DNA from: Chloroflexota bacterium
GTDB lineage: Bacteria > Chloroflexota > Dehalococcoidia > Lucifugimonadales > UBA3495
DNA: 64,000 bases
Direction: 5' to 3'
NCBI GenBank assembly: GCA_009840135.1
Contig: VXOH01000159.1
Location: 2,095-66,094 of the forward strand
Shown here: one piece after another, positions 1 to 64,000 of the stretch
How the letters are laid out: the number at the start of each line of letters is the position of its first letter
How positions within the stretch are numbered: position 1 is the stretch's first letter
Notes under the pieces: generated by a model
The model's input: only the letters and a program-made list of their open reading frames with translations
Database searches by the model: none
What the model was told of the DNA's origin: nothing
Position numbers and translations under genes: made by a program

Positions 1-1
1 C

Positions 2-742
2 CTCACCACCGAAGAGAAAATCCGGCTGTACGGCGAAATCAAGGACGCCGTGGGCGACCGGGGCGCCGTCGTGGCCGGCACGGGCAACTACAGCACCGCC
101 GAGAGCATCGAGCTAAGCATGGAGGCGGAGAAGGCCGGGGTGGATGGCCTGCTGCTGGTGGTCCCCTATTACAACAAGCCTCCCCAGGAGGGCCTGTACC
201 AGCACTTCAAGGCTATTGCCGGCCACGTCAACCTGCCCTGCATGCTCTACAACGTGACCAGCCGCACCAGCCTGAACATGACCCACGACACCACCATACG
301 GCTCAGCCATGTGGACAACATCGTCGGGGTCAAGGAAGCCGGCAGCGACATGGACCAGATTACCCGAATTATAGAGGGGTCACGGGATGGGTTCCGTGTC
401 TGGAGCGGCAACGACAACGAGACCTTCTACATCATGGCCACCGGCGGCTACGGCGTGGTCAGCGTGGCGTCCCACCTGGTGGGCAACCAGATCAAGCAGA
501 TGATGGGGTTGCTGTTGGAAGGCGAGGTGGAGCAGGCCGCCGCCGAGCATCGCCGCCTGCTGGAGATATTCAAGGTGCTGTTCATCGTCTCCAACCCCAT
601 TCCGGTGAAGCATTCCCTGAACCACGTGGGCTTCAACGTGGGCAACCCCCGTCTGCCGCTGATACCGGCGGACGAAAAGTCGGCAGCCCAGATAGAAGAA
701 GTCCTGGCGCGGTACGAGATGGATATAGTGGCGCCAGCGTAG
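2..742 (+). CDS. dapA: 4-hydroxy-tetrahydrodipicolinate synthase, 5'-truncated by window edge
   Basis: Frame stays open back to nt 2 (LTTEEKIRLYGEIKDAV...). Blocks GTGNYST, VVPYYNKP, YNVTSRT and VGVKEA (Schiff-base Lys) are typical of DapA. Confidence 0.9.
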   Translation, partial: LTTEEKIRLYGEIKDAVGDRGAVVAGTGNYSTAESIELSMEAEKAGVDGLLLVVPYYNKPPQEGLYQHFKAIAGHVNLPCMLYNVTSRTSLNMTHDTTIRLSHVDNIVGVKEAGSDMDQITRIIEGSRDGFRVWSGNDNETFYIMATGGYGVVSVASHLVGNQIKQMMGLLLEGEVEQAAAEHRRLLEIFKVLFIVSNPIPVKHSLNHVGFNVGNPRLPLIPADEKSAAQIEEVLARYEMDIVAPA

Positions 743-778
743 GGGCGGGGTCGGAGTAAACGGTTGTCATAAGTTCAG

Positions 779-812
779 GGGCGGGCTGGAAGGGCCCGCC
801 CTTCTTTTGTTT
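779..812 (+). terminator. Rho-independent terminator candidate after dapA
   Basis: Stem GGGCGGGC (779-786) / GCCCGCCC (794-801), 7-nt loop, followed by TTCTTTTGTTT. Confidence 0.6.
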
Positions 813-1067
813 AGACCTCTTAAGTTAGGGCGGGAAATCAGCCAATCTGCAAAAGCTATGGCCCCGTGATTTCAAGAATCTGCGGAAGGGCATACTAGAA
901 ACCTTGTGTTGCCAGGTATTGTGTGAAAACACAACGCAAATATAATGGGAATTCAGGCACCAGGAAGAAGTAGAGTCGGCTCGTCTTTGGACGGTCCTTC
1001 ATGTATCGAATACCAGCAAGTTCATGGTTATTAGGCTAGGCCAATGTTCATGTAAGGCGGGAACCGA

Positions 1068-1286
1068 ATGCTCAACAGGCCCAGCATCAGAAGAGATATC
1101 GTCCTGATACTCATCGGTACCGCTATAGGGACTTTATTCGGTATTTTTGTTGCCTACCCTGAGTTGCTGGCAAATTCCCGAGAGAATTCTGCTAGGATAG
1201 AAGGCAACAGGTCGCAAATCGAGTTGCTTTGGGAAGCTCATGAAGTGGAACACGTTGGCTCAGATCTGAAGGAGGGAAGCCGATGA
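1068..1286 (+). CDS. small hypothetical single-pass membrane protein
   Basis: 72-aa ORF in an AT-richer islet. One hydrophobic helix (IVLILIGTAIGTLFGIFVAY). Its stop overlaps the next start (ATGA). Confidence 0.4.
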   Translation: MLNRPSIRRDIVLILIGTAIGTLFGIFVAYPELLANSRENSARIEGNRSQIELLWEAHEVEHVGSDLKEGSR

Positions 1287-1462
1287 GCAATGCGATCTTT
1301 ACTATAGCAAGCGCTATGTTCGGAATCCCGCTCGTTTTGATGTTGGCGCTTGCTATAGTGTGGGAAATACCGTCCCTGGTCCTTTTTGTCGGGGGATGGA
1401 GTATGGCGTTCGGTGTTGTTGTGGCCGGACTCGGTGCTGTAATAGCTTGGTATGGAGGCTGA
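1283..1462 (+). CDS. small hypothetical 2-TM membrane protein (59 aa, below the ORF-track cutoff)
   Basis: ATG at 1283 preceded by GGAGGG 7 nt upstream. Translates MSNAIFTIASAMFGIPLVLMLALAIVWEIPSLVLFVGGWSMAFGVVVAGLGAVIAWYGG*, TGA at 1460-1462. Confidence 0.45.
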   Translation: MSNAIFTIASAMFGIPLVLMLALAIVWEIPSLVLFVGGWSMAFGVVVAGLGAVIAWYGG

Positions 1463-1542
1463 GACACGGCGCAGAGCGCATCAAAGCCTGTAGGTCCTAA
1501 AAATCACTCTAATTTGCCATAAGTATAGTCTAATGGCGTTGC

Positions 1543-2202
1543 TCATCTTGACTTTGCAGATTCTCCAACACCCCCAAACCCGTACTCCCCCCGGTACTCC
1601 TCCGGCAACTGGTAGGCTATGCGCTGCATTATCATTTCCAGCACCGCCTCGGCCGCCACTCGAGTCTGGCCTCCCTCCAGCACCGGCGGCGTGAAGGGCT
1701 GTCCTATATTCAGCCGGAACCGGCACAGGGGGAAGGGCATCCGCTGGTGGGGAAACTTCTCCGTGCCAGTAATGCCGATGGGCAGCACCGGCGCCTGGGA
1801 CTTCATGGCCAGGTAGGCGGCGCCGGCCATGCCCTTGATGAGCTTCTGCTCCGGGCTGCGCTGGCCCTCGGGGAAAACCATCACCGCTTCATCCCGGGCC
1901 AGCAGCTCCAGGGCCGCCCGCACCGCACTTACCCCAAAGGAACGATCCACGGGATAGACCCGGAAGGACCGGAACAGCCATCCTTTGGCGGCGGGCTCGA
2001 ATAGCTCCTGCTTCCCCAGAAAGGACACAGGCCGAGGCATAGCGGCGGCCACCGACGGGGGATCGTTGTAGGAGAGGTGGTTGGCCACCACTATCAAGGG
2101 GCCGTAGGGGGGCACGTTTTCCCGGCCGATAACTTCCATCCGCCCGAAGACGTTGAAGCAGAAACGGGCCAGGGCTCGCCCGGGGTAGTAAAGCGTCGTC
2201 AT
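1543..2202 (-). CDS. plsC: 1-acyl-sn-glycerol-3-phosphate acyltransferase
   Basis: HX4D motif (ANHLSYNDP) and FPEGQRS block. 4-nt overlap with upstream cmk. Confidence 0.85.
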   Translation of the reverse strand: MTTLYYPGRALARFCFNVFGRMEVIGRENVPPYGPLIVVANHLSYNDPPSVAAAMPRPVSFLGKQELFEPAAKGWLFRSFRVYPVDRSFGVSAVRAALELLARDEAVMVFPEGQRSPEQKLIKGMAGAAYLAMKSQAPVLPIGITGTEKFPHQRMPFPLCRFRLNIGQPFTPPVLEGGQTRVAAEAVLEMIMQRIAYQLPEEYRGEYGFGGVGESAKSR

Positions 2203-2900
2203 GCCGCACTTCCGTCGGCCTTGCGGCCCAGCCGCTCCAGAATTCTGGCCACCACCTGCTCTATAGTCAGGTCGCTGGTATCCAGAAGGAAGGCATCGGG
2301 CGCCTGGGCCAGGGGCGAGTCCTTGCGCTGGGAGTCTATCCGGTCCCTGGACAGGGCGTTGGCCAGTACCTCGTCGTAGTCGGCGGGCATTCCCTGGGCA
2401 ATCAACTCGTCGTAGCGGCGGCGTGCCCTGACTTCGGGCGAGGCAGTCATAAATACCTTGAGGCCGGCGTCAGGCAGGACCACCGTTCCGATGTCTCTTC
2501 CCACCATTACTATGCCTCCCATGTCCTGGCACGACCGTTCCGCAATGCTCCGCTGCTGCCTTACCATATCCCGCCGCACCCCCGAAACCGTGGACACCGG
2601 AGAAACGTGACGGTCAACTTCCGCCGTTCGCAGTTCGGGGCCCAATTCCCTGCCGCCCAGCAGGATGGTTCGCCCCTCCAGGTCATTGAGCTGCATGGGA
2701 GTGCCTTGCGCCAGTTGGGTCAACGCGTCGGAGTTGTCAATGGACACGGCTTCCTGGAGGGCGAGCCAGGTGACGGCCCGGTACATGATGCCGGTATCCA
2801 GGAAGGGACAGCCCAACCGCCGGGCCAGTTCCCTGCCCACCGCCGTTTTACCGGAGGCGACCTGGCCGTCAATGGCTATGGTTCCCGCTCGCTGGGTCAA
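2199..2900 (-). CDS. cmk: cytidylate kinase
   Basis: P-loop IAIDGQVASGKT, then FLDTGIMYRA. Start placed at TTG 2900 behind GGGAGAGG. The ORF stays open to 2960, so the start is uncertain. Confidence 0.85.
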   Translation of the reverse strand: MTQRAGTIAIDGQVASGKTAVGRELARRLGCPFLDTGIMYRAVTWLALQEAVSIDNSDALTQLAQGTPMQLNDLEGRTILLGGRELGPELRTAEVDRHVSPVSTVSGVRRDMVRQQRSIAERSCQDMGGIVMVGRDIGTVVLPDAGLKVFMTASPEVRARRRYDELIAQGMPADYDEVLANALSRDRIDSQRKDSPLAQAPDAFLLDTSDLTIEQVVARILERLGRKADGSAA

Positions 2901-3124
2901 GACCTCTCCCTGACAGCAATTCAGCCGGTATCGGACAGTTCCCCGGGGCACGTAGCCCAAATAAGAAGACGCCCAAATGAGAATGCTCCCTTAATTGGGA
3001 TGACAGTCTCACCAGGCGCAGGCAGTATAGCATAGGCGCTGCGGCCGCTCGGTACGGGGTGAGCCCCCAGCGGGCCTGCTGGTACACTGGGCGTGAAGCG
3101 CAAACCCCAACTTCACAATAGCGG

Positions 3125-3808
3125 TTGGTATCAATCAAAGGGGAGAATCTCACAGGCATGCTGTTTTCTTGCCGGAATGTGCTGCCCTGCGTTCTGGTTA
3201 CCATTACCCTCGCCGCAATCATCCTGGCCTGGGTCTATCCTGTTTGGCCCGGCGACGAGGAGATTCTATTAGCGATTCGGGAGTGGCGGAACCCCTTCCT
3301 TGACGGCGTGTTCCGAGCCCTGTCTTACCTGGGCTGGTATCCCGTGGCCACTACTCTTTGCCTGGTCGCCCTGCTGGCGCTTCTGGCGTTGCGACGCTGG
3401 CGGGACGGCCTGCTGCTGGCCCTGGTGGTTCTGTCGGCTGCCCCCGCCTACGGGCTGAAGGGGCTGATAGGCCGGGCCCGGCCTGATTACGCCATAATGG
3501 TTCCCACTCCCGACAGTTTTGGCTTCCCCAGCGGGCATGCCGCCTTCGCCATGCTGCTGGGCGGCTTCCTGATTTGCATGGCCTGGCAGCATGTGGGAAT
3601 TCCCTGGTTGCGGTGGGGGATTGCCGCCGGCTTGGCCCTTCTGGTATTGGGGGTGGGGACGTCCAGGATTTATTTGGGTGTTCACTGGCCCAGCGATGTT
3701 GCCGGAGGGTACCTGTACGGCGCCGCCGTATTGGCTGTGGCATTCAGGTTCAACGACGCTGTCAGGAATCGGATCGGCAGAATGCTGCGGGAAGACAACA
3801 CATTGTGA
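3125..3808 (+). CDS. PAP2-family membrane phosphatase
   Basis: All three PAP2 motifs present: KGLIGRARP, PSGH, SRIYLGVHWPSD. Multiple TM helices. Confidence 0.8.
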   Translation: MVSIKGENLTGMLFSCRNVLPCVLVTITLAAIILAWVYPVWPGDEEILLAIREWRNPFLDGVFRALSYLGWYPVATTLCLVALLALLALRRWRDGLLLALVVLSAAPAYGLKGLIGRARPDYAIMVPTPDSFGFPSGHAAFAMLLGGFLICMAWQHVGIPWLRWGIAAGLALLVLGVGTSRIYLGVHWPSDVAGGYLYGAAVLAVAFRFNDAVRNRIGRMLREDNTL

Positions 3809-3908
3809 AAATTGGTATATAATACGGTCAGACTCAGCATAACCCCCGGTTCCCCAACTCCCGGTTTCCCGACTTTGCACGTTTGGCGAGAAGGCCAATC
3901 CAGGTGAG

Positions 3909-4520
3909 GTGACGGTGGCTGGACAGGACCAAACCGGTCAATCCGTAGCGGATAAGAGTGGCCTAGGCTCCAATGGCCACCACCCCGAGGTGTCAACCGA
4001 CCGTGTCTTGAGTTCGCCGGTGCTGGTGTTGAACCTCAACTATGTTCCCATAAACGTATCCACCGTTCGTCGGGCCATAATCCTCGTCAGCAAGGGCAAG
4101 GCCGAACTTCTGGAGAACCACCGGGGCGAAGTCCGGACCGTATCCGCCATCGTTGAAGCTCCCTCTATCATCCGACTTGTTTACCTGGTAAAACGCCCCT
4201 TCGCCCCCCGCAAGCTCTCCAAGAAGGAGATATTCCTGCGGGACCAGTACACCTGCCAATACTGCGGGAAGAAGACCCAGGAACTGACCCTGGACCATGT
4301 GGTGCCCCGGCGGCAGAAGGGAGCCCATACCTGGGAGAACGTGGTGGCGGCCTGCAGCCGTTGCAATCTACGCAAGGCAGGACGCACTCCCGAAGAGGCC
4401 AACATGCGGTTGAAGACCCAGCCCCGGGTGCCGCAACCCAACCCCTACCGCATCCTTCAGAACCGCACCATCCTCGACGAGTGGCGGCCTTACCTGCCGT
4501 GGACGGATGACGATGACTGA
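3909..4520 (+). CDS. HNH endonuclease family protein
   Basis: CQYCGKK...LTLDHVVPRRQKGAHTWENVVAACSRCNLRK is a CX2C...DH...N...CX2C HNH core. Confidence 0.8.
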   Translation: MTVAGQDQTGQSVADKSGLGSNGHHPEVSTDRVLSSPVLVLNLNYVPINVSTVRRAIILVSKGKAELLENHRGEVRTVSAIVEAPSIIRLVYLVKRPFAPRKLSKKEIFLRDQYTCQYCGKKTQELTLDHVVPRRQKGAHTWENVVAACSRCNLRKAGRTPEEANMRLKTQPRVPQPNPYRILQNRTILDEWRPYLPWTDDDD

Positions 4521-4657
4521 ATGAGGTCTTTACGGCCCGGGGGAGGATTCTGTAAATAGTTGAGGGCAGGCGCCAACCTGCCCTCTCGGTATTATGATGA
4601 TTGGGGGAAACGCGGGAACCGGCATTCTGCCAACAGTAAGGCTTGCGGGGAGTAGTT

Positions 4658-5116
4658 CTATGGTTTGCCGTAGTCCCCGTCGCCGTTACTTGCGCCGTTG
4701 TCTGAACCTGGAGGAGGGGGCCACTCTTCCTGGGGCTTGTCCTTGATCTGGTCCAGCCAATGCTGCCAGATTACATCTCGCAGCGAAGCACCCTCTTCCC
4801 GGCCCTCTTCACGGCCTTTCTCGCGGCTCTTAAGCGCAGCATCTTCCACTTGCTTCTTGTTGGCCCGAAAAGTGAATATCATGTACACCACCTCCGAGGT
4901 AAGCTGGGTGGCTATGACCGCCCAGGTGAATACCCCAATGGCGTTACCGCCGATTCCCTGCCAGATATCGAGCCACCAGGGCTGTTGGGGAGCCCCCAGT
5001 TCTCGTATAAAAGGGGCGCTAATGGTTAATGACCAGAAGACGGCCCACGCCGCCACTATTAAGGGCTTGGGCAGTGCCGGTATCCAGAACCACCACGTTG
5101 TCCGCTCTTCTCCCAT
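4658..5116 (-). CDS. hypothetical membrane protein with GREEG-repeat tail
   Basis: Trp-rich TM helices, then KSREKGREEGREEG and an acidic/Pro tail. Same architecture as the 43030-43500 ORF. Confidence 0.5.
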   Translation of the reverse strand: MGEERTTWWFWIPALPKPLIVAAWAVFWSLTISAPFIRELGAPQQPWWLDIWQGIGGNAIGVFTWAVIATQLTSEVVYMIFTFRANKKQVEDAALKSREKGREEGREEGASLRDVIWQHWLDQIKDKPQEEWPPPPGSDNGASNGDGDYGKP

Positions 5117-5193
5117 CCATAGTGAATTCTAACCTGTTGAAAGTAACACGGAAATACCTCGCATCACCAAATCACTACCCATAGATAGGCCAT

Positions 5194-6369
5194 TTATGCC
5201 AGTGGAAGCCCCAACATCAGGACTTCCAGCGTGAGGCGGGGATTGGCGTTGGCATCCAGGGCTTCCAGGGTGCGGTTAAGGCGCTTGATGAAGGCTGTAA
5301 CCTGTCCGGTGGTAAGCCTGGTGGCCTGCAAGCGCAGGGGAGCAACGTGGTCGTAGTTGTGGAGGTACTCCTCGGCTCCTTCCTTGATCAGGAGCAGGTC
5401 CCGCCACCACCGCAGCCACAGGTAGAGCAATTCCTTGGCAGCGTCCCGGTCACGGTTGAAACGGGTGGCCAGTTCTGCGGCGTAGTCGAAACGCATGTCC
5501 AGGCCCCCCTCGCAGACTTCCTGCAGTCGCTGCAGGTCCGCTTCCCGTTGTTCCAGGGCCTCCGGGTCCCGCAGGGCGTTTACCGCCTGGCCAATGCAGC
5601 CCCGGGATATGCGGGCCACCCGTTCGGCTAATTCGGGATCGGCATTGTAGTCCCTGGTCAGCCTCTCCTGCAATTCGGACTTGGCCGCCGGCTTCAGGTA
5701 CAAGGCGCTGCAGCGGGAGCGTATGGTTGGCAGCAGGGCATCTTCGCTGGCGGTCAACAGCAGGAGCAGCGAATTCCCGGGTGGTTCTTCCAGAGTCTTG
5801 AGCAGGGCATTGGCCGCAGCCGTATTCATCAGCTCCGCCCCGTCCACGACCACGACTTTGCAAACCCCTTCATAGGGGGTCAGGTTAAGGAAAGATTCGA
5901 TATCCCGCACCTGTTCTATGCGTATGTCGCGGCGGTTGACGTTTTCGTCGTCTCCCGTTCCCACGCCGATAATTCGCACGTCCGAGTGCAAACCCTGCGC
6001 GACACGCTGGCACTGGGAACAGTCTCCGCAGGGTACGTCCCCGGATTGAGACGGGACTTCTTCCCCGGGGCCCGACGCATACTGACCGGAGTTTTCCAGG
6101 AGACGGTTAGACGCTGGCCCCGGCGTAGCGTCATCCAGAGCGAACAAGCCGGCGGCCGGTTCTAGGTCAAGTGAACGCTCCGGCGCCGGTTGGCGTGCAG
6201 CATTGCTCTCGCCGGCCAGGCAGTTGACTGCCTGGGCCATGTTGATGGCCAGGCTCATCTTGCCCACGTGGGGAGGCCCCACCAGCAGGTAGGCGTGGGA
6301 CAGCCGGTCCACCTTGATGGCGGCGTCCAGTTGGCGGGTCAGGTGGTCCTGTCCGTAGATTTGCCACAT
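5194..6369 (-). CDS. holB: DNA polymerase III delta' subunit
   Basis: HAYLLVGPPHVGKMS Walker-A-like block, Zn module CGDCSQCQRV, VVVVDGAELMN, LKTLEEPP. Carries a low-complexity insert between the P-loop and the Zn module. Confidence 0.85.
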   Translation of the reverse strand: MWQIYGQDHLTRQLDAAIKVDRLSHAYLLVGPPHVGKMSLAINMAQAVNCLAGESNAARQPAPERSLDLEPAAGLFALDDATPGPASNRLLENSGQYASGPGEEVPSQSGDVPCGDCSQCQRVAQGLHSDVRIIGVGTGDDENVNRRDIRIEQVRDIESFLNLTPYEGVCKVVVVDGAELMNTAAANALLKTLEEPPGNSLLLLLTASEDALLPTIRSRCSALYLKPAAKSELQERLTRDYNADPELAERVARISRGCIGQAVNALRDPEALEQREADLQRLQEVCEGGLDMRFDYAAELATRFNRDRDAAKELLYLWLRWWRDLLLIKEGAEEYLHNYDHVAPLRLQATRLTTGQVTAFIKRLNRTLEALDANANPRLTLEVLMLGLPLA

Positions 6370-6542
6370 ATTGCGGGCTCTTACCTCCGGCCCCTTGCCC
6401 GTGGTGGGGAAAGAAGTCGCTCACTCTTCAGGATTGGCCGGCTTCCTTCGTCAGGCTCAGGCGGAGCGGCTATGAACAGTAGCCCCGAAATTTATCGCTG
6501 CCCTCACCTATCCCACGAGTAGACGGCGATGGGCGAGGGTTG

Positions 6543-7859
6543 TTAAACGTCGCACAGCATCATGTCCGCATAGCTTTCGCGGCGGCGGATGATGCGGCTC
6601 TGCCCCTGGTTGACCAGCACCATGGGCGGGCGCGGGTTCAGGTTGTAGTTACTGGCCATGGACGGGCAGTAGGCGCCGGAGGCCGGAATGGCAATGATGT
6701 CCCCGGGCTCGGGAGTGGGCAGCATAATGTCCGAGGCCAGCACGTCCCCGGATTCGCAGTACTTGCCGGCGATGGTGACTTTTTCCTCGTTAGTGACGTT
6801 GGCCTTTCCGGCTGACAGCACCTCGTAGGCAGCCTGGTACAGGGCGGGGCGGATGTTGTCGCCCATGCCTCCGTCCACGCTGACGTACTTCCGTACGCCG
6901 GGGATGTCCTTGATGGCCCCGATGCGGTAAAGGGCAACACCGGCCGGCCCGACTATGGAGCGGCCCGGCTCAATGAGCAGGGTGGGTATGGCCAGGCCCA
7001 GTTCGTCGCAGGTGGCCTTCAGGGTGGAAACGATGGTCTCGGCGTACTCGCCAATGGCTGGCGGCTCCTGGTCCCGGGTATAGGCAATGGCAAAGCCTCC
7101 GCCGGGACTGAATTCCTGCAGGTCCAGGCCCTCCTCGCGGAACCCGGCGGCGAAACGCAGCACCAGGTCGGTGGCGGCGGCGTAGGGCTCCAGCTCAAAG
7201 ATGGGCGACCCCAGGTGGAAATGCAGCCCCTTCAGGTTCAGGTTGGGCGCGGCCAGGGCATGCCGTATGGCGTCGGCGGCGTGGCCCGTCTGGATGGAAA
7301 AGCCAAACTTGGAGTCTATTATTCCGGTGGTGGTGTAGGCATGGGTGTGGGGGTCAATGCCCGGGGACACGCGAATGAGTATGTCCTGCGCCCGGCCCGC
7401 ATCACCGGCGATCTGGTTCAACACCTCCAGCTCGTGGAAGCTGTCCACCACCACTCGACCGATGCCCTGCTCCACCGAGTAGGCCAGTTCGTCGGGGGTC
7501 TTGTTGTTGCCGTGGAAATAGACCTTGTCCAGGGGAAACTGGGCAGCGGCGGCCACGGCCAGCTCGCCGCCGGACACTACGTCCAGGCCCAGGCCCTCTT
7601 CGTTGAAAATCTGGGCCAGGGCCGGGTTGATGTAGGCCTTGGAGGCGTAGAGCACCTGGGCTCCGGGGCCCGGATTTGGGCACCGCTGCTCGAACTCGGC
7701 GCGGTAGCTGCGGCAGCGGTTGCGCAGGGTGGCCTCGTCCAGCACGTAAACCGGCGTGCCGTACTCCTCGGCCAGGTCCAGTGCAGAGCAGCCGCCGATA
7801 ACCAGCCGTCCCTGCCCGTCAATTTCAGCGGAATCGGGAAAAACGTTCTGGGGGAACAT
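6543..7859 (-). CDS. lysA: diaminopimelate decarboxylase
   Basis: PLP-Lys block YASKAY, plus HFHLGS, EPGRSIVG and CESGD. Confidence 0.9.
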   Translation of the reverse strand: MFPQNVFPDSAEIDGQGRLVIGGCSALDLAEEYGTPVYVLDEATLRNRCRSYRAEFEQRCPNPGPGAQVLYASKAYINPALAQIFNEEGLGLDVVSGGELAVAAAAQFPLDKVYFHGNNKTPDELAYSVEQGIGRVVVDSFHELEVLNQIAGDAGRAQDILIRVSPGIDPHTHAYTTTGIIDSKFGFSIQTGHAADAIRHALAAPNLNLKGLHFHLGSPIFELEPYAAATDLVLRFAAGFREEGLDLQEFSPGGGFAIAYTRDQEPPAIGEYAETIVSTLKATCDELGLAIPTLLIEPGRSIVGPAGVALYRIGAIKDIPGVRKYVSVDGGMGDNIRPALYQAAYEVLSAGKANVTNEEKVTIAGKYCESGDVLASDIMLPTPEPGDIIAIPASGAYCPSMASNYNLNPRPPMVLVNQGQSRIIRRRESYADMMLCDV

Positions 7860-7999
7860 GGGTATAACCTCTACATTTGAATGAGTTTGGCTGCGGGTAT
7901 GATAGGGCGGGAGGGGGTCAGGCGCAAGTTGAGGGAGCGGAGTAGAGCATGATGGGTGATATAATTCGTCAGCCGGAGCTTCAGACGGAGAGTGCCTGC

Positions 8000-8290
8000 A
8001 TGGACGTGAAGGAAGCGGTCCAAGTGGCGAAAGATCATGTGGTAGATATTTTTGGTGATGAGGAAATTGAGAACGTTGGCCTGGAGGAGATAGAGCGTGC
8101 TGGCAGTCCGGGTGGCCCGCCAGCGTGGAAAATCACCATCGGTTTCTCCAGGCCATGGGAACGAACCGGAACTGCCGGCATTGTCCTGGGGCAGACCCAC
8201 CTGAGACGTTCGTACAAGGTTCTTATTGTTAACGACGAGAGCCGCGAGGTAGAGTCGGTGAGAGATCGCATATTGGTAGAAGCTACCTGA
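8000..8290 (+). CDS. small hypothetical protein, PepSY-like pattern (tentative)
   Basis: ATG 8000 behind GGAGAG. MDVKEAVQVAKDHV...VGLEEIE...WKITIGF...YKVLIVNDESREVESV resembles the PepSY helix plus beta-sheet layout. The ORF stays open to 7949. Confidence 0.35.
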   Translation: MDVKEAVQVAKDHVVDIFGDEEIENVGLEEIERAGSPGGPPAWKITIGFSRPWERTGTAGIVLGQTHLRRSYKVLIVNDESREVESVRDRILVEAT

Positions 8291-8293
8291 CCC

Positions 8294-8758
8294 ATGCCTC
8301 CCGCCGGCTATTTCGTAGATACAAACCTTCTGCTCCTCTACATTATTGGGCAAGAGGATCCCCAGATCATTGCCAAACATCGCAGGTTGGAAGACTACTC
8401 CGAGCAAGATTACACCACTCTGATGGATCTCCTTGCCCAGGCAGGGCAGCTATTCGTCACGCCAAACACATTGACCGAAGCTTCGAATTTGCTTGGACAG
8501 CACGGAGAACCTGAAAGGTCTCGCTTGTTTCGGCGGTTTCAGCATATTATCAGGCTTAGCAACGAAATCACCGTTGCAAGCATCCAAGCCTCTTCCCATC
8601 GTGTGTTTGTTAGGTTGGGACTAGCTGATGCTGTGCTTTGGGAGGTGGCTACTGCAGAAACACCGCTTATAACCGTGGACCTGAGTCTGTACCTGGAGCT
8701 GATAGCCAAGGGAGGCGTGGAAACAGCGATCAACTTCAATCCGTTGAGAGCATTGTGA
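8294..8758 (+). CDS. PIN-domain (VapC-like) protein
   Basis: Acidic PIN residues at the expected spacing: FVDTN, LTEASN, GLADAVL, LITVDLS. Start lies 3 nt after the upstream stop. Confidence 0.6.
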   Translation: MPPAGYFVDTNLLLLYIIGQEDPQIIAKHRRLEDYSEQDYTTLMDLLAQAGQLFVTPNTLTEASNLLGQHGEPERSRLFRRFQHIIRLSNEITVASIQASSHRVFVRLGLADAVLWEVATAETPLITVDLSLYLELIAKGGVETAINFNPLRAL

Positions 8759-8887
8759 AAGCGGACTGGAAATAGGTCTGGGCTCTCGCGTCTCCACTTT
8801 TCAGCATTCGTCAAGCGCAATTGCCTATTGGTCGCAGGTCTTTATTTTGCACGGTAATGACCAAAACTTTCTTTACGAGCCCGAGCA

Positions 8888-9265
8888 CTACTCATTAGGC
8901 AGGTGGCCCGTTTCCCGGGCCCACGCCTGCAGGCCCCGGCGGAAGGCCAGGGCGCCCATGGGGGCAATGACCGCCTGCAACGCTTCCAGAATTTCCGTCG
9001 GCGTTGCTCCGGACTCTAGGGCTACCCGCACGTGGGCCTGGATCTGCTCCACGTCGGCTTTCAGCGCCGCTTCCACCACAATCTGCAACAGTTCCTTGGT
9101 CTTGCGGTCCAGGGTACGCTGGCCGGTATAGGTCGCCTCGATAAACGCGCCGTAGGTCTTGGCCCATTCCAGGTCAACCTCGGCCATGATCCGGTGCATC
9201 TCCAGGGAATAGCCCCGGTTCTGGGCCTGGGAATCGAGAAATGCCTGGGTTTCGTCGGTGGACAT
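8888..9265 (-). CDS. carboxymuconolactone decarboxylase (AhpD-like) family protein
   Basis: TLDRKTKELLQIVVEAAL...HVRVALESGATPTEILEAL is the CMD-family pattern. Start at ATG 9265 behind AAGGAG. Confidence 0.6.
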   Translation of the reverse strand: MSTDETQAFLDSQAQNRGYSLEMHRIMAEVDLEWAKTYGAFIEATYTGQRTLDRKTKELLQIVVEAALKADVEQIQAHVRVALESGATPTEILEALQAVIAPMGALAFRRGLQAWARETGHLPNE

Positions 9266-9313
9266 TGTTTGCTCCTTTTGCTGGTCTGCAATTTCCAATG
9301 AAAATTGAAACAT

Positions 9314-9415
9314 ATCCCCTCTCCACTGGCGGGAGAGGGTTAAGGTGAGGGGGACTGGTCAATCTACAGCTTTCACCCCCATCCTATCCTTCCCCCATCA
9401 AGGGGGAAGGGACTT
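9314..9415 (+). repeat. composite double-hairpin interspersed repeat (copy A)
   Basis: CCCCTCTCC..GGGAGAGGGTTAAGGTGAGGGGG ... CCCCCATCCTATCCTTCCCCCATCAAGGGGGAAGG. Same architecture at 37864, 55467(-) and 57367. Confidence 0.8.
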
Positions 9416-9428
9416 ATGCAGAGATTCC

Positions 9429-10571
9429 CTAAAGGTTGTAATGGACCCGCGCCGCCGCCTGTTTCGGGTTGTCCTGCTGGAACAAGTCGGGATGCTTCCC
9501 CCGCTGCAGGGCCAGGTGGTAGGTGAATAGCTGCAGGGGCGCCACGCAGGCCAGGGGACTCCATATTTCCGGTACGGGCTTCATGGGAAAGCTGGCCGAT
9601 GCCAGGGAAGACAGGTCCTCGTCTCCGGCCTGGACCAGGGCCCACACCGGCGCTCCCGCTGCCGCTGAGGCCCGGGCTATGTCCAGCGACCGCTCATATC
9701 CCGGTCCTGGCGGGGCAATCAGCGTTACCAGGCAACTGTCGTCCAGGGAGCAGAAGGGACCGTGGAGCAGTTGCTCCACCTGCAAGCCCTCGCAGTCCGA
9801 GGCGCTGGTCTCCTTGATTTTCAACGCCACCTCGTAGGCGTTGCCGGTGTTGGGGCCCCAGCCCACGGAAATGAAACGCTGCCGGTTGGCAAACCGCTCC
9901 GCCACCGCCGCTATATCGGCCTCCCGGTCAGTAATGTCCGCAACAGCGGCGGGGACATCCAGCAGGCTGTCCTTCAATCTTGCCGCATCACCTGCTCCGC
10001 CGCCGCCACCAGCGGTAATACTGCCCGGAGCCTCGCCCGTAATTTCCCCCAGGTCCGAGGCCAGCAGGGCCAGCACCGTCAGCGCCGTAGTGTAGCTGAT
10101 GGTAAAGGCGGAGGACCGTTCGGGGGAGACGGTATGGAAGGATACATCGGCCACCTGCAGTCGGGGTCCGGGGTCGGTGGAGGTTACGGCCACGGTGTAG
10201 GCGCCCCGCTCCCTGGCCAGTTCCAGGGCCAGGAATGAGTAGGTCTTGGTGCCGCGGTGGCTGATGATGACAACCGCATCCTCCGGCCCCAGCGCCGGGG
10301 GGTAGCTGCAAAATTCGAAGGAGTGCCAGCCCTGGACCTGGATCCTCTGGCCGGCAAAGCGGCGGAACCAGTGTTCGGCTACCAGGACGGCGTGCCAGGA
10401 CGTTCCGATGCCGACGATGTAGATGTTCCGCCTGGATGCCAGGGACTCGGCAACTTCGCGGGCACCGACGGCGTGCCGTTCCAGCATCAGGGCCATGGCC
10501 TCGGGCTGGCCGGTTATGGCGTCGTACATGAAATAGGGGTGTTCCTGGCGGGTTTCCGGTGCAAGGGTCAT
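9429..10571 (-). CDS. SIS-domain sugar-phosphate isomerase/aminotransferase-like protein (GlmS isomerase-domain/AgaS/FrlB type)
   Basis: Two SIS-like halves. IYIVGIGTSWHA and VVIISHRGTK blocks. Confidence 0.65.
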   Translation of the reverse strand: MTLAPETRQEHPYFMYDAITGQPEAMALMLERHAVGAREVAESLASRRNIYIVGIGTSWHAVLVAEHWFRRFAGQRIQVQGWHSFEFCSYPPALGPEDAVVIISHRGTKTYSFLALELARERGAYTVAVTSTDPGPRLQVADVSFHTVSPERSSAFTISYTTALTVLALLASDLGEITGEAPGSITAGGGGGAGDAARLKDSLLDVPAAVADITDREADIAAVAERFANRQRFISVGWGPNTGNAYEVALKIKETSASDCEGLQVEQLLHGPFCSLDDSCLVTLIAPPGPGYERSLDIARASAAAGAPVWALVQAGDEDLSSLASASFPMKPVPEIWSPLACVAPLQLFTYHLALQRGKHPDLFQQDNPKQAAARVHYNL

Positions 10572-10698
10572 TGTCTTTCCTTTCTCGGCCTGGTCTTGAT
10601 GGCCGCTTTAGCTACCCACGAATATACACGAACCGGGATAGCTGCGAAATGGAGGCTGGCTGAAATGTTAAGGGGGAATGTAGGAGTCTTCATAACAA

Positions 10699-10765
10699 CG
10701 TCGTTCCGGACTTGATCCGGAATCCGGGGGCCGGCCCATAGATTCCGGCTTGCGCCGTAACGACG
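10699..10765. repeat. palindromic MITE-like repeat (TTCCGGA..TCCGGAA type)
   Basis: CGTCGTT ... AACGACG termini enclose TTCCGGACTTGATCCGGAATCC. Related short hairpins at 28877-28894 and 49690-49709. Confidence 0.55.
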
Positions 10766-10839
10766 GTGTGGTGGGGCCGATGGTGACATAATCAACGGTA
10801 CCCAACTGTCCTCATGCCCCAATTGGCGACGCATTCCGG

Positions 10840-12105
10840 TCACCCCAGGGCGCCCTGGTCCCGCCATTCCTGAATTTCCCCCTCGCCGAAGCCAAGCTCC
10901 TCCAATACTTCCCCGGTGTGTTGCCCCAGGGCCGGGGGATGCGTTGCTTCCAGAGGGGTTTCGCTGAACTTGGCCAGGGGGCCCACCATGCGCAGCGGGC
11001 CCACTTCCAAGTGCTCCAGCTCCGAAACCAGGTCGTTGGCCTGCACCTGCGGGTCGTCGAAGACCTCCTCAATGAAACGCACCGGCCCAGCGGGAATGCC
11101 CCGTTCGTCCAGCAGGGCCAGCCAGTCGGCGGCGGTGCGCTGCAGGAACGTTTCCTCCGCCTGCCGGACCAGCTCCGCACCAAAGGCCACCGATTCTTCG
11201 CTGCGCGGGTCGTAGCCGGGGTCAAAGCGAATGTCGGTCAGATTCAGCGTATCCAGCAGTCGCTGGCGCAGCGGGTCACTGAGGCAACCAACGGAAATCG
11301 CCCCGTCGGCGGTCTGGTAGCTGCGGTAGTAGATATTGCCCGGCGTAACGGGATGGTCCGATTCGTAAATCTTCAGGAGTTCGTCGTAAGGTATGCCCGC
11401 CCCGCGCATGGCGGCCAGAGATTCCAGGGTAGCCTGAAAATTTTCGCGGTCCAGCGACTCCACCTCGACAAAGCGCATACCCAGCAGGGCTATGGCCATC
11501 CCCAGCAGGGTGGTCTCCACCTTCTGGCCTTTTCCCGTCCGCTCCCGGTGGAACAGGGCGGCGCAGACGCACCAGGCCAGGCAGATGCCGGCGGAGGTGT
11601 CCACCATGGGTGAAGAGACGACGTGGACCGGAACGCCGTTGCTGGTCTTGCTCTCGGAGGTCATTATGCCGGACATCGCCTGCAGGATCAGGTCATAGCC
11701 CGGGCGGTAGGAGTCGGGGCCTTGCCGTCCGAAGGCGGTGTTTTCGCAGTAAATCAGCCGGGGGTTCAGCGCTGCCAGTGATTCATAGTCCACCCCCAGC
11801 TTGGCTGCCACGTCGGGGCGGTAGTTGACGATAGCCACGTCCATCTGCGGAATAAGGCGGCCCAGGATATCCCGTGCGGCTTCGGTAGTGAGGTCCAGGG
11901 TGATGCTGCGCTTGCCCCGGTTGTAGGCGATAAAGACGCGGCTCTCGGTGGGAGATATGGGCTGGGTGCCCCGCCAGGGATCGCCCCACGGTGGCTCCAC
12001 CTTGATAACATCGGCGCCCATATCGGAAAGGAGCATGCCGGCGAAGGGCCCGGCAATAATCTCGGTGAACTCGACAACCTTGACGCCGTCCAGCGGCCCG
12101 GGCAT
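10840..12105 (-). CDS. family III CoA-transferase (CaiB/BaiF)
   Basis: VKVVEFTEIIAGPFAGMLLSDMGADVIKVEPP N-terminal signature. Start ATG 12105 behind GGAGG. The ORF stays open to 12213. Confidence 0.85.
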   Translation of the reverse strand: MPGPLDGVKVVEFTEIIAGPFAGMLLSDMGADVIKVEPPWGDPWRGTQPISPTESRVFIAYNRGKRSITLDLTTEAARDILGRLIPQMDVAIVNYRPDVAAKLGVDYESLAALNPRLIYCENTAFGRQGPDSYRPGYDLILQAMSGIMTSESKTSNGVPVHVVSSPMVDTSAGICLAWCVCAALFHRERTGKGQKVETTLLGMAIALLGMRFVEVESLDRENFQATLESLAAMRGAGIPYDELLKIYESDHPVTPGNIYYRSYQTADGAISVGCLSDPLRQRLLDTLNLTDIRFDPGYDPRSEESVAFGAELVRQAEETFLQRTAADWLALLDERGIPAGPVRFIEEVFDDPQVQANDLVSELEHLEVGPLRMVGPLAKFSETPLEATHPPALGQHTGEVLEELGFGEGEIQEWRDQGALG

Positions 12106-12280
12106 GGCGAACCTCCGGGAAAATCTTGTCCCAGCATTGTACCCCCTGGGCGGTATGATGTCTTTGGCCGTGGGATTCCCCCAACTGAAAATCGGGGCTG
12201 GCAGGACTCCCATGCAGGTATCCCGACTGATATAATCATGCCTCGTGCTTTTTAGCTAATTAGTATCAGGAGAGAATCGA

Positions 12281-12622
12281 ATGAACAAGTACGTAGTCCT
12301 TTACTATGCGCCCATATCGGCCCTGGAAATGGTGCAAAATGCCACGCCTGAGGAAGTGAAAGCGGGCATGGAACCGTGGATAGCGTGGATGGCTCGCTGC
12401 GGGGATGCCCTGGTTGATCCGGGCGCGCCCCTGGGCGGAGGCTTGAATGTGTCTGCATCCGGGAGTTCGCCCAGCGACAAGAAAGTCACCGGGTACTCGA
12501 TACTCCAGGCGGACAATATGGAGGCAGCCCAAGCTCTGCTGGAGGGACACCCTCACCTGGGCTGGATGGATGGTTGCGAGGTCGAAGTACACGAGGCCAT
12601 ACAAATGCCCGGCCAGGAGTGA
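12281..12622 (+). CDS. YciI-like (dimeric alpha/beta-barrel) small protein, paralog 1
   Basis: MNKYVVLYY... and GYSILQADNMEAAQALLEGHPHL...CEVEVHE match the YciI-type N and C ends. AGGAGA RBS. Confidence 0.5.
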   Translation: MNKYVVLYYAPISALEMVQNATPEEVKAGMEPWIAWMARCGDALVDPGAPLGGGLNVSASGSSPSDKKVTGYSILQADNMEAAQALLEGHPHLGWMDGCEVEVHEAIQMPGQE

Positions 12623-12811
12623 GAAGTGTCGTGCTTTCTACGCAGGGTTTCGGGCCGGAAATCGTTTCAGGCTGCAATTTACCCGGTTGAGGTTGCACTG
12701 AAATTGCAGGGCCGGCCCTTGCGGCTGCCCTGGCTGATTCCGGCCTTACTTCCCGAAATGGAGCAACGCCGCGAATTGGTTGGCCTTTCTTTTCGGCGAT
12801 AGCGTTACACG

Positions 12812-12837
12812 CAGGGGCGGTTCGCGAACCGCCCCTG
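12812..12837. repeat. REP palindrome (variant core)
   Basis: CAGGGGCGGTTCGCGAACCGCCCCTG, a perfect hairpin. Confidence 0.8.
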
Positions 12838-12943
12838 ACCGTTGCGTTGTCCCTTTGTTCTCCTACTCTTTAACTTCAAAAGCCTGAACTGTAATATATG
12901 CAGGCCGGCTGCCAACCCCCTGATTTGCCGGCCGGGAGAAATT

Positions 12944-13291
12944 ATGAGCAAGTTCATAGTCATGTATCATGCGCGGGCCCCCTATATGCAGATGATGCAG
13001 GAAATGGGCGCTACCCAGGAGGATATGCAGGCCCAGATGCAAGCCTGGATGGAATGGGCGGGCCGCTGCGGCGACGTTTTGCCGGAAATGGGTGGCCCCA
13101 TGGTTGGAAATCTCAAGCTGACCAATGCAGGCAGTTCCGCCAGCGACAGGAATGTGGTCGGGTACTCGATACTGGAAGCCGAAAACATGGCAGGAGCCCA
13201 GGCTATTCTGGAAGACCATCCTCATTTCAAGCTGGACCCTTCCTGTGAGATAGAGGTCCACGAGGTAATGAATATGCCGGGCCAGGGCTGA
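12944..13291 (+). CDS. YciI-like small protein, paralog 2
   Basis: MSKFIVMYH...GYSILEAENMAGAQAILEDHPHF...CEIEVHE is colinear with the 12281 ORF. ATG 12944 behind GGGAGA. Confidence 0.5.
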   Translation: MSKFIVMYHARAPYMQMMQEMGATQEDMQAQMQAWMEWAGRCGDVLPEMGGPMVGNLKLTNAGSSASDRNVVGYSILEAENMAGAQAILEDHPHFKLDPSCEIEVHEVMNMPGQG

Positions 13292-13386
13292 TCGACCCGA
13301 CCTGATTTCCACCTGGGGCTGGCCACCCGGAAGTTCACGTGGCCTTGTAGCGGAATACCCTGTATGTTATCCTGATTACCTGTTGT

Positions 13387-13463
13387 CGGGGCGTGGCGCA
13401 GCCCGGAAGCGCACCTGCATGGGGTGCAGGGGGTCGCCGGTTCAAATCCGGCCGCCCCGACCA
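13387..13463 (+). tRNA. tRNA-Pro (anticodon GGG), CCA encoded
   Basis: Hand-folded cloverleaf: acceptor CGGGGCG/CGCCCCG, D-arm GCGC-AGCCCGGAA-GCGC, anticodon arm CCTGC-ATGGGGT-GCAGG, T-arm GCCGG-TTCAAAT-CCGGC, discriminator A, CCA. Confidence 0.9.
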
Positions 13464-13479
13464 TCTACAGTTACTACTT

Positions 13480-13671
13480 ATGCCCTCCATCAAAGTCCGT
13501 GAAGCCATTCGAATCGTTGAGCAAGATGGGTGGTTTCAAGTACGTATTAGCGGAGACCACCGCATCTTCCACCATCCTGTTAAACGAGGAAGTGTAACTA
13601 TCCCCGGAAGGCTGGGAGGTGATCTGGATGCATGGCTGTGGTCCAGTATTCGCCGTCAAGCCCAGATGTAG
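13480..13671 (+). CDS. hicA: HicA-family mRNA interferase toxin
   Basis: 63 aa. EQDGWFQVRISGDHRIFHHPVKRGSVTIPGRLGGDL is the HicA (YcfA) signature, including the catalytic His. Confidence 0.8.
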   Translation: MPSIKVREAIRIVEQDGWFQVRISGDHRIFHHPVKRGSVTIPGRLGGDLDAWLWSSIRRQAQM

Positions 13672-13681
13672 GATCAATGAG

Positions 13682-13936
13682 ATGAAGTACGCCATAGTCT
13701 TGGTTCCGGGACCTGAGAACTGGGGAGCTTTTTCTCCAAATGTGCCAGGGTGTGTGGCGATTGGCGATACGCCGGAAATGGCCTTGGGGAGTTTTAGGGA
13801 AGCCTTGGAATTTCACTTGGAAGACCTCAAGGAGCAGGGCCTTCCAGTTCCTGAAGAGTACACCAGTCCCGAAGAAGAGCATCCTGACGGGGTATACCTG
13901 CCGTGGGCCAGGGTGGATACCGCGGTAAAAGTGTAA
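13682..13936 (+). CDS. hicB: HicB-family antitoxin (short form, no obvious DNA-binding domain)
   Basis: MKYAIVLVPGPENWGAFSPNVPGCVAIGDTPEMALGSFREALEFHLE is the HicB N-terminal fold pattern. Confidence 0.75.
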   Translation: MKYAIVLVPGPENWGAFSPNVPGCVAIGDTPEMALGSFREALEFHLEDLKEQGLPVPEEYTSPEEEHPDGVYLPWARVDTAVKV

Positions 13937-13959
13937 GATACAGACCCAGGTGATGGACA

Positions 13960-13992
13960 GTGAAAGGCCGGTCGACTTGACCGGCCTTTCAC
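13960..13992. terminator. bidirectional terminator hairpin between convergent hicB and ADH genes
   Basis: GTGAAAGGCCGGTC-GACTT-GACCGGCCTTTCAC, a 14-bp perfect stem. Confidence 0.6.
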
Positions 13993-14044
13993 TCCGTGCG
14001 GGCTCTTGGTGACGGCTACGAGCTAACTATAGTTTTTGCGAGGT

Positions 14045-15079
14045 TCATGCTCCCGACTGCAGCACAATTCTCCCCAGCGGCGGGCTTTCCCTCAGTTTAG
14101 CCAGGGCCTGTTCCACTTCCTGCAGCGGGTAGGTTTCCGACACCACCGGCTTAATTTTCCCCTGTTCCACCAGCTTGACCACCTCCACCACGTCCTGCAG
14201 GTTGGAGGCCCGGGTGCCCAGGATGCTCCACTGGCCGTAGATCAGGTCCGCTGTGTCCACCGCCAGGGGGATGCCGTAGTTGTAGCCCAGGATCACCAGC
14301 CTGCCGCCCAGCTTCAGGCAGGCCAGGCTGTCGGGCAGGACGGCGGCCACCGCCTCGCCGCCTACTCCTTCAACCACCACGTCGGCCCCAAGGCCATTGG
14401 TCAATTCCCTCACCCGCTCGGGCAGGCTTTCCGTCCGGCTGTTGACGATAACGTCGGGGTTGAACTGCTCGGCGCCGAGCAGCTTGTCAGGCACTACATC
14501 GGCGGCGATGACCCGGGCGCCCATGAGGCTGGCCATCTGCATGGCGTGGATGCCCAGGCCGCCAATGCCGATGATGACCACCGTTTCCCCGGGCTGGACC
14601 CTGGCCCGGTGGGTCAGGGCATGGTACACGCTGGCCATGGCGTCGGGGATGATGGCCGCTTCTCCCCAGGGGACTTCGGGGGAAATCTTGACGGCGTTGC
14701 GGCCCGACACCCGCATGAACTCGCTGAAGCCCCCGTTAATCTCAAAGCCGGTGCGGGGCGCGGTGACGCAGTAGTTCTCCATGCCCTTGCGGCAGTAATC
14801 GCAGAAACCGCAGCCCTCGGTGGGGTAGCAGGTTACGTGGTCACCCTGCTGCAGGCCCGGAACCTCGGCCCCGACCTCTACCACCTCTCCGGCTGCCTCG
14901 TGGCCGGGTATATGTGGGAGGGGCACCGTGGGAACCAGGCCGCCGGTAATCTTCAAATCGGTGGCGCACAGCCCGTTGGCCACCACCCGGATCAGCACGT
15001 CCGAGGGCCCGATTTCCGGTTCCCGCACGTCTTGCCAGTTCAGGGGAGCGTTGTGTTGCTCCAGTACCATTGCTTTCAT
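14045..15079 (-). CDS. zinc-dependent alcohol dehydrogenase (MDR family)
   Basis: GLCATDLK, GHEAAGEVVEVG, CDYC structural-Zn region, GIGGLG NAD fold. Confidence 0.85.
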   Translation of the reverse strand: MKAMVLEQHNAPLNWQDVREPEIGPSDVLIRVVANGLCATDLKITGGLVPTVPLPHIPGHEAAGEVVEVGAEVPGLQQGDHVTCYPTEGCGFCDYCRKGMENYCVTAPRTGFEINGGFSEFMRVSGRNAVKISPEVPWGEAAIIPDAMASVYHALTHRARVQPGETVVIIGIGGLGIHAMQMASLMGARVIAADVVPDKLLGAEQFNPDVIVNSRTESLPERVRELTNGLGADVVVEGVGGEAVAAVLPDSLACLKLGGRLVILGYNYGIPLAVDTADLIYGQWSILGTRASNLQDVVEVVKLVEQGKIKPVVSETYPLQEVEQALAKLRESPPLGRIVLQSGA

Positions 15080-15155
15080 CTGGGTGGTTTCCTTTGGTAG
15101 TGGTTAATGGTTTCCAGCCTTCTTGACGGCAAATGCTATTTCAATCTGCTTGCCA

Positions 15156-15665
15156 CCGCTCATCCTGAGCTTGTCGAAGGATTACATTGCAGGGAAGGTG
15201 TAGACGAAAGAGACTCCTGTCCCGCTCATCCTGAGCTTGTCGAAGGATGCCCTCCATACTACGTTCTGTCTTTCCTGCCTCGTGACAGCTGAACCAGAGT
15301 TTTCCAACTTCCTTCGATCAATGCTTCTTTCTTGGCCCTTGACCAGCCCTTGATTTGCCGCTCTCGTTGGAAGGCTTCCTCCCGGGTGAAAAACTGGTCC
15401 GAAAACACCAAGGATACCGGGCGCCGGGAAAAGGTATGGCCGCTCACTTCACCACGGTTGTGGCCTTCAAGACGGGCTTCTAGGTTGTCCGTATGCCCGG
15501 TGTAGTATGAACCATCTGAGCATTTCAGGATGTATACGTAGAAGGCCAATGTCCTGACTCCATTTCACATCCTTCGACAAGCTCAGGATGAGCGGGTATG
15601 TGGTGGGGACTGTCTCTTGTTTGTCTGAGTTTCCTGCCATCCTTCGACAAGCTCAGGATGAGCGG
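15156..15665. mobile_element. GIY-YIG gene cassette bounded by nested perfect 27-bp inverted repeats
   Basis: CCGCTCATCCTGAGCTTGTCGAAGGAT at 15156-15182 and 15222-15248. Its exact reverse complement lies at 15569-15595 and 15639-15665. Confidence 0.7.
15259..15549 (-). CDS. GIY-YIG nuclease family protein (UPF0213/YhbQ-like)
   Basis: FYVYILKCSDGSYYTGHTDNLEARLEGHN...RERQIKGWSRAKK. TTG start with GGAG 7 nt upstream. Confidence 0.8.
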   Translation of the reverse strand: MAFYVYILKCSDGSYYTGHTDNLEARLEGHNRGEVSGHTFSRRPVSLVFSDQFFTREEAFQRERQIKGWSRAKKEALIEGSWKTLVQLSRGRKDRT

Positions 15666-15707
15666 TGAACGTTTTTTCCACACATGGCGAGAATGCCAGA
15701 GCTCCCC

Positions 15708-17612
15708 CTAATCCTCCAGCGTCGTAATATCTCCCGGGTCCAGGCCCAGTTCGTTGGCTTTCAGCAGGCGGCGCATGATTTTGCCCGAGCGCGTCTTGGG
15801 CAGGGCTGGAGTGAACTCGATCTCGGCAGGGACGGCGATGGGGCCCAGGACGCCGCGGACGTGGTTGCGCAGGGTGTCAATCATCAGGTCCGACGGGTCA
15901 TTGCCTACTCGCAGGGTTACGAAGGCTTTTATCACCTCGCCCCTCAGTTCGTCGGGCTTGCCGATTACCGCCGCCTCGGCTACCGAAGGGTTGGACACCA
16001 GGGCGCTTTCCACTTCCGCTGAACCGATGCGGTGGCCGGCCACGTTGAGCACGTCGTCGGCGCGGCCCACCACCATGTAGTAGCCGTCGGCGTCACGGAG
16101 GGCCACGTCGCCGGAGGAGTACACGCCCGGAATCTGGTTCCAGGTGTCGTTGTAGCGGTCGGGATCGCCCCATACGGTGCGGGAGAAGTGGGGGAAGGGA
16201 CGCCGGATGACCAGGAAACCGCCCTTGTCCGGTTCTTCAATGGGCTGGCCCTCCCGGTCCACTATGTCCATCAGCGCGCCAGGCAGGGGTTTTCCCACGC
16301 GCCCGGGGCGGGTTTCCATGGTGGCCATGGTGCCCAGGCAGGGGCCGCCGGTCTCGGTCTGCCACCAATTGTCCACGATGTGCGCCCACTCGCCGCTGCC
16401 GCAGATGTGCTCGTTGGCCCAGCGCAAAGCCTCGGGATTGAGCGGTTCTCCCGCGCAGGTAAGGAAGCGCAGGGAGCGCAGGTTGTACTGTTTGGCCGGT
16501 TCCTCGCCGTAGCGCATGAGCATCCGCACGGCGGTGGGGGCAGTAAATATGACGTTGACTCCGTACTTCTCGATGATTTCGTAGAAGACGGCGTTGTGGG
16601 GGTAGTCTGGGGCGCCCTCGCGGAAGACGGTGGTGGCCCCGGCCACCAGGGGCGCGTAAACGATGTAGCTGTGGCCCACCACCCAGCCGATGTCGGACAT
16701 GCACCAGAAGACGTCGTTGTCCTTGACGTCCCAGAAGTTCTTGAAGTGGTAGTGGGTGCCCACCATGTAACCGCCGTGGACGTGGACCACACCCTTGGGC
16801 TTGCCGGTGGTGCCGCTGGTGTACAGGATGTAGAGGGGGTCTTCGGCGTCCATAACCTCGGCTTCGCAATTGATGGACTGGCCGGCCAGCAGTTCCTCGA
16901 AGTCCACCTGCCCGTCCTTCAGGTCCTCGCGAGCCATTTCCCTTCGCCAGACCAGTACGGAAGTCAGGGAGTCGCAGCCCTCCACCGCCTCGTTGGCGAT
17001 GCCGATGAGGTCAACCTTGTTGCCGCGACGATAGCCCACGTCGCCGGTAATCAACAGCTTGGCCGCCGCGTCCTGGATGCGGTCCCGCAGGGAGCCGACG
17101 CTGAAACCGGCATATACCACGCTGTGGATGGCGCCGATGCGGGCGCAGGCCAGCATGGTAATGGCCCCCTCGGGGGTCAGGGGCATGTAAATGACGACGC
17201 GGTCGCCCTTGCCAATGCCCAGGGACTTGAGCCCGTTGGCGCAGCGGTTCACCTGCTGGGCCAGGCGGGCGTAGGTATAGACCTGCTCCGTGCCGTCCTC
17301 GCCCAACCAGATGAGGGCCGCCTTGTTGCGACGCTCGGTGGCCAGATGGCGGTCCAGGGCGTTATAGCAGATGTTGGTCTGCCCGCCGACGAACCACCGG
17401 AAGTTGGGGTATTCCCACTGGAACACCTGGTCCCAGCGACGGAACCAGTGGAGCCCCTCGGCGGCCTCGGCCCAGAAGCCCTCGGGGTCCTCGATGGAAC
17501 GGGCGTAAGTAGCGTCGTAGTCCTGCAGCGCCGCCTGCGCCGAAACATGGGGCGGCGCGGGTATTTCGCCGGATTCGCGAAGAAGGTTGTCAATCTGGCC
17601 TTGCTGAACCAT
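15708..17612 (-). CDS. acs: acetyl-CoA synthetase
   Basis: YTSGTTGKPKG AMP-binding motif and full-length Acs-like colinearity (WWQTETG, SGHRIG-type block, PKTRSGKIMRR). Start ATG 17612 behind AAGGAG. Confidence 0.9.
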   Translation of the reverse strand: MVQQGQIDNLLRESGEIPAPPHVSAQAALQDYDATYARSIEDPEGFWAEAAEGLHWFRRWDQVFQWEYPNFRWFVGGQTNICYNALDRHLATERRNKAALIWLGEDGTEQVYTYARLAQQVNRCANGLKSLGIGKGDRVVIYMPLTPEGAITMLACARIGAIHSVVYAGFSVGSLRDRIQDAAAKLLITGDVGYRRGNKVDLIGIANEAVEGCDSLTSVLVWRREMAREDLKDGQVDFEELLAGQSINCEAEVMDAEDPLYILYTSGTTGKPKGVVHVHGGYMVGTHYHFKNFWDVKDNDVFWCMSDIGWVVGHSYIVYAPLVAGATTVFREGAPDYPHNAVFYEIIEKYGVNVIFTAPTAVRMLMRYGEEPAKQYNLRSLRFLTCAGEPLNPEALRWANEHICGSGEWAHIVDNWWQTETGGPCLGTMATMETRPGRVGKPLPGALMDIVDREGQPIEEPDKGGFLVIRRPFPHFSRTVWGDPDRYNDTWNQIPGVYSSGDVALRDADGYYMVVGRADDVLNVAGHRIGSAEVESALVSNPSVAEAAVIGKPDELRGEVIKAFVTLRVGNDPSDLMIDTLRNHVRGVLGPIAVPAEIEFTPALPKTRSGKIMRRLLKANELGLDPGDITTLED

Positions 17613-17650
17613 GGTGTTGCTCCTTTGGGGGATTCTTTGGTTACTTGCGA

Positions 17651-18226
17651 TTATGTTTTGCTCGATTGGGGATTCAGTTCGTCTTGGGCCCATTCCAGGG
17701 GGTTGTTGACGATGTATTTTCTTATGGTATCAAGTTCGGTTTCGTTGCGAATGATGCGTTCGTAGTAATTGCGTTGCCAGACAGGTTGGCTTGGAGTGCC
17801 CCGCATCAGGTTGATCTGTTTGGTTGCGGCGGACTTGAAACCGGCGATTATGGAGCCAAGAGATTTTGGTGCTCGACTGATGCCTGTTGGGCGTTTGTGG
17901 GGTAGGGGCGCACGGCCGTGCGCCCCTACGTGGGCAGCACTGGCGCCTGCACCATTTCCCGTAATCACGATTATGCCGTGGATATGGTTGGGCATTACTT
18001 GAAACACATCCAACTCTATCTCTTGGCGTATCTGGGAGGTTCGGGTCCATTCTTCAAACACAGTCAGCCCGAAGCTGTTGAGGATCATTGTACCGTCCAC
18101 GATCTCACCAAACAGACACGTCCTATTCTGTGTGCAAATGGTAACGAAATAGGCCCCTGCCTGCGCGTAGTCATAATTCCTCAGGCGAATGGAACGGCGG
18201 CGGCGGTCGTTGCTGTGAATGTTCAT
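17651..18226 (-). CDS. REP-associated tyrosine transposase (RAYT, IS200/IS605-like Y1 HUH)
   Basis: HUH motif MPNHIHGII and catalytic-Tyr block WQRNYYERIIRN. The ORF stays open to GTG 18250. Contains a REP copy in frame. Confidence 0.75.
   Translation of the reverse strand: MNIHSNDRRRRSIRLRNYDYAQAGAYFVTICTQNRTCLFGEIVDGTMILNSFGLTVFEEWTRTSQIRQEIELDVFQVMPNHIHGIIVITGNGAGASAAHVGAHGRAPLPHKRPTGISRAPKSLGSIIAGFKSAATKQINLMRGTPSQPVWQRNYYERIIRNETELDTIRKYIVNNPLEWAQDELNPQSSKT
17902..17929. repeat. REP palindrome inside the RAYT ORF
   Basis: GTAGGGGCGCACGGCCGTGCGCCCCTAC, translated as VGAHGRAPLP in the RAYT frame. Confidence 0.85.
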
Positions 18227-18240
18227 ATTGGCTGGGGCCA

Positions 18241-18266
18241 GGGCAGACACGTAGGTCTGCCCCTAC
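18241..18266. repeat. REP-like palindrome (GCAGAC core) at the RAYT 5' end
   Basis: GGGCAGAC-ACGTAG-GTCTGCCC-CTAC. Confidence 0.6.
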
Positions 18267-18454
18267 CGATGGGTGTTTTCATTTACCAGCGTTGCATCTG
18301 TAGCAACGGCGCCTATATTCTAACCTTGCCTTACGGGTGGGACAATGTTTGGATGACACAGAGAATGATATATGGCATTCTATGGTAACGAATTGCGCCA
18401 CGCATTGATTGGTAAATATTCCAATAGCGGGTGCATGAGGACGGGAGCGTAACC

Positions 18455-18497
18455 ATGCCGTTAGATGACTTGGTCAAGGTAATCGAAACCCTCCAGC
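18455..18497 (+). pseudogene. 5' fragment (codons 1-14) of a transposon-disrupted restriction-endonuclease-like gene
   Basis: ATG 18455 behind GGGAG encodes MPLDDLVKVIETLQ, then runs into the transposon IR. Confidence 0.8.
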
Positions 18498-18522
18498 GGT
18501 TCCGTTGAGTTAGTGTTGGGTA

Positions 18523-19596
18523 GTGTATAATGCCCCTGTGGTATCTAGCAACTACATACAAGTTACCCGGCAAGCGGTTAGCTGTCCATATTGTGGCCAC
18601 TCCAAGATAGCGAAGTGGGGCAGCACGAAAGGCGGCAACCAGCGTTACCGGTGTTCCTCGAAAGAGTGCGGTCGGTCGTTCCTCGACACCGGGGCATTGA
18701 ACGGTTACCGGGTTCCCGCCGAGCAAATCGGTGCGGCAATCGGAATGTACTACCGGGGGATGTCCTACAAGCAAATCGGCGAGCAAATGGCCGACGCCTA
18801 CGATATGGACGAACCCGACAAGCGGGCAATTTATGAATGGGTGAGAGACCATTCGGAGGTTGCCGCCGAAGCAATGAAGGATTACCCGGCCCATACATCG
18901 GGCAAGTGGGTTGCCGACGAAATGCAGGTCAAGGTTGGCGGAGAGAACCTCTGGAACTGGAACGTAATGGACGCCGATACAAGGTACGTGCTGGCATCTC
19001 ACCTTTCCCCCAACCGAGACCAGATGGCAGCCGTTGCCGTGATGGAGAAGGCCGCCGCCGCCGCCGATGGGCCACCCAAGTCAATCACCACTGACAAGCT
19101 GCGCAGTTACGGGCCGGCCATTAAGAAAGTCTTTCCCCAAGCCGAGCATATCCAGTCCGAGGGACTGAAGGCCGAGATAAACAACAATATGTCGGAACGG
19201 CTGCAAGGAACCTTCCGGCAACGGGAAAAGACGTTGCGGGGTCTGGAAGGTCTGGAATCGGGGCAACGTTACCTTGACGGCTGGGTAGTCAATTACAATC
19301 TCTTCAAGGAACACGAAGGCGTTGATTACCAGACCCCGGCGGAAATGGCAAAGGTGAAGCCGCCCTTCACGGAATGGGCGGACGTGGTGAGAAATGCGCC
19401 GGCCTTGCAGGAAAGCAGGAAGGGCAAAGCGACTCCCTCGCTGGCCGATGTTGCCGACAAAGCGGCCCGGCCGAGCCCGGCTACCGCCCCAAAGACTACC
19501 TTTTTCATTCCCGATTCAACGGCCCGGCGCAGGCCGAAAGGCGAGAGGGAATCGGACGACCCGGACGACTTGCCTTTCTTATTCCGGCCCCGGTGA
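18523..19596 (+). CDS. DDE transposase, IS6/IS26-like with N-terminal zinc finger
   Basis: CPYCGH...RYRCSSKEC finger. DDE blocks ADEMQVKVGGENLWNWNVMDADTRYVL, SITTDKLRSYGPAI, NNNMSERLQG. Exact start uncertain (GTG 18523 or 18538). TTGAGT-15-TATAAT lies in or next to IRL. Confidence 0.7.
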   Translation: MYNAPVVSSNYIQVTRQAVSCPYCGHSKIAKWGSTKGGNQRYRCSSKECGRSFLDTGALNGYRVPAEQIGAAIGMYYRGMSYKQIGEQMADAYDMDEPDKRAIYEWVRDHSEVAAEAMKDYPAHTSGKWVADEMQVKVGGENLWNWNVMDADTRYVLASHLSPNRDQMAAVAVMEKAAAAADGPPKSITTDKLRSYGPAIKKVFPQAEHIQSEGLKAEINNNMSERLQGTFRQREKTLRGLEGLESGQRYLDGWVVNYNLFKEHEGVDYQTPAEMAKVKPPFTEWADVVRNAPALQESRKGKATPSLADVADKAARPSPATAPKTTFFIPDSTARRRPKGERESDDPDDLPFLFRPR

Positions 19597-19847
19597 GGGC
19601 ATTGCCAGTGGCTACCGAGCAACCAACCCCGGTCAAGGTCGCTGTGTCTTTCGACACTCCCCCGCCGGCCAAAGTATCGGGATTGTCGAAGCAAAGGCAA
19701 CGAGGCCCGGGGCTGGCAACTACAAAGACAAAGCCGGCCAAGCGGAAGGGCGGCAGACACCCGTTCTTTGGCCGGAAGGAAAGGCGATGATGTTGGCCAG
19801 CCTCGCTTTTTGCCTAATCCTTGTCGTGTTCCTGCTGGCCTTTTTCG

Positions 19848-20030
19848 TCAGCATACAAACAGCACGATTAAGGTCAACAGAACAAACACTCCGGCTGCTG
19901 ATATTCCAGCTCCGAAACTGCCAGTGCCAAACATTGCCCCATACCCCGCCACAGTCGCAGCAGATAAGGAACCGAGTATTACGATGGTTTTTGGAACCAA
20001 CCCGATAACGGTACAGAAGGCGTCAATCAC
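19848..20030 (-). CDS. small glycine-zipper membrane protein (tentative)
   Basis: GTG start overlaps the upstream stop (GTGA). Contains GYGAMFGTGSFGAGISAAG between hydrophobic segments. A competing + strand ORF from 19787 exists. Confidence 0.3.
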   Translation of the reverse strand: MIDAFCTVIGLVPKTIVILGSLSAATVAGYGAMFGTGSFGAGISAAGVFVLLTLIVLFVC

Positions 20031-20359
20031 GCCGTACCATTTTCATCATCGGTAGGTGGGTCTTGGTAGAGGTCAATGAGCAAAGCAATCCTGTCGAAAA
20101 CGCTGGTGTATGCCCTTCCTGCGGGGCCGCCCTCCATCCCGTCAATGAGCGCTTCCGGCAGCACGTTGAGAATATCCTGCGCCCGAACCCTCGCATTCTC
20201 GCTTTCATCCGCCGCAAGGAAGCGGAGCGCAAGAATAAGTTTGGCGATGATGTCCTCTAAAGCTACTTGCCGGGCTGCCCTCACATCTTGCCCGTCCGAT
20301 CCCCACAGTTCTTGGGTTTCGTAGTCATTATCAGGTTCCTGGTCATCTTCAAATGGCAT
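20027..20359 (-). CDS. acidic hypothetical protein (transposon cargo)
   Basis: Strong RBS GGGAGG 4 nt upstream of the ATG. Asp/Glu-rich termini (MPFEDDQEPDNDYETQE..., ...PPTDDENGTA). Confidence 0.6.
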   Translation of the reverse strand: MPFEDDQEPDNDYETQELWGSDGQDVRAARQVALEDIIAKLILALRFLAADESENARVRAQDILNVLPEALIDGMEGGPAGRAYTSVFDRIALLIDLYQDPPTDDENGTA

Positions 20360-20425
20360 AGTTCCTCCCTAATGTCCCCGCCGGTCTAGCTTCCACACTT
20401 TCGCCGGCGGGGATGTTCTTTGTTC

Positions 20426-21939
20426 CTATTGCCGCCTTCTCCTCCGCCGGCCCTCGGCCCGGCCCATCCTCAAGTTAGTGTCATCCTTCATCCAACCGTT
20501 GGCCCGGTTGTGTGTCTGTAGCCCTATCAGCGTGTACCTATCTCGCTTTTCCTTGTTGCACGGTGGGCAGAGCAGAGTAAGGTTTTCGTAAGCGTCAGTG
20601 CCGCCCTGGGAGCGGGGATTGATGTGGTCCACTTCCAATACCCTGGTATCAAACTGGTAGTTTGCCCCGCAACCCTGACAGAAAGGCCCAATGTCGGCCA
20701 GCAAGCGGTTATGGTGGGTTCGGGGCGGGGGAAGGCGCAAAGCGCGGCCCGTTGGAGTTCGGAGGGTCAGCGTGGCCGGCTCCCCGCCGTCTGTGCGCCG
20801 GGGTGGGCGAGTAAGGTAATGCACTTCGGGATTGGAGTCCACCAGCAATTGCCGGTTTTCCTGCATCCGGCGAATGACTTGACCATGCGCCCCGTCCCAA
20901 ATGTCCATGCCAACCCACTGCCGGCCCGAAAGCTCGGCGGCAACCGGGGTTGTGGCGCAACCACAGAACGGGTCTAAAACCAAGTCGCCGGGGTTGCTGC
21001 TGGCCTGAATGATTCTTTCGTAGAGGGGCAAGGGTTTCTGGGTGGGGTAGCCTGTATCCTCATTGCCTTTGGTCTCATTGATGTCGTCCCACAGTGTATT
21101 CCTAATCCGCCCCGCTTTTGGGCGGATTTTGCGCCACAACTTCCCGTCTTCCTCCACCAGCTCCCCGGCATTGTCCAGCTCCACCATTCGCTTCTGTCCA
21201 ACTTTCCAGCCTGAAGGATGGGGGGGGTGAATCCTCGGTATTCGTAGCACAAGTTAGGGCGTGGACTTGCGCTTGGCCGATTGTAGGCTAGGTCAAGGTA
21301 GTAAGGCCCGGTAGAGTCTTCGTGCCGAAAGGCCCGCATATAGTCGTGGGCGTAAGGTTCGAGTACACGGGTTTGGTCAAAGAATGAATCATCGGTCTTG
21401 CCGTAAAACAGCAGGGTATCGGTGTTGGAGTTGTACCGCCTTGCCTTGAATTGGGAACCTTTGAATCCCCGCCGGGTTCGTTTCCACACAATCGCATTTC
21501 GGAAGTTCTGCCGCCCAAAGATGGCGTCCAATAGGCACTTGCCCCACGCCCCTGCGGTATCATCCATGTGAAGGTAAATGCTGCCGTCCTCGGCAAGCAC
21601 CCGGTGCATTTCCAGCAGCCGGACACCCAGCCAACAAAGGTAGGCGGCCATATCATCACCATAAGCAGTCTTGGCAGCAGTAATGACCGCCCACACTTCC
21701 GGCTGGTCTCTCTGAATGGCAATCAGCCAATCATCGTGAACGTCCTCATCCCACCGCCAGCGGTCTTGAAACTGGGCGCCACTGGCCAGACTGTCCGGGG
21801 TAGCATGAAAATCCCGTCCTTTGTTGAAGGGCGGGTCGGTGGCAATTAGGTTGACCGTCCCGGAGTTCATTCCCCGGAGAAACTCAAGGTTGTCTCCGTG
21901 GTAAAGAGTGCGGTTATCGAAGTTGCGGGTTGGCGGCAA
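20426..21939 (-). CDS. beta-class N6A/N4C DNA methyltransferase fused to a C-terminal HNH nuclease, interrupted by a frameshift at a C8 tract
   Basis: ORF 21939-20974 carries motif IV (IATDPPFNKG). ORF 21250-20426 carries GYPTQKP, motif I (VLDPFCGCATT) and HNH (DHINPRSQGG...NLTLLCPPCNKEK). The frames switch at G8 (21220-21227). Confidence 0.75.
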
Positions 21940-21941
21940 AA

Positions 21942-21976
21942 TAGTCTCCCCAGTTCTGCTAAACTGGGGAGACTAT
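21942..21976. promoter_or_regulatory. perfect 15-bp-arm palindrome covering the methyltransferase RBS
   Basis: ATAGTCTCCCCAGTT-CTGCT-AACTGGGGAGACTAT. The minus-strand GGGGAG RBS and TTG start (21939) lie in or next to one arm. Confidence 0.45.
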
Positions 21977-22016
21977 AGCACAGGGGCCAACACTAACTCA
22001 ACGGAACCCCTCCAGC

Positions 22017-22930
22017 AGCGCATCCGCGACCACGGCGATTCCCTGCGCCAATACGAAGCTCGCACTCGCGTGGCCCTGATTGATCCATTGCTGACGGCGC
22101 TGGGATGGGACGTGGCGAACCCCGGGTTGGTTACTGCGGAGTACCAAGTCGGTGGTGGTAGAGCGGACTATGCGCTACTGTCTGATGATGGGAACCCTAA
22201 GGCTTTCGTTGAAGCCAAGCGCTTGGGTGAACCATTAGAGGCAATAAAGTATCAGGAGCAAGTGTTTACCTACGCATTGATCCAGCAGGTTAGATATGCG
22301 GGTTTGACTGATGGCAACTTGTGGGTTCTCGACAATGTTGCGGAATTTTCCGGCGGTGAGCGCCGCAAGCTGGAAGTTTCAATCGCTCTAGAACCAGCAT
22401 TTCAATGTGCTCTGAAGCTCTTGCTGCTTTGGCGGCCCAACCTTGCCTCGGGGAGGCCGGTGGAGGCAAATAAGCCGATTTTGTCCGATGGCCCTAGTTC
22501 GGAACTTGACAATGGTGGTGGCGCAACAGTTTGCCCTCCTCCCCCTCCACCCTCTGGAGATTGGAAACCTCTTGGCATACTACAGCATGTAACCGGTGGT
22601 CCCCAACCCACAGCAATTCGGTTCTCCGACGGTGAAGAGCGGGATACGTCCTATTGGTGGCACATCCTATTTTATACTGCAGAGTGGTTGGTGCAGAATG
22701 GCAAGCTCACACCTCAACATTGCCCAGTTAAATTGACTAATGGGCAGAGATATACTGTCAATCACCAGGCTGTCCACGCCGACGATAAGCCTTTCACTGC
22801 TCCCCGACCCTTGTCTAATGGCCTTTTCTGTGAAAGCAACTTCAACGCTGTTAACAACTTGACCCACACTAAGCGGCTGTTAGAGTATTTTGAAGAAGAC
22901 TTGGAAACAATCCTTCTCCGATTCAGTTAG
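22017..22930 (+). pseudogene. 3' part of the disrupted restriction-endonuclease-like gene (HSDR_N/Mrr-type PD-(D/E)xK N-domain plus unknown C-domain)
   Basis: QRIRDHGDSLRQYEARTRVALIDPLLTALGWDV...GGGRADYALL...AFVEAKRLG matches the type I R-subunit N-terminal nuclease pattern. In frame with the 18455 fragment once the element is removed. Confidence 0.7.
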
Positions 22931-22977
22931 AATTTCGTTGCAGCCCGAAAGAAGAGCCACCAGGAAACAAGAACAAC

Positions 22978-23331
22978 ATGGGAACTTTCAGCGTTGACGT
23001 GGAAATAGGCGACCCGGAGGGACGGGAATTCGTCGTTGTTAACGCGTTGGTGGACACTGGCGCCACCTATACCGCCTTGCCGGAGAGTTTGCTACAAGGG
23101 CTGGGAGTTCTGCCCCGTACCAGCCGCCGGTTCCGGCTGGCCGATGGGCGAGTCATGAGGCTACCGCTGGGGGCAACTGTCATGCGCCTGGCGGAAGAGG
23201 AAATGCCCGTACCGGTGATTTTTGCGCCGGAGGACGCTAGCCCCCTGCTGGGGGCCACGGCATTGGAAGCCTTCAGCCTTATGGCGGATCCCAATGAGGG
23301 CAGGCTGGTTCCCGTGGATGCGTTGCTGTAG
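22978..23331 (+). CDS. retropepsin-like aspartic protease (clan AA), paralog 1
   Basis: ALVDTGATYTALP active-site block and LLGATALEAF flap/dimer region. 117 aa. Confidence 0.7.
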   Translation: MGTFSVDVEIGDPEGREFVVVNALVDTGATYTALPESLLQGLGVLPRTSRRFRLADGRVMRLPLGATVMRLAEEEMPVPVIFAPEDASPLLGATALEAFSLMADPNEGRLVPVDALL

Positions 23332-23581
23332 GTTTTGGGAATCTCGTTCTATACGATACCCCATACCCTGTTCCCAAAGAAAGGCGTCTATGGCAAAGAG
23401 AAAAGGATATGGCCAGGCGCCGCCGAGGTCGCCCCGATTCCGCACCTCGTGCAAGCGATTCGCCCCCAACTGTTGCGCCCCGGAACGCTCCCAGATGAAC
23501 CGTTGGCACCGTCAAGCCAACAAACGCTTCTGCCGAGACTTCGACCACGAGTAAATCAGGCCCACAGGAAAAGGATTCAGA

Positions 23582-24712
23582 ATGAAAGTCTACTACTTCA
23601 GCGAATTTCCCTACCATGAATACCCTGATGAAGAGGGCGAGAAGTATCCCTCCCTGCGGCTGACCTTTCCCAATACTTACTTTGAGCCGGAAACCGCATC
23701 CGACCTGTTCAAGCGTTACTTTGACGAGTGCGTTTACGTGGACGAGATGGGGTTCGACGGCATAATGGTCAACGAGCACCACAACACGCCGTCGTGCATG
23801 AACGCCTCCTGCAACCTGTCCGCCGCCGTCCTGGCCCGCACTACCAAAAACGCGAAAATACTGTTGCTGGGCAACATTCTGCCCATCCACGACAACCCGG
23901 TGCGCCTGGCCGAGGAAATCGCCATGATTGACGTCATCTCCGGCGGGCGGGTTATTTCGGGCATGGTACGGGGGACCGGCGTGGAAACCCTGTCCACCAA
24001 CGGCAACCCCATGTACAACCGGGAGCGGTTCGAGGAGTGCCACGACCTGGTAATCAAGACCTGGACCGAGCCCGGTCCCTTCCGCTGGGAGGGCAAGCAC
24101 TACAACTTCCGGGTGGTCAACCCCTGGATGGTCCCCGTGCAGAAGCCCCACCCGCCGGTGTGGGTGCCCGGCACGGCCAGTCCGGAAACCGCCCAGTGGG
24201 CCGCCGAGCATGGCTATACCTACGTGGCCTTTCTGACGCCCCTGGACGTTACCGAGGACCTGTTCCAGATTTACCGTACTACCGCCGCCGAGAAGGGCTA
24301 CGAACCCACCCCCGACAATTTCGGCTACCTGCTGTGCTGCTACGTGGCGGACACCCAGGAGGAGGCCGACGAGCAGGCCCGCCACTTCATCTGGCGGATG
24401 GGCACCACCACCCGCGGTCCCCGCGAGTACATGAACCCGGTCGGCTACCGCTCCCAGCAGGGCGAGCAAGTGGCCGCCCGGCGGGCCATCCGCCCTCTCA
24501 TCCAGCAGAGCTACGAGGAACTGAACGAGAATTACCACATCGTGGCTGGCACTCCCGACACGGTGCTGGAGAAAATCCGGTACCTGTACGACCGCCTGGG
24601 CATGGACCACCTGATCTTCTACGGCCAGGAGTCGAAGATGTCCCACGATGCGACGATGAAGAACATCGGGCTGTTTGGCAAGGAAGTGCTGCCGGAAATA
24701 CAGAAGTGGTAG
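23582..24712 (+). CDS. LLM-class (luciferase-like) flavin-dependent oxidoreductase
   Basis: GFDGIMVNEHH, RLAEEIAMIDVISGGR and overall LLM colinearity. Confidence 0.8.
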   Translation: MKVYYFSEFPYHEYPDEEGEKYPSLRLTFPNTYFEPETASDLFKRYFDECVYVDEMGFDGIMVNEHHNTPSCMNASCNLSAAVLARTTKNAKILLLGNILPIHDNPVRLAEEIAMIDVISGGRVISGMVRGTGVETLSTNGNPMYNRERFEECHDLVIKTWTEPGPFRWEGKHYNFRVVNPWMVPVQKPHPPVWVPGTASPETAQWAAEHGYTYVAFLTPLDVTEDLFQIYRTTAAEKGYEPTPDNFGYLLCCYVADTQEEADEQARHFIWRMGTTTRGPREYMNPVGYRSQQGEQVAARRAIRPLIQQSYEELNENYHIVAGTPDTVLEKIRYLYDRLGMDHLIFYGQESKMSHDATMKNIGLFGKEVLPEIQKW

Positions 24713-24745
24713 GGAAGAACGCTGTCAACAGTTGAAGCAGTTGAA

Positions 24746-24766
24746 GGCCCGGGTATGCCCCGGGCC
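24746..24766. terminator. hairpin between convergent genes
   Basis: GGCCCGGG-TATGC-CCCGGGCC. Confidence 0.4.
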
Positions 24767-24843
24767 GATTTGTCCCTGAATTGTCCTGTGCGGAATGGGC
24801 CAGGATTTCCCCTACGCCCCTACATCTCTACACCCCTGCGTTC

Positions 24844-26778
24844 CTACGGCGCCCTGTGGGCGTACACGCTGTTGTTGGGGCCGGCGGAGTACACCACCCC
24901 ATCTTTAACCGTGTAGCCTCGCAGGTCAGAAAATCCGCCTTTTTCGAAGACCCACATGGCGGCGCCGGTCCTGGCGTCTGCGGCGACAAGTTCTCCGCTG
25001 CTCAATTCGCCGTACAGGATGCCGTCCACCACTGACAGGGCATTCGTTGTGAAGTCCTCGGTGGTCTCGGCCCAGAGCTCCGCGCCGCTGGTCGCATCCA
25101 GGGCGAAGATATACTCGGCGTCGCCGGAAGCTCCGTAGAGTACTCCATCGGCCACCACCGGCGCCGTGGACAGCATGAATGACTCGTAGCTCCATACTTC
25201 GTCGCCGGTAGCCGCGTCGAGGGCGTAAACGTTGTTGCTGGGAGCGAGGTAAAAAACGCCCTCAACCACCAGGGCCGGGAAGTCGCGAGCGGGAAACTCC
25301 TCGGTGTTGACTTCCCAGATGACTTCTCCCGTTTCTTCCCTGAAGGCGTAAGCCCGGTTGACCACCGTCAGGTACACCACGCCATCCAGCACGGTGGGCT
25401 CGGACTCGACGTAGCCGCCAACCTCGGCCTGCCATGCCACCTCGCCGGTGGCGGCATCCAGGGCGTAGAATTTTCCGTACTCGGCGCCCGGGGCATAAAC
25501 CTTGTCTCCTATGAACGTCGGTGAGTGCTCCGCGCCGATGGGGAAGGGGTGTTCAGCCACCCACACCACTTCGCCGGTGGCGGCATCCAGGGCATGTACC
25601 CGTCGGTCTCCTTCCGAGTAAGCCCCGAAGTATACTTTGCCTCCGCCGACTGCCGGAGAGTGCTGGACCCACTCCCCGGTGTCGAACTTCCAAATCTCCG
25701 TTCCGTCGCCCGCATCCAGGGCGTATATGTGGTTGTCGTTGGAACCGAAGAAGACCCTGCCGTCAACGACGGTGGGAGTTGAACGAATTACGTCGCCTGT
25801 GCCAAAGCTCCATGCCAGTTCCCCGGCGTCGGCGGTCAGGGCGTAGAGGCTGTGGTCGTCGGAACCGGCATAAACCATCCCATCAACCACGGCAGGGGCT
25901 GTAATCACCCACCCTCCGGTGGTGAAACTCCACAGGAAGGAAGGGTCCTGGAACGTGGCCTCACCGCCCATGCCGTTCCCACCGGGCTGCCCGCCGCCCA
26001 ACTCTCCGCCCAGCTCGGGCACGCAGGCTACCATGCCCAGGCCGAAGGACAGCAGCAATAGCGCCTGCTCTTGATCGGGCTCCGCGCCACCCAGGGCCAT
26101 TGCCAGGTCCGATGGACTGAAGGTGCCCAGCAACCCCCTCAGGCAGACTTCCTGCTCATCGGTCAGCCCGCCAAACTGGGCGGCCATATTGACCAGCAAT
26201 ATCTCTCGGGCTGCTTCCTCGGATATGCAACTCAAAACGGCTATGGGTTCGTCTTCCAGCCCTTCCAGGGCGAAGGGCAGTCCCAGCAGTTGGTTCAGCC
26301 GCTCCTCACCCATTTCGCTCCGAATGCAGGACTGCTCCTCTTCGGAGAAGGAGCTAAACACGTCACCCCACGTAGCGGCGGAGCTAATCGCGGAAGGATC
26401 AGAGTCGACGGGCGCCGGAGGGGCGATGTCGACCGCTGGCGGAGCAGGCGGCTGGGGGGCTTCAACTGGGACGGCGACCTGCGCCTGCGTTGGTGATGGC
26501 ATCACCACCAGGGGCGTCGCCGCGGGAGGCGCTGTCGGTGCCGGTCCTGCCGGTGGAGGAGGAACAGCGGGAGCCTGGGCGGGTTCGGCCACAACTACCG
26601 GTTGCTGGGCAGGGGGCCCAGATTGGGTAGCGGCGTCAACAGCGCTCGCGGAAGCTTCCGGGGAAACGGCTTCCGGTTCAGAACCGCATGCCGCCAATGC
26701 AATGGTCATCAGCAGCGCCAGCGCCGCCATAATTACAATCCTGCAAATTCCGTTCGCGATTCCTGGTCGGTGAGACAT
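24844..26778 (-). CDS. PQQ-like beta-propeller repeat lipoprotein
   Basis: Lipobox LAAC|GS, a long Pro/Ala linker, then repeated DG.VY....dg.lyALDA.TGe..W blades. Confidence 0.75.
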   Translation of the reverse strand: MSHRPGIANGICRIVIMAALALLMTIALAACGSEPEAVSPEASASAVDAATQSGPPAQQPVVVAEPAQAPAVPPPPAGPAPTAPPAATPLVVMPSPTQAQVAVPVEAPQPPAPPAVDIAPPAPVDSDPSAISSAATWGDVFSSFSEEEQSCIRSEMGEERLNQLLGLPFALEGLEDEPIAVLSCISEEAAREILLVNMAAQFGGLTDEQEVCLRGLLGTFSPSDLAMALGGAEPDQEQALLLLSFGLGMVACVPELGGELGGGQPGGNGMGGEATFQDPSFLWSFTTGGWVITAPAVVDGMVYAGSDDHSLYALTADAGELAWSFGTGDVIRSTPTVVDGRVFFGSNDNHIYALDAGDGTEIWKFDTGEWVQHSPAVGGGKVYFGAYSEGDRRVHALDAATGEVVWVAEHPFPIGAEHSPTFIGDKVYAPGAEYGKFYALDAATGEVAWQAEVGGYVESEPTVLDGVVYLTVVNRAYAFREETGEVIWEVNTEEFPARDFPALVVEGVFYLAPSNNVYALDAATGDEVWSYESFMLSTAPVVADGVLYGASGDAEYIFALDATSGAELWAETTEDFTTNALSVVDGILYGELSSGELVAADARTGAAMWVFEKGGFSDLRGYTVKDGVVYSAGPNNSVYAHRAP

Positions 26779-27000
26779 CTCCCCCTCCTCCCCTGCAAAA
26801 ACTTGCCCTCAATTTCACGTTAACATATAAACGCCTATATTTCCTACGATGCACGCAAGCGTTTTGGTCGTTCCGATATCACTAAAGGAGGCACGTTTAC
26901 CTGTTTGACAGCCCCTGGGGGCAGGGTTAGGCTTTATTCAGTATGTGGTAACTATGGCAGGGGTCGGATTTACCGGTGTACCAAGCCCGGAGCATTTGCT

Positions 27001-27336
27001 ATGAAGCTAAGCAATGACGAACAGGCATGGCTGGACGAGTATCGGGTTACGTTGGACAAGGAATACCCGGGCCTGGTGGAAGATATAGTGATCTTTCGTT
27101 CGGACGAAGGCCGGTTTTACCTCCCGGAATACTCATTGAACACCGTCGTTATCCTGAAAAAAGGCGACCGACGAACCGGTAAAGACGTCGAGTTTATGGG
27201 GCACTATTTGGCAGTGTTGTCAGAAGCGTTCCCCTTTATTTGGGCCTACACTCAGGACGAATGGAAACTTCATAGGCGAAACGAAACCCTTCCGTACAAA
27301 GGGGATGGATTGTCTGTATGGTCACGCCAATCTTAG
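27001..27336 (+). CDS. degenerate minimal nucleotidyltransferase (MNT)-like protein, putative HEPN partner
   Basis: Position and size fit an MNT antitoxin. The expected FGS...SDxD blocks read FRS...SLNT (VEDIVIFRSDEGRFYLPEYSLNTVVIL). Confidence 0.4.
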   Translation: MKLSNDEQAWLDEYRVTLDKEYPGLVEDIVIFRSDEGRFYLPEYSLNTVVILKKGDRRTGKDVEFMGHYLAVLSEAFPFIWAYTQDEWKLHRRNETLPYKGDGLSVWSRQS

Positions 27337-27734
27337 ACAGGGAATGGCGTCGAGCTCAAGAATGTCTAGGCGCCGCTAGCCTTTGCCGGGATCACGGTTT
27401 CCATGCCGATGCCGTTTCTCGTGCCTATTACGTCATTATGCACGCCGCTAAGGCGGCGCTGGCTTATTGCATTGCTACTAGAGTTGAGGCTGGGGAGGAT
27501 GTTCTGCCTCAATCTCACGATGGCGTAATGAACCGATTTGGCTTACGTTTAGTAAACTCCGGAGATGTTGACCGGATTTGGGCAGCTGTTCTTCGTGAGA
27601 TGTATCAAAAGCGCATTCTTGCTGACTACGACGTTAGTACTTCCCTTACCGAAAACGACTCGCGTGAAGCGGTTGAACGGGCTACTTCTTTCCTGACCCG
27701 TATGCAGTTGCTGTGGGGAGGCGCCCAAGCCTGA
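27318..27734 (+). CDS. HEPN-domain protein
   Basis: SRAYYVIMHAAKAAL, QSHDGVMNRF and RILADYDV blocks are typical of the HEPN family. Overlaps the upstream ORF by 19 nt. Confidence 0.65.
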   Translation: MVTPILDREWRRAQECLGAASLCRDHGFHADAVSRAYYVIMHAAKAALAYCIATRVEAGEDVLPQSHDGVMNRFGLRLVNSGDVDRIWAAVLREMYQKRILADYDVSTSLTENDSREAVERATSFLTRMQLLWGGAQA

Positions 27735-27772
27735 CCCTATCACGAGGTATTACGATACTGAAAGGAACCCCC

Positions 27773-28816
27773 ATGACCACCACCTCCACCAGGAAAATAG
27801 CCGTGGTTGGCGCCGGCGGCACCGGCAGCGTTATCGGCGGCATGCTTACCGTGGCCGGCCACGACGTCGTCATGATAGACCAGTGGGGCGCCCACGTTGA
27901 GGCCATGAAAGCCAACGGTCTCCACATGTCCATTGCGGGCGAGGAGTTCACCTCGCCGGTACGCGCCCTGCACCTGTACGAAGTCTGCAACCTGGAAAGC
28001 GGCTTCGACATCGTCTTCCTGGCCTGCAAGTCCTATGACACTCTTTGGCTTACCCAGCTCATCCTGCCGTACCTGAAGGACGACGGGGTGCTGGTCTCCA
28101 CCCAGAACAGCCTCAACGACGAGTGGATCGCCCCGGTAGTGGGCCCCACCCGGGACATTGGCTGCGTCCTCACCATGTCATCCGAGGTCTTCGAGCCGGG
28201 CCACCTCAAGCGCAACACCGCCATGGACCGCACCACCTTCGTCCTGGGCGAACTGCATGGCCGCATCACTCCCCGTCTCCAGGAGCTGCAGTCCATTCTC
28301 AGCGCCGCCGGCAAAACGGAGCTGACCACCAACCTGTGGGGCGCCCGCTGGTCCAAGCTGGTTTTCAACAGCATCGTTGCCCCCGTCTGCGCCCTGGCCG
28401 GCGTGGGGCCGGCCCACCTGACCGAGGCGCCCGAGCGCATTCGCGTGTGCCTGGAGCTGGGGCGGGAGGCATTGCTGGTAGGCCAGGCCCAGGGTTACAG
28501 CATGGAGCCGGTATTCGGCCTGTCCATGGAAGAGGCCGCCGCATCTCCGGAGGCCCTGGTGGATAACCTGGTCAAGGCTTCGCAAGCCGAGGGCAGGGAG
28601 GCCCGCTCCTTCTTCCACCAGGACATCCTCAAGGGCCGCAAGACCGAGGTGGACTATATTAACGGCCTGGTGGCCCGCAAGGGGACCGAGAGCGGGGTAC
28701 CGACCCCGTTCAACTCCGCCGCCGTAACCATGATCAAAAAGCTGGAGCGGGGCGAGATGGGCCCCGACCCGGTAAACGTAGGCAAACTGGAAGGGCTGGC
28801 CCAGGGAGAGGAGTAA
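27773..28816 (+). CDS. 2-dehydropantoate 2-reductase family (PanE/ApbA) oxidoreductase
   Basis: KIAVVGAGGTGSVIGG Rossmann start and NSLNDEW, KLVFN blocks. ATG 27773. Confidence 0.7.
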   Translation: MTTTSTRKIAVVGAGGTGSVIGGMLTVAGHDVVMIDQWGAHVEAMKANGLHMSIAGEEFTSPVRALHLYEVCNLESGFDIVFLACKSYDTLWLTQLILPYLKDDGVLVSTQNSLNDEWIAPVVGPTRDIGCVLTMSSEVFEPGHLKRNTAMDRTTFVLGELHGRITPRLQELQSILSAAGKTELTTNLWGARWSKLVFNSIVAPVCALAGVGPAHLTEAPERIRVCLELGREALLVGQAQGYSMEPVFGLSMEEAAASPEALVDNLVKASQAEGREARSFFHQDILKGRKTEVDYINGLVARKGTESGVPTPFNSAAVTMIKKLERGEMGPDPVNVGKLEGLAQGEE

Positions 28817-28914
28817 GACGGGAAGGGTCATAACAGGTCACTTTCTCGCGCTTCTTCGTTCGCTGGCACGCCAGCGTGATTCGTTCCCGCGAATCTGACG
28901 TACCGGTGTATTAC

Positions 28915-28941
28915 GCAGGGGTGGATTTCAAACCTGCCCCT
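28915..28941. repeat. REP-like imperfect palindrome
   Basis: CAGGGGTGGATTTCAAACCTGCCCCTG. Preceded by two small hairpins at 28861-28876 and 28877-28894. Confidence 0.5.
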
Positions 28942-29105
28942 GGATCGCAGTCGTTGCTGATCAAGGCTTCTTGAACTGCATAGGATTGACGGTTGCAGCT
29001 AAGGCTGGTTAGGCTCCCACAATTCCCTCCTCGGTTTGATTCCCACCTCCAAAGAAGGCCAGCCCCTCCACAGAGGCTGGCCCTTTTCTGTATTTGCCCA
29101 AATAC

Positions 29106-29133
29106 TTTACATCAATGCCTGCTATGCTATAAT
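29106..29133 (+). promoter_or_regulatory. sigma70-like promoter candidate
   Basis: TTTACA-16 nt-TATAAT in an AT-rich tract, about 85 nt upstream of the 29217 start. Confidence 0.5.
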
Positions 29134-29142
29134 TATTATATA

Positions 29143-29160
29143 TTAGTTAGAGATAACTAA
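29143..29160. promoter_or_regulatory. palindromic operator candidate
   Basis: TTAGTTA-GAGA-TAACTAA, immediately downstream of the -10 box. Confidence 0.35.
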
Positions 29161-29216
29161 TAATTGCTCTCAATGTCATGGAATAGCCTTAAATACCAGC
29201 AGAGGGAGGTGGACTG

Positions 29217-30443
29217 ATGGAATGGACTATTACCAGCGAGGATTTGTCTCATCCGGAGAAAAGTGGAGTAGTTCAGTTCATAGAACGCATGGAACGGGAA
29301 TTGCGGAACGGAGGCACTCCCATAGAGGGGTTCCAGTTCCTGAATTCGCCCCTGGACATGCTGAAGTTCAGCAGGGAGATCGAAGACGAGGCCATGGCCC
29401 ACCCGGTAGAGGCCGACCTGTATGTTGGCTTCCAGAACTCCCAGAAGCTGATCGGCGAAGAACATAGATACCGCAAAATCCTGAGCTCCGGGGTGCGGGT
29501 CTTTGGCTTTGGCGAGGGGGATGCGCCGGCTTTCCTGGCCGATACTTCCGCCGAGTGGGTGTCCCTCCCCGGCAACCGGTATCCACTGGTCAATCAATGG
29601 TTCCTCGTATCCACCGCGCCGGCGCCCATCGCCTTTGTTGGCTGGGATACCTCTCCCGATGACCGGTTCGGCATGGATGGCGTCTCGGCGCCCGGCAAGA
29701 GCTTCGAGGGTTTCGTTACCGAAGATCCCCGCGTTATTTCGGCGCTGGTGGAATACCTGGACCAGGTAAGGGCCGGCGCCAATATGCCCGACCTGGCCTC
29801 GGACGGTAAGCCCTGCCATTTGCCCGGCGCCATTTACTTTGGCGTGGAGGACGATTCGGTACCGGTGATGATGGGCTCTGACCATTCCGGTCTCAAGCTG
29901 GATATCCCCATCAGGCGAATTATGGCAATAACGGATCTTCATGGGTCCGAAGAATTCAAGGCGCTGCGGGGTTGGGCCACCGAGCTGGCCATCGCGAATG
30001 CCAGTCAATTGGTGTTGTTCGAAATGTCGGCGGCTTCCTACCTGGTAACGCCCTATCCCGAAGAGCAGCGCCAGCAGTGGAAGCGGGTGCTCAACTGGCG
30101 GGAACTGCTGCCGCTGGGGCGCGCGCCCCTCGCACGGCAACTGGCCCGGATTCAGGCCAGGGGCGTGGAGGCCGGCGCAATATTGCCTTCCTCCCACGGT
30201 TTCAAGCACCTGGCCCAGTGGGCCGATGAGGCGGACATTGATTTGATCCTGCTGCCCACATCGCTGGTACGGCCCGGCCTGCTTTCCCGTCTGCGGGGCT
30301 ACAGCCTGGATACGCTACTGGAGCATACCCGCCGGCGCGTCCTGGTGGTGTCGGACAACGGCACGATGTGCCCGGCCAGCCTGGAAGGCGAACTTCCCGA
30401 CTCGGGCTCGTACCACCGGCTTGTCGAGGGCCTGGTGGCTTGA
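29217..30443 (+). CDS. two-domain sensory-type protein (DICT-like N-domain plus USP-like C-domain, tentative)
   Basis: Strong RBS GGGAGG. The N-half pattern (LYVGFQNSQKL...YRKIL..GVRVFGFG...EWV...WFLVS) resembles DICT. The C-half (IMAITDLHGS...DLILLPTS...RRVLVV) resembles universal stress proteins. Confidence 0.35.
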   Translation: MEWTITSEDLSHPEKSGVVQFIERMERELRNGGTPIEGFQFLNSPLDMLKFSREIEDEAMAHPVEADLYVGFQNSQKLIGEEHRYRKILSSGVRVFGFGEGDAPAFLADTSAEWVSLPGNRYPLVNQWFLVSTAPAPIAFVGWDTSPDDRFGMDGVSAPGKSFEGFVTEDPRVISALVEYLDQVRAGANMPDLASDGKPCHLPGAIYFGVEDDSVPVMMGSDHSGLKLDIPIRRIMAITDLHGSEEFKALRGWATELAIANASQLVLFEMSAASYLVTPYPEEQRQQWKRVLNWRELLPLGRAPLARQLARIQARGVEAGAILPSSHGFKHLAQWADEADIDLILLPTSLVRPGLLSRLRGYSLDTLLEHTRRRVLVVSDNGTMCPASLEGELPDSGSYHRLVEGLVA

Positions 30444-30563
30444 GTTTCGGCTGAGACCGGGTAAAGGCCGACAGAAAGGGGGGCCAGGCCGGTACGCGCC
30501 CTCGGTACCGGTCACCCCTCTTGCCATACCGCCCGGCAGATTTGCCGGGCGGTTCCACGTTAC

Positions 30564-31151
30564 CTATTCAACCTCGGGGTTTCTGTTCGGAAGCGGCAGC
30601 CAAATTACTTCACGGCTGGCGATAAGCTCCTCTACCTGGTTCTCGTTTCTTACGCTGGCTACCGCCGCGTGGCATGGTTCCTGGGTAACCAATGTTATGA
30701 ACGCGGCGTTCTGTATAGCCCTGGTGGTGTCGCGGGCCGAAGCAGTGTATGAAATTTCAGTGGCGATGTAAGCGGGGGCGCCATCCCGGTCGGTGACTCG
30801 CATTACCAGGTCCGCCGCTACAAAGCTCAAACGTTCGCCGCCTGCCAGGCGATTTCCTGCCAGCACGCGCAGCTGCTCTTTGTCCAGGATTTCCTCCAGC
30901 TTGTACCCCAGGAATTCTGGCAGGTCAGCGGCGCCTTCTATTACCTGGGTTCGCATGTAGTAGCCTTTGAGGTCGCCTATGTCGCTACTTATCCGGTCCA
31001 GGCGGCGGCTGGTGTTGTCCCTGAATCTGCTGAAATCTTCGGGCATATTCTGCAGGCCGCTGCTCAGGATCCTGCTTCTGAGAGCTTCCGCCCATTCCGG
31101 CTTCTCATCAAGAACATTCAGGAGTTCCTCGAAGGTATTGATGGTGGTCAT
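30564..31151 (-). CDS. hypothetical protein
   Basis: 195-aa ORF with a helical N-half. The C-half ADLVMRV...YIATEISYTASARD is loosely PD-(D/E)xK-like. No firm motif. Confidence 0.3.
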   Translation of the reverse strand: MTTINTFEELLNVLDEKPEWAEALRSRILSSGLQNMPEDFSRFRDNTSRRLDRISSDIGDLKGYYMRTQVIEGAADLPEFLGYKLEEILDKEQLRVLAGNRLAGGERLSFVAADLVMRVTDRDGAPAYIATEISYTASARDTTRAIQNAAFITLVTQEPCHAAVASVRNENQVEELIASREVIWLPLPNRNPEVE

Positions 31152-31296
31152 TGGGTAGCCCTCCTTGTCTCTGGCGGCCCTGCGGCCATTATACTCTGCA
31201 TCCGGTTTCCCTGGTTATCAGCAAGGGTAGTCCCTTTGGAGGCTCATAGACTGCCGGCAAGCCACCGGTGTCCCCTGTGATACAATTTCCGCAGAT

Positions 31297-32112
31297 ATGG
31301 CTCAAAACAGTAACGCCACCATCATCGCCAATTCCCCCTCAGCTCTCTCCCCAGGGCAGTACCTGGGGCCGGACGCATTGCTGCGGTTGCTGTCCAGCAC
31401 GTCTCCTGATCCGCCCGACTCCGGCCACGAGGATATCGGCACTCTCTGCCTGACTCCCGGGGGACTGTCCCGCTGGCCCGAAGCAAGGGATGCCGCCTTG
31501 CGGGAATGGCGCAGTTTCCTGGGCCCGGTTCTGGACGGCCCCGGCGGTGACTCCCTCCTGAAGTCTGACACCGGCCTGGTGGCATTGCGTGTCGGTGACC
31601 GCGGTCTGGCCGTGGCGCCGCCCTTTCCCGTGAAAAGAGAATCGGCCGTCGAAACGTGGGATGCCGGGCACCTGCAGGAATTGCTGGTTGCTGAATACAC
31701 CGTGGGGGTGGTGCTGCTCCGCCTGGGCCGCTACATGGTGGCCGTGTTTCGCGGGACCCAACCGGTGGTGACCAAGACCGACACCCGCTACGTAAAGGGC
31801 AAGCACCACGCCGGCGGCACCTCCCAGCTGCGGTTCAAGCGCATTCGGGAGGGGCAGATGCGCAAGCTGTTCGACGAGGCCTGCCAGGTAGTGGGCAGCC
31901 GCTTCGAGCCCCATGACCGGGAGTTGGACTACATACTGCTGGGCGGCGAGAAGTTGACCCTCAACGGATTTCTGAAGGTGTGCCCCTACCTGCAGCGACG
32001 GCAGGATATCATCCTGGACCGGCGCCTGAACATACGAGACCCCAAGCGCGACACCCTGGACACCGTGTCCGGTATGCTGCGCCAGAGCCGGGTATGGGCT
32101 GTCGCCCCGTGA
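31297..32112 (+). CDS. Vms1/VLRF1-like (eRF1-fold) peptidyl-tRNA hydrolase family protein
   Basis: VGVVLLRLGRYMVAVF...KGKHHAGGTSQLRFKRIREGQMRKLFDEA...YILLGGEK. The GG(S/T)SQ catalytic-Gln loop and flanking blocks match the VLRF1 domain. Possible extended -10 (TGATACAAT, 31278-31286) about 10 nt upstream of the ATG. Confidence 0.6.
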   Translation: MAQNSNATIIANSPSALSPGQYLGPDALLRLLSSTSPDPPDSGHEDIGTLCLTPGGLSRWPEARDAALREWRSFLGPVLDGPGGDSLLKSDTGLVALRVGDRGLAVAPPFPVKRESAVETWDAGHLQELLVAEYTVGVVLLRLGRYMVAVFRGTQPVVTKTDTRYVKGKHHAGGTSQLRFKRIREGQMRKLFDEACQVVGSRFEPHDRELDYILLGGEKLTLNGFLKVCPYLQRRQDIILDRRLNIRDPKRDTLDTVSGMLRQSRVWAVAP

Positions 32113-32155
32113 ACAGTGAGATTACAACATCCGTGCAAAATCAGTTCGGTGAAAC

Positions 32156-34954
32156 TTGAACAGCAACCTGGATAGTGCGGCTTTGACCGACGGCTTTGGC
32201 GGCTTTGAACAGTCCCTGCACCTGCTGGAATTCGACCAGATAAGGCACAGGCTGGCCGGCTTTGCCCGCACCCAGCTGGGCAAGGACCTGGCCCAGACCC
32301 TGGAGCCGGTCGCCGATGCCCTGGAAATCGGTTCGCGCCTCCAGGAAACTGACGAGGCCCGTTTCTTCCTGGACTCCGGCGGCAGTCTGGAGTTCGGGCC
32401 CGGCGCCGACCTGCGCGAGTACGTCCACCGCGCCATGCTGGGCGGCTCACTGCGGGGCGAAGAGCTGCACGAAATTCGCCTGTTGGCCGGGGCTGCCAGC
32501 TTCAGCCGGGACGCTCTCCACCGCCGGGAGGACCTGCCCCTGCTGTCCGGCATAGCCTCCAACATCCCCAACCTGTCGGGCCTGGAGCAGGCCATTGCCC
32601 GGGCCATCAGCCCCGCCGGAGAGATCCTGGACGACGCCAGTCCCGACCTGCGCCAGTTGCGCCGCGACTCCAGGTCAGCCTATCAGCAACTTAACGAGGT
32701 GATGCAGCGCAGCCTCCGCCGCTACCAGCGGCGCGCCGTCGTCCAGGAACCTATAATCACCCAGCGCAATGGGCGGCTGGTGCTTCTGATTAAGGCCGAG
32801 CACAAGTCCCAGACACCGGGCATCGTCCACGACGTCTCCGACAGCGGGGCCACCGTCTTCATTGAGCCCCTGCCTGCCATTGAGACGGGCAACCGCTGGC
32901 GCGAGACCCGCCTGGCCGAGGAACGGGAAGAGGAGCGGGTGCTCCGGACCCTGGCCTCCCAGGTAGGGGAGGCCGGCGACGACCTGCAGCTGGCCCTGGA
33001 CTTGCTGGCCCGGCTGGACCTGGCCATGGCCAAGGGCCGTTACTCCGCCGACCGGCGGGCGGTGGCGCCCTCCGTAAAGGCCGTAGCAACATCCTTCGAC
33101 AAGCCCCGGCCCGGGGAGAGTCGAGGCACAAGACACATCAGGGGTGATGAGGAAAATAGCCCTCCACCTTCCCCTTCTCCGTCCGCTTCCGCCTCTGCCC
33201 CCGCTCCCGCTTCTCCCCCCGCTCGTGGTGAGCCCGTCGAACCACGCCTCCGCATCGTCGGGGCCCGCCATCCCCTGCTCACCGACCGGGTGGTGCCCAT
33301 CAGCCTGGACCTGGGCGGTGGCAACCGGGTGATGGTAATTACCGGCCCCAATGCCGGTGGCAAGACGGTAGCCCTCAAGACCGTCGGCCTGCTGGCCCTC
33401 ATGGCTCATGCCGGCCTGCACGTGCCCGCCGAAGCCGCTGATTTTCCACTGCTGGACGGTATTTTTGCCGATATCGGCGACCAACAGAGCATTGAGCAGT
33501 CGTTGTCTACCTTCAGTTCTCATATCCAGAATTTGCGGTCCATTCTGGACCGGGTTACCTCGGACTCCCTGGTATTGATTGACGAGCTGGGAACCAGCAC
33601 CGACCCCGAGGAGGGAGCCGCCCTGGCCCAGGCCATCCTGGGGCGCCTGCGCTCCCTGGATGTGATGACCATCGCCACCACCCACCACCGGGGCGTGGCC
33701 CGCTACGTGCAGGAACAGTCCGGCATGGTAAATGCCAGCGTTGACCTGGACCCGACCACCCTGGAGCCCACCTACCGGATTACCCTGGGCCTGCCGGGTC
33801 GCAGCTATGCCCTTACCATCGCCGACCGCCTGGGCCTGGATGCGGAAATCCTGGATGAGGCCCGCTCCCTTATCGCGCCCTCCCAGCGGGCCACCGACGA
33901 TCTCGTACAGGAGTTGCAGGAAGAACGGGCGGTGGTGGCCCGTCTGAGGCAGGAATCCGAGGATCTGTTGTCCCGCGCCCGCGTCCAGCAGGCCGAGACC
34001 GAGGCCAGGCTGGCCACCGTGGAGGCCTCCCGCCTGGAGCTGGTGGAAGAAGCCCGACAGGACTTGCAGAAACGCATCGGCGGGCTGCTGACCCAGCTGC
34101 AGCAGGCCGAGCGCGCCGCCGAACATGCCGAGGCGGAGCAGGCGGCCCGCCGATTGATGCGCCCGTCCCCTGGCGCTCCTGCCCGTGACCCTGCCCGTGA
34201 CCCTGGGAGAGATTCGGGCAGCAGTTCCAACCGGGGCTTGGGCAGAAACCCCGGCAATACTCCCGGAGCAGAGCGTTTTCGCGCCTACCAGGAGGATTTG
34301 GCCCAGTTCCAGAAAGAATTGAGCTCCACCCAGTGGGAACCGATAGAGGTGGAACGCCCCCCCTGGCAGCAGGAGTTAAGTAGCGGGGATCGCGTATACA
34401 TCAGGGGCATCCCCCGTCCCGTGGAGGTGATCTCGCCCCAGGACGAGGATGAGCATATCGAGGTGCTGCTGGGTACCATGCGGGCCCGGATTCCCGTTTA
34501 TCAGCTGGAACGCCCCGCCGACTCCGGCCTGCCCCAGGAGTCCGGACAGACTCAGGGAGCCGGACAGCCTGTGGGCACGGCGGGCCAGCGACCCGGGACC
34601 GAATCCCTTGAATCATTGCCGCCTGCGGGAGGATTGGACCCCAATTCTCCCGGGGTGCGGTTCCGTCACAACCGCGACGCCGGAGTCTATTACCGCCGTC
34701 CCTCCCTGCGGCAGGTCAAGACCGACCTGGACCTGCGGGGTAATCGGGTGGACGAGGCCCTGGACAAGGTGGAAACTCTCCTCAACGAAGCTGCCCTCAG
34801 CGGCGTGCCTGAAGTACGCATTATCCACGGCCAGGGCACCGGCGCCCTGCGGCGTGCCGTACGGGAGTTCCTCCGCGGCCACCCCCTGACCTCATCATCG
34901 GGCCCCGATCACGAGACCTCCAACGACGGGGTCACCATAGTCGAGCTGAAATAA
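32156..34954 (+). CDS. mutS2: endonuclease MutS2 (MutS domains, ABC ATPase, KOW-like region, C-terminal Smr)
   Basis: LLEFDQIRHRL start, ARHPLL, Walker A ITGPNAGGKT, LIDELGTSTDP, Smr block LDLRGNRVDEAL...IIHGQGTGALR. Two low-complexity inserts. Confidence 0.9.
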   Translation: MNSNLDSAALTDGFGGFEQSLHLLEFDQIRHRLAGFARTQLGKDLAQTLEPVADALEIGSRLQETDEARFFLDSGGSLEFGPGADLREYVHRAMLGGSLRGEELHEIRLLAGAASFSRDALHRREDLPLLSGIASNIPNLSGLEQAIARAISPAGEILDDASPDLRQLRRDSRSAYQQLNEVMQRSLRRYQRRAVVQEPIITQRNGRLVLLIKAEHKSQTPGIVHDVSDSGATVFIEPLPAIETGNRWRETRLAEEREEERVLRTLASQVGEAGDDLQLALDLLARLDLAMAKGRYSADRRAVAPSVKAVATSFDKPRPGESRGTRHIRGDEENSPPPSPSPSASASAPAPASPPARGEPVEPRLRIVGARHPLLTDRVVPISLDLGGGNRVMVITGPNAGGKTVALKTVGLLALMAHAGLHVPAEAADFPLLDGIFADIGDQQSIEQSLSTFSSHIQNLRSILDRVTSDSLVLIDELGTSTDPEEGAALAQAILGRLRSLDVMTIATTHHRGVARYVQEQSGMVNASVDLDPTTLEPTYRITLGLPGRSYALTIADRLGLDAEILDEARSLIAPSQRATDDLVQELQEERAVVARLRQESEDLLSRARVQQAETEARLATVEASRLELVEEARQDLQKRIGGLLTQLQQAERAAEHAEAEQAARRLMRPSPGAPARDPARDPGRDSGSSSNRGLGRNPGNTPGAERFRAYQEDLAQFQKELSSTQWEPIEVERPPWQQELSSGDRVYIRGIPRPVEVISPQDEDEHIEVLLGTMRARIPVYQLERPADSGLPQESGQTQGAGQPVGTAGQRPGTESLESLPPAGGLDPNSPGVRFRHNRDAGVYYRRPSLRQVKTDLDLRGNRVDEALDKVETLLNEAALSGVPEVRIIHGQGTGALRRAVREFLRGHPLTSSSGPDHETSNDGVTIVELK

Positions 34955-34991
34955 CGAAACGGAACACTGCAAGTAAGGTGGTGGAAGCAAA

Positions 34992-35783
34992 TTGGCAGAA
35001 GAACCTTTGACCCCGTTGCAGCGACGCCAGAGGGCGCTGGTCAGGTTGGAAGAAGGTAGGCAGGCCCTGCGAAAATCCCTGGAAGACCTGGACGCCGAGG
35101 ATGCTTTTCTCGGGTCTCGCTGGTCGGTGTGGGAGGTGCTGAAGCACCTGGACGCCGAGAGTTTCGTCGAGGCCCTGGAGAAGATTGCCGTCGGCGAGAT
35201 GGAGATGCTTCCTCCCTTCACCAGCCGCGAAGACAGGTTGCGCCAGGACATTGAGCACCTGGAGACGACTTATGACCGGATGCGGAACGTCATCGCCGGC
35301 CTCACCGAGGAACAACTGCTCCAGCCCGTTACTCCTCCCAATCCCGTCAACTCCTTCCCCGGCCTGTCCATGCTGGAACTGGTGGAACGGTCCTCCGGAC
35401 ACGCCGCCTCTCACGCCCGGCAAATCGAGCTTACCCGCAAGTACGTGGCCGAGTTTAACGCCAGGGAGAAGTCCGTCACCGTAATTGCCCTGGGCGATGG
35501 CGCCCAGGATTCGGTGCCCATGCGGGCCAGAGAGCTAATTGCCTTTGCCGACTTTACGGCCGGAGACGCCGCCGCCCTGGACCTGGTGCGTCCCTGGATT
35601 CGGGGCCTGGAGGCGGAAATCCGGGCGGACAATACCGAGGAAGTGGTATCCCGCATGGCCCGCGAGGCCCGCGCCGGTCTCTGGACCGTTATCTGCGTTC
35701 GGGGAAACAACCCCGAAGGAGATTGTCCTGAGTTGATGAACCTGGCTCGGCGGTACTGCGACAAGGTGGTGGTTCTGCGCTGA
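34992..35783 (+). CDS. DinB-like domain protein with uncharacterised C-terminal domain
   Basis: WSVWEVLKHL...ELVERSSGHAASHARQI has four-helix DinB-type His spacing. The C-half is unassigned. Confidence 0.4.
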   Translation: MAEEPLTPLQRRQRALVRLEEGRQALRKSLEDLDAEDAFLGSRWSVWEVLKHLDAESFVEALEKIAVGEMEMLPPFTSREDRLRQDIEHLETTYDRMRNVIAGLTEEQLLQPVTPPNPVNSFPGLSMLELVERSSGHAASHARQIELTRKYVAEFNAREKSVTVIALGDGAQDSVPMRARELIAFADFTAGDAAALDLVRPWIRGLEAEIRADNTEEVVSRMAREARAGLWTVICVRGNNPEGDCPELMNLARRYCDKVVVLR

Positions 35784-35962
35784 AGGCTGTTACCGAATTC
35801 CCCCCAAAGGCCCTTCCCCTGTCGCGGGGATGGTCAGGGTGTTGGTGAACGGGATGCAGGCGATTCGTTTAAGCGCAACTTGCCTGTTTTGAACCAGTAT
35901 CCGGCTGCCATCGTCCCCCGCGCCGATACAGGGCCTTTTCAAAGTTGGGAAAAGCGGATTTG

Positions 35963-36034
35963 CCCGCTCATCCTGAGCCTGTCGAAGGATGCCACCGAAC
36001 CGGGAGATGGTTCGACAAGCTCACCATGAGCGGG
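35963..36034. repeat. gene-less hairpin (MITE-like) derivative of the GIY-YIG-cassette inverted repeat
   Basis: CCCGCTCATCCTGAGCCTGTCGAAGG (35963-35988) faces GGTTCGACAAGCTCACCATGAGCGGG (36009-36034). Confidence 0.75.
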
Positions 36035-36127
36035 TGACAGTTGACTTTGGAAAGACTCCCGCCCCGCCAGGGCCGCCATTGATACCCGACGGTCAGGAAT
36101 GTTATTCTTGGGAAACTGGGAACGGCG

Positions 36128-37684
36128 GTGTTGGCGGCGTATTCTCTTGGACAGTTCGCAAATAAATTGGCAAGGTTATCATCCTGGCTGACGCTCTTAA
36201 TGGCGGCGGGGGTATTTGCGGCCCTGTCAGCCCTGGCAGGCTGCGGCGGGTTACCGTCTCTCAATCCCTCCCCTACCGTCACCTCCGATACTCCGGCTGC
36301 TGACATTTCCCGTGACCCCGCTGCAAAAGCAGAACAACCCGACTCGTCCACAGGAGCGGCATTCAACGTGAATGACGTCAGCGTTGATCGCATCGCATAC
36401 ATCGGTCCCTACGGTGACCTGTTCACCATCAATCCGGACGGCAGCGACCGGCGGCGGCTTACGGGAATCAGTAGAGTCCGCTCCGATTCGCCGGAGCCAG
36501 GCGTGCCGTCCGAACCCTCCGAACCCTCCGAACCCTCTGATCCGTCCCGCTCCGGCGACACGGCCGCCTTCTATACAGTCCAGGACCTGGATTTCAGCGA
36601 GACCCATGCCTGGCCTACCTGGTCGCCCGACGGCTCCCAAATTGCGGTATCGCGGGTGCAACTGACCCCCAATCGTGCGCTCGAGGTGTCGGTGCAGGTC
36701 GTGGACGCGGCCACCGGGGTCAGCAGGGTCGTTTACCAGAACGACGTGCCCGCCCTGGTAGCCGACGGCGCTCCCCACTACCTCTATTGGTCCCCCGATG
36801 GGGAGTATCTCTCCTTCCTGGCCACCACGCGCCAGGGACTAACCCTGTTTGCGGTAAACCCCAATAGTGGCGACGGCGCCGTAGCCCTGGAACGGGGCGC
36901 GCCCCTTTATTTCAGCTGGGGCGGCGACGGGCAATCGCTTATAGTCCATTCCAGGGAAGAGGTAAAGTTGCTGGACAGGCCCCTGCTTCCCGAAAGAGCG
37001 GTCCTGCTGGCCAACGCCGCCGGATTTCGCACCCCCGCCCTGTCTCCCGATGGCCAACGCTGGGCCTATTCTTCCGGCGATGCCTCGGCCAGCGTCGTCA
37101 GCATAGGCGACAGGACTGCCCCGGCCTCGCCCAGAAACCTGCTGGATACCGGCCCTTTGGTGGCGTTCATGTGGTCGCCCGATGGTGGCATGCTGGCCGT
37201 GGCCGACAACACGGACCCCCAGGGACGGATTTTCCAGCGCCTACGGGTGGTGGCAACCGACGGCGCCGGGGTGCGGACCCTGGTGGAGGAACCGTTGCTC
37301 GCCTTTTATTGGGCCCCCGGCGGCGAGCGCCTGGCCTGGGTGGGTGTTGACGCGGATGAGCAGGTTTTTGAGTGGAAAGTAACTCCGGTTATTCGGGAAG
37401 GTCAGGGTACCGGTTCTGAGGGCGCGTCCCGGGAGATTTTCCGGTTCAGGCCCAGCGGCGAAGTATTTACCATGCTCAGCTTCTTCGACCAGTACGCCTA
37501 CTCCCACTCCCCCTGGTCTCCCGATGGTACCCGCCTGGTGGTGGCCGGCTCTCAGGGTCCGGTGGCCGAACGGCGCAACGGCCATACACCCACGGGAGCC
37601 CGTATCTACGTGCTGGACGCCGTTGGGGACGCCGAGCCAACGGAGATCGCCCAGGGCAACGTGGCTTTCTGGTCGTGGAATTAG
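36128..37684 (+). CDS. TolB-like/PD40 beta-propeller lipoprotein
   Basis: Lipobox LAGC|GG. Repeated WSPDG blades (WPTWSPDGSQIA, LYWSPDGEYLSF, MWSPDGGMLAV, SPWSPDGTRLVV). Confidence 0.75.
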   Translation: MLAAYSLGQFANKLARLSSWLTLLMAAGVFAALSALAGCGGLPSLNPSPTVTSDTPAADISRDPAAKAEQPDSSTGAAFNVNDVSVDRIAYIGPYGDLFTINPDGSDRRRLTGISRVRSDSPEPGVPSEPSEPSEPSDPSRSGDTAAFYTVQDLDFSETHAWPTWSPDGSQIAVSRVQLTPNRALEVSVQVVDAATGVSRVVYQNDVPALVADGAPHYLYWSPDGEYLSFLATTRQGLTLFAVNPNSGDGAVALERGAPLYFSWGGDGQSLIVHSREEVKLLDRPLLPERAVLLANAAGFRTPALSPDGQRWAYSSGDASASVVSIGDRTAPASPRNLLDTGPLVAFMWSPDGGMLAVADNTDPQGRIFQRLRVVATDGAGVRTLVEEPLLAFYWAPGGERLAWVGVDADEQVFEWKVTPVIREGQGTGSEGASREIFRFRPSGEVFTMLSFFDQYAYSHSPWSPDGTRLVVAGSQGPVAERRNGHTPTGARIYVLDAVGDAEPTEIAQGNVAFWSWN

Positions 37685-37863
37685 GGATCGCCCGCTCGGC
37701 TCAGGCGGGTTGCTTCCAGTGCTCCTGTTTCTGACACCCCAATAGGGAAGGCCAGGGGTGCGGCGGTTTTCTGACGGGATGCAGTTCCGGCATTCTTCCC
37801 CAATTCCTCGCAGGAAGAACACGAAAGGTTGGTGGCCCAAATGCTTACTGGAAGTCTGAATAA

Positions 37864-37966
37864 ATCCCCTCTGCCCTGGCGGGAGAGGGTTAGGCTGAGA
37901 GGGAAATCGTCCCTGGCAACCTGTCGCCCCCACCCTAATCTTCCCCAGTCAAAGGGGAAGAGACTT
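37864..37966 (+). repeat. composite double-hairpin repeat (copy B)
   Basis: ATCCCCTCTGCCCTGGCGGGAGAGGGTTAGGCTGAGAGGG...CCCCCACCCTAATCTTCCCCAGTCAAAGGGGAAGAGACT. Confidence 0.8.
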
Positions 37967-38002
37967 GTTCAGAAGTTCCCTGGGCTTCGTTCCTGCCTGG
38001 GA

Positions 38003-38704
38003 ATGATGATGTTGTTGTCGGCCCTGGCTGTGTCCCTGTCCTTGTCGTCGGCATGCGGTTCCGCCGGGACTCCCACGCCCGAGCCCAGTTCTCTGCCCGA
38101 TCCGCAGATTTTGCTGGACGGGGCGGTGGAGCGCCTGCAGGCCCAGCAATACTTGAGCTTTGTTTTTGACCATCCCGTGGGCAACACCCCCCTGGCTCCG
38201 GGGGTGGCCCTGACCAGGGCCGAGGGAGTAGCCGAGCTGCCCGACCGGTACAAGGTGGAAGTGAACATGGAGTCCAGGGGCACGGCGTTGCGTCTGGGCA
38301 TTATCTCTACCGGGGAAGCTGCCTATGTCACCAATCCCATGAGCGGAGAGTACATGCCGGCGGCATCGGCTGAATCGGTCCCCTTCCAGTTCGAGTACGT
38401 AACGACCCTTGTCATCGCCATGGTGGGCGGCCTGACCGACCTGGAGCCGGTTACCGAGGCCGACCTGGACGGCAGCCAGGTCTATTTCATCCGGGGATCC
38501 ACTCCCACGGGAGCGCTGGGTCAGGTGATTCCCGGGGCCATGCCCGACGGCCAACTTCCGGTGGAAGCTTGGGTGAATCCCGATACCGGCCGGCTGATCC
38601 AGGCGCAAATGTCCGGAACGCTGGTCCCTGGCGAGGCGGAGGACACGGTAAGGTTGCTTCGCCTGGAGTACCTGGCTGAACCGCCGGATATTTCCGCGCC
38701 CTAG
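38003..38704 (+). CDS. LppX/LprAFG (LprG-like) or LolA-like lipoprotein
   Basis: Signal plus lipobox MMMLLSALAVSLSLSSAC|GS. Size and beta-rich pattern fit this family. The track ORF start (37829) runs through repeat copy B and is rejected. Confidence 0.45.
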   Translation: MMMLLSALAVSLSLSSACGSAGTPTPEPSSLPDPQILLDGAVERLQAQQYLSFVFDHPVGNTPLAPGVALTRAEGVAELPDRYKVEVNMESRGTALRLGIISTGEAAYVTNPMSGEYMPAASAESVPFQFEYVTTLVIAMVGGLTDLEPVTEADLDGSQVYFIRGSTPTGALGQVIPGAMPDGQLPVEAWVNPDTGRLIQAQMSGTLVPGEAEDTVRLLRLEYLAEPPDISAP

Positions 38705-38706
38705 TA

Positions 38707-38836
38707 GGCCCTTCCGCCAGAGGCGGATTGTGACGGTGGGAACGGGAGTCCGTTCGTGGTGAGCTTGTCGAACCATGAATGGGCGGCCCTTCGACCCGCC
38801 AGAGGCGGACGTTCCGCAGGCTAAGGGTGAGCGGAA
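38707..38836. repeat. composite repeat related to the GIY-cassette IR family, with CCGCC-AGA-GGCGG hairpins
   Basis: GTGAGCTTGTCGAACC...CCTTCGAC...AGGCTAAGGGTGAGCGG. CCGCCAGAGGCGG occurs at 38714 and 38797. Confidence 0.6.
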
Positions 38837-39023
38837 CATAACCCATCATTTCAAAGTTGCCGGACTACTGGAAGCTGTTTCAAATTCCCTTCTCCGATAA
38901 TTTGGGAAGGTCAGGCCGGGGACGAAGTCCTGCCGAATTCCGCCTCCGCCGGCATCCGACGAGGCTGAAAGCCTCTTTGCGGCGGCTTTCCGTCGATTCG
39001 CCCACGGACGATAGCCAGGATTA

Positions 39024-40559
39024 GTGGTTAGACCGGACAACATATCCATGCCCGAGTCTCCCGCCAGGTCAACCTGGCTGGTGCTGGCCATTATTGGCTT
39101 GGGGGCCTTCTTCACCGCCCTGGACCAGACCGTCGTGGTGACGGTGCTGCCGGCGGTGATGCTGGACCTGCGCGTCCCCATCAGCGAGCTGGACAAATTG
39201 ACCTGGGTGGTTACGGCCTACCTGCTGGGCTACACCGCCTTCATGCCCCTCTTTGGCCGCCTGGCCGACGTTTACGGCTACCCCCGTCTCTACATCGTGG
39301 GCCTGGGCATTTTTGCCCTGGGCAGCATTCTTGTGGCTCTTTCCCGCACCGTGGAGGAGCTTATCGGCGCCCGGGTTATCCAGGCCATCGGCGGGTCGGC
39401 GGCGGTGCCCATCGGTTTTGCCCTGGCCGTCAGCGCCGTGCCGCCGGAACGCCAGGGGTTGGCCCTGGGCATCGTGGGAGGCGCCGCCGAGGCCGGTTCC
39501 ATGCTGGGGCCCGCCTACGGGGGCGCGATAGTGGAACTGGCCAACTGGCGTTGGCTCTTCTGGCTGAACATACCCCAGGTACTGATGATTGCCCCCCTGC
39601 TGCTGCTCCTGCCCAATCGCCGGCAGACGGGAGTGCGGGTGGACTATCTGGGCGGCGCGCTGGTTCTGGTGACCTTGCTGGCCCTGTCCCTGGGCCTGTC
39701 GCAGAAGGGACTGTTCAAGCTCGACACTGCCGTGCCCTTCGGCCTGCTGGGGGCGGGCGTCGTCCTGGCGGTGGGGCTCGCCTTCTGGGAACGCCGCGCC
39801 GAGCAGCCCTTGCTGCTGCCCCTGCTCTTTCGCACTCTGAACTTCGTCACTGCCAACCTTACCCAGGTACTGGTGGGTGTCTCCCTGGTAATCGCCCTGG
39901 TAACGGTGCCGTTGATGGCCAACACGGTGATGGGCAAAGACCCCTTCACCGGAGCCCTGTGGCTGCTGAGGATGACTTGCGCCATTCCCGTGGGCGCGGT
40001 GGCCGGGGGATTGCTGCTGTCCCGGGTGGGAAACCGGCCTGTTATCGCCGTCGGGCTGCTGCTGATCGCGCTGGGGTTGTTCCTGGTGAGCGGCTGGCCT
40101 CTGGATGTGGGCGAGCCCCAGTTGACCCTGCACCTGGTGGTGGCTGGGCTGGGCTTCGGCCTGGTGATTGCGCCCATCATGGCCCAGGCATTGAACGCCG
40201 CGCCCCGGGAGTACCACGCCACCGCCTCCTCCATGGTGGTCGTCTCCCGCCTGATGGGCATGACGCTGGGACTGGCGGCGCTGGCGGCCTACGGTATTGA
40301 ACAGTTCCAGACGCTTACCACGGGCTTGCTGCTGCCCCTGCCCATAGCCGGTGAGACTGCCGCCGAGACCTCCGCCAGGGTTGCCGCCTACGCAACTGAG
40401 TTGCAGAACGCCGGCCTGACCCTGTTCCAGAGGTTCTTCCGCATCGCGGCGGCGGTGGCCCTGCTCGCCCTGGCGCCCGTGGTCCTGAAGCGGGAATGGA
40501 TTTCAGGGATAATTTCTCGGAGAAACAGGCAAGCCCCTGAAGGGGAGGCAGGGGACTGA
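39024..40559 (+). CDS. MFS transporter, DHA2 (14-TMS, EmrB/P55-like)
   Basis: LGAFFTALDQTVVVTVLP start, about 14 hydrophobic segments, 511 aa. Start is GTG 39024 or ATG 39048. Confidence 0.8.
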   Translation: MVRPDNISMPESPARSTWLVLAIIGLGAFFTALDQTVVVTVLPAVMLDLRVPISELDKLTWVVTAYLLGYTAFMPLFGRLADVYGYPRLYIVGLGIFALGSILVALSRTVEELIGARVIQAIGGSAAVPIGFALAVSAVPPERQGLALGIVGGAAEAGSMLGPAYGGAIVELANWRWLFWLNIPQVLMIAPLLLLLPNRRQTGVRVDYLGGALVLVTLLALSLGLSQKGLFKLDTAVPFGLLGAGVVLAVGLAFWERRAEQPLLLPLLFRTLNFVTANLTQVLVGVSLVIALVTVPLMANTVMGKDPFTGALWLLRMTCAIPVGAVAGGLLLSRVGNRPVIAVGLLLIALGLFLVSGWPLDVGEPQLTLHLVVAGLGFGLVIAPIMAQALNAAPREYHATASSMVVVSRLMGMTLGLAALAAYGIEQFQTLTTGLLLPLPIAGETAAETSARVAAYATELQNAGLTLFQRFFRIAAAVALLALAPVVLKREWISGIISRRNRQAPEGEAGD

Positions 40560-40593
40560 ATAGCCTCGTTTCCTGCTGTTCTACTGCTTTGGA

Positions 40594-41445
40594 ATGGATG
40601 GCAGTAATCCTTGTCGTCATTCCGGCTCCCGGGGGCCGTCGTGGTACAATCCCCGCACCGATTTCCGACGCCATGCCCGTCAGGGCAAATACGCCGGACC
40701 GACGAACGCGATTAGTCCGCCGAACAATCAAGGTTCGCGGGAGATTCCGCCCGGTCCAAGGAGGCCCCTTACGAGTTCGCCTTTTCTCCAGTTTCCTCCC
40801 TTCCTGCCCGAGTATTTCGGGCGGGAGGATGAGAGCGACGACAGTAATTTCTATGTCCAGCCGCGCCTGGTGGTCCACATAGACGACGGCGCCATCGCCG
40901 CCGTGGGCAACGTATTCCGCAGCATGATTCCGCCGGATGCGGCGGTGCTGGACCTGATGAGCAGTTGGCGGTCCCACTGGCCAGCCGACCACCCCCGGGC
41001 CCGCCTGGCCGGCCTGGGCATGAACGCGGTGGAGATGCAGGAGAATCCGGACCTGGACGATTATCTTATCCAGGACATCAACAAGGACCCCGTCCTGCCC
41101 TACGAAGACGATACTTTTGACGCGGTGGTAATAACCGTGTCCGTACAATACCTGACCAGCCCCATAGAGGTGTTTCAGCAGGTCAACCGCATCCTGAAAC
41201 CCGGTGGAGTCTTCATAGTCACCTTCTCCAACCGTATGTTTCCCACCAAGGCGGTAAAAATCTGGAGGTACACCACCGACTGGCGGCACATTGATCTGGT
41301 GGCCGCCTACCTGGAGGAGGCCGGCGACTACGAGGAAATTCGGGGCGGCTTCGTCAATCCGGACGCCAGCCCCCCCGGCGACCCCCTGTTTGCCGTGGTT
41401 GCCAACAAGGCGTCCGGCAAGGCACCCAACCAGGCGTCCGGGTAG
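40594..41445 (+). CDS. class I SAM-dependent methyltransferase (start uncertain)
   Basis: VLDLMSSW, FDAVVITVSVQYL and LKPGGVFIV motifs. The conserved part seems to begin near PEYFGRED (about 40810), with no canonical start codon nearby. Confidence 0.65.
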   Translation: MDGSNPCRHSGSRGPSWYNPRTDFRRHARQGKYAGPTNAISPPNNQGSREIPPGPRRPLTSSPFLQFPPFLPEYFGREDESDDSNFYVQPRLVVHIDDGAIAAVGNVFRSMIPPDAAVLDLMSSWRSHWPADHPRARLAGLGMNAVEMQENPDLDDYLIQDINKDPVLPYEDDTFDAVVITVSVQYLTSPIEVFQQVNRILKPGGVFIVTFSNRMFPTKAVKIWRYTTDWRHIDLVAAYLEEAGDYEEIRGGFVNPDASPPGDPLFAVVANKASGKAPNQASG

Positions 41446-41477
41446 AAACGGGTCCCAGCCCGCCACTTTCCGCGGCG

Positions 41478-42272
41478 TTGAGAGAGGAGAACTTGGAATA
41501 CAGCAATATTCGACTGGAAATCTTGGACTCCGTTGCCACCATCCGCCTGGACCGGCCCGATGCCCTGAACGCCTTGAGCATGGAACTGTTGGCCGAGTTT
41601 TCCGACGCCGTGGCCACCGTGGAGCGGGACCAGGGCGTCAAGGCGCTGGTGGTACGGGGCGAAGGCCGGGCCTTCTGCGCCGGGGCCGATCTGCTGTTCT
41701 TCGACACCGTATTTTCTGAAATCTCCCTGCTGCCTCCCTACGTTGAGTTGCTGAACCGGTGCTTCCATCAATTGGAACAGCTGCCTGTGCCGGTCATTGC
41801 CCTGGTCCACGGTTTCGCGCTGGCCGGGGGACTGGAGCTGTTGCTGGCCTGCGACATGGCCCTGGCGGCGGAAGATGCCCGCATCGGCGACCAGCATGCC
41901 AACTTCGGGTTGATGCCCGGCGGGGGTTCCACCCAGCGCCTTCCCCGGCGCGTCGGCATGCAGCGGGCAATGGAGTTGCTGACCACCGGGCGCTGGCTGT
42001 CCGGGACCGAGGCGGTGGAGTGGGGGCTGGCTTTGCGGTCGGCGCCCCTGGAGTCCCTTGATGAAGAGCTGGAAACCCTGTTGAGCCAGCTTCGGGGCAA
42101 GAGTCGTACCGGGCTGGGGTGGATCAAGTCCGTAACCCGGCAGGGAGAAGAACTGCCGCTCCGGGCCGGTCTCGACCGGGAAGGAATGGCCTTTGTCCAG
42201 TACTTTGCTACCTCCCCCCATCCGCAAGAAGGCATACAAGCCTTCAAGGAGAAGCGGCAACCCGAGTTTTGA
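41478..42272 (+). CDS. enoyl-CoA hydratase/isomerase (crotonase) family
   Basis: FCAGADL and ALVHGFALAGGLELLLACD oxyanion-hole blocks. Confidence 0.85.
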   Translation: MREENLEYSNIRLEILDSVATIRLDRPDALNALSMELLAEFSDAVATVERDQGVKALVVRGEGRAFCAGADLLFFDTVFSEISLLPPYVELLNRCFHQLEQLPVPVIALVHGFALAGGLELLLACDMALAAEDARIGDQHANFGLMPGGGSTQRLPRRVGMQRAMELLTTGRWLSGTEAVEWGLALRSAPLESLDEELETLLSQLRGKSRTGLGWIKSVTRQGEELPLRAGLDREGMAFVQYFATSPHPQEGIQAFKEKRQPEF

Positions 42273-42333
42273 TGGCAATTCAAGGCAAAATGTAAACTAA
42301 ATGCTAACAAATGGCATTTGTGAAAATCCGCAC

Positions 42334-42361
42334 TTGACATGTGAAGAAAATCAGCTAGACT
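42334..42361 (+). promoter_or_regulatory. promoter candidate for the selenoprotein gene
   Basis: TTGACA-16 nt-TAGACT in an AT-rich spacer. Confidence 0.35.
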
Positions 42362-42400
42362 ATATAGAACTTCTGACAGTTACCAGATAAGGAGGAACTT

Positions 42401-42685
42401 ATGGAAGGGAAAGTCCAAATAGAGATTACGTACTGCGTTCCTTGACAGCACCACGCTACCGCCACGTGGATGGCGAATGAATTCTTCCGAACCTACGGCC
42501 CGGATGCGGCGATAACCATTTCCCCGCGCGGCCAGGGCATCATGGAAGTATTTGTGGATGGCGAGAAGATCTTCGACAAGAAGGCCGAAGGTAATTCTTA
42601 CCCCGATCTGGCCCGGGTCCGCAAGATGAAGGAAGTCATCACCGAGCGGATTGCCAGCTTGGAGCCTGTCCCCGCTGACAATTAG
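42401..42685 (+). CDS. SelW-like/Rdx-family selenoprotein (in-frame UGA = Sec at codon 15)
   Basis: ATG 42401 behind AAGGAGG. MEGKVQIEITYCVP-UGA(42443-42445)-QHHATATWMANEF... gives the Rdx C-x-x-U motif. The remainder equals the 42470 track ORF (GIMEVFVDGEKIFDKK). Confidence 0.7.
42454..42475 (+). promoter_or_regulatory. candidate bacterial SECIS hairpin
   Basis: CGCUACC-GCCACGU-GG(A)UGGCG stem-loop starting 9 nt after the UGA. Hand-folded only. Confidence 0.35.
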
Positions 42686-42733
42686 TTTAATCACGCCGGT
42701 CGCCTCGGCAACCGGCGCCCAACTGGGAAAGAA

Positions 42734-42769
42734 AACGCCCCTCCCAACCAGGAGGGGCGTTGCTTTTTG
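42734..42769 (+). terminator. Rho-independent terminator
   Basis: AACGCCCCTCC-CAACCA-GGAGGGGCGTT followed by GCTTTTTGT. Confidence 0.75.
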
Positions 42770-43029
42770 TCCTTGACGTGCCTACAAAGCCGGGCATCCG
42801 TCCGTTTCGGATCAGGTGGGAGACTTCCATGTCGGGGATTTCCTTAACCACGGCGGCGCATGGTTGCAGAGAAATTTTCTGCGTAACTCCGCGCGCTCGG
42901 TCCTTCCGCGGCGAAAGATGGTAGATGGTAGATGTAAGTTGGGTTAATTCGCTATGAACTGATTAGTGGCCTTGACATATTTGGGTCACATACATATTAT
43001 TCCAGGTGCCTGCTATGCTGGGGAAATGA

Positions 43030-43500
43030 GTGGGGAGGGACAGGATTCTAAACTGGCTTGCCAATGTCGCCGGAGCTATAAGCGACTCCATACGCGAAAA
43101 TGTCAGGACTATTGGGGGTGCATTCTGCGGTCTGTTTGTCTCCTCGTTTGTAGTTTGTTCCTTGGCTATTGTATTCTGGAACGAGGACAAATGGGACTCA
43201 CAGGGACCAATTGGGGTAGTCGCTGATATTTCGGGCACATCTTTTGCCGCCGCTGTCGTCTTACTCAGTTTTGGGAGAGTAGCTATGTCCGGGAATAGAA
43301 TATTCAAAAGGAAAGAAAGAGAGCAGGGCCGAGAGGAAGGCCGAGAGCAAGGCCACAGGGAAGGTCGGAAGGAAGGCCGAGAGGAGGGTCGCAGAGAGAC
43401 AGTGAACGAATACACCGAGGCTGATGCCAGTCGTCAACCGGGTGAAACCCTGCAACAGGCGGTAGATAGGTTGAGGAAGCAGAAAGCGAATAGCGGATAG
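43030..43500 (+). CDS. hypothetical membrane protein with (E/K)GREEG-repeat tail
   Basis: Two hydrophobic helices, then KRKEREQGREEGREQGHREGRKEGREEGRRE. An internal in-frame ATG at 43285 carries its own GGGAGAG RBS. Confidence 0.45.
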   Translation: MGRDRILNWLANVAGAISDSIRENVRTIGGAFCGLFVSSFVVCSLAIVFWNEDKWDSQGPIGVVADISGTSFAAAVVLLSFGRVAMSGNRIFKRKEREQGREEGREQGHREGRKEGREEGRRETVNEYTEADASRQPGETLQQAVDRLRKQKANSG

Positions 43501-43695
43501 CCTTTTTGGGAGAGTAGCTATGTCCGTAAATATAATCTTCAAGAGGAAAGAAAGAGAGCAAGGCCGAGAGGAAGGTCGCAGAGAGACAGCGAATGAATAC
43601 ACCGAGGCTGACGCCAATCGTCAGCCGGGTGAAACCCTGCAACAGGCGGTTGATCGGCTAAGAAATGAGAAGGCAAAGAACGGATAGCCTTTTTC
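43266..43695 (+). repeat. tandem duplication (two units plus the start of a third)
   Basis: Unit heads are (C)TTTTGGGAGAGTAGCTATGTCCG at 43266 and 43501. Both units end ...AACGGATAG/AGCGGATAGCCTTTTT. Confidence 0.75.
43520..43687 (+). CDS. small GREEG-repeat protein (55 aa, below the track cutoff)
   Basis: GGGAGAG RBS. MSVNIIFKRKEREQGREEGRRETANEYTEADANRQPGETLQQAVDRLRNEKAKNG* parallels the tail of the 43030 ORF. Confidence 0.4.
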   Translation: MSVNIIFKRKEREQGREEGRRETANEYTEADANRQPGETLQQAVDRLRNEKAKNG

Positions 43696-43830
43696 ACATA
43701 GCCGCCGTGTCTATTGATTGCAAACCCCATCTTCAATAAAGGATGGGGTCAATTTATGCGGGAGCCTGTTGACCATAATCGGTCCGAGGGGCTTTGTATA
43801 AGTTGGGTGACCCTAGATAAATTCCGTGAT

Positions 43831-44571
43831 TTAAGCGCCTTGGGGCCAGAACTCCCCCTGGGGGACGGACTGCTTCACGTGATCAGGTACGACTTCCATA
43901 ACGGCATCCAGCGCCTTCTCCACTTCCTTCCAGATTTCCCAGCCAATGGCTTCCACCGACTGTCCCGCGTCTACGATTCTCCAGCTCTCTGGAATAGCCT
44001 TTGCCTGCTCCAGGAACCCTTTCCTCGCCCGGTGATGGAACTCCAGGTCCAGCTCTTCGAACCTTGTGCCTTCCTGGGTGCGACTGAGCAGGGCCAGGTC
44101 TCCGCCCGTATCAAGGGTAAACGCCATCTGGTGGCCCATGGTGCGCTTCAGCCCCTCTTCAGGATCAAGGTCGAGAAGAAAGGTAAGGTGGGGATTAATG
44201 CCTTGGGCGGCAAAGGAGTTCATTGAGGCGATTACTTCCAGGTCTATGCCGCGCCCGTGCCCCTGGTAGGCAATGGTGGAACCATAAAACCGGTCGGCAA
44301 TTACAGCGCTGCCGGACTCCAGGGCAGGGCGAAGCCGGGACGTAACCAGCTCCACTCTGGCCGCTTCAAACAGCAGCAGTTCCGCTTCCGGCGCCAGGGG
44401 CCGTTCGCTCTTGAGGTAGCCCCTTAAATACTCGCCCAGTTCGGTGCCGCCCGGTTCCCGCAACAGCAGGTAGGGAATTTCCAGTCCGGCCAGTCGATCG
44501 GCCAGCAACCGGGACTGAGTTGTCTTCCCGGCCCCCTCACCGCCTTCAAATGCTATGAACAAACCGGCCAC
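43831..44571 (-). CDS. tmk: thymidylate kinase
   Basis: FIAFEGGEGAGKTTQ P-loop, REPGGT and DRF.ST blocks. Confidence 0.9.
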   Translation of the reverse strand: MAGLFIAFEGGEGAGKTTQSRLLADRLAGLEIPYLLLREPGGTELGEYLRGYLKSERPLAPEAELLLFEAARVELVTSRLRPALESGSAVIADRFYGSTIAYQGHGRGIDLEVIASMNSFAAQGINPHLTFLLDLDPEEGLKRTMGHQMAFTLDTGGDLALLSRTQEGTRFEELDLEFHHRARKGFLEQAKAIPESWRIVDAGQSVEAIGWEIWKEVEKALDAVMEVVPDHVKQSVPQGEFWPQGA

Positions 44572-44684
44572 TGATTACCTCTGGGATTCTGCGACTTCCC
44601 GTACTTTACGAACAAGCACGAATGCCCACTAAATATACCCATTGGTGAACATTCGCGCCTGTGAGTGCCTGATCTATTCCTTCC

Positions 44685-46490
44685 TTAAGGCCGGTAAATC
44701 AACACCGACCGTTCCGGCTCCCGGCCTCGGCTGGTGGAGGCCAGGTTGAACCGCTGGGCCAGCAAATGCTGCAGACGCCGTACGTAGGCTCGTTGCGGGT
44801 TCAGCTGCACGCTGAATTCGCCTCCCATAACCCGCTGGGCCGCATCTTCGGCCTCCAGCATGGCCTGGTCCAGGGTTTCCCTGGAGCCCGTCTCTGACCC
44901 CGCCTCGCCCCGCTGCCGTCCGCCCCGCACCTGAATCCCCTGCTCTTTCGCCAGAGCTCTCAAAAAGTCCATCACCTGGGGCATTGTATTCTTGCGCAGA
45001 ACGTAAACGGGCGTGCCCGTGGCCTCGGCAGAACGCACCAGTTGGGCGCCCCGGCGGTAGTGAGTCTTGGTGGTCAATACCAGCGAAGCCCGTCGCAGTT
45101 CATTAACCACGTTCACGTTCAGTCCCATCTCGGCCTGGGCTGTTTCCAGCTTGTCGCGGCTTACACCGAACAGAAATACCTGGGCCTCCAGGGTACGGCC
45201 GTCGCCGCCCTCGCCGGGGTTGAGAGTTCCATTGCCTCCGGCGATCTCTCTCCCGTCCTGCCCCAGGCCGTCCGCGCCGCCATCACCCGGAAGCTCATCC
45301 ATGAAGCCGCGCTGGTACATCGCCTGGGGTACAGCCGGCTGTTCCATGTTCCGGTCTGGATTCCGGTCCAGGTTCCTGCCCTGGCGGCGGTCCGAACGTC
45401 GCCCTCCGTTCCCGTAATCGCGGTTACGGCCGCCAAGATCCTGGGTCCAGGGCGCCGGCGGGTCTGCGTTGGGGCGCGGGTCGCCCTGCCGTTCCACTAC
45501 CTCCCCCGCCTCGTCCATGCTGCGGATAACCGGCAGGATCGGGTAGCCCCGCAGCCACTGGTCAACCACCTGGGCCACGCCGTCGTGGACGGCCACCTGT
45601 TCCCAGCTCTGGATTTCCACCACCACGTCAAAGGTAGGCGGCGCCTTCCGTTCCAGCACCGTCTTCTGGGTGCCCCGGTACCGAGCTTCCTGGTCGCCCA
45701 GCGTCACCGACTGTATGCCGCCCACCAGGTCCGAAAGGGTTGGGTTAAGCACCAGGTTGTCCAGGGTGTTGCCGTGGGCGGTGGCAATCAACTGAACGCC
45801 CCGCTCCGCGATGGTTCGGGCGGCGGCGGCCTCCTCTTCAGTGCCCATCTCGTCGATGATAATCACCTGGGGCATGTGGTTTTCCACCGCTTCTATCATT
45901 ACCGCGTGCTGGCGGGTGGGTGTTGCAACCTGCATCCGGCGGGCGTGGCCTATGGCCGGATGTGGCACGTCGCCGTCGCCGGCAATTTCGTTGGACGTGT
46001 CCACGATAACCACCCGCTTGCGGGCTTCGTCGGCCAGGACCCGGGCCACCTCCCGCAGCATGGTGGTCTTGCCCACGCCGGGCCGCCCCAGCAGCAGGAT
46101 GTTCTTGTTGGCGAAGGCCAGGTCTTCGATGATTTTGATGGTGCCAAACACTGCGCGGCCGGCACGGCAGGTTATTCCCACCACCTGCCCCTTGCGGTTG
46201 CGAATGGCGGAGATGCGGTGCAGGGTACGCTCCATGCCCGCCCGGTTGTCCTCGCCGAAATCTCCTATCTGGCGGACCAGGTAATCCAGGTCGTCACGGC
46301 TGACCTCGCGGTCGTCAAGGATCACGTCCCCGGAAGGGAACCGGGCTTCCGGCAAGCGGCCCAGGTCCAGCACCACCTCCAGCAGGTCGGTCAGGTTGTC
46401 CTGCTCCAGCAGGCTTTCTTTGACCCGCGGGGGAAGTATCTCCATCAGGCGTTCCATTTCTTCCTGGACCAGCTCTTGCGCCGCTACCAA
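44685..46490 (-). CDS. AAA ATPase with C-terminal R3H domain (Ycf45/SpoIIIAA-like)
   Basis: LLLGRPGVGKTTML Walker A, VIIIDEMG Walker B, C-terminal R3H/Jag-like block (QRAYVRRLQHLLAQRFNLASTSRG). Confidence 0.7.
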   Translation of the reverse strand: MVAAQELVQEEMERLMEILPPRVKESLLEQDNLTDLLEVVLDLGRLPEARFPSGDVILDDREVSRDDLDYLVRQIGDFGEDNRAGMERTLHRISAIRNRKGQVVGITCRAGRAVFGTIKIIEDLAFANKNILLLGRPGVGKTTMLREVARVLADEARKRVVIVDTSNEIAGDGDVPHPAIGHARRMQVATPTRQHAVMIEAVENHMPQVIIIDEMGTEEEAAAARTIAERGVQLIATAHGNTLDNLVLNPTLSDLVGGIQSVTLGDQEARYRGTQKTVLERKAPPTFDVVVEIQSWEQVAVHDGVAQVVDQWLRGYPILPVIRSMDEAGEVVERQGDPRPNADPPAPWTQDLGGRNRDYGNGGRRSDRRQGRNLDRNPDRNMEQPAVPQAMYQRGFMDELPGDGGADGLGQDGREIAGGNGTLNPGEGGDGRTLEAQVFLFGVSRDKLETAQAEMGLNVNVVNELRRASLVLTTKTHYRRGAQLVRSAEATGTPVYVLRKNTMPQVMDFLRALAKEQGIQVRGGRQRGEAGSETGSRETLDQAMLEAEDAAQRVMGGEFSVQLNPQRAYVRRLQHLLAQRFNLASTSRGREPERSVLIYRP

Positions 46491-46491
46491 A

Positions 46492-47517
46492 TCACGCCTC
46501 CACCGGCGCCATTCCGTAGCGGAAGGCCGGAACGGCCACCATTTTGACCATCAATGTATATTCGGCAACCCTTCTAAACCCCCGGTTTTCCAACCGGGCG
46601 CTGACCGCTTCCTGGTAGCTGGGCACCAGCCATCGCTGGATTCCCGGCTGGGCCAGGGCGTAATCCATGGCCGGATACAGCGCCTCCGGGTGGTCCGGAT
46701 GGGTCATGGTCTGTACGTCAACAATTACCCACCGGCGGGTGATTCTCAGCCAGCCGGCCAGTCGTTCCGGCCCGTCTGTCACCCACTCTTTATAACCGGC
46801 GGGTTTGAAAAGACCGGAGCCCGTTTCCCTGTGTTCCTGCCATTGGTCGAAAGTTAGCCCCAGAACCTCCCGGGCCTTGGCCGGGGCGCTGGCGCAATAG
46901 AGTTGAAACAGGCCGTATTCATCCGGAGGATCAACGGGACGCATTCCCTGCGGGCCTTCCTTGGTCTGCGGCACGCCTCCGGCATCACCCCCGTAGCCCT
47001 CCAGCAAAGTTTCTGTAACGCCGGCGGTGAATCCGCTGCGTTGCGCCAGGGTCAGGGCGGGGCTGTTGGCCGGGAGCCGGAGGTAAACGCGCTGGGCGGC
47101 GCGGCAGCCTGCAGCCGTATTCAACTGTTCCAGCAGTTCCAGCCCTGCATCCTCGGCGGAAAAGTCTTCGTACCAGCCCAGGTCCCAGCGTTCTTCAAAG
47201 CTACCGTAATCCCAGTATTGCAGGGACGGCCAACTGCCGTACAGGTAGAGCCGGTCTATTTCCCATGAGTTGCGCCCCTGCCTGCTGCGACCCGACACCA
47301 TGCCCCGCAGTTTCTTGCCGTCCCAATAGCCCAGGGACACCCGATTCTTCGATTTCACCACGGCATCCTGCCAGATAACCTCGCCGGGCCAGTTGGAGGC
47401 CGGACCGACCACCCGTTCCCTGGGACTGGCCAGGTTGGGGCCGCTGGGCGCGCCGTTCCAGGTGCAGCGCAGGGCGTCGGCGATGCGGAAGCTTTGCACG
47501 TTTTCCAACTGGTTCAT
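46492..47517 (-). CDS. hypothetical protein, possibly tandem GNAT-like folds
   Basis: Weak GNAT-like ends (RVYLRLPANSPALTLAQRSGF, SARLENRGFRRV). 1-nt gap to the downstream gene. Confidence 0.3.
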   Translation of the reverse strand: MNQLENVQSFRIADALRCTWNGAPSGPNLASPRERVVGPASNWPGEVIWQDAVVKSKNRVSLGYWDGKKLRGMVSGRSRQGRNSWEIDRLYLYGSWPSLQYWDYGSFEERWDLGWYEDFSAEDAGLELLEQLNTAAGCRAAQRVYLRLPANSPALTLAQRSGFTAGVTETLLEGYGGDAGGVPQTKEGPQGMRPVDPPDEYGLFQLYCASAPAKAREVLGLTFDQWQEHRETGSGLFKPAGYKEWVTDGPERLAGWLRITRRWVIVDVQTMTHPDHPEALYPAMDYALAQPGIQRWLVPSYQEAVSARLENRGFRRVAEYTLMVKMVAVPAFRYGMAPVEA

Positions 47518-47540
47518 CGGCGTTATCCTGGGTATCAGCC

Positions 47541-48200
47541 CTACTGACCGGTTACCGGTTCGGTGGCCGGGTCTGTTCCCTGCCCCGGCCCCGGATCTGC
47601 GGCAGGGGAGGCTGCCAGATTCAGGAAGTATTGATGCAGGCGATTGTCGTTGGTCAGTTCGGGATGAAAGGAGGTTGCCATCAGGTTGCCCTGCTGCACG
47701 GCCACTGCCTTGCCGTTGGGCAACATAGCCAGGGTCTTTACGCTGTCTCCTACGCGGATAACCACCGGGGCGCGGATGAAAATTGCGTGGAAGAGGCCAG
47801 GTTCCAGTCCAGCGGGTTCCAGCCCGTCCAGTTCATGGATTTCCAGGTCCTGTTCAAAGCTGTCAATCTGCCGTCCGAACGCGTTGCGTTGAACTCCGAT
47901 GTCCATGAGTTGCAGGGGGACGGGGTCGGCCTCGGTAATCTCGTGGGCCAGCATGATCATGCCCGCGCAGGTGCCCCAAACAGCCTTGCCGGCCTTGGCC
48001 ATGGCTGCAACCGGCTCACGAAGGTGGTAGATGCTCATCAAGCGGCTGAGGGTGGTGCTTTCTCCGCCGGGGACAATGAGGCCGTCGATGCCCTCGAGTT
48101 GTTCCGGCAGGCGGACCTCCTGGCATTCGACGTTGAGTCGCCGCAAAACGGCGATATGTTCGGCAAAGTCACCCTGTACGGCTAGTACCCCGATTTTCAA
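47541..48200 (-). CDS. pdxT: pyridoxal 5'-phosphate synthase glutaminase subunit
   Basis: MKIGVLAVQGDFAEH, GLIVPGGESTT, GTCAGMI (catalytic Cys), FHPE. Confidence 0.9.
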   Translation of the reverse strand: MKIGVLAVQGDFAEHIAVLRRLNVECQEVRLPEQLEGIDGLIVPGGESTTLSRLMSIYHLREPVAAMAKAGKAVWGTCAGMIMLAHEITEADPVPLQLMDIGVQRNAFGRQIDSFEQDLEIHELDGLEPAGLEPGLFHAIFIRAPVVIRVGDSVKTLAMLPNGKAVAVQQGNLMATSFHPELTNDNRLHQYFLNLAASPAADPGPGQGTDPATEPVTGQ

Positions 48201-48281
48201 TGCAATTCTGTCCGGCGTTTAGTTGTAAGAAGCTATTTCACAATCCCCGTAGCAGCTTGGAAGCGCTTTTCCAGGTATTCC

Positions 48282-48641
48282 CTAAATTGTCCGGGCGCGC
48301 AAGGGCTTTGCAACCAGTTTTTCTTCCGCCGGATCAACCATAAGATTAAAGATCTGCAGGGTAGTCGCCCCCAATAGAAACTGGTCCTCGGACCCAAAAA
48401 TTACAGGACAAGGGAACTCACGGCCTTCGTAAGAAAAGCGAGCTATTCCGTAACCGTATTCCACTTCACTGCCGTCTGCGATGCTGTAGGGCCGGTATTC
48501 CAAGGGCGACAGACCGAGGCGCTTCAGCAGGGATTCCGGCATAACGGAGTGGGCCGCCCCGGTATCAACCAGCGCCCCTATGGTGGCCGTTTCGTCGGTG
48601 CCCATCCGGCCTACACCTACCTGTACTTCAAAAAGTCCCAT
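48282..48641 (-). CDS. retropepsin-like aspartic protease, paralog 2
   Basis: ALVDTGAAHSVMPESLL and FLLGATTLQIF are colinear with the 22978 ORF. Sits between pdxS and pdxT. Confidence 0.7.
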   Translation of the reverse strand: MGLFEVQVGVGRMGTDETATIGALVDTGAAHSVMPESLLKRLGLSPLEYRPYSIADGSEVEYGYGIARFSYEGREFPCPVIFGSEDQFLLGATTLQIFNLMVDPAEEKLVAKPLRARTI

Positions 48642-48653
48642 GTCTCGTGTGCC

Positions 48654-49544
48654 CTAGATACTGCGGGGAGCCAGCAATTCCTCTTGCGGGATGGATCGGG
48701 CGCTGATACCCACCATCGGCTCACCCAGGTCCTTGGAAACGTCGGCCAGAATCTTGGGGTCTTTGTAGTGGGTAACCGCCTGAACTATGGCGTATCCCCG
48801 CTGGGCCGGGTCGCCGGACTTGAAGATGCCGGAGCCCACAAACACGCCGTCCGCGCCCAGCTGCATCATCAGGGCCGCGTCGGCCGGGGTAGCCACACCG
48901 CCAGCGGCAAAGTTCACCACCGGCAGGCGACCCTGTTCGCGGGTTTCCTGCAACAGTTCCAGGCTTACGCCCAGGTTGCGGGCTTCCACCACCAGCTCAT
49001 CCTCGGGCATGTTCTGCAGCTTGCGGATGGCGTCCTGCACCGCCCGCATGTGGCGCACCGCCTCCACCACGTCGCCGGTACCGGCCTCGCCCTTGGTCCG
49101 GATCATGGCCGCGCCCTCGGAGATGCGGCGCAGGGCCTCGCCCAGGTCGCGACAGCCGCAGACAAAGGGCACCTGGAAGTCGTGCTTCCACACGTGGTGT
49201 ACCTCGTCGGCCGGCGTCAGCACTTCGGACTCGTCAATGTAGTCAATCCCGATGGCCTCCAGCACCTGGGCCTCCACGAAGTGACCGATGCGGCACTTGG
49301 CCATAACCGGAATGCTCACCGCGTCCATGATTCCCTGGATGATGGCGGGGTCGGTCATGCGGGCCACGCCGCCGTCGGCGCGGATGTCCGCAGGCACCCG
49401 CTCCAGGGCCATAACGGCTACGGCGCCCGCCTCAGCGGCTATCATCGCCTGCTCTGCGTTCACCACATCCATTATTACGCCGCCCTTCAGCATTTGGGCG
49501 TGTCCCGATTTCACTGTAAAAGTTCCGGTTAAAACGTCAACCAT
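48654..49544 (-). CDS. pdxS: pyridoxal 5'-phosphate synthase lyase subunit
   Basis: [23 protein letters not shown] and [12 protein letters not shown] blocks. Confidence 0.92.
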
Positions 49545-49737
49545 TTTCCATATCCTCCCGTTGGGGACAGTGTTCCTGTTCAGAGCTTTATTCGACAGTA
49601 TTATACGGCCTGCCGCGTCCTGTTATCAATTATCAATTGCCCGCTGTAACTGTTCAGACTTAGTGTGTTACCAGACTGGAAAATCCGTCGTTCCCGCGCA
49701 GGCGGGAACCTCGAACCTGTGCAAATCGTGGGGTGGG

Positions 49738-49765
49738 TAGGGGCGCATGGCCATGCGCCCCTACG
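49738..49765. repeat. REP palindrome
   Basis: GTAGGGGCGCATGGCCATGCGCCCCTAC. The GTTCCCGC-GCAG-GCGGGAAC hairpin lies just upstream (49690-49709). Confidence 0.85.
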
Positions 49766-49866
49766 ATGTCGAGGGTATGACGGGTGTAGAGGCAGGTAAT
49801 TCCCTCAATTCTAAACAGTTACTGCCCGCTGTGCCGGTCCAGGATGATTGCAAAGTCATGCCAGGA

Positions 49867-49932
49867 GTCCCTTCCCCCTTGATGGGAACGGAATCCGCCT
49901 GAGGCGGACCTATGTCGGGGGCGAGGGGACTC
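49867..49932 (-). repeat. double-hairpin-family repeat variant with a CCGCC..GGCGG insert
   Basis: GTCCCTTCCCCCTTGATGGGAACGGAATCCGCCTGAGGCGGACC...GGGGGCGAGGGGACTC. Confidence 0.6.
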
Positions 49933-50045
49933 TGCGATGGCCCCACGCAGGACCGGAAGCCAATGGTTTTCGGTCTATGGTTCCACTATAATCCCCGTTA
50001 CCGTAACCCTGTGGTTAGACCCCTGGTGAAATAAAGAGAAAGGCG

Positions 50046-51026
50046 GTGACTGCTATGGCAAAGGATTACAGTATTTGCGTGGGAGCCGTAGGCTTCGGCG
50101 GCGGCGTCTGGTACAGCCCCGATACCGGCGAAAGCTGGAACCGCATCCGCGACCCCTTCGTCCTGGGCGCCGATGTCCGGGCCCTGGTAGCCTACCCCGA
50201 CAATCCCAACCGCATCCTGGCCGGTTCTAACCAGGGCATATTCCGCAGCGAGGACAAGGGCGCCACCTGGGAGAAGCTGTGGTCGCCCATGGAGGGGGTG
50301 CCCATCTGGAACATCGCCATTGACCCCGTGGATACCGGCACCATCTACGTGGGCATCAAGCCGGCTGCCCTGTTCCGTTCCCGGGACGACGGCCGGAGCT
50401 GGACCAAGTTGCCCGTGGATATGGCCCAGTATTGCCCCATCGGCCCGCCCATGGTTACCGCCCTGATGGTGGACCCCAGGGACCACAACACCGTCTGGGC
50501 CGGCGTGGAGGTTGACGGCGTGTACCGCAGCCTGGACGGCGGGGACACCTGGACCCATATTACGACCGGCGTCCACCCCGATATTCACGGAATGGCCATC
50601 AGCCCGGGGGATGAGCATAAAGTCCTGTTCAGCACGCCCCGGGAAATCTACTATACGACCGACGTGGGCGAGAGTTGGGAATCGCTGAACACCACCAATG
50701 ACCTACCCTTGCCCTACAGCCGGGGCATCGCCTTCAAGGCCGACGATCCCAACGTGCTGTTCTCGGCGCTGGGCGAATCGGCCATCAGCAGCCAGGGGGC
50801 TCTCCGACGTTCCAACGACGGCGGGCAGACCTGGGAGAATCGACCGCTGCCCGTGGAGCCCAACTCCAATATCTGGGGCTTCGTTACCCACCCGGCCGAC
50901 CCCGACTTCATTCTGGCCTCCAGCCTCTTTGGCGAGGTCTATACCAGCGAGGACGCCGGAGATTCTTGGAGCAAATTGAAGCGCGAATTCACCGAGGTGG
51001 GCGCCATGGTCTGGGTGCCCAACTAG
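50046..51026 (+). CDS. BNR/Asp-box repeat beta-propeller protein (Ycf48/sialidase-like fold)
   Basis: Seven SxDxGxxW boxes: SPDTGESW, SEDKGATW, SRDDGRSW, SLDGGDTW, TTDVGESW, SNDGGQTW, SEDAGDSW. Confidence 0.8.
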   Translation: MTAMAKDYSICVGAVGFGGGVWYSPDTGESWNRIRDPFVLGADVRALVAYPDNPNRILAGSNQGIFRSEDKGATWEKLWSPMEGVPIWNIAIDPVDTGTIYVGIKPAALFRSRDDGRSWTKLPVDMAQYCPIGPPMVTALMVDPRDHNTVWAGVEVDGVYRSLDGGDTWTHITTGVHPDIHGMAISPGDEHKVLFSTPREIYYTTDVGESWESLNTTNDLPLPYSRGIAFKADDPNVLFSALGESAISSQGALRRSNDGGQTWENRPLPVEPNSNIWGFVTHPADPDFILASSLFGEVYTSEDAGDSWSKLKREFTEVGAMVWVPN

Positions 51027-51073
51027 CAGCCTGTCGCCCCTGCATTCATGGCTAACCGGAAAGGTCGTTCGTG

Positions 51074-51101
51074 GTAGGGGCGCACGGCCGTGCGCCCCTA
51101 C
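51074..51101. repeat. REP palindrome
   Basis: GTAGGGGCGCACGGCCGTGCGCCCCTAC. Followed at 51111-51149 by a half copy of the 38707-type repeat (GGGCGGCCCTTCG...CAGGGCGAGCGG). Confidence 0.85.
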
Positions 51102-51225
51102 GGGTCCAACCATCAACGGGCGGCCCTTCGGCAGTCTCAGGGCGAGCGGAAAATCGCCCGTCAGACCTGATGAATTGATTCCTCAGGAACGCTTTTACGG
51201 AGCCCACTAGCGGCCAAGGAGGGTT

Positions 51226-52440
51226 ATGCCCCGGAGCCCCAGGAAAATAGCAGTCATCGGCGCCGGTATCCTGGGCGCCGCCATCGCGTGGCGCCTGGCC
51301 CCGCGCGGCGTCCAGGTCACGCTGGTTGATAAGGCGCAACCCGGGCACGGCGCGTCCAGCCACAGCTTCGCCTGGATCAATGCCGGCGCCAAGGAACCCG
51401 TTGGCTACCATAACCTGAACCGCCGTTCGCTGGAAATGTGGGAGCGCTTTGCCCAGGCTATCGGCGACGATGGCGACCCAGGCAGCGTTGGCCTCCGCTG
51501 GGGCGGCAAGGTCTCCTGGGAAGCGGAGCCTGTGGCGGCGGAAAAGCTGGTCGCCCGGGTAAGGCAGCTACAGGCCTGGGGCTATCCCTCCCGGCTGATT
51601 GACGCCGCCGAACTGAAGGACCTCGAACCGGCCCTGGACCTGGGGCCGGTGGCCGCCGCCGAATACAGCCCCAACGAAGGTCAGGTTGAACCCCAGATGG
51701 TGGTGGACGCCTGCCTCCGCCGCCTGCGGGAGATGGGTTGCGACATTCTACCCGACACGGAAGTCGCCGGATTTGAGCAGAACGGCGATGGTCGTATAGT
51801 CAGCCTGTTAACTTCTGCCGGGGATGTGGGCCTGGACGTGAACCTGGACCTGGACGTCGTGGTCATGGTGGCCGGCACGGAAACCACCCGGCTGGCGGCC
51901 CTGGCTGGCGTCAACGTGCCCCAGGCGGAGAGCCCCGGCGTGGTGCTTCGCACCAACTCCCTGCCGCCCCTGCTTCATAACGTGCCGGTGGTGTATGCCC
52001 CTGCCCTGGGCGACGGCCGCCGGGAGATTCACATTCGCCAGTGCGCCGACGGCAGCATGATGATTGGCGAAGGGGACCAGGAGAGCCTGGCCGAGGACGA
52101 TTCCCAGGCCCACGCCGACGATCTTCTGGCCCGGGCCTGCCGGTATCTGCCCGGTATTGGCGGGGCGACAGCCATGCCCGTTCCTGTCGGCTGGCGGCCC
52201 ATGCCCCTGGACGGTTACCCGGTCATGGGGTTCGCGGAGGAGGCTCCCAACCTCTACGTGGCCCTCACCCACAGCGGCGTCACCCTGGCCCCGGCCCTGA
52301 GCCAGTTGGCTGCCCAGGAAATCTGTGACGGCTCGCCGGCGGACGCAGTGCTGGGTCCCTACCGTCCGCAACGCTTCGCCGGGCTCACCGCCGAGGATGT
52401 GGCGGCGGCCAGCCACCCGCGCTTCGCCAAGCTGGGATGA
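51226..52440 (+). CDS. FAD-dependent oxidoreductase (DAO/glycine oxidase-like)
   Basis: KIAVIGAGILGAAIAWRL dinucleotide fold and DAO-family length. Confidence 0.75.
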   Translation: MPRSPRKIAVIGAGILGAAIAWRLAPRGVQVTLVDKAQPGHGASSHSFAWINAGAKEPVGYHNLNRRSLEMWERFAQAIGDDGDPGSVGLRWGGKVSWEAEPVAAEKLVARVRQLQAWGYPSRLIDAAELKDLEPALDLGPVAAAEYSPNEGQVEPQMVVDACLRRLREMGCDILPDTEVAGFEQNGDGRIVSLLTSAGDVGLDVNLDLDVVVMVAGTETTRLAALAGVNVPQAESPGVVLRTNSLPPLLHNVPVVYAPALGDGRREIHIRQCADGSMMIGEGDQESLAEDDSQAHADDLLARACRYLPGIGGATAMPVPVGWRPMPLDGYPVMGFAEEAPNLYVALTHSGVTLAPALSQLAAQEICDGSPADAVLGPYRPQRFAGLTAEDVAAASHPRFAKLG

Positions 52441-52461
52441 GGAAAGGATATGGAAAACAGC

Positions 52462-52489
52462 GTAGGGGCGCACGGCCGTGCGCCCCTAC
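52462..52489. repeat. REP palindrome
   Basis: GTAGGGGCGCACGGCCGTGCGCCCCTAC. A second, GCAGAC-core copy lies at 52505-52530. Confidence 0.85.
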
Positions 52490-52546
52490 CATGGCACTAA
52501 CTCCGTAGGGGCAGACACCCAGGTCTGCCCTGGCCTTACATCCCGG

Positions 52547-53602
52547 CTACCGGAACCGTGGCATAACTTCCTCGGCAAACAGCTCCATTGACCGCATAAC
52601 CCTGGCGTGCTCCATGCTGCCGAAGGACATGCTGGCGCCGAAGTAGCCGATGCCGTGCTCGTCCCTCAGCCTGGCGATTCGCTCCACGCATTGGTCCGGC
52701 GTGCCGAAGTAGCAGGTAGTCTCCAGTTCCGACTCGTAGCTGGCCGGTTCGACGGTGCGAACCTGGCGCCAGTGGTCCAGGTCCACGTTGATTTCGTCGC
52801 CGTGGGTAAGGGTGCGCCGGTAGCCGCCCAGGTCCCGCACCCACGTCAGGGACTCGCGGGGGTATTCCCGGGCTGCTGCCTCGTCCTCATCCAGGTACAC
52901 AAACCGGAAGTAGGGCATCTCGGCCACGGCCAGCGTCTTGCCGGCGGCGGCGCACCGTTCGGCGTAAAGGGAGAAGAGGCCCAGGTTGTCCACTTCGGGG
53001 GTGGAGAAGCTGGTCAGGATGGGCAGGTCCCGCTCCACCGCCACGTCAACGCTGGCCGGGGTACGGGATACGGCCAGGTACACCGGCGGATACGGGTCCT
53101 GCACCGGCTTGGGGGCAATGGTCAAGTCCTTCACCTGGTAGAACTCGCCATCGAAGCTGAAATCATCCTGCGTCCACAGCCCCAGGATAATGTCCAGGGC
53201 CTCCTGGGTGCGCACGTCCCTGGTATCGAAGTCAATATTGAAGTTGCCGTACTCGTAGTCCGCCGAGCCCCGGCCCACGCCGAAATCCAGCCGGCCCTGG
53301 CTCAGCACGTCCAGCATGGCGGCCTCTTCGGCCAGGAAAATAGGGTTGTGGAAGGGCAGGACGCTGACACCGGCACCCAGCCGTATCTTGCTGGTGCGGG
53401 CGGCAATGTGGCTCAGCAGCGGCATCAGCGAAGGGCATATCCCGTACCGGCTGGAGTGGTGCTCGGCAATCCAGATGGAATCGAAGCCCAGCTCCTCGGC
53501 GTACTCCACTTGCTCCATCATCTCGCCGAAAATACGGCTCTGGGCGTTGGTCTCGGGCTCAGTCCAGGAGCCCAGTAAAAACAGGGCAAACTTCATGCTC
53601 AT
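52547..53602 (-). CDS. LLM-class flavin-dependent oxidoreductase
   Basis: GFDSIWIAEHH and FLAEEAAMLDVLSQGRLDFGVGRG. Start ATG 53602 behind AGGAGG. The upstream part of the track ORF is rejected. Confidence 0.8.
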   Translation of the reverse strand: MSMKFALFLLGSWTEPETNAQSRIFGEMMEQVEYAEELGFDSIWIAEHHSSRYGICPSLMPLLSHIAARTSKIRLGAGVSVLPFHNPIFLAEEAAMLDVLSQGRLDFGVGRGSADYEYGNFNIDFDTRDVRTQEALDIILGLWTQDDFSFDGEFYQVKDLTIAPKPVQDPYPPVYLAVSRTPASVDVAVERDLPILTSFSTPEVDNLGLFSLYAERCAAAGKTLAVAEMPYFRFVYLDEDEAAAREYPRESLTWVRDLGGYRRTLTHGDEINVDLDHWRQVRTVEPASYESELETTCYFGTPDQCVERIARLRDEHGIGYFGASMSFGSMEHARVMRSMELFAEEVMPRFR

Positions 53603-53706
53603 GATCGAATAGTGCCTCCTCTTTGTAGCCGGCGCCAAGGCCGTTGACCAAGGAATATTGCTGGCTGGCTGGCCGCGTCCTTCCAGGTTCGTAGCTGCCT
53701 GCCCTT

Positions 53707-55149
53707 CTACACCGACGTCTGCGCAACCACCCGCGGGGCCACTTTGCGGGAGAGCCAGCGGCCATCCGTGGGGCTGCCCAGCAATTCCCCGTCCCTGACT
53801 ATAACCTTGCCCCGCAGCAGGGTCATAACCGGGTATCCCTCGCACTCGAAGCCGTCCCAGATGGAGTAATCGGAATCGGCGTGAAGTTCGTCCACGGTAA
53901 TGGTCTTCTTGAGATTCGGGTCGAAGATTACGATGTCGGCGTCGCTGCCCACGGCGATGGCCCCCTTCTGGGGGTACATGCCGAGAATCCTGGCGGCGTT
54001 GGTGGAGGTAATAGCGGCGAACCGCTGCAGGTCTATGCGCCCCGTGGCCGCCAGCTTGGTGTAGGTGACCGGCATGCGGGTCTCGATGCCGTTATGCCCG
54101 CCGCAAAGGGTGCGGATGGTGTCCCCGGCCAGCTTGATGTTCTTGTAGGTGGTCCATTCGTCGGTGGCGGTGGTGCAGATGGGGCCGTCCACCAGCCCCT
54201 GCTGCAGCGCGTCCCGGTCGTCGGAAAACTTGATGGCCGGGTAGGTGTGGATGGCCAGCCCTTCCGGCTTCAGGTAGTCGTCGCAGGTAAATTCGAGGTA
54301 GTTGTGCAGGGCCTCGCCATATACCGGCAGCTGCGCCGCCCGGGCTTCGGCGATGGCCGTCACGCCCTCCTTGGCCGTGGTGTGGACGAAGTAGACGCCC
54401 GTTTCCGTTTTTTGGGCCAGCCGCACCACCTTGCGGAAGGAAATGTCCTCGGAAATATTGTTGTGGGCCAGGTGCAGGTTGGAGCCGTGGTCGCGCCCCT
54501 CCCGCTCCAGCTTCTCCTCCATGTAGGTGACGATATCGTCCTCTTCGGCGTGAACGGCCATGATGCCGCCCTGCCGGCCCACCTCCTGGAATATTTCCCA
54601 CAGGTGCCCCATGGGTACCCGGGCGTGGAAGGTGGTGAAAATCTTGAAGCTGGCGACGCCCGACTGGATGGCCTCGCCTATCTCGCCAATGGTGCTGGGC
54701 GGTACGGCCCCGGCGAGAATGTAGTGGAAGGTGTAGTCAATATAGGAGTGCCCGGAGAAGGTGTTGCGGCGCGTTTCTATCTGCCTCATTATCGGGTCCG
54801 CCGGCGGTACTGCGCCCGGCGTCAGGGGCAGCGCTCCGGCAAAGTCCACGTAGGTGGTCACCCCACCGAAGGCGGCGGCGCGGCTGGCGGCCTCCGGTGG
54901 CTGGGTAAATACCCCGTCATCGCCGCCGGCCCAGTAATCGGGCACCGGTACGTTGATGTGGGCATGGGGCTCGATTCCGCCCGGCAGGACGATCATGCCG
55001 GTGGCGTCAATAGTTTCGCCCGCCCCCGTCTGTTCCAGTACTCCCGGGGCGGCTATTGCCACTATGTGCTCGTCCAGCACTCCCACGTCCATCAGGCCCA
55101 CGCTGTCGGGAGTTACGACGGTTCCACCCTGGATAATCAAGTCCAACAT
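53707..55149 (-). CDS. dihydropyrimidinase/D-hydantoinase-type cyclic amidohydrolase
   Basis: LPGGIEPHAHI (HxH metal site), FKIF (carboxylated-Lys region), AVHAE, SDADIVIFD. Start ATG 55149 behind GGGAGG. Confidence 0.8.
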   Translation of the reverse strand: MLDLIIQGGTVVTPDSVGLMDVGVLDEHIVAIAAPGVLEQTGAGETIDATGMIVLPGGIEPHAHINVPVPDYWAGGDDGVFTQPPEAASRAAAFGGVTTYVDFAGALPLTPGAVPPADPIMRQIETRRNTFSGHSYIDYTFHYILAGAVPPSTIGEIGEAIQSGVASFKIFTTFHARVPMGHLWEIFQEVGRQGGIMAVHAEEDDIVTYMEEKLEREGRDHGSNLHLAHNNISEDISFRKVVRLAQKTETGVYFVHTTAKEGVTAIAEARAAQLPVYGEALHNYLEFTCDDYLKPEGLAIHTYPAIKFSDDRDALQQGLVDGPICTTATDEWTTYKNIKLAGDTIRTLCGGHNGIETRMPVTYTKLAATGRIDLQRFAAITSTNAARILGMYPQKGAIAVGSDADIVIFDPNLKKTITVDELHADSDYSIWDGFECEGYPVMTLLRGKVIVRDGELLGSPTDGRWLSRKVAPRVVAQTSV

Positions 55150-55308
55150 GATAGCCTCCCGCATTGACGACTTCTGCTAACCGCGCTGTGGAGGTTTCCG
55201 AGGGAAAGCCTGGTTTTGTGGATTATAACTTAAAGGACAGGGCCGGCTACCCGGGCGCAACCTTTCAGCCTGTAACTATGCAGAGTTGAGGGATATGCCC
55301 TCCTTCGC

Positions 55309-55335
55309 CGCAGGGCGCATGGCCATGCGCCCCTA
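55309..55335. repeat. REP palindrome (one arm shortened)
   Basis: GCAGGGCGCATGGCCATGCGCCCCTAC. Confidence 0.75.
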
Positions 55336-55420
55336 CGGGGGTGACGGGTCGGGGCAGGGGAATGGCGTCTCAAGTCAATGCCTTCATGAGGGCCCACGCC
55401 TGTCAACCTGAGGGCCCATG

Positions 55421-55447
55421 CCTGTCATCCTGAGTGAAGCGAAGGAT
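55421..55447 (+). repeat. variant of the GIY-cassette IR
   Basis: CCTGTCATCCTGAGTGAAGCGAAGGAT versus CCGCTCATCCTGAGCTTGTCGAAGGAT. A partial duplicate lies at 55398-55412. Confidence 0.55.
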
Positions 55448-55466
55448 CTAAGGAACCTCTGAACAA

Positions 55467-55569
55467 ATCCCTTCCCCCTTGACAGGGGAAGGTAAGGATG
55501 GGGGTGATACCTTGCCAAAGACCATTTCCCCCTCACCCTAACCCTCTCCCGCCAGGGGCGAGGGGACTT
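55467..55569 (-). repeat. composite double-hairpin repeat (copy C, inverted)
   Basis: ATCCCTTCCCCCTTGACAGGGGAAGGTAAGGATGGGGG...CCCCCTCACCCTAACCCTCTCCCGCCAGGGGCGAGGGGACT. Confidence 0.8.
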
Positions 55570-55713
55570 TGTAATCGTCCTATGGCGGAAGGGACAAAAC
55601 GCCCTGTTACAATATGCGTGGCTCACTCCATTGCTCTGAAGGGGCCCGCAGCCCCTGCCACAGTTCAACAAACCGCGGTTGTTGAATGTCGCCAATAAGA
55701 AAATATCTCGATA

Positions 55714-55750
55714 GTCCCCTCTCCCTCTGGGAGAGGGTTAGGGTGAGGGC
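55714..55750 (+). repeat. half copy (hairpin 1 plus arm) of the double-hairpin repeat
   Basis: GTCCCCTCTCCCTCTGGGAGAGGGTTAGGGTGAGGGC. Confidence 0.7.
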
Positions 55751-55854
55751 GAACATGTAAGGTGGATAGCCTGTTAGGACAGCTAACACCGGTTTTGAAA
55801 TGGTTACTAATCTGGCATCCCGTTGACCCCAAACCGGCAAAGAGGAGACTTATC

Positions 55855-57090
55855 ATGACTAACCAACCCGGCCCGGCAAAGGACGACTTGGCAACGCGTT
55901 CCAACTCGACCATCGAGAATTCCAGGCGGGAGTTGTTCGATCTTTCCCTGGACGTTCATGCCCACCCGGAGTTGAACTACGAGGAATATTACTCCTCCAA
56001 CGCCCTGGCCGGGTTCCTGGAAAGCCGGGGCCTGCCGGTGGAGCGGGGCATTGGCGGGGTGGAGACGGCCTTCCGCGCCACCATTCCCGGGGGTGGCGGT
56101 GAAGGCCCCACCGTGGCCGTACTGGCGGAATACGACGCGCTCCCCGAAATCGGCCACGGCTGCGGGCACAACCTCATCGCCATGGCAGCCATGGGTGCGG
56201 CCTTGGGATTGCAGGCCAACGCCCAGAGCCTACCCGGCCAGGTGGTGGTCATCGGGACGCCGGCGGAAGAGGGCGGCGGCGGCAAGATAAAGCTGCTGGA
56301 GGCCGGCGTTTTTGACGGGGTGGACGCCACCCTGTCGTCCCATCCCTTCTCCAACCGGACCCTGATACCCGCCACCGCGGCGCGAGGCGAAAGCTGGAGC
56401 CTGGCCATGGTCGGGTACCGGTATATGTACCACGGAAGGGCCGCCCACGCCGCCGCCGCTCCCGAGGCCGGCGTCAACGCCCTTAACGCCGTCATTCATC
56501 TTTTCACCGGCATTGACGCCCTGCGCCAGCACCTGCGGGACGACGTTCGCATTCACGGCGTAATCACCGATGGCGGCATGGCCCCCAACGTGGTGCCCGA
56601 ATTCGCCGCCGCCAACTTCATGCTGCGGTCCAGGGATGGCCGCTACCTCAGCGACGAGGTGGTGGGCAAGGTGTTGCAGGTGGCCGAAGGGGCCGCGGCC
56701 ATGACCGGCGCCCGCCTGGAGGTGGAGGAGTTCTATCCCTGCTACGAAAACGTCCAACCCAACGTGACCCTGGCCCAGGCCGTGGGAGCCAACGCCCAGG
56801 CCCTGGGCTTCAAGCTGGACGAGCCGGTGGCCGGCCGCCCGGGCAGCGGCGCCTCCACCGACTTCGGCAACGTCAGCCAGGTAATGCCCGCCTTCGAGCT
56901 ACGGTACGCCGTCAGCGAGACCCCGGTGCCGTCGCACACCAGGGACATGTGCGCCACCGCCACCACCGACCTGGCCCTGTCCAACGCCCTCGTCGTTGCC
57001 AAGGCCCTGAGCCTGACCGCCACCGACCTGCTTCGCGATGCCTCGCTGGTAGAGGCCGCGAAAACGGAGTTTGCCGAACGCTCCAATTAA
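55855..57090 (+). CDS. M20-family amidohydrolase/peptidase (M20D-like)
   Basis: EYDALPEIGHGCGHNL metal-site block, GTPAEEGGGGK, HAAAAPE. ATG 55855 behind AGAGGAG. Confidence 0.8.
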   Translation: MTNQPGPAKDDLATRSNSTIENSRRELFDLSLDVHAHPELNYEEYYSSNALAGFLESRGLPVERGIGGVETAFRATIPGGGGEGPTVAVLAEYDALPEIGHGCGHNLIAMAAMGAALGLQANAQSLPGQVVVIGTPAEEGGGGKIKLLEAGVFDGVDATLSSHPFSNRTLIPATAARGESWSLAMVGYRYMYHGRAAHAAAAPEAGVNALNAVIHLFTGIDALRQHLRDDVRIHGVITDGGMAPNVVPEFAAANFMLRSRDGRYLSDEVVGKVLQVAEGAAAMTGARLEVEEFYPCYENVQPNVTLAQAVGANAQALGFKLDEPVAGRPGSGASTDFGNVSQVMPAFELRYAVSETPVPSHTRDMCATATTDLALSNALVVAKALSLTATDLLRDASLVEAAKTEFAERSN

Positions 57091-57178
57091 CGGTGGTCGG
57101 CATTGCAGAACCTGCTGGCAGGTTCCTTGGCATCAACCGGCAGGGGGTAGCATTCCAATTCCGGTGGTATCAATGCCC

Positions 57179-57206
57179 GTAGGGGCGGTTCGCGAACCGC
57201 CCCTAC
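57179..57206. repeat. REP palindrome (TTCGCGAA core)
   Basis: GTAGGGGCGGTTCGCGAACCGCCCCTAC. Confidence 0.85.
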
Positions 57207-57366
57207 GCTTGGCCCCGATTGCGGTCCCATCTGCAAACCACCTCAAAAGGGAACGCAGCCCGTAGAAAGTTGTGCCTTGACCTGGAAGATTGGCGAAGTC
57301 CCATGCCCGGTGGAATATGGGCGACACATTACATGCCGCATACTCATCCAGGGAGAGTCTTAACAT

Positions 57367-57490
57367 GTCCCCTCTCCCCTGGCGGGAGCGGAACGTCCGC
57401 CTGTGGCGGTAGGGTTAGGGTGAGGGGGATTGGCCAGTTTCAAGCTATCGCCCCCATCCTAACCTTCCCCCATCAAGGGGGAAGGAGCTT
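57367..57490 (+). repeat. composite double-hairpin repeat (copy E) carrying a nested CCGCC..GGCGG insert
   Basis: GTCCCCTCTCCCCTGGCGGGAG[CGGAACGTCCGCCTGTGGCGGT]AGGGTTAGGGTGAGGGGG...CCCCCATCCTAACCTTCCCCCATCAAGGGGGAAGGAGCT. Confidence 0.8.
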
Positions 57491-57514
57491 GTGTAGAGGT
57501 TCCCCTACGAAGCC

Positions 57515-57961
57515 ATGATGTTTAGCGCCCTTCACCTTCCCCTCATGGCCTTCCTGGCGGTCCTGTTCGCCCTCCGCGTATTGGCCCAGCTGGTCCAGGC
57601 CGTTTACGAAGTGCCCTTCCTGCCGCCCTTTGCAGCGTGGCAGGGTAGCGGCCTGCCCTATCCCGTCCTCCTGGGGTCGCAGGTGGTCATCCTGGTCTTG
57701 GTGGGCCTTGCTCTCGGGCAGGTAAAGCGGGGAACCATTTCTCCCCGACCGTGGCAGTACCTGGGTTGCTTCGCGCTGGGGGGCGTTTACTTCACGGTGA
57801 TGGCCTTTCGCCTGGTAGCCGGCCTCACATTTCTGGCCGAAAACGAATGGTTTGCCAGCGGCATTCCCGCGCTGTTTCACATTATACTGGCGTCCCTTAT
57901 ACTTACTTTTGGACATTATCTATTGACCCAGGGCAATGGGAAGGGACGGAAGTCGGGCTGA
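57515..57961 (+). CDS. hypothetical polytopic membrane protein
   Basis: 148 aa with four hydrophobic segments. Lies directly upstream of the hydroxylase gene. Confidence 0.45.
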   Translation: MMFSALHLPLMAFLAVLFALRVLAQLVQAVYEVPFLPPFAAWQGSGLPYPVLLGSQVVILVLVGLALGQVKRGTISPRPWQYLGCFALGGVYFTVMAFRLVAGLTFLAENEWFASGIPALFHIILASLILTFGHYLLTQGNGKGRKSG

Positions 57962-58021
57962 AGGCAGCGCCGCTTTCGCCGGTCCATCCGGCTGCCGACA
58001 GCGATAGAGCTTTCACGGGGA

Positions 58022-58918
58022 ATGCGGGAAGCTGAGGAGGGGAACGTGAATTCAGCCAGGCTGGCGGAGGTAGGCTCTTACCCCGTTATCATCGCGCTGG
58101 GGTTTGCCCTCTACATGGTTCTGGTACGCGCGGACGTGGACGTAAGGCTGGCGTCTTACGGCGCGGCCTTTGCCGGCGTGATATTCATCGTCCTGCACGA
58201 AATTCTGTTGCCCTACCGCAGCGACTGGCGTCCCCCCGCCGAGGATGTCCGCTCCGACACCCTCTTCCTGGTCTTCGTGCAGGTTGCCCTGCCCTACCTG
58301 CTGGCCATCACCGTGGTCATTGGCCTGGCCAGCGCCCTGCAGAACGCCGGACTGACCGTTGATATCTTCTGGCCGCACAGCCTTCCGGTGGTTGTGCAGG
58401 TTGCCATCATGCTGCTGGCGGCCGATTTCATGCGTTACTGGCTGCACCGAGCCTTTCACCGGTATCCAACCATGTGGCGGCTCCACGCCGTGCATCACTC
58501 GCCGCCCCAGCTTTATACCATCAACGTGGGCCGCTTCCACCCCGTCGAAAAGTCCATCCAGTACGCCTTCGACACCCTGCCCTTCGCCCTGGTGGCCGTG
58601 TCCCCGGAGGTGCTGGCCGCCTACTTCGTCTTCTACGCGCTTAACGGTTTCTTTCAGCACTCCAACTGCCGGGTGTACCTGGGCCCATTGAACTACATCG
58701 TGGCCGGGCCCGAGCTGCACCGCTGGCACCACTCCCGCCGGGCCCGGGAAATGAACAGCAACTTCGGCAACAACCTCATCGTGTGGGACACCCTGTTCAA
58801 GACCAGGTTCTTCCCCGCCGACCGGGATGTGGAGGAGATTGGCATTCGCAACCGCCGCTACCCCAGGGGCTTCTTCGTCCAGATGAAGAGTCCCTTCGTT
58901 CGGGAGTTGCTGCCTTGA
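58022..58918 (+). CDS. fatty acid hydroxylase/sterol desaturase family membrane di-iron enzyme
   Basis: His boxes HRAFH, HAVHH, HRWHH. N-terminal TM helices. Confidence 0.8.
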   Translation: MREAEEGNVNSARLAEVGSYPVIIALGFALYMVLVRADVDVRLASYGAAFAGVIFIVLHEILLPYRSDWRPPAEDVRSDTLFLVFVQVALPYLLAITVVIGLASALQNAGLTVDIFWPHSLPVVVQVAIMLLAADFMRYWLHRAFHRYPTMWRLHAVHHSPPQLYTINVGRFHPVEKSIQYAFDTLPFALVAVSPEVLAAYFVFYALNGFFQHSNCRVYLGPLNYIVAGPELHRWHHSRRAREMNSNFGNNLIVWDTLFKTRFFPADRDVEEIGIRNRRYPRGFFVQMKSPFVRELLP

Positions 58919-60627
58919 CCTCTCCGGGCGGCCAAGCCGCAGTCAACGGGGTGAGCAGCTTGCCGCACGGCGCCAGCTACGCCCTCTTGCGGGCCGGCCT
59001 CAACCTGACTCAGTTGCGGCGTTACCGTCGCCTGATGGAGGGGGCCCAACGCCCCCGGGATGTCCAGCTGGCCCTGCTGCGCCGGATTATGGCGGACAAT
59101 GCGGATACCGAATTCGGCAGAAGGCATTCCTTCTCCGGCGTTGCCGACGCCGACGACTACCGGCGGGCCGTCCCGGTGCAGTCCTACGAAGACCTGCGCC
59201 CCTTGATCGAGCGGCAGGAGCTTACCGGCGAGCCGTGCCTTACCAGGGAGCGGCCCGTTTACTACCACCGCACCAGCGGTACCGTGGGCGCCGCCAAGAA
59301 CATACCCGTCACCCCCTCGGGCCTGGGTCGGATGAAGGGCGACCAGAAACTGTCGGCCTACGTCTGGTCGCGGGATTCCCACGTTCTGCGGGGCAAGGGA
59401 TTTGCCATCAGCGGCCAGGCCGTGGAGGGCCACATGGAGGGCGGGACTCCCTACGGTTCCGCTTCGGGCCTGCTCTACCTGGGGCAGTCCAGGTTCGTGC
59501 GGTCAAGGTACGTGCTCTCCCCCCAGGTTGCGGACATTGAAGACTACGATCTGCGCTACCTGGTGACGGTCATCTTCGGTCTGGCGGAGCCCCACGTTAC
59601 CGGCATCGCCACCGCCAATCCCTCAACCTTCCTCCGGCTGCTGTCGGTGGCGGACCGTCACTCCGACACTATTCTGGACGCCATTGCCACGGGCCGGCTG
59701 CCATCGGCGGAGTCGTTGCCCGGCCCGGTCCGGCAGGCATTGAAACCCGACCCGCAGCGCGCCAGGTACCTGTCCAGCTGCCTGGAAGGGGCCGGTCGCT
59801 ATACCTTCACCGACATCTGGCCCCATCTTCAGGGCATTGTCACCTGGACGGGCGGCAGTTGCGGCACTGCCCTCAACAGCTTGTCCGGGCTGATTCCGGA
59901 GGGCATACCCATCATTGAGCTGGGCTACCTGGCCAGCGAGTTTCGGGGGACACTCAACATAGATGCCAGGCATAACCTTTGCCTTCCCACCCTGTTCCAG
60001 ACCTATTTTGAGTTTGTTGAGCGGGAGGCATGGGAGTCGGGAAGCTCCGGGTTCCTGGGTCTGCACGAGCTGGAACAGGACGCTGAATACTACGTCTTCG
60101 TCACCACGCCCGACGGCCTGTATCGCTACGACATGAACGACATTGTGCGGGTCAGCGGCAGGGTTCACGAAACTCCCACCCTGGACTTCGTGCAGAAGGG
60201 CAAGGGCACCACCAGCATTACCGGCGAAAAGCTCACCGAGTCCCAGGCCCTGGACGCGGTGCCGTCCATCCTTGCCAACCGGAATGTTCAGCACCAGTTT
60301 TTCATCGTCATTGCCGACGAGCAAACGGCGGGATATACCCTGTTCGTTGAATCCGGCAATCACGGAGGGCAACACCTGGGGGACAGCAACGCCATTGCGG
60401 CAGAGGTTGACCTCAAGCTCTGCGAGCTCAATGTGGAGTACGAGGCCAAGCGAAAGAGCGGCCGGCTGACTCCCCTGGAAGTCCGCTGGCTCCGGACCGG
60501 CGCCGGCGACCAGTACCGGGCGGTTTGCGTCAATTCCGGCCAGCGGGACACCCAGTTCAAGTACCTGCACCTTCAATATGCCCGCGAGTGCAAGCTTGAT
60601 TTCGCCTCCCTGGCCCAGGCCGACTGA
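58915..60627 (+). CDS. GH3-family acyl-acid amido synthetase-like adenylating enzyme
   Basis: FGRRHSF...YRRAVPVQSYEDLRPLIER and YHRTSGTVGAAKNIPVT (GH3 P-loop-like motif). Start set at TTG 58915, overlapping the upstream stop (TTGA). Start uncertain. Confidence 0.7.
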   Translation: MTSPGGQAAVNGVSSLPHGASYALLRAGLNLTQLRRYRRLMEGAQRPRDVQLALLRRIMADNADTEFGRRHSFSGVADADDYRRAVPVQSYEDLRPLIERQELTGEPCLTRERPVYYHRTSGTVGAAKNIPVTPSGLGRMKGDQKLSAYVWSRDSHVLRGKGFAISGQAVEGHMEGGTPYGSASGLLYLGQSRFVRSRYVLSPQVADIEDYDLRYLVTVIFGLAEPHVTGIATANPSTFLRLLSVADRHSDTILDAIATGRLPSAESLPGPVRQALKPDPQRARYLSSCLEGAGRYTFTDIWPHLQGIVTWTGGSCGTALNSLSGLIPEGIPIIELGYLASEFRGTLNIDARHNLCLPTLFQTYFEFVEREAWESGSSGFLGLHELEQDAEYYVFVTTPDGLYRYDMNDIVRVSGRVHETPTLDFVQKGKGTTSITGEKLTESQALDAVPSILANRNVQHQFFIVIADEQTAGYTLFVESGNHGGQHLGDSNAIAAEVDLKLCELNVEYEAKRKSGRLTPLEVRWLRTGAGDQYRAVCVNSGQRDTQFKYLHLQYARECKLDFASLAQAD

Positions 60628-60647
60628 GCAGGGCGGAGCCAGCGACT

Positions 60648-61769
60648 TTGCGCATCCGGCGGTTGGAAATATCCAGTTTCCCCGTACCCTTCCGGGTGGT
60701 CTTCAAACACGCCTCCGCCAGCCGGGCCCAGGCGGAAAACATCATCGTCGCCGTCTGTTCCGATGATGGCGAGATCGGATACGGCGAGGGCTGCCCCCGT
60801 CACTACGTCACCGGGGAGACGGTGGAGAGCGCTGCCTCCTTCCTTCGCCTGTACTCCGACTCCCTTGTTGGCAGCGTCACCGACGTTAGGAGTTTGCGGG
60901 CATGGACCGATTCCCACCGGGAGATAATTGACCGTAATCCGGCGGCCTTCTGCGCCGTCGAAATTGCGCTTCTTGACCTGCTGGGCAAAGCCAGCGGGGT
61001 TTCCGTCGAGGAATTGCTGGGCCTCCCCCCTCTTGCCGGCAGGTTCCCCTATACCGCCGTGTTGGGCGACTCCCCCTATCCCGTTTATTGGTGGCAGTTC
61101 CGCCGCTACCGGAAACGGGGGTTCTGCGACTTCAAGGTCAAAGTATCCGACGACCTGGAGCGCGACCGCCGCAAGCTCCGCCTGTTCAGCAACCGGAAGG
61201 ACGCCAGGCTGCGGGTGCGCCTGGACGCCAACAACCTGTGGGTCTCGGCCGAAGAATGCGTCCGCCACGTCGCGTCGCTTCCATACCCCGTGTACGCCAT
61301 AGAGGAACCGTTGCAGGAAGGCGACCTGGAGGGGTTCCGGCGGGTGGGAGAGGAATGCGGGGCAAGAATCATCCTGGACGAGAGCCTGCTCCGGGTCGAG
61401 CAACTGGATACGCTGGAAGACCCGGAACTCTGGATACTGAACTTGCGAGTCTCGAAGATGGGCGGCATCATTCGTACCCTGGACGTGGCCCACCGCGCCG
61501 CCGACCGGGGACTGGGCGTTATAGTGGGAGCGCAGGTTGGCGAGACCAGCATCCTCACCCGCGCCGACCTGACCGTGATGCACGCCGCCGGCGCCAATCT
61601 CGTGGCCTCCGAGGGCGCCTTCGGCACTCACCTGCTGAAGCGCGATTTGACCACGGAAAGCCTGATGTTTGGAGACGGCGGGGCCATAGACATTGGTCGA
61701 ACCGGCATTGGCGGCAACCCCGGTCTTGGGCTTAAAATACGGAACGACGAACTGGTATCCCTCAAATGA
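60648..61769 (+). CDS. enolase-superfamily enzyme, MLE subgroup (dipeptide epimerase/N-acylamino-acid racemase/OSBS-like)
   Basis: KxK (DFKVKV), metal ligands in RLDANN, AIEEP and ILDES, second catalytic Lys in LRVSKMGG. Confidence 0.8.
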   Translation: MRIRRLEISSFPVPFRVVFKHASASRAQAENIIVAVCSDDGEIGYGEGCPRHYVTGETVESAASFLRLYSDSLVGSVTDVRSLRAWTDSHREIIDRNPAAFCAVEIALLDLLGKASGVSVEELLGLPPLAGRFPYTAVLGDSPYPVYWWQFRRYRKRGFCDFKVKVSDDLERDRRKLRLFSNRKDARLRVRLDANNLWVSAEECVRHVASLPYPVYAIEEPLQEGDLEGFRRVGEECGARIILDESLLRVEQLDTLEDPELWILNLRVSKMGGIIRTLDVAHRAADRGLGVIVGAQVGETSILTRADLTVMHAAGANLVASEGAFGTHLLKRDLTTESLMFGDGGAIDIGRTGIGGNPGLGLKIRNDELVSLK

Positions 61770-61779
61770 AAGTCAAAAC

Positions 61780-61810
61780 AAGTCCCCTCTCCCAGAGGGA
61801 GAGGGGACTT
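61780..61810. terminator. perfect 13-bp-stem hairpin (a solo arm of the double-hairpin repeat), probable terminator
   Basis: AAGTCCCCTCTCC-CAGAG-GGAGAGGGGACTT, 10 nt after the stop codon. Confidence 0.5.
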
Positions 61811-61870
61811 GTCAGATTTTCCTCAAAAAATCTCTTACACGGAAAAATCCTGAAATAAGGAGCATCAGTT

Positions 61871-62968
61871 ATGGCAGACAAAATTCGCCTCGGTTTCGTG
61901 GGGGCCAACGTAAACTCCACCTGGGCCGGGCAGTCCCACTTTCCGGCCCTGCTGGCCAGCCCCGATGTGGAATTCACCGCCGTTTGCACCACCCGCCCCG
62001 AAAGCGCCGAGGAGGCCCGCCAGGCCTTTGGCGCGAAGCTGGCCTTTCACGATTTCCGCGAAATGGCCGCCTCTCCCGACATTGACGCGGTGGCCGTGGT
62101 GGTGCGCGTTCCCGCCCACTACGAACCTACCAAGGCCGCCATCGAAGCCGGCAAGCACGTCTATACCGAGTGGCCCCTGGGCCGCAATACTGCCGAAGCC
62201 GTGGAACTGGCGGACCTGGCGCGGGAAAAGGGAGTCCATACCGCCGTCGGGCTTCAGTCCAGGGTCAGCCCCGCCCTGATGTATATCAAGGAACTCATCG
62301 AGAGCGACTACGTGGGCGAAGTCCTGTCCTGCAGCCTCACCACCATGCGCGACGGTACCCTGGCCCGTCCTTCCAGCCGCACCTGGCAGCGGGACGCCAG
62401 CTTGGGCGCCAACACCCTTACCATTGCCAACGGCCACGTCATTGACGCCCTGCGCTTTGTGGCCGGGGATTTTGCACGGGTGGCCTGCATGGTCAGCACC
62501 CAGGCCCCCCAATGGTACGAGACCGACACTGAGGAGTACGTGGAGGTTACCTCTCCCGACAACGTGCGGGTCAGCGGTCAACTGGAAAGCGGCGCGGCTG
62601 CCTCGGTACACGTGGGAGCGGCGCCCTGGGCCGGCAGCGGCTACCGCATGGAAATTTACGGACGGGAAGGCACCCTGGTAGCCACCGGCAGCGTTTCATC
62701 CCAGCGGGGCGAAATGCTGCGGGTCCAGGGAGCCCAGCGAAGCCACAACCTGCGGGACCTGGAAATACCCGACCGCTTCGTCCACGTTCCCGCCGACTTC
62801 CCCCGGGGAGATCCCTTCAACGTCGGGCAGATGTATTCCTTGTTTGCCGATGCTATCCGTACCGGCGAGAACCGCCTGCCCACCTTCGACACGGCGGTGG
62901 ACCTGCACCGTTTCATAGATACCATCCAGGAAGCCTCGGACACGGGCCGCCTGTTGCCGGTAGGATAG
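61871..62968 (+). CDS. Gfo/Idh/MocA-family oxidoreductase
   Basis: IRLGFVGAN... Rossmann start, EWPLG (EKP-type motif), family-typical length. Confidence 0.8.
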   Translation: MADKIRLGFVGANVNSTWAGQSHFPALLASPDVEFTAVCTTRPESAEEARQAFGAKLAFHDFREMAASPDIDAVAVVVRVPAHYEPTKAAIEAGKHVYTEWPLGRNTAEAVELADLAREKGVHTAVGLQSRVSPALMYIKELIESDYVGEVLSCSLTTMRDGTLARPSSRTWQRDASLGANTLTIANGHVIDALRFVAGDFARVACMVSTQAPQWYETDTEEYVEVTSPDNVRVSGQLESGAAASVHVGAAPWAGSGYRMEIYGREGTLVATGSVSSQRGEMLRVQGAQRSHNLRDLEIPDRFVHVPADFPRGDPFNVGQMYSLFADAIRTGENRLPTFDTAVDLHRFIDTIQEASDTGRLLPVG

Positions 62969-62997
62969 CCGACAAACCAACTCCGCAGGGCAACCCC

Positions 62998-63024
62998 GTA
63001 GGGGCGCTTCGCGAAGCGCCCTGC
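62998..63024. repeat. REP palindrome (imperfect)
   Basis: GTAGGGGCGCTTCGCGAAGCGCCCTGC. Confidence 0.7.
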
Positions 63025-63120
63025 CCTGCCACCAAACCACCAGGAAGACATTGGCCGCCCCGGCCGGATACCTCCAGCAAAGGCCGGGCGTCTTGGTGGG
63101 ACCGGGGACCAGCCAAACCA

Positions 63121-63152
63121 GCAAGGGGGCGCACAGCCGTGCGCCCCCTTGC
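63121..63152. repeat. REP-related palindrome
   Basis: GCAAGGGGGCGCAC-AGCC-GTGCGCCCCCTTGC. Confidence 0.75.
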
Positions 63153-63182
63153 TCTTCTGTGATAGTCGGATGCGCTGGAACC

Positions 63183-63944
63183 TCAGGCCGTCGCCTTCGC
63201 CGGTTCGTGGGTCTTCAGAAAGCGCCGCGCATGGGCAACGGTCTCGTCTATGTGTTCCTGCGTGTCCTTCCAGGGAAACATCGTTACCTCGGAATTGGGG
63301 GCCAGGCTGGCTACCTCCATGGCCACCTCGTAGGGGTGGGCCGGCACATTGTCCGGAGCAATCAGAATGGGCGTCTGCAGGTTTCGCACGAAATCCCGGT
63401 CCACGGTGAAAACGAAGTCAGCCCGGTTGGTGTACATGCTGGTCAGGAAGTCGTGCACCATCTCCATGGTCACGTCCGGCCGCTTCTCGCAAAGGGGCGG
63501 CCCCCAGCCGGTAATGTTGTTCTGGTAGAACAGGTTCGGCATCTCCGGCCTGAAACCGCTGGGCTGCATCATCGCCGCCGCCACTACGCGCTCCGGCGCC
63601 CGCCGCAGCAGGTTGTGGATCATGGGCCCGGCAATACAAAAGCCTATTACCAGAAACCTGTCAATTCCCAGGTGGTCCATCAGCCCCAGCTGGTCGTCCG
63701 AGTGCATGTCCCACGGCTCTGCGATCTCCAGGGGGCCGCTAGACTGGCCTCCGTTGGCGTTCCGCAGGTCGGCGGCAATGCACCGGAAATCGTCCCTGTA
63801 AGTTTCCAGGGGGTTGAACGGGTGGGAAGTCCTGAGGCCCTCAATGGTGGAATTCAGGCCACCGCCCGGGATAATCAGCAGGGGAAATCCCGAACCAACC
63901 TCTTCGTAATAGATGCGTGCTTCGCCTCTCTCGTAAAACGGCAT
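63183..63944 (-). CDS. alpha/beta-fold hydrolase family protein
   Basis: YYEEVGSGFPLLIIPGGG N-terminus and FLVIGFCIAGP elbow region, with Cys where the usual Ser sits. Confidence 0.5.
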   Translation of the reverse strand: MPFYERGEARIYYEEVGSGFPLLIIPGGGLNSTIEGLRTSHPFNPLETYRDDFRCIAADLRNANGGQSSGPLEIAEPWDMHSDDQLGLMDHLGIDRFLVIGFCIAGPMIHNLLRRAPERVVAAAMMQPSGFRPEMPNLFYQNNITGWGPPLCEKRPDVTMEMVHDFLTSMYTNRADFVFTVDRDFVRNLQTPILIAPDNVPAHPYEVAMEVASLAPNSEVTMFPWKDTQEHIDETVAHARRFLKTHEPAKATA

Positions 63945-64000
63945 GTCAAATCTCCTCTCGCAAAAATGGAAGCCGGACTATTGCCCGTGTTGGTGTCGAA

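Follow-up and report, generated by a model that had tools for sequence, protein, structure and literature searches.

The window analysed here, a 64,000-nucleotide stretch of DNA from a Chloroflexota bacterium, carries on its reverse strand a gene for a single-domain, Ssn-like and UPF0213-related GIY-YIG nuclease of 96 residues (15259–15549, TTG start; ORF list and Pfam), which is the only credible ORF inside a nested set of inverted repeats. As the preliminary description had it, the gene is lodged between those of a Zn-type alcohol dehydrogenase (ADH) and an acetyl-CoA synthetase (acs), and all three genes read in the same direction. A ribosome-binding site, GGAG, can be read on the gene's strand at 15558–15561; the ORF and the GGAG are as first reported, but the spacing to the TTG start is 8 nt rather than 7, and the same GGAG followed by 8 nt precedes an ATG at two other loci (L001 and L204). 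Promoter scanning detected no promoter of the GIY-YIG gene's own, and terminator scanning returned a single weak terminator-like site, no more than expected by chance. Co-directional neighbours are also a trend across loci, to which we give little weight because crude ORF calling is unreliable in GC-rich DNA (it put the ADH gene on the wrong strand).

The encoded protein matches the Pfam GIY-YIG family (PF01541) over residues 3–74 of its 96, with an E-value of 7.9e-18 and 65 bits against a cut-off of 22.6, and a scan against NCBIfam gave no family match. Residues Y6, Y15/Y16, G18, R26, H30 and E63 are invariant in an alignment of 30 homologues; the conserved Tyr, Arg, His and metal-binding Glu presumably have the catalytic roles assigned after I-TevI and UvrC, and the active site appears from these residues to be intact. 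An AF2 model (pLDDT 92) predicts a compact GIY-YIG fold with a C-terminal helix, for which Foldseek ranks the UPF0213 proteins BH0048 and EF2693 first and second and Slx1 next; as modelled, the fold is nearest to those of structure-specific nucleases. The same two UPF0213 proteins are the PDB relatives retrieved by phmmer (1zg2/BH0048, 2e-15; 1ywl/EF2693, 1.7e-12).

On each flank, two perfect repeat units lie within 120 nt of the gene. All four of the perfect 27-mers originally reported around the ORF (CCGCTCATCCTGAGCTTGTCGAAGGAT) were recovered with 0 mismatches, two per side (15156–15182 and 15222–15248 on the forward strand, 15569–15595 and 15639–15665 on the reverse strand), where none is expected by chance (100 shuffles), and the outer and the inner pair each form a 29-nt perfect inverted repeat (CACCGCTC...GGAT and CCCGCTC...GGATG, respectively). 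Searches for the 27-mer, for inverted repeats and with a profile all detect the outer upstream unit CACCGCTCATCCTGAGCTTGTCGAAGGATG (15638–15667, reverse strand), the inner upstream unit CCCGCTCATCCTGAGCTTGTCGAAGGATG (15568–15596, reverse strand) and the outer downstream unit (15154–15182, forward strand). The inner upstream unit is forward relative to the gene, stops 18 nt 5′ of the start codon and has a local hairpin, CATCCT/AGGATG around an 11-nt loop; the inner downstream unit (15221–15249, forward strand) is reversed relative to the gene and lies 10 nt past the stop codon. By eye, the spacer between the two upstream units (15597–15637, reverse strand) looks like a diverged inverted copy of that between the two downstream units (15183–15220, forward strand, read from the sequence): with one of them reverse-complemented, the intervals between the 27-mers (39 and 43 nt) seem to agree at only about 70% of positions, whereas the 27-mers are identical. 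Rfam yielded nothing relevant, either in a gathering-threshold scan of the whole window or in an E-value scan of 15100–15720.

This arrangement is that of the Ssn systems described by Chenal et al. 2025 (Nat Commun 16:2388, PMC11893778), in which the genes of ~94-residue GIY-YIG enzymes are flanked by hairpin repeats (NTS/SRM) that reach hundreds of copies, with Sphingomonas named as repeat-rich. Four Ssn homologues bind and cut single-stranded DNA only, on one strand only and upstream of the hairpin, and both the analogy with RAYT/REP/IS200 and a domestication hypothesis have already been raised for them (PMC11893778). The sole function demonstrated for a relative, N. meningitidis SsnA, is the restriction of incoming single-stranded DNA in natural transformation. 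The earlier claim that no mobilisation system of this kind had been described thus has to give way to a published pairing of small GIY-YIG enzymes with hairpin repeats; a literature search for Ssn papers after that study found none.

Anatomy and distribution of the repeat unit

Three parts make up the repeat unit: a 5′ arm that is conserved (CCGYTCR), a short stem that covaries, and a loop of 11–13 nt (TGAGCYTGTCGAA), likewise conserved. The loop is asymmetric, T-GAGCYTGTCGA-A, and nearly invariant across units. In 150 distinct units from an unbiased metagenome sample, pairing is kept at each of the four inner stem positions in 95–99%, with several pair types at a given position (UA 62, CG 50, GC 21 and UG 12 at one; CG 84 and GC 55 at another), and covariation of the observed strength was reached in 0 of 500 shuffles, shifted registers scoring far lower. 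The nearly invariant loop next to a freely covarying stem suggests that it is the loop that the enzyme reads. As DNA, the isolated hairpin is marginally stable (−3.8 to −6 kcal/mol, z ~ −1.4), and at many loci the upstream and downstream units differ in their inner triplets, each local hairpin being kept. Likening the loop to a hammerhead or to a tRNA T-loop was also considered and set aside, each being a partial string resemblance and nothing further.

Covariation alone cannot separate RNA from single-stranded DNA, and the units could instead act in mRNA, through 27–29-nt pairing around the ORF, through RNase protection or exposure, or through translational autoregulation, in which case the genomic copies would be REP-like mRNA stabilisers or terminators. 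With no promoter of its own detected for the gene and its neighbours co-directional, the units are probably transcribed, which counts for such a role, as do the constrained distance from the forward unit to the start codon and the presence of UPF0213 genes in operons with tRNA/rRNA methyltransferase genes. However, the differing inner triplets weaken the long pairing while preserving each local hairpin, the units have no Rfam match and no run of T on their 3′ side, their gene-less copies occur in both orientations, and SsnA does not bind RNA (PMC11893778). We consider an element working at the RNA level improbable.

Most copies of the unit stand apart from the gene. In the unbiased metagenome sample, 218 of the 222 units (~98%) have no such GIY-YIG gene within 150 nt, a ratio of gene-less to gene-linked units of ~50 to 1, and neighbouring units form mostly inverted pairs (+− 48 and −+ 27 versus ++ 1 and −− 5). 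Among the 148 ORFs adjoining gene-less units, 210 Pfam families were recognised, each at most three times, and no transposase, Y1_Tnp included, is among the 25 most frequent families listed; no other partner protein of the units is evident among these neighbours. RAYTs are the known partners of REPs, and a RAYT-like Y1 transposase gene (Y1_Tnp) does lie 2 kb away in the window (17651–18250). That it should be the true partner of the 27-mer is nevertheless scarcely credible: the 27-mers do not flank it, it has a different, GTAG-tagged palindrome, Y1_Tnp is missing from the frequent neighbour families just mentioned, and the association with GIY-YIG genes extends to 77 of 81 loci across phyla.

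The window itself contains ~7 gene-less units. The gene-less relatives placed by the preliminary description at 35963–36034, 38707–38836, 51111–51149 and 55421–55447 were all borne out by profile search or inspection. The first of these sites is an intergenic inverted pair (35963–36034) made of a forward unit, an 18-nt spacer and a reversed unit, in which 35964–35990 is a fifth copy of the 27-mer with 1 mismatch; the two partners differ in the inner stem triplet (TCC/GGA versus TGG/CCA), each locally compensated, and the pair folds as single-stranded DNA with −23.1 kcal/mol (z = −5.3). At the second site (38749–38836) a full hairpin unit (38749–38783, forward strand) is followed by a reversed unit with a ~21-nt loop insertion (38784–38836), and the units of both sites are absent from the orthologous regions of locus L201. 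A degenerate unit with a weak match lies at 51116–51150 (reverse strand; nhmmer E=0.055), and the copy at 55421–55447 (forward strand), recognised by inspection, is a short-loop variant, GTCATCCTGAGTGAAGCGAAGGATC, whose 5′ arm GTCAT is by eye the same as that of the published NTS. Three further units had been missed on first reading, namely CCCGCTCGTGGTGAGCCCGTCGAACCACG (33219–33247, forward strand; nhmmer E=1.5e-5), its partial reversed partner (33090–33114; nhmmer E=0.018) and a degenerate unit (6442–6470, reverse strand; nhmmer E=0.0011).

Association of nuclease and repeat across genomes

We collected 81 orthologous loci from Chloroflexota, Sphingomonadaceae, Betaproteobacteria, Nitrospira, Binatia and others. 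The preliminary description held that its proposal would fail if other GIY-YIG paralogues, in this and related genomes, were not flanked by the repeats, and the association passes that test across phyla: the canonical core lies on at least one flank in 66 of the 81 orthologues and on both flanks in 45, and with variant hairpins included the number with at least one flanking unit rises to 77. In the usual layout, a median of 39 nt separates the forward core from the start codon that follows it, the reversed core comes a median of 18 nt after codon 92, and the forward-then-reverse order across the gene is found at 46 of 53 loci. Over the 81 loci, units number 5.9 per kb up to 150 nt from the gene versus 0.05 per kb beyond 1 kb. 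Furthermore, the loop variants follow the protein subclades, as at the paired loci L030 and L041, L033 and L039, L032 and L058, and L053 and L073, and 1.05 Mb of DNA selected for NTS repeats contains only a single unit of the window type. Nuclease and repeat are therefore specifically associated, and the association is a general pattern.

The gene itself is low-copy, with one extra paralogue in 460 kb of flanks and only 2 GIY-YIG genes in 636 kb of unit-selected DNA, and is mostly inherited vertically, synteny being retained across orthologues of 72–80% identity and across Sphingomonadaceae. Compared with the 0.05 units per kb beyond 1 kb of the gene, plasmid records contain 245 unit matches in 7.3 Gb, and units are multi-copy on secondary replicons of Sphingobium, Novosphingobium and Comamonas that do not carry the gene; in this collection the gene is confined to 14 large plasmid records, of which several reach megabase size, and it agrees with the units at the level of taxa only.

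Relationship to Ssn and UPF0213 proteins

By the published definition, an Ssn is a single-domain protein of less than 150 residues with cd10448 (GIY-YIG_unchar_3) as its top CDD hit, matches CAX49033.1, the SsnA of N. meningitidis, in BLASTP or tblastn at E<1e-10 over ≥75% coverage, and is encoded between hairpin-forming inverted repeats present on both sides within 500 bp and in many gene-less copies, the SRM search sequence being HGTCWYN(0-2)YYVSBRHN(0-5)WNVSBRGN(0-2)RNCYNB (PMC11893778). As proxies for SsnA we used seven SsnA-like proteins with NTS-type flanks, six of them with the exact NTS consensus; in these six genes one NTS, forward, precedes the start by ~15 nt and another, reversed, directly follows the stop. 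In tblastn searches of a 64-kb database, the NTS-flanked proxies detect the window gene with E-values between 1e-11 and 6e-8, values that by our estimate would be ~50-fold weaker at genome scale, so that by these proxies, which are not SsnA itself, the window protein is borderline and probably falls short of the E<1e-10 cut-off. It is 36–40% identical to the NTS-flanked Ssn proteins over ~80–90 residues (42–52 bits).

The two groups nevertheless have much in common. Both consist of single-domain GIY-YIG proteins of similar length (96 residues in the window, ~94–100 in Ssn) that share, by reading, a C-terminal K-x-W-x-R-A-x-K...LI motif; in both, the gene stands between inverted hairpin repeats, forward 5′ of the start and reversed 3′ of the stop, the repeat also occurs in many gene-less, mostly intergenic copies, and repeat variants track protein variants. 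By eye the units too are alike in having an orientation-giving 5′ arm (CGTCAT in NTS, CGCTCAT or CGTTCGT here) and an outer stem TCC...GGA. However, the SRM pattern, which matched a canonical NTS control, had 0 hits in the window and misses the 27-mer, the CCGTTCG-type units and the short-loop variant, and whereas the NTS has an 8-bp stem and a 4-nt loop, the window repeat combines a covarying stem of 4–6 bp with its conserved loop of 11–13 nt. The host, moreover, is a Dehalococcoidia-like bacterium of the Chloroflexota.

Against UPF0213/YazA proteins the window protein scores 58–75 bits (39–49% identity), above its scores with NTS-flanked Ssn, and identities inside its own clade are 56–82% (106–155 bits). 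Judged by these comparisons, it belongs to a sister clade of the NTS-flanked Ssn proteins that is closer to UPF0213/YazA; together with the PDB relatives, this points indirectly towards cd10456-like UPF0213 proteins as the nearer relatives. UPF0213 proteins (B. subtilis YazA, B. halodurans BH0048, E. faecalis EF2693, E. coli YhbQ) and the Slx1 domain have the same GIY-YIG core and size, the former being both the nearest solved structures and the best-scoring sequence relatives; Slx1 requires Slx4 and acts on branched double-stranded DNA. On inspection, UPF0213 proteins are without the K-G-W-S-R-A-K-K motif conserved in the window clade. At the three Firmicute loci examined, yazA overlaps trmNF, and at two of them rsmI as well, which leaves no room for repeats there, and the context of the window gene is different. 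We have accordingly rejected the window protein as an orthologue of Firmicute yazA (trmNF-yazA-rsmI), since it belongs to another clade and context and the Firmicute gene has no repeats.

Mobility of the repeats and of the gene

The comparison with REP/RAYT systems made in the preliminary description fits, in that a low-copy gene lies between inverted palindromic repeats, many further copies of which occur elsewhere in inverted pairs. As in REP/REPIN-RAYT systems, a vertically inherited nuclease gene has at least two inverted palindromic repeats on each side, enzyme and repeat co-evolve and, as we infer for the window clade, a hairpin is recognised in single-stranded DNA. In contrast, RAYTs are HUH/Y1 enzymes that form a covalent phosphotyrosine intermediate, whereas the window protein has the unrelated GIY-YIG fold and would act by hydrolysis; the window units have no GTAG tetranucleotide, and REPs are typically species-specific whereas the window-type loop is conserved across phyla. 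IS200/IS605 TnpA and bacterial MITEs offer a similar parallel, with subterminal hairpins read as single-stranded DNA and short non-autonomous derivatives with inverted ends, but the two hairpins of IS200/IS605 share a strand while those of the window lie on opposite strands, and no target-site duplication, fixed target or transposase chemistry was found here. An invertible DNA segment was rejected, no recombinase being present.

The enzyme might nonetheless copy or move gene-less inverted pairs in the manner of REPINs or MITEs, with the gene-bearing unit as an autonomous or domesticated master, and because this concerns biological role and not chemistry it is compatible with an Ssn-like nuclease. 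Such a system would fit the ~50-fold excess of gene-less units, mainly inverted pairs among unrelated housekeeping genes, their multi-copy presence on secondary replicons without the gene, and the differences in units between orthologous intergenic regions of the window and L201. Loci with acs upstream (the window, L001 and L002) also vary in how many units flank the gene, the whole cassette, with its two forward and two reversed units around the gene, reappears at L204 with 86% protein identity and different downstream genes, and the same domestication hypothesis has been advanced by Chenal et al. (PMC11893778). Yet no Ssn is known to mobilise its repeats, and when direct repeats on either side of the cassette were sought systematically, most of those detected were further repeat units, with no recurrent target-site duplication and no conserved insertion site; the end of a host gene is duplicated only at L007 (38 bp, perfect) and L013. 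Comparison of the window with L201 and L202 resolved no filled and empty site at nucleotide level, these orthologous loci (86% and 74%) having no units and being too diverged for insertion boundaries; L203, the only other record with the identical protein, is 100% identical to the window in sequence, and the PD40 homologue is 99% identical. Furthermore, GIY-YIG nucleases act on DNA by hydrolysis, with no covalent intermediate, and therefore could not by themselves rejoin strands; strand transfer by such enzymes is not known to us. With no target-site duplications, a hydrolytic enzyme and a gene that is low-copy, syntenic and largely vertical, we would hesitate to call the gene the autonomous partner of a MITE family, as initially suggested, and we regard mobilisation of the repeats by the nuclease as possible but rather unlikely.

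Many GIY-YIG enzymes are homing endonucleases, and the gene occupies exactly the spacer position of a gene-less forward/reversed pair, as would a free-standing selfish gene whose product cleaves 'empty' inverted pairs, recombinational repair then copying the gene into the spacer, with the hairpins existing for other reasons. At L007, the cassette lies between perfect 38-bp copies of the 5′ end of a gene read as mutS2, and at L013 the upstream copy is identical to the resident gene at 28 of 30 positions and by eye nearer to L007, much like a co-conversion tract. With hundreds of potential targets per genome, however, a homing gene should be multi-copy, which by the counts given above it is not. 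Synteny is kept across the same 72–80% identical orthologues and the Sphingomonadaceae, the protein has no separate DNA-binding domain, and the characterised relatives do not cut double-stranded DNA (PMC11893778). We therefore did not assign the single-domain protein, whose gene is low-copy and syntenic within clades, to the GIY-YIG homing endonucleases, and hold homing to be a decidedly poor prospect.

Proposed mechanism and implications

We propose that the 96-residue protein is probably an Ssn-like, site-specific single-stranded-DNA endonuclease with the 27-mer as its recognition element. This reading draws on the shared architecture and the homology with Ssn proteins, the specific and clade-wise pairing of protein and repeat, the conserved, covarying anatomy of a structured element, all of them observed here, on an active site that looks intact, on the lack of another evident partner and on the published Ssn biochemistry (PMC11893778). 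Counted against it are the higher scores with UPF0213 proteins, whose genes are repeat-less, the mismatch to the SRM pattern, the different shape of the hairpin and its marginal stability.

By analogy with SsnA, the way in which the enzyme would bind single-stranded DNA, select a strand, position its cut and serve the cell may be pictured as follows. When DNA becomes single-stranded in replication, repair, transformation or conjugation, the enzyme would bind the small hairpin together with its 5′ arm, on one strand only, and would then cut the phosphodiester backbone a few nucleotides upstream; the sequence of the stem would be free as long as it remains paired, arm and loop being conserved. 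Since inverted pairs are the rule for the units that surround the gene as well as for gene-less ones, each pair would present one cleavable site per strand; the gene itself sits inside a pair of pairs and reads in the same direction as acs and ADH. The system could thereby control incoming or exposed single-stranded DNA at marked loci, as does N. meningitidis SsnA, and/or serve the upkeep and spread of the repeat family.

The locus is a real Ssn-like system, with a divergent nuclease clade and a repeat type of its own. The general picture is unchanged, since both the association and the REP/RAYT analogy have already been published (PMC11893778), but if the proposed activity holds, the Ssn principle reaches beyond the cd10448/SRM definition, to a distinct clade and to a repeat type that the SRM does not match. 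It also explains a class of very common 'junk' repeats, as well as the spurious peptide tails found on homologues (...PSTSSGRT..., ...LRQAQDER...), and a different mode of recognition would be useful because site-specific single-stranded-DNA nucleases are under development as molecular tools. More tentatively, the window protein may represent a second GIY-YIG lineage outside cd10448 and nearer to UPF0213/Slx1, acting on a phylum-spanning class of elements with loop-borne specificity, and its enzyme may spread gene-less pairs. If so, the partnership of small GIY-YIG enzymes with hairpin repeats would be broader and older than the published family and would provide a new, easily re-targetable specificity for the cleavage of single-stranded DNA.

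A 96-residue GIY-YIG gene within nested perfect repeats

The 27-mer CCGCTCATCCTGAGCTTGTCGAAGGAT occurs at 15156-15182 and 15222-15248 (+) and at 15569-15595 and 15639-15665 (-) with 0 mismatches and with none expected in the window by chance, which bears out the four perfect copies claimed in the preliminary description; at full extent, both the outer and the inner pair around the gene are 29-nt perfect inverted repeats. Judged by eye, the two spacers between the 27-mers look like diverged inverted copies of one another, while the four 27-mers are identical, which suggests selection or gene conversion acting on the units themselves. The sole credible ORF between the repeats, as had been claimed, lies at 15259-15549 (-) and encodes a 96-residue protein with a Pfam GIY-YIG match (E=7.9e-18); its TTG start and GGAG ribosome-binding site were correctly recognized, with a spacing of 8 nt rather than the 7 nt originally given. 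The neighbors, acs (acetyl-CoA synthetase) and a zinc-type alcohol dehydrogenase (ADH) gene, are also as described, and all three genes lie on one strand. An HMM built from related units recovers about 7 further units elsewhere in the window, among them an inverted pair at 35963-36034 and a hairpin at 38749-38783, in agreement with the gene-less copies noted earlier. Just past ADH lie a tRNA gene at 13387-13460 (+) (Rfam, 57 bits) and a HicB-like antitoxin ORF at 13619-13936 (+); in the compared locus L002, a HicB-like ORF (our own reading) directly follows the GIY-YIG cassette in ADH's place, which indicates local rearrangement around the cassette.

Association of nuclease and repeat across phyla

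When one genome per species was scanned with a pattern, 80 loci encoding relatives at 57-80% identity were recovered (81 with the window), from Dehalococcoidia and other Chloroflexota, Sphingomonadaceae, Betaproteobacteria, Nitrospiraceae, Binatia, Syntrophobacteria, Dependentiae and others. The unit core, GAGCYTGTCGAA, is found in forward orientation relative to the gene within 150 nt upstream in 55 of 81 loci (median 39 nt before the start codon) and reversed just downstream in 56 (median 18 nt after codon 92); both flanks carry it in 45 loci and at least one flank in 66, an outcome that favors the preliminary description, which had pointed to the flanks of related genes as the place to look. 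In 46 of the 53 cases with units to either side of the gene, a forward unit is followed by a reversed one (median separation 303 nt); over the 81 loci, unit density drops from 5.9 per kb at distances of up to 150 nt to 0.05 per kb more than 1 kb away from the gene. In 15 loci the canonical core is missing, and 11 of these have, on their flanks, inverted hairpins whose loops either contain insertions or are variants (for example TGAGGTATCGAA, TGAGCGGAGYCGAA and TGAGGCWCTCGAA); each of the sister pairs L030/L041, L033/L039, L032/L058 and L053/L073 has one common loop variant, and the variants thus track the protein tree. The C-terminal tails PSTSSGRT and LRQAQDER of some homologues appear to be translated from the downstream unit. 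Two loci carry long arrays beside the GIY-YIG gene, with approximately 20 unit copies, many spaced 44 nt, in L061 (~1880-2985) and spacings of roughly 95-155 nt in L064 (~2600-4200); CRISPR arrays were considered and rejected because the spacers recur along with the units.

Anatomy of the unit

A unit consists of a 5' arm that reads CCGCTCA or CCGTTCG, a short stem and a loop, with both arm and loop conserved. In 150 different units sampled without bias from metagenomes, the four loop-proximal stem pairs are formed in 95-99%; one, closing the loop, is an invariant T-A, and the others vary with compensation (by position: UA 62, CG 50, GC 21, UG 12; CG 84, GC 55; CG 123, GC 25). This covariation is reached by none of 500 shuffles, and shifted registers score far lower. 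Only between about one-fifth and one-quarter of units have a complete outer stem; in the remainder, an inverted partner unit provides the complement of the 5' arm. The inner triplets of partner units often differ, each compensated locally (for example TCC/GGA and TGG/CCA at 35963-36034), so that a pair of small hairpins is maintained instead of a single long, perfect palindrome. Folded as single-stranded DNA (ssDNA), a lone unit is weak (-3.8 to -6 kcal/mol) and the gene-less pair at 35963-36034 strong (-23.1 kcal/mol, z = -5.3). Some units, in the upstream regions of L052, L065, L069 and L077 and at 38784-38836 in the window, have loop insertions, several of which resemble another unit, so that one unit is apparently nested in another; the loop itself could be a preferred insertion or recombination point.

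Relationship to Ssn and UPF0213 nucleases

The preliminary description was aware of no described mobilization system of this kind; its central idea was, however, already in print with the Ssn nucleases of Chenal et al. 2025 (PMC11893778). In N. meningitidis, the 94-residue single-domain GIY-YIG protein SsnA (CDD cd10448) is encoded by a gene flanked by the NTS hairpin repeat (CGTCATTCCCGCGMAVGCGGGAATCYRG), of which there are hundreds of copies; SsnA binds and cuts NTS as ssDNA only, on one strand only and upstream of the hairpin, does not act on dsDNA or RNA, and in vivo reduces integration of NTS-bearing transforming DNA (PMC11893778). It is unlikely, in our assessment, that the window-type units act instead at the RNA level. 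A degenerate SRM pattern detected flanking repeats on at least one side for 71% of homologues and on both sides for 42%, and 81% of genomes with >200 SRMs encode a homologue; the authors likened NTS-ssnA-NTS to an insertion sequence, compared it with RAYT/REP/BIME and proposed domestication (PMC11893778).

Scanning viral contigs for the exact NTS consensus yielded six GIY-YIG genes, each preceded by a forward NTS, ~15 nt from the start codon, and followed directly after its stop codon by a reversed one, the same architecture as that of the window gene; a seventh such gene, in L060, has SRM-type repeats on its flanks. The window protein is 36-40% identical to these seven NTS-type proteins (42-52 bits), 39-43% to UPF0213/YazA proteins (58-75 bits) and 56-82% to members of its own clade (106-155 bits). 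By inspection, its clade and Ssn have in common a C-terminal K-x-W-x-R-A-x-K...LI motif, whereas UPF0213 proteins have K-K-L-T-R at the corresponding position. No variation is seen among 30 homologues at Y6, Y15/Y16, G18, R26, H30 and E63, and the confident AlphaFold model (pLDDT 92) best matches UPF0213 structures 1zg2 and 1ywl, followed by Slx1 chains (2.3-2.6 Å over ~70 residues). Firmicute yazA overlaps the upstream tRNA methyltransferase gene trmNF in all three loci compared (L208, L209, L210) and the downstream rRNA methyltransferase gene rsmI in B. subtilis and Radiobacillus but not Enterococcus; these loci have no intergenic room for flanking repeats, so only certain clades have the flanking-repeat architecture. 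RNA-methyltransferase neighbors recur in a Sphingomonas replicon (L205), where a gene of the window clade, located between nrdR and an "RNA methyltransferase" gene, overlaps the latter.

The published SRM pattern has 0 matches in the 64-kb window and does not match the 27-mer. By eye, the two repeats have a common outer frame (5' arm ..TCAT, outer stem TCC...GGA), but the NTS stem continues around a 4-nt loop whereas the window unit has a conserved 11-13-nt loop. NTS-like hairpins do occur at 49686-49713 (+) and ~10700-10765, one example being CGTCGTTCCCGCGCAGGCGGGAACCTCG, at most 5 mismatches from the Neisseria NTS consensus, so the published repeat type coexists with the 27-mer type in the window; no NTS-type ssnA gene was found there. 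Only one window-type unit was present in 1.05 Mb of NTS-selected DNA, and the two repeat types are largely separate.

Gene-less copies, inheritance and turnover

A DNA-pattern scan of metagenome contigs gave 120 loci (636 kb) with 222 units; only 2 of the 120 encode the nuclease and 4 of the 222 units lie within 150 nt of its gene, so gene-less copies predominate over gene-linked ones. Adjacent units nearly always have opposite orientations, +- (48) or -+ (27) as opposed to ++ (1) or -- (5), and 65 of the 222 are isolated. The 148 ORFs adjoining units represent 210 Pfam families, each seen at most three times, with no transposase among the 25 commonest families listed. The gene is seldom found in a plasmid collection (14 records, mainly large replicons, several megabase-sized), and secondary replicons of Comamonas, Sphingobium and Novosphingobium carry multi-copy, intergenic units.

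A homing-endonuclease reading is unlikely in our view. The neighbor-joining tree of the 81 proteins is broadly in line with taxonomy, and the position of the gene is kept within clades: directly downstream of acs in the window, L001 and L002, with ADH next in the window and L001, and, by our own reading of flanking sequences, between rnc and era in several Sphingomonadaceae and in front of mutS2 in L007, L013 and L022. The number of flanking units varies among syntenic loci, and L204, with an 86% identical homologue, repeats the window's layout, two forward and two reversed units, with different downstream genes. The window's gene-less units are absent from the orthologous intergenic regions of L201, a related genome with an 86% identical PD40 protein and the same gene order (L201 2992-3232 and 5667-5947, orthologous to window 35783-36128 and 38704-39024). 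Both L201 regions contain hairpins, GTTCCTGCGAAGGCAGGAAC and GTTCCCGCCTTCGCGGGAAC, that we read as NTS-type where the window has the 27-mer type, and equivalent intergenic slots thus seem to hold different hairpin families.

No recurrent target-site duplication was found. In L007, a perfect 38-bp direct duplication (2914-2951 and 3341-3378), corresponding to the 5' end of the downstream gene, read as mutS2, brackets the whole cassette, from forward unit through GIY-YIG gene to reversed unit; in L013 (~970-1010 and ~1455-1505), the upstream fragment differs from the resident gene and, by eye, nearer the L007 version. These duplicated gene ends may be a trace of cassette insertion or transfer.

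Near the cassette, a 199-residue ORF at 17651-18250 (-) has a weak Y1_Tnp (IS200/RAYT-like) match (E=1.9e-5) and contains a perfect 28-bp palindrome, GTAGGGGCGCACGG/CCGTGCGCCCCTAC, at 17902-17929. Related GTAG-type palindromes lie near 49737-49760 and 51090-51102, so a classical REP/RAYT system may be present in this genome as well; we consider it unlikely that this RAYT-like gene is the partner of the 27-mer repeats. According to the gene list of L203, identical to window 11259-19549, a DDE transposase gene (rve/DDE_Tnp_IS240) at ~18523-19549 adjoins the RAYT-like ORF.

That the GIY-YIG enzyme mobilizes the repeats, the proposal of the preliminary description, is possible, though less likely than not, and would be compatible with an Ssn-like function; GIY-YIG chemistry alone is not known to rejoin strands. 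The best-supported reading is the Ssn-like one. To judge from the sequences, the window system would work like Ssn, strict membership not being asserted since the SRM pattern has no match, and we propose that nuclease and repeat are probably an ssDNA nuclease and its recognition hairpin, paired as in Ssn but belonging to a sister clade whose repeat type falls outside the published SRM pattern.

Follow-up and report, generated by a model that had tools for sequence, protein, structure and literature searches.

A cargo-bearing IS6-type insertion sequence with a putatively phase-variable methylase-nuclease gene in Dehalococcoidia

The window analyzed here, i.e., the whole stretch of 64,000 nucleotides, contains a 3,511-bp element that is very probably a transporter insertion sequence, meaning an IS that has one transposase and carries passenger genes between its inverted repeats, from a Dehalococcoidia-specific zinc-ribbon branch of the IS6/IS26 family with putatively phase-variable restriction-modification (R-M) cargo. 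It is inserted in codon 15 of a chromosomal PD-(D/E)xK nuclease gene, with 8 bp of the target duplicated. Its ends form a perfect 22-bp inverted repeat flanked by the duplication CCTCCAGC, and every coordinate given for repeats, duplication and length in an earlier note on this DNA held. Both features are exact, far beyond chance: the two ends are the only matches to the repeat in the 64-kb window even at 3 mismatches, 100 shuffles gave none, and a check for additional copies found no third one in the window. A search of JGI metagenome contigs recovered neither this repeat nor the empty site. The insertion and its target comprise the following features:

18455..18497, plus strand: 5' fragment of the nuclease gene (codons 1-14 and the first base of codon 15)
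18490..18497: left target-site duplication (TSD), 8 bp, CCTCCAGC, directly outside the left inverted repeat (IRL)
18498-18519, plus strand: IRL, 22 bp, GGTTCCGTTGAGTTAGTGTTGG
18523..19596, plus strand: transposase gene, 357 aa, with an N-terminal IS1/IS1595-type zinc ribbon and an IS6-type DDE core (D132, D191, E225, R232)
21987-22008, minus strand: right inverted repeat (IRR), exact reverse complement of IRL
22009..22016: right TSD, 8 bp, CCTCCAGC, directly outside IRR
22017..22930, plus strand: 3' part of the nuclease gene, with the PD-(D/E)xK core (D65...E80-x-K82) and a C-terminal domain of unknown function

Excision restores an intact nuclease gene, as had been proposed: fusing 18455-18497 to 22017-22930 yields a continuous 957-nt reading frame (318 aa), and the junction of MPLDDLVKVIETLQ with QRIRDHGDSLRQ agrees with the continuous consensus MPLDDLVxVIETLQxRIxDHGDSLRQ drawn from >1,000 full-length homologs. 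The reconstructed protein has 1,481 homologs, and most of the best 120 are 305–325 aa long with 95–100% query coverage. Matches to Pfam HSDR_N (26 bits) and PDB 3h1t (1.4e-5), together with a fold resembling the BpuSI/DrdV/HsdR nuclease domains, uphold the HSDR_N and PD-(D/E)xK parts of the original "HSDR_N/Mrr-type" description; the domain is HsdR-N/BpuSI-like. With the element in codon 15, the native start and residues 1–14, which are conserved, are separated from the rest of the protein. Since an in-frame ORF (21908-22930) runs from the element into the nuclease gene, inactivation may be incomplete. The gene is multi-copy and occupies a variable region; in related genomes, this region carries toxin-antitoxin as well as R-M genes.

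The sequence comes from a metagenome assembly, and we considered whether a repeated element had been assembled into the wrong context, which appears highly improbable. An independent ENA assembly of this sequence (L087) is 100% identical over the part of the element that it covers and over the right junction; it breaks 57–111 bp beyond IRR, at a 100-N scaffold gap with a 55-bp overlap (window 22065-22119), and a sibling element (L001) has mismatched flanks. However, the L087 break falls within the nuclease gene and not at the element end, and the two flanks are one gene, with an in-frame join, an exact 8-bp duplication and a conserved protein across the junction. Likewise, an uninterrupted ortholog (L096) has the same neighbors in the same order (acetyl-CoA synthetase, nuclease, luciferase-like oxidoreductase, PQQ protein).

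Relatives of the element were returned from 80 genomic loci, all Dehalococcoidia or Chloroflexota; the host here is a sponge-associated Dehalococcoidia bacterium. Elements could be delimited at 55 loci (54 public plus the window itself), spanning 1,366–9,841 bp, with ends of the form GGTTCCGTT... (pattern GGTT[CT]CGTT...) and perfect 8-bp TSDs in 34. Three relatives (L057, L061 and L072; 1,366–1,461 bp) are passenger-free. Several family copies have no TSD, including L001, and one half-site is common to L023 and L024/L025. This group of cargo-bearing IS6-type elements is apparently large and undescribed, and the literature searched gave no case of R-M genes carried within an IS6-type element.

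The IS6-type assignment made in the earlier note is supported by the transposase and by the element ends. The protein passes the NCBIfam transpos_IS6 model (NF033587) just over threshold (129.6 bits, cut-off 125) and matches Pfam DDE_Tnp_IS240 (PF13610; 72 bits, 7e-20). D132, D191 and E225 are invariant in the transposase alignment, R stands at E+7, and the spacing agrees with the DD(33-34)E described for the IS6 family (PMC6807381). The element starts with GG and has G at position 7, with the 8-bp duplication outside and the passenger genes inside the repeats. The transposase has 994 homologs, named IS6 family transposase in Dehalococcoidia/Chloroflexota, and the annotated plasmid matches are all IS6 family, at 26–29% identity. 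Departures from classical IS6 include C at repeat position 6, versus the T of GGnnnTG, and an E-DH---K signature that reads ERLQGTFR; moreover, Harmer and Hall doubt that the zinc-finger clades, at most about 26% identical to IS26, belong with it (PMC6807381). The element could be a zinc-ribbon DDE transposon that behaves more like IS1/IS1595, with simple insertion and not an IS26-like mechanism. The four-Cys N-terminal ribbon fits the IS1/IS1595 zinc-ribbon model NF050000 (49 bits), the whole protein has a sub-threshold IS1 match (56.8 versus 100), GGnnnTG-type ends also occur in IS1 (PMC6807381), and the 34 copies with TSDs are clean single insertions. We consider this unlikely, as the catalytic core scores above threshold with the IS6 equivalog model but not with that for IS1, the plasmid matches point to IS6 alone, and missing TSDs or shared half-sites are what IS26-like intramolecular events, or recombination between copies, would leave behind.

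Placed within IS6, the element nonetheless differs from its described members. It resembles IS26/IS257 in having a DDE core recognized by the same models, G at positions 1, 2 and 7, an 8-bp TSD, DD(33-34)E spacing and K/R at E+7, whereas those elements are about 0.8 kb long, with one ORF of 220–250 aa, 14-bp repeats and no zinc ribbon, and carry cargo only as pseudo-compound transposons between two IS copies, not inside a single element. Zinc-finger clades VII/VIII (h/i; ISCpe7, ISTet2) share the N-terminal zinc-finger extension, a 340–450-aa transposase and the 8-bp TSD; unlike the present element, they are found in Firmicutes (Clostridia), measure 1.2–1.8 kb and lack passengers. The earlier statement that classical IS6 elements lack passengers mostly stands, with one exception for the family in ISfinder: ISDsp3 of Dehalococcoides sp. 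BAV1, a "solo" IS6/IS26-family member and the one IS6 element for which a passenger is on record (PMC7986276; PMC6807381). ISDsp3 is alike in bacterial class, IS6 assignment, 8-bp TSD and long transposase (319 aa), and its length of 1,456 bp matches the passenger-free relatives found here. In contrast to the present 3.5-kb element with its four-Cys zinc ribbon and methylase-nuclease operon, ISDsp3 as described has one hypothetical passenger and is said to be without an intact zinc finger.

The passenger module is an opposite-strand operon encoding a methyltransferase-HNH protein, an acidic 110-aa protein and a 60-aa membrane peptide. It and the accompanying sites are:

18505-18510 and 18526-18531, plus strand: putative promoter at IRL (-35-like TTGAGT and TATAAT, 15-nt spacer)
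19848..20030, minus strand: orf60, small hydrophobic protein (GRAVY 1.77), whose start overlaps the orf110 stop by 4 bp
20027..20359, minus strand: orf110, acidic protein (pI 4.05) of unknown function, with GGGAGG-N6-ATG at its start
20376..20412: GC-rich hairpin (CCCCGCCGG...CCGGCGGGG) between orf110 and the stop codon of the methylase, as read from the sequence, within the backbone that L001 shares
20426..21939, minus strand: beta-class N6/N4 DNA methyltransferase with C-terminal HNH nuclease, frameshifted (one added C gives 504 aa)
20429..21956, minus strand: exchangeable cargo slot, occupied in L001 by an unrelated MTase-Mrr_cat gene
21220..21227, minus strand: candidate homopolymer switch, C8 on the coding strand (G8 on the plus strand), at codon ~238
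21941..21976, minus strand: hairpin with perfect 15-bp arms, then UUUU into the methylase TTG start codon
21972..22001, minus strand: putative inward promoter (-35 TTGAGT inside IRR, 18-nt spacer, TGcTATAGT), a consensus match only

The predicted "methyltransferase-HNH gene plus two small ORFs" was correct as to domains and to cargo lying inside the repeats, but the methylase-HNH gene is not one ORF: it is split by a frameshift at the homopolymer into two minus-strand ORFs (20974-21939 and 20426-21250). PF01555 is divided between them, and PF01844 (HNH) is also matched. Once repaired, the protein shares 85% and 82% identity with intact homologs of 503/504 aa; the motifs DPPF and FCGCATT can be read directly, and PDB relatives include MboIIA, CcrM and RsrI. 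No PDB entry combining N6_N4_Mtase with a C-terminal HNH or Mrr_cat domain was found, and we know of no characterized enzyme with this architecture, seen here and in the sibling. orf110 had no Pfam, NCBIfam or PADLOC match, and a search of 1.84 billion cluster representatives gave only 8 matches, its own cluster included (E-value up to 0.001), of which about 5 are small proteins (107–138 aa); orf60 is conserved only in L001 and L087. The hairpin before the methylase start folds as RNA at -33 kcal/mol (z = -6.4) and is kept in L001 via compensatory changes. The promoter-like site at IRR should be read against a chance expectation of 2.0 such consensus matches per region.

The cargo gene differs between the window element and its otherwise very similar sibling. 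L001 has identical inverted repeats and a 98% identical transposase in other flanks; its identity to the window element per 100 bp is mostly 92–100% outside the slot and 25–45% inside, and the slot is bordered by the 5' hairpin and by the stop codon of the methylase. About 20 elements contain methylase homologs, and a Pfam census of 92 passenger ORFs identified HNH (10), N6_N4_Mtase (8), N6_Mtase (5), Mrr_cat (2) and GmrSD (1). Judged by their domains, family passengers are mostly predicted single-polypeptide methylase-nuclease enzymes (MTase-HNH, MTase-Mrr, type IIG). Methylase and nuclease likewise share one chain in type IIC/IIG/IIL enzymes (BpuSI, MmeI, DrdV, Eco57I), and several family members carry bona fide Eco57I/MmeI-like type IIG genes: four verified proteins of the N6_Mtase group are of this kind, two of which also have an N-terminal HSDR_N_2 nuclease domain.

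The G8 tract is the sole G/C run of ≥8 in the window, and the methylase-nuclease of this copy reads as being in an OFF frame. At the same codon, the tract is C8 here, C9 (in frame) in the intact orthologs L088 and L089/L090, and C10 in L015, while G/C runs of ≥8 reach 0.29 per kb in family methylase genes versus 0.009 per kb outside (about 31-fold). Taken together, these alleles and this enrichment point to phase variation. Other methylase lineages have G13–G17 and C13–C16 tracts at other positions, a further tract within the linker seems to switch just the nuclease domain, and in a methylase copy without a nearby IS the tract is interrupted. A sequencing or assembly error, or the first decay step of a dead passenger, is a less likely but credible explanation for the frameshift: only one allele is seen at each locus, C8 and C10 come from short-read (Illumina-style) assemblies, in which a homopolymer miscall is conceivable, while C9 alleles include long-read-style contigs, and decay is frequent among IS passenger genes, as in L006/L056, an internally deleted remnant of the same methylase-HNH gene. 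However, the three lengths occur at one codon in orthologs just 76% identical in DNA, runs of 13–17 G or C, found again at three or four different positions in separate methylase lineages, cannot be assembly artefacts, the enrichment is over flanking DNA, and, but for the shift of one base, the frame stays open in both gene halves, with strong domain scores. The phase-variation reading has parallels in phasevarions (e.g., type III mod genes) and other phase-variable R-M systems, where a homopolymer also sets the frame of a methylase ORF and ON/OFF alleles occur in close relatives. Known phase-variable methyltransferases and R-M systems are chromosomal genes of pathogens, whereas the genes described here are nuclease-fused transposon passengers in marine or sponge-associated Dehalococcoidia, with switching suggested by the alleles.

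The earlier note had pictured a methylase-bearing transposon disarming a resident nuclease, which is possible, but the data do not support a targeted or selected insertion. For 35 related insertions, the reconstructed empty sites lie in unrelated genes (including transporters, TPR and cadherin-like proteins, a glycosyltransferase and another transposase) or intergenic DNA, with just one further insertion in a restriction-type gene and none of the other elements inside a homolog of the window nuclease, and the methylase is OFF here. Selection could have acted if the target were a methylation-dependent (type IV-like) nuclease attacking cargo-modified DNA, such that only disrupted cells survived. 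The target does have a restriction-type PD-(D/E)xK domain and a variable location among defense-related genes, the cargo methylase contains DPPF and is related to adenine methylases, and the best structural match of the target's confidently modeled C-terminal domain (pLDDT 94) is the SeqA domain, which reads hemimethylated GATC. This match is however weak and not significant (E about 1, TM 0.50–0.55), and with the insertion spectrum, the OFF methylase and the ORF continuing into the nuclease gene, we regard selection as quite improbable.

R-M genes are known to act as selfish, mobile addiction modules, and the cargo of this transporter insertion sequence may act as a compact R-M or addiction module that favors persistence of the element. 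By analogy with IS26, the element would transpose replicatively, forming cointegrates by a "copy-in" route that recombination then resolves, and the two inverted repeats would each contribute the -35 element of an inward-facing promoter, driving the transposase at one end and the cargo at the other. Slipped-strand mispairing at the homopolymer would then switch the cargo on or off between cell lineages.

The earlier note had placed a cargo transposon with exact ends at 18498-22008, and its account of the boundaries is confirmed. The left inverted repeat (IRL), GGTTCCGTTGAGTTAGTGTTGG, occupies 18498-18519 and is matched by its exact reverse complement, the right one (IRR), at 21987-22008 (22/22 bp), CCTCCAGC adjoins both repeats externally (18490-18497 and 22009-22016) as an 8-bp target-site duplication (TSD), and the element measures 3,511 bp, as had been claimed. 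IRL and IRR are the only sites of this kind in the 64-kb window at ≤3 mismatches (0 in 100 shuffles), and the G+C content of the element is 57% vs 61% for the window.

Genes and signals of the element; the cargo is listed along the minus strand, inward from IRR.
18523-19596, plus strand: transposase gene, 357 aa
Next to IRR, minus strand: promoter-like site, by consensus match only, with -35 TTGAGT within the IR and extended -10 TGcTATAGT
Next inward, minus strand: 5' hairpin plus UUUU running into the methylase start codon, -33 kcal/mol, z = -6.4
21939-20426, minus strand: methylase-HNH gene
Between the methylase-HNH gene and orf110, minus strand: GC hairpin
20027-20359, minus strand: orf110, with a good Shine-Dalgarno sequence and pI 4.05
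Innermost, minus strand: orf60, hydrophobic product, 4-bp overlap with orf110

The target of the insertion is a nuclease gene, interrupted in codon 15. As predicted from the sequence, once 18498-22016 is removed, the downstream ORF follows in frame on the ATG at 18455 across the empty-site junction (...GAAACCCTCCAGCAGCGC...), which restores a 318-aa protein. In an alignment of 19 homologs, the restored junction (VIETLQ followed directly by QRIRDHGDSLRQ) agrees with the consensus MPLDDLVxVIETLQxRIxDHGDSLRQ, and several positions flanking the join, left and right, are invariant. Full-length homologs of the reconstructed nuclease, on which the proposal depended, do exist: a search of 5.8 billion proteins identified 1,481, the best 120 of which are mostly 305-325 aa long, with 95-100% query coverage and up to 61% identity. 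An uninterrupted ortholog (locus L096) lies in the order acetyl-CoA synthetase, aspartyl-protease-like gene, nuclease, luciferase-like oxidoreductase, PQQ-repeat protein. That the element site is instead an assembly chimera is very unlikely, because the duplication is exact, the reading frame is restored, and gene order is conserved around this uninterrupted ortholog. The window sequence is also present in an independent ENA assembly (ERZ23491722, scaffold ENGE20-1_SAMN12347673_METAG-scaffold_546, 52 kb), at 100% identity over the fetched part of the element, the right junction, and the flank. This scaffold includes 100 Ns (L087:2799-3008) between contig ends overlapping by 55 bp at window 22065-22119; the gap lies 57-111 bp to the right of IRR, within a conserved stretch of the multi-copy nuclease gene rather than at an element boundary, and probably reflects a break in the assembly graph due to paralogs of that gene. 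Related contigs were from sponge metagenomes. Exact searches of JGI metagenome contigs returned 0 matches both for the 22-bp IR, as a sign of further copies, and for the empty site TCGAAACCCTCCAGCAGCGCATCC; the nearest uninterrupted nuclease gene is the syntenic L096 ortholog, which at 59% identity is not an allele. Beyond the 22-bp IR, both element ends share CCCCTGTG(G/C)TAT (18520-18544 vs 21975-21986), the left end holding a 12-bp insert, GTAGTGTATAAT, which creates a perfect TATAAT, and the ancestral IR was probably ~36 bp long.

The IS6/IS26 family is known chiefly for minimal insertion sequences of 0.8 kb that disseminate antibiotic resistance genes by flanking them. The assignment of the transposase to this family is borne out by both curated IS6 models, i.e., the NCBIfam equivalog "IS6 family transposase" (NF033587, transpos_IS6; 129.6 bits for a cut-off of 125, a small margin, E = 1.2e-37) and Pfam PF13610 DDE_Tnp_IS240 (72 bits, cut-off 27). 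Residues 21-55 match an IS1/IS1595-type zinc-ribbon domain model (49 bits, cut-off 28), and the score against the NCBIfam IS1 family transposase model (56.8 bits) is far below its cut-off of 100. Annotated plasmid IS6 transposases share 26-29% identity with the window transposase. IS6 transposases are described as having a DD(33-34)E triad, a K/R seven residues past the E, and a signature E-DH---K or E-SH---R (PMC6807381). In an alignment of 27 sequences, D132, D191, and E225 are invariant (27/27) with 33 residues between the second D and the E, and R232 occupies position E+7, which fits the spacing described for the family; the window transposase reads ERLQGTFR, with RL where the signature has DH/SH. 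Family ends are short terminal IRs of the form GGnnnTG, with G at positions 1, 2, and 7 (PMC6807381), and the window IR begins GGTTCCG, with all three G residues present and a C instead of T at position 6. Two ORFs overlapping the transposase 3' end (19374-19790 and 19394-20008) were not taken as genes as they had no family matches, their tblastn matches being attributable to nucleotide conservation.

Members of the family are compact and carry a single ORF (0.7-0.9 kb, or 1.2-1.8 kb in the zinc-finger clades), whereas this element spans 3,511 bp with a transposase and three passenger ORFs, all within one IR pair and one TSD, i.e., the organization of a transporter IS (tIS). Zinc-finger IS6 clades have been recorded only from Clostridia (PMC7986276, PMC6807381). 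ISDsp3 of Dehalococcoides, an oddball IS6 of 1,456 bp with an 8-bp TSD (PMC7986276, PMC6807381), is the sole IS6 member listed with a passenger gene (PMC7986276); the comparison with the window element uses the published description of ISDsp3 only. Judged from these sequence features, the element acts like an IS6/IS26-family member and passes most family tests, but departs from it in compactness and in two fine sequence signatures, and is best filed in the ISDsp3-like, zinc-finger periphery of the family, as a transporter IS.

A transposase-alignment scan with one genome per species yielded 165 tblastn-confirmed loci, of which 80 were examined; all 80 were from Dehalococcoidia or Chloroflexota MAGs, including one SAR202 bin. 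A script anchored on GGTTNSGTT ends delimited 55 elements, the window's included. The 8-bp TSD that the earlier note called an IS6 hallmark recurs in this set, with perfect 8-bp duplications flanking 34 of the 55. The hallmark of the IS6/IS26 family is transposition solely via cointegrates (copy-in), which homologous recombination then resolves; for the window clade the one, indirect pointer in this direction is that some relatives are without TSDs, as after intramolecular events. Some identical copies, too, have no duplication (L023 vs L024/L025), which is expected of IS26-like intramolecular events or inter-copy recombination. Element size ranges from transposase-only relatives (L057, L061, and L072; 1,366-1,461 bp) to 9,841 bp for the longest delimited element, and cargo occurs on either side of the transposase. 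Not counting the window's own, the delimited Dehalococcoidia elements number at least 54, some 50 of which differ from one another, and they carry their cargo internally. The window element is thus a member of a sizeable and apparently undescribed clade of IS6-type transporter ISs.

The main passenger had been described as a methyltransferase-HNH gene. Both domains are indeed present (PF01555 and PF01844), although the gene is frameshifted in this copy and not a single ORF. The methylase is of the beta class, with motif IV (DPPF) ahead of motif I (FCGCATT) and MboIIA, CcrM, RsrI, and DpnA among its relatives, and a canonical HNH domain forms the C-terminal 80 residues. The break lies at a C8 tract (G8 on the plus strand, 21220-21227), where one added C yields a 504-aa protein that is end-to-end 85% and 82% identical to intact 503/504-aa proteins. 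Read directly, this repaired protein keeps DPPF, FCGCATT, and CxxC...DH...N...CxxC, so that methyltransferase and nuclease domains with intact catalytic motifs occur on one polypeptide, as in single-chain (type IIC-like) restriction-modification (R-M) enzymes. Intact methylase-HNH homologs of 503-545 aa number in the thousands. A transposase with 77% identity has, ~2 kb upstream, an internally deleted remnant of the window gene (L006/L056:7524-7900), in which residues 3-63 are joined to 435-490 at 85-89% identity. L083 holds two diverged copies in inverted orientation, one in the element (8131-9150) and one ~4 kb outside (15209-16504), with an 80-bp inverted repeat common to their 5' ends and a C19 run at 20981.

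Across copies, the length of the C tract sets the reading frame. The gene is out of frame with C8 in the window, in frame with C9 in intact orthologs (codon 237 in L088, codon 238 in L089/L090), and out of frame again with C10 in a SAR202 ortholog at 76% DNA identity (L015:12377-12386); in a related copy without an IS nearby (L091), the tract is interrupted (ATCCCTCCC) and the frame is open. A tract inside the ORF whose allele-dependent length at the same codon determines the frame is the sequence pattern of a phase-variable methyltransferase. Other element-borne methylases contain runs of G13, G17, C13, C14, or C16, whose positions are around codon 90, within the linker joining methylase and HNH (codon ~378), or at the 5' end. 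Overall, G/C runs ≥8 occur at 0.29 per kb in these methylase genes vs 0.009 per kb in the remaining 1.4 Mb, a 31-fold enrichment, and the methylase tract is the sole such run in the 64-kb window. Either the C8 or the C10 allele could be a homopolymer miscall. We read the C8/C9/C10 pattern as slipped-strand phase variation, with the window copy OFF. The linker tract (C7-C14; L010:~6440, L029:~8761, L080:8517, L083:9168, and proteins P0256, P0260, P0293, and P0303) behaves differently in that frameshifts at the four loci leave the methylase intact and remove the HNH domain alone, and truncated database proteins diverge just past the linker Pro-Pro. This suggests that the linker tract may be a separate switch, between R-M and orphan-methylase states.

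Evidence that the cargo is exchangeable comes from a sibling element in another sponge metagenome (L001:1541-5125). Its IRs are identical to those of the window element (18498-22008), its transposase is 98% identical, and its backbone, orf110 and orf60 included, is mostly 92-100% identical per 100 bp. Between window 20428/20429, at the methylase stop codon, and the 5' hairpin at 21957, however, the sibling has an unrelated gene instead, an N6_N4_Mtase fused to a Mrr_cat (PD-(D/E)xK) nuclease, with a C16 tract near its 5' end; the 5' hairpin itself is preserved via compensatory changes. L001 represents the same element backbone in another context without a TSD; because its flanks (CCGGCAGG / GGTGGGGG) do not form a duplication, it was not counted as another clean insertion.

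When 92 passenger ORFs of 33 distinct TSD-bounded elements were searched against Pfam, the domains counted were HNH (10 ORFs), N6_N4_Mtase (8), N6_Mtase (5), Mrr_cat (2), Endonuclease VII (2), and GmrSD (1), and the cargo of delimited relatives consists mostly of compact methylase-nuclease enzymes. Four N6_Mtase proteins checked singly are Eco57I/MmeI-like (671-827 aa), and two of these (L011 and L053) also bear an HsdR-N nuclease domain. As three methylase-plus-nuclease architectures are thus carried by the same kind of vehicle, we infer that the passenger is a compact R-M or addiction module and not an orphan methylase to which an HNH domain is incidental.

A transcript from the IR promoter would start within the first hairpin arm, so that the terminator-like hairpin would form only in read-through transcripts from outside. 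IS10 is protected against outside transcription, and by analogy the hairpin arrangement may resemble such protection. No structured RNAs were found with Rfam across 17500-23500. Neither orf110 nor orf60 matched Pfam, NCBIfam, or PADLOC, and when 1.84 billion cluster representatives were scanned exhaustively with HMMER, orf110 proved to belong to a tiny family (8 matches, about 5 small proteins). Its product is strongly acidic (25 D/E vs 8 K/R); an acidic DNA-mimic or anti-restriction role was set aside, its pI being the sole support.

The target had been called an HSDR_N/Mrr-type gene, of which the restriction-endonuclease-like part stands. Mrr-type, like methyl-dependent (type IV), is at most a tentative label, and Pfam gave no Mrr_cat match. 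The restored protein has an N-terminal PD-(D/E)xK domain in which D65 and E80-x-K82 are invariant or nearly so, its sole match in a PDB profile search is a type I HsdR fragment (3h1t, 1.4e-5), and its AlphaFold model (pLDDT 90) matches the nuclease domains of BpuSI, DrdV, and HsdR, which together justify the broader designation. The C-terminal 130 residues, modeled separately, form a confident fold (pLDDT 94) whose only match is a weak and non-significant one (E = 0.97, TM 0.50/0.55) to SeqA-C, a domain that binds hemimethylated DNA. The insertion takes away the conserved first 14 residues of the nuclease. A 340-aa ORF on the plus strand (21908-22930) starts inside the element, passes IRR, and continues in frame into the gene, so that the cell might in principle still produce a nuclease with a changed N-terminus; because of this frame, we infer rather than assert a complete loss of nuclease function.

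Uninterrupted nuclease orthologs in L096:7593-13239 and L094:3643-8052 occupy the same neighbourhood, beside acetyl-CoA synthetase. Gene content there differs from genome to genome and includes HicB antitoxins, an XcyI-type R-M pair, and a HEPN gene, giving the region the look of a small defence or variable island. In the window, a second mobile-element-type gene is found at this spot, an IS200-like Y1 (tyrosine) transposase gene (17651-18250, minus strand; Pfam Y1_Tnp 25.2 bits, cut-off 23) directly upstream of the interrupted nuclease gene and overlapping the acetyl-CoA synthetase ORF call at its 3' end.

Whether elements of this clade seek out nuclease genes can be judged from empty sites rebuilt for 35 TSD-flanked relatives. 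Their targets are diverse and often non-coding, and include genes for a transporter-binding protein, TPR, Calx-beta, and cadherin-like proteins, a glycosyltransferase, another transposase, and one type IIG-like gene; a tblastn search across all loci revealed no second element in or beside a homolog of the target nuclease. Targeted insertion into nuclease genes was dropped on these two grounds. For the same reasons, and because the methylase is OFF in this copy, a meaningful methylase-vs-nuclease conflict at this site is an attractive but improbable possibility.

Taken together, these observations allow a broader reading, which we put forward tentatively and regard as rather less probable than not: a Dehalococcoidia IS6-type lineage would have specialised in carrying single-gene R-M enzymes in an exchangeable slot with two kinds of homopolymer switch, i.e., as "transposable phasevarions". 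The enzyme would sit in a hairpin-bounded slot beside one inverted repeat, where a tract within the methylase would turn the whole enzyme off, while a linker tract would turn off the nuclease alone and convert an R-M enzyme into an orphan methylase. The outcome would be mobile, phase-variable epigenetic and defence modules in uncultured marine symbionts. On this view, the insertion in the window may in addition have been favoured for disarming a methyl-reading nuclease. Transporter ISs are familiar, as are mobile R-M genes and phase-variable methylases, and R-M genes are reported as enriched in sponge symbionts; the combination of an IS6-type Dehalococcoidia clade, exchangeable internal methylase-nuclease cargo, and homopolymer switches was not found in the literature searched. 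The natural methylase-HNH and methylase-Mrr fusions provide a set open to direct tests of activity and specificity. If confirmed, these relatives and their cargo would enlarge the known repertoire of the IS6/IS26 family and of transporter ISs, and would offer a concrete route by which R-M genes move within and between genomes. They would also bring contingency-locus-type phase variation, which to our knowledge has until now been typical of host-adapted pathogens, onto a mobile element of uncultured marine bacteria.

What the first reader, a model, noticed from the sequence alone, without database searches (positions are those of the whole stretch)
20426..21939. Methyltransferase-HNH fusion gene split exactly at a G8/C8 homopolymer: phase-variable switch, pseudogene or sequencing error
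The 5' ORF (21939-20974) has motif IV DPPF. The 3' ORF (21250-20426) has GYPTQKP, motif I DPFCGCATT and a complete HNH core. The frames change at the run of eight G (21220-21227, C8 on the coding strand). One extra C reads ...YEYRGFTPPHPSGWKVGQKRMVELDNAG... and gives a single polypeptide of about 505 aa. This follows from the sequence. Homopolymer tracts of this length drive ON/OFF switching of DNA methyltransferases (phasevarions) in several pathogens. A beta-class MTase with a covalently fused HNH nuclease is itself an unusual single-chain modification-plus-nuclease architecture.
Basis: partly seen in the sequence, partly recalled or inferred. Interest (0 to 1): 0.65.

Follow-up and report, generated by a model that had tools for sequence, protein, structure and literature searches.

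The report
Poly-C switch in methylase-nuclease gene
A sponge-symbiont gene for a combined DNA-methylating and DNA-cutting enzyme is switched off here by a run of eight C's that reads 7, 8, 9 or 10 in relatives, which points to an on/off mutational switch like those of some pathogens rather than a dead gene or a sequencing error.

Summary
Two overlapping ORFs on the minus strand (21939-20974 and 21250-20426) change frame at the only G/C run of 8 or more in the window (21220-21227). One extra C restores a 504-aa protein with one continuous beta-class DNA methyltransferase domain plus a C-terminal HNH nuclease.

The fusion is not unusual. Thousands of uninterrupted homologs of about 500 aa exist, mostly in sponge-associated Chloroflexota, with up to five paralogs per genome.

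The new finding is length polymorphism at this tract.
- C9 (in frame, T-P-P-H) occurs in three orthologous lineages.
- C8 occurs here and in one other lineage, C10 in SAR202 bin87, and C7 in two more lineages.
- Five of the six OFF alleles carry this single lesion only.
- dN/dS is 0.05-0.16 on both sides of the tract.
- The tract's three synonymous sites stay C although synonymous sites are otherwise near saturation.
- Other paralogs carry C/G tracts of 8-17 in 5' coding, linker or upstream regions.

Independent contigs from two samples confirm C8, so a sequencing error is unlikely.

Best reading (about 0.55): a slippage-driven phase-variable single-chain methylase-nuclease, currently OFF. Main rival (about 0.3): a recent hotspot pseudogene. 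Within-population switching could not be tested because no raw reads were available.

The parts
20426..21939 (-). Whole interrupted gene: beta-class DNA methyltransferase fused to a C-terminal HNH nuclease (504 aa if the tract is C9)
   Evidence: The repaired product has PF01555 at residues 29-348 and PF01844 at 421-468. The closest ortholog is 85% identical and uninterrupted.
21220..21227 (-). Poly-C tract (C8 on the coding strand, G8 on the plus strand) that sets the reading frame. C9 is in frame (ACC CCC CCC CAT = T-P-P-H); C8 is a -1 shift (OFF).
   Evidence: Orthologs carry C7, C8, C9 or C10 at the same position.
20974..21939 (-). 5' ORF (321 aa). The first 240 residues hold motifs IV-VIII and the first part of the TRD. 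The last 81 codons are out of frame.
20426..21250 (-). 3' ORF (274 aa as listed). It holds the rest of the TRD, motifs X and I-III, the linker and the HNH domain.
21826..21837 (-). Catalytic motif IV, DPPF
   Evidence: D-P-P-F is invariant in 68 homologs.
21032..21052 (-). GYPTQKP (motif X region)
20948..20974 (-). AdoMet-binding motif I, DPFCGCATT
20537..20680 (-). HNH nuclease core with two CxxC zinc knuckles (CQGCG ... VDHINP ... N ... CPPCN)
   Evidence: C, DH, N, CxxC and N are invariant in 68 homologs.
21972..22001 (-). Promoter-like site TTGAGT-18 nt-(TG)TATAGT upstream of the gene. The -35 part lies inside a motif, GGTTCCGTT(T)G, that is conserved upstream of orthologs.
   Evidence: This is a consensus match only; function has not been shown.
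21941..21976 (-). Perfect 16-bp-stem hairpin directly before the TTG start codon
   Evidence: -36 kcal/mol, z -6.3. Orthologs have GC hairpins of different sequence at the same place. Its role is unknown.

Best explanation
The locus is one gene for a single-chain enzyme. The N-terminal part is a beta-class AdoMet-dependent DNA methyltransferase resembling a Type III Mod subunit, with motif IV DPPF (so probably N6-adenine) and a target-recognition domain inserted between the catalytic and AdoMet-binding halves. A linker of about 60 residues joins it to a C-terminal zinc-finger HNH nuclease.

A poly-C tract inside the TRD-coding region sets the frame. C9 encodes T-P-P-H and gives the full enzyme (ON). 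This genome carries C8, so translation leaves the frame after residue 240 and stops 81 codons later. The truncated product lacks the AdoMet-binding half and the nuclease (OFF for both activities).

I infer that the tract is a hypermutable contingency locus. Slipped-strand mispairing during replication adds or removes C's. Lineages, and probably cells within a population, therefore toggle the whole methylase-nuclease on and off. This would change restriction of incoming DNA and the methylome in the phage-rich sponge habitat. Because modification and cleavage sit in one polypeptide, switching OFF removes both together and is safe.

Shown: gene structure, the OFF state here, tract-length polymorphism among lineages, tract conservation and purifying selection. 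Inferred: reversibility, switching within a population, enzymatic activities and biological benefit.
For: 1. One gene. The Pfam domain spans the shift, and uninterrupted orthologs exist.

2. Tract lengths at the same codon position in distinct lineages.
- C9: L001, L002/3 and L004.
- C8: the window and L104.
- C10: L036, which is identical to L085 and L086.
- C7: L105 and L106-109.
- L103 is 99.4% identical to L001 but has C7.

3. C8 is confirmed in Logan contigs of two samples. C10 is confirmed in four further runs at 36-42x.

4. Resetting the tract to C9 restores complete ORFs of 504-511 aa in the window, L036, L104, L105 and L106, so each has a single lesion.

5. dN/dS is 0.05-0.16 both 5' and 3' of the tract, including OFF-OFF pairs, with dS of 0.75-3.

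6. Among 8 tract-bearing lineages, only 4 of 87 conserved four-fold sites are invariant and only 2 of 87 are all-C. Yet ACC CCC CCC (and CAT) is invariant, with P about 1e-5. Tract bearers are paraphyletic, with interrupted versions nested among them.

7. Pure-tract lineages are OFF in 5 of 8 cases and interrupted-tract lineages in 0 of 8 (Fisher p = 0.026).

8. Across the family, 9 of 10 true frameshifts lie at C runs of 7 or more. G/C tracts of 8 or more are 7-fold denser in the gene plus 120 nt upstream than in the flanks (12 against 9, p 2e-5). For tracts of 9 or more the counts are 10 against 2. Other paralogs carry G12 or C10 in the 5' coding region, C13 in the linker, and C9 or C17 upstream.

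9. G/C runs of 8 or more are otherwise avoided in the window: 1 observed against 6.7-14 expected.

10. The fold matches EcoP15I Mod, M.MboIIA, M.BceJIV, CcrM and M.RsrI. Both catalytic centres are invariant in 68 homologs.
Against: - No read-level data were available. Only consensus contigs could be laid, so coexisting tract lengths within one population, which is the defining property of phase variation, were not observed.
- Majority alleles look stable. C8 is found in two samples, C10 in at least four runs, and C7 in four haplotype contigs of one sample.
- About 60% of tract-bearing lineages are OFF. That is close to the two-thirds expected if tract length drifted without selection for ON.
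- L103 has a second, non-tract 2-nt deletion, as a decaying pseudogene would. Its coverage is only about 6.7x.
- The linker tracts (L060, L102, L091) were seen only in OFF states and are not conserved. Some tracts may therefore be plain hotspots.
- Many assemblies are long-read MAGs, whose exact tract lengths are less certain.
- No methylation motif, enzymatic activity or phenotype is known for any member of the family.
Confidence: 0.55

Rival explanations
1. Recent pseudogene at a mutational hotspot. The C run is simply fragile and a one-way -1 slip has killed the gene in this lineage. The other OFF alleles are independent recent deaths of a mobile, dispensable (selfish RM-like) gene that is lost and regained by horizontal transfer. 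There is no adaptive switching.
For: - The majority alleles are stable across samples and across four haplotype contigs.
- L103 carries a second lesion.
- The ON fraction is near the 1/3 expected for unconstrained tract length.
- The gene sits in a small islet with IS200-like and IS6 transposases, and an IS6/IS240 transposase neighbours it in several loci.
- The linker tracts in L060 and L102 are sporadic and only OFF.
Against: - Five of six OFF alleles have only the tract lesion, and dN/dS is about 0.05-0.16 downstream of the tract. Each death would have to be very recent.
- The uninterrupted tract has been kept at three synonymous sites across lineages with dS above 1 (P about 1e-5). A fragile tract under selection only against frameshifts should be interrupted, as it is in L097, L100, L101 and L110.
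- Long tracts (10-17) recur at other positions in paralogs.
Confidence: 0.3
2. Sequencing or assembly error. The true tract is C9, the gene is intact, and the split is an artefact of homopolymer miscalling.
For: - Homopolymers are the classical site of indel errors.
- The window's sequencing platform is unknown.
- Several related assemblies are long-read MAGs.
Against: - Logan's independent k-mer contigs from two different samples of the study cover the tract without any gap relative to the window, at depths of about 47 and 4.
- The related C10 allele is reproduced in three assemblies and four further runs.
- C7 alleles (-2) are not a typical consensus error.
- There are no other homopolymer-linked splits in the window, since there are no other runs of 8 or more.
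Confidence: 0.07
3. Programmed recoding. The C run is a slippage site for RNA polymerase or for the ribosome (tRNA-Pro re-pairing on C-CCC-CCC-C). Out-of-frame alleles would then still make some full-length enzyme alongside a truncated product.
For: - Among the five closest tract bearers, the 32 nt TTCAC(n)AT(C/G)CTTCAGGCTGGAAAGT form the most conserved nucleotide island of the gene. All 8 synonymous-capable codons there are invariant, against 20% gene-wide.
- OFF alleles stay under purifying selection.
Against: - The required shift differs between lineages (-2, -1, 0, +1), unlike conserved recoding sites.
- The RNA around and downstream of the tract is less structured than its shuffles (z +2.3).
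- The island weakens when L104, L105 and L106 are added.
- No RNA data were available.
Confidence: 0.06
4. Two genuinely separate genes: a split methyltransferase, or an MTase fragment plus an independent HNH protein.
For: Both ORFs are open and long.
Against: - One Pfam MTase domain spans the junction.
- The 5' ORF lacks motif I and the 3' ORF lacks motif IV.
- Homologs are single proteins of about 500 aa.
- The last 81 codons of the 5' ORF are out-of-frame sequence with no homolog support.
Confidence: 0.01

Closest known systems
Phase-variable Type III mod genes (phasevarions: ModA, ModH and others of Haemophilus, Neisseria and Helicobacter)
   Same: Both are beta-class (PF01555) methyltransferases with an inserted TRD. 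The best structural match of the ortholog model is EcoP15I Mod, and PADLOC MTase_III models hit at E down to 7e-35. In both, a simple-sequence repeat inside the ORF sets the frame and its length differs between strains. That phasevarions rely on slipped-strand mispairing is stated in PMC12707154 and is my own knowledge.
   Different: There is no Res helicase-nuclease partner gene here; an HNH domain is fused to the methylase instead. The host is an uncultured, non-pathogenic sponge symbiont (Chloroflexota). Within-population switching and a regulon have not been shown.
Phase-variable single-chain Type IIG RM genes with poly-G tracts (for example Cj0031 of Campylobacter jejuni, and H. pylori Type IIG genes); from my own knowledge, not tested here
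   Same: Restriction and modification are in one polypeptide whose expression is toggled by an intragenic G/C homopolymer. OFF removes both activities at once.
   Different: Those enzymes pair an N-terminal PD-(D/E)XK nuclease with a gamma-class methyltransferase. Here a beta-class methyltransferase is followed by a C-terminal HNH nuclease, and no sequence relationship was found.
DCM8/DAM3 methyltransferase fusion of Metamycoplasma hominis, with a (TA)n repeat in the TRD (PMC10305163)
   Same: It is a Type II-like methyltransferase fusion protein disrupted at a simple repeat that lies in the TRD-coding region. Repeat number varies and decides between a full-length and a truncated product. The authors postulated it as the first Type II MTase phase-varion.
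   Different: That protein is a dinucleotide-repeat MTase-MTase fusion. Here the repeat is a homopolymer and the fusion is MTase-nuclease. In M. hominis, intra-strain variation was shown by Sanger sequencing of clones; here only between-lineage variation is shown.
Characterised beta-class N6-adenine MTases (M.MboIIA, M.RsrI, CcrM, M.BceJIV) and the N4-cytosine MTase M.PvuII
   Same: They share the motif order IV...TRD...X, I, and fold matches reach TM up to 0.8 on the target. The motif IV DPPF is of the D-P-P-[YF] type that is typical of adenine enzymes (my own knowledge).
   Different: None of these has a nuclease domain. The TRD here is much larger (about residues 155-300). The base modified has not been tested.
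HNH (beta-beta-alpha-Me) nucleases: McrA, the IscB/Cas9 HNH domain, and HNH restriction enzymes such as KpnI and MnlI (the last two from my own knowledge)
   Same: The domain has two CxxC knuckles and the DH...N...N catalytic pattern. It matches Pfam HNH at 1.9e-13, NCBIfam IscB at 1.4e-11 and PDB McrA at 1.5e-4.
   Different: In those proteins the HNH domain is attached to other recognition modules or stands alone. No solved or characterised protein with beta-MTase plus HNH was found.

Membership tests
SSR-mediated phase-variable (contingency) methyltransferase/RM gene | A simple-sequence repeat long enough to slip (G/C of about 7-8 or more) lies within the ORF or promoter | tested here: met
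   C8 at 21220-21227 lies inside the TRD-coding region.
SSR-mediated phase-variable (contingency) methyltransferase/RM gene | A change of repeat length switches between a full-length and a truncated product | tested here: met
   C9 gives the 504-aa enzyme. C8 gives a 321-aa truncated product.
SSR-mediated phase-variable (contingency) methyltransferase/RM gene | Repeat length is polymorphic among strains or lineages, with otherwise intact genes | tested here: met
   C7, C8, C9 and C10 occur in distinct lineages. A single lesion is present in 5 of 6 OFF alleles. dN/dS is 0.05-0.16.
SSR-mediated phase-variable (contingency) methyltransferase/RM gene | High-frequency, reversible length change within one clonal population | not testable with these tools
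   Only Logan consensus contigs were available, and they drop rare variants. No raw-read runs were offered.
SSR-mediated phase-variable (contingency) methyltransferase/RM gene | The ON state produces an active methyltransferase whose motif appears and disappears with the switch (and, for a phasevarion, a changed regulon) | not testable with these tools
   No methylome or expression data were available. No RNA runs hold the locus.
Beta-class N6/N4 DNA methyltransferase (PF01555) | Pfam match above the gathering score; motif order IV (DPPF) before X and I (FxGxG-like); AdoMet-MTase fold | tested here: met
   PF01555 scores 136 bits against a cut-off of 26.7. DPPF is at residues 35-38 and DPFCGCATT at 323-331. 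Foldseek matches M.MboIIA, RsrI, CcrM and EcoP15I Mod.
HNH nuclease (PF01844) | Pfam match above the cut-off; catalytic His (DH), Asn residues and zinc-binding CxxC pairs are present | tested here: met
   PF01844 scores 50.7 bits against a cut-off of 21.4. C420/C423, D437-H438, N452, C457/C460 and N461 are invariant in 68 homologs. Nuclease activity itself was not tested.
Type III restriction-modification system | The Mod subunit is accompanied by a Res (SF2 helicase plus nuclease) gene | tested here: not met
   There is no helicase-like ORF next to the gene in the window or in the orthologous loci. The neighbours differ between loci.
Type IIG/IIC single-chain RM enzyme | Nuclease and methyltransferase domains are in one polypeptide | tested here: met
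   Domain architecture, conserved in most of the best 120 homologs.
Type IIG/IIC single-chain RM enzyme | Sequence-specific cleavage of unmodified DNA that is blocked by the enzyme's own methylation | not testable with these tools
   This needs biochemistry. No characterised relative has this architecture.
Programmed frameshift / transcriptional slippage gene | The same obligatory shift is conserved in orthologs, with a stimulatory signal | tested here: not met
   Orthologs are in frame or shifted by -2, -1 or +1. There is no stable RNA structure at the site (z +2.3).

The most novel reading that the evidence does not exclude
Sponge-associated Chloroflexota (and some Poribacteria and Alphaproteobacteria) may carry a 'phasome' of paralogous single-chain Mod-like methylase-HNH enzymes, up to five per genome with shuffled TRD cassettes. 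Each paralog would be switched individually by its own poly-C/G tract. Tracts in the 5' coding region or the TRD would toggle the whole enzyme. Tracts in the linker would remove only the nuclease, converting a restriction enzyme into an orphan methylase. Together these switches would generate combinatorial restriction and methylome states in an uncultured, non-pathogenic symbiont community. That would extend contingency-locus biology well beyond host-adapted pathogens and define a new, abundant class of RM enzyme.
Probability: 0.3. Interest if true: 0.7.

Novelty: new member of a known kind. Interest (0 to 1): 0.5.

Why it matters
Homopolymer-driven ON/OFF switching of DNA methyltransferases and restriction systems is known almost only from host-adapted pathogens such as Haemophilus, Neisseria, Helicobacter, Campylobacter and mycoplasmas. 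If it holds here, the same bet-hedging strategy operates in uncultured Chloroflexota symbionts of sponges. That habitat is known for heavy phage exposure and for enrichment of defence genes (PMC5649159, PMC5099237, found).

It would also act on an abundant but uncharacterised enzyme architecture, a Type III Mod-like methylase fused to an HNH nuclease. That architecture could be a new type of single-chain restriction-modification enzyme.

There are two practical consequences. Such genes are easily mis-annotated as pseudogenes or split genes in MAGs. Tract-length counting in metagenomic reads would give a direct, cheap test.

Tried and rejected
- Read-level tract counting. Only Logan contigs were served for X1-X9, and no 2026 raw-read runs were offered. 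Minority variants therefore could not be seen.
- An RNA run search for transcriptional slippage returned nothing.
- A scan of IMG/VR for the tract with its conserved flanks gave 0 hits, so there is no sign of a phage-borne copy.
- Phage and plasmid collections hold only MTase-only relatives (40% identity or less, residues about 6-396) and no HNH fusions.
- A conserved partner gene was looked for and rejected. The downstream 110-aa ORF, the divergent HSDR_N-like ORF and the aspartyl-protease ORF have no counterparts next to orthologs. Only the IS6 transposase recurs.
- A recoding signal was looked for and rejected. The RNA downstream of the tract is not structured, and the nucleotide island seen in five sequences weakens with eight.
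- Linker 'PP' tracts as a conserved second switch are not supported. They are long only in L060 and L102, and both are OFF.
- Source names for homologs: none are informative.
- Literature searches for an MTase-HNH fusion, or for phase variation in sponge symbionts, found nothing specific.
- L103 (C7) is treated with caution because it has a second 2-nt deletion and only about 6.7x coverage.
Full report
**Observation**

On the minus strand, an ORF from a TTG at 21939 runs to 20974 (321 aa). A second ORF runs from 21250 to 20426 (274 aa). The two frames meet at a run of eight C (plus strand G8, 21220-21227). This is the only homopolymer of 8 or more in the 64-kb window.

G/C runs of this length are strongly avoided in the window. 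One is observed, against 6.7 expected from mononucleotide shuffles and 14 from a first-order Markov model.

Inserting one C gives a 504-aa protein. Pfam finds in it one continuous N6_N4_Mtase domain (residues 29-348, E 2.2e-39) that spans the junction, and an HNH domain (421-468, E 1.9e-13).
- DPPF at 21826-21837
- GYPTQKP at 21032-21052
- DPFCGCATT at 20948-20974
- the CxxC...DH...N...CxxC-N HNH core at 20537-20680

**One gene, and a common architecture**

A search of about 5.8 billion proteins returned about 7,900 homologs at E of 1e-10 or better. Nearly all of the best 120 are 450-545 aa long and carry PF01555 plus PF01844. The closest, P0001, is 85% identical, 503 aa long and uninterrupted. 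Orthologs read ...YEYRGFTPPH(P/A)SGWKVG... across the site. The 9-C version of the window sequence is therefore the ancestral in-frame form.

A scan of one genome per species found 203 related stretches. Almost all are in MAGs of sponge-associated Chloroflexota (Dehalococcoidia/SAR202, Anaerolineae-type 'Phototrophicaceae', Aggregatilineales), with some in Poribacteria and Alphaproteobacteria. A single genome can hold up to five paralogs.

The runs that hold the window sequence are sponge metagenomes. The flanking genes encode acetyl-CoA synthetase, a family III CoA-transferase, a luciferase-like monooxygenase and a PQQ dehydrogenase. This is an ordinary metabolic chromosomal setting, which I take to fit SAR202 (own knowledge).

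The fusion is therefore not rare. It is, however, uncharacterised:
- No source gives it a name.
- PADLOC recognises only the methylase part.
- No solved structure has the fusion.
- The phage and plasmid collections hold only MTase-only relatives.
- Literature searches found nothing on it.

**Is the frameshift real?**

Logan's independent k-mer contigs from two samples of the source study cover the tract with no gap relative to the window. Record 3 of X1 covers 21035-22009 at depth about 47, and record 10 of X2 covers 21018-21442 at depth about 4. A consensus error at this depth is unlikely.

Contigs cannot show minority variants. The decisive read count therefore could not be made.

**The key new result: tract-length polymorphism**

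At exactly this codon position, the context TT(C/T)A-Cn-AT(C/G)CTTC... carries different tract lengths in different lineages:

| Tract | Frame | Lineages |
|---|---|---|
| C9 | in frame | L001 (P0001), L002/L003 (P0002), L004 (P0005) |
| C8 | -1 | the window; L104 (P0139) |
| C10 | +1 | L036 (SAR202 bin87), identical in L085 and L086 |
| C7 | -2 | L105 (P0140); L106-L109 (P0145, four haplotype contigs of one sample) |

The C10 allele is present without variation in four further runs at 36-42x.

L103 is 99.4% identical to L001 but has C7. It also has a second 2-nt deletion and low coverage, so it counts for little.

Resetting the tract to C9 restores complete ORFs of 504-511 aa in the window, L036, L104, L105 and L106. 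Each of these OFF alleles therefore has a single lesion.

Close homologs whose tract is interrupted by synonymous changes are never shifted at this site:
- L097: ATC CCT CCC TAT
- L100: TTC CCT CCC CAT
- L101: ACC CCT CCA CAT
- L110: ACC CCT CCT CAT
- also L102, L078, L016 and L006

OFF alleles account for 5 of 8 pure-tract lineages and 0 of 8 interrupted-tract lineages (Fisher p = 0.026).

**Selection**

Pairwise nucleotide identity among tract bearers is 0.73-0.79. Identity at four-fold sites is 0.41-0.50, which is near saturation.

dN/dS is 0.05-0.16 both upstream and downstream of the tract, even between two OFF alleles. Window versus L036 gives 0.049 and 0.068, and L104 versus L105 gives 0.16 and 0.13. 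The complete C9 reading frame has therefore been under purifying selection along the lineages that now look broken.

Among eight tract-bearing lineages, only 4 of 87 four-fold columns with conserved amino acids are invariant, and only 2 are all-C. Yet the three adjacent synonymous sites of ACC CCC CCC (and the CAT that follows) are invariant. The chance of this is about 1e-5 if sites were independent. Tract bearers are also paraphyletic, with interrupted versions nested among them.

A fragile run that is only harmful should have been interrupted. Its retention argues for selection on mutability. This is the classical argument for a contingency locus.

**Family-wide pattern**

Across about 93 non-redundant loci:
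- G/C runs of 8 or more are 7-fold denser in MTase-HNH genes plus 120 nt upstream than in their flanks. The counts are 12 in 153.5 kb against 9 in 804.6 kb (p 2e-5).
- For runs of 9 or more, the counts are 10 against 2. Orthologous tracts are not independent, so the effective count is about 7-8 sites.
- Nine of ten true frameshifts in the family lie at C runs of 7 or more.

Other paralogs have tracts at different positions:
- L064 has G12 in the 5' coding region and would need G13 or G10 to join its GTG start.
- L075 has C10 and would need C8 or C11 to join its ATG start.
- L053 and L062 have a homologous upstream tract of C9 and C17.
- L091 and L095 have C13 in the linker.
- L060 has C8 and L102 has C7 at the linker 'PP' site.
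- L078 has an in-frame G10.

The linker tracts would leave a complete methylase and remove only the HNH domain. They were seen only in OFF states and are not conserved, so I do not lean on them.

**What the protein is**

An AlphaFold model of the intact ortholog P0001 (pLDDT 80.7) matches the following best:
- the Mod subunit of the Type III enzyme EcoP15I
- M.MboIIA
- M.BceJIV
- CcrM
- M.RsrI

These are beta-class enzymes, mostly N6-adenine-specific.

The tract lies in a confidently folded part of the inserted TRD (residues about 231-250, pLDDT about 95). Both active sites are invariant in 68 homologs:
- the methyltransferase motifs D-P-P-F and D-P-F-x-G-C-A-T-T
- the HNH residues CxxC, D-H, N and CxxC-N

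No Res-like helicase or any other conserved partner flanks the gene. The neighbours differ from locus to locus, apart from a recurrent IS6/IS240-type transposase. The gene therefore looks like a self-contained, mobile unit.

I infer, but have not shown, that it is a single-chain restriction-modification enzyme in which an HNH domain replaces Res. TRD cassettes appear to be shuffled among paralogs. L106 shares the TRD block with the window clade, including the tract, but has a different N-terminus and HNH region.

**Mechanism proposed**

- ON is C9. In this genome C8 shifts the frame after residue 240, and translation ends at 20974 after 81 out-of-frame codons.
- The truncated product has the catalytic half (motifs IV-VIII) but lacks the AdoMet-binding half and the nuclease. 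Both activities are therefore OFF. This much is shown by the sequence.
- Slipped-strand mispairing at the C run changes its length by one or two units and toggles the enzyme. This is inferred from the C7-C10 polymorphism.
- Because methylation and cleavage are lost together, switching OFF is not suicidal. Switching ON in an unmethylated genome would need the kind of kinetic or two-site safeguards known from Type III and Type IIG enzymes (inference).
- The likely benefit is bet-hedging over phage restriction, DNA uptake and possibly epigenetic regulation.

**Rivals**

1. Recent hotspot pseudogene (about 0.3). In favour: majority alleles are stable across samples, the ON fraction is near 1/3, the gene sits in a mobile context, and L103 has a second lesion. 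Against: the single-lesion alleles, the low dN/dS and the conserved tract.
2. Sequencing error (about 0.07). argue against it.
3. Recoding by transcriptional or ribosomal slippage (about 0.06).
   - In favour: in five close orthologs, the 32 nt around the tract are the most conserved nucleotide island of the gene.
   - Against: the required shift differs among lineages, the downstream RNA is unstructured (z +2.3), and the island weakens with more sequences.
4. Two separate genes. This is refuted.

**Comparison and novelty**

The system works like the SSR-switched Type III mod genes (phasevarions) and like poly-G-switched single-chain Type IIG enzymes. It also resembles the (TA)n-switched DCM8/DAM3 fusion of M. 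hominis, where the repeat likewise lies in the TRD (PMC10305163).

It is not a Type III system, because it has no Res. It does not have the PD-(D/E)XK plus gamma-class build of known Type IIG enzymes.

Membership in 'phase-variable gene' is met on three sequence criteria: a repeat inside the ORF, frame control by repeat length, and length polymorphism between lineages with intact genes. The defining criterion, reversible variation within a population, could not be tested.

I classify it as a new member of a known kind. The switching mechanism is known. The host lineage is new, and the enzyme architecture is uncharacterised. Interest is 0.5.

Noticed in passing
window 21941-21976 (minus strand), with 21972-22001 and 21996-22008: A perfect 16-bp-stem hairpin (RNA -36 kcal/mol, z -6.3) sits between a promoter-like TTGAGT-18-TATAGT and the TTG start codon, and its 5' arm overlaps the -10 box. 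Orthologs keep a GGTTCCGTT(T)G motif, a TA(G/C)CAT-like -10 box and a GC hairpin of different sequence directly before the start; L001 also has a T run there. It could be a leader attenuator, an operator or a translational control element.
   Followed up: partly
window 18523-19596 (+); also L036, L016, L002/L003, L045, L010, L106, L102: An IS6/IS240-family transposase (NCBIfam transpos_IS6, E 1.2e-37) lies next to the MTase-HNH gene in the window and in at least seven other loci, in varying orientation. This suggests that the gene travels with these elements or attracts them. An IS200-like fragment lies at 17651-18250.
   Followed up: partly
window 21908-22930 (+): A divergent 340-aa ORF overlaps the 5' end of the gene. 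It has weak similarity to the N-terminal nuclease domain of Type I HsdR (Pfam HSDR_N 25.7 bits against a cut-off of 25.1; PADLOC REase_I 4e-7). It is not found next to the orthologs, so it is probably not a partner, and its true start is uncertain.
   Followed up: partly
window 22978-23331 (+): A small ORF has a retroviral-type aspartyl protease domain (Asp_protease_2, E 6e-9). Its only weak counterpart is in L070.
   Followed up: no
L106-L109 compared with the window clade: P0145-type genes share the TRD block with the window clade, including the poly-C tract, but have a different N-terminal region and a divergent HNH region. This suggests cassette shuffling of TRDs among paralogs. Four haplotype contigs of one sample all carry C7.
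   Followed up: partly
L024 3533-6404, L028 3521-6533, L042 5001-8286: Two MTase-HNH paralogs lie in tandem, about 45-53% identical to the query.
   Followed up: no
L097/L099 5621-5628 versus L098 5622-5631: A neighbouring 168/169-aa ORF on the opposite strand carries a C8 run in two haplotype contigs of one sample and a C10 run in a third. This is an in-frame length difference and another polymorphic homopolymer in these genomes.
   Followed up: no
L028 11154-11170; L034 6725-6772: Very long G tracts (G17; G10 and G8) lie outside the MTase-HNH gene in two loci. Their context was not examined.
   Followed up: no
window 20027-20359 (-): A 110-aa acidic ORF lies directly downstream of the gene. 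It has no Pfam, NCBIfam or PADLOC match and no counterpart in orthologous loci.
   Followed up: partly
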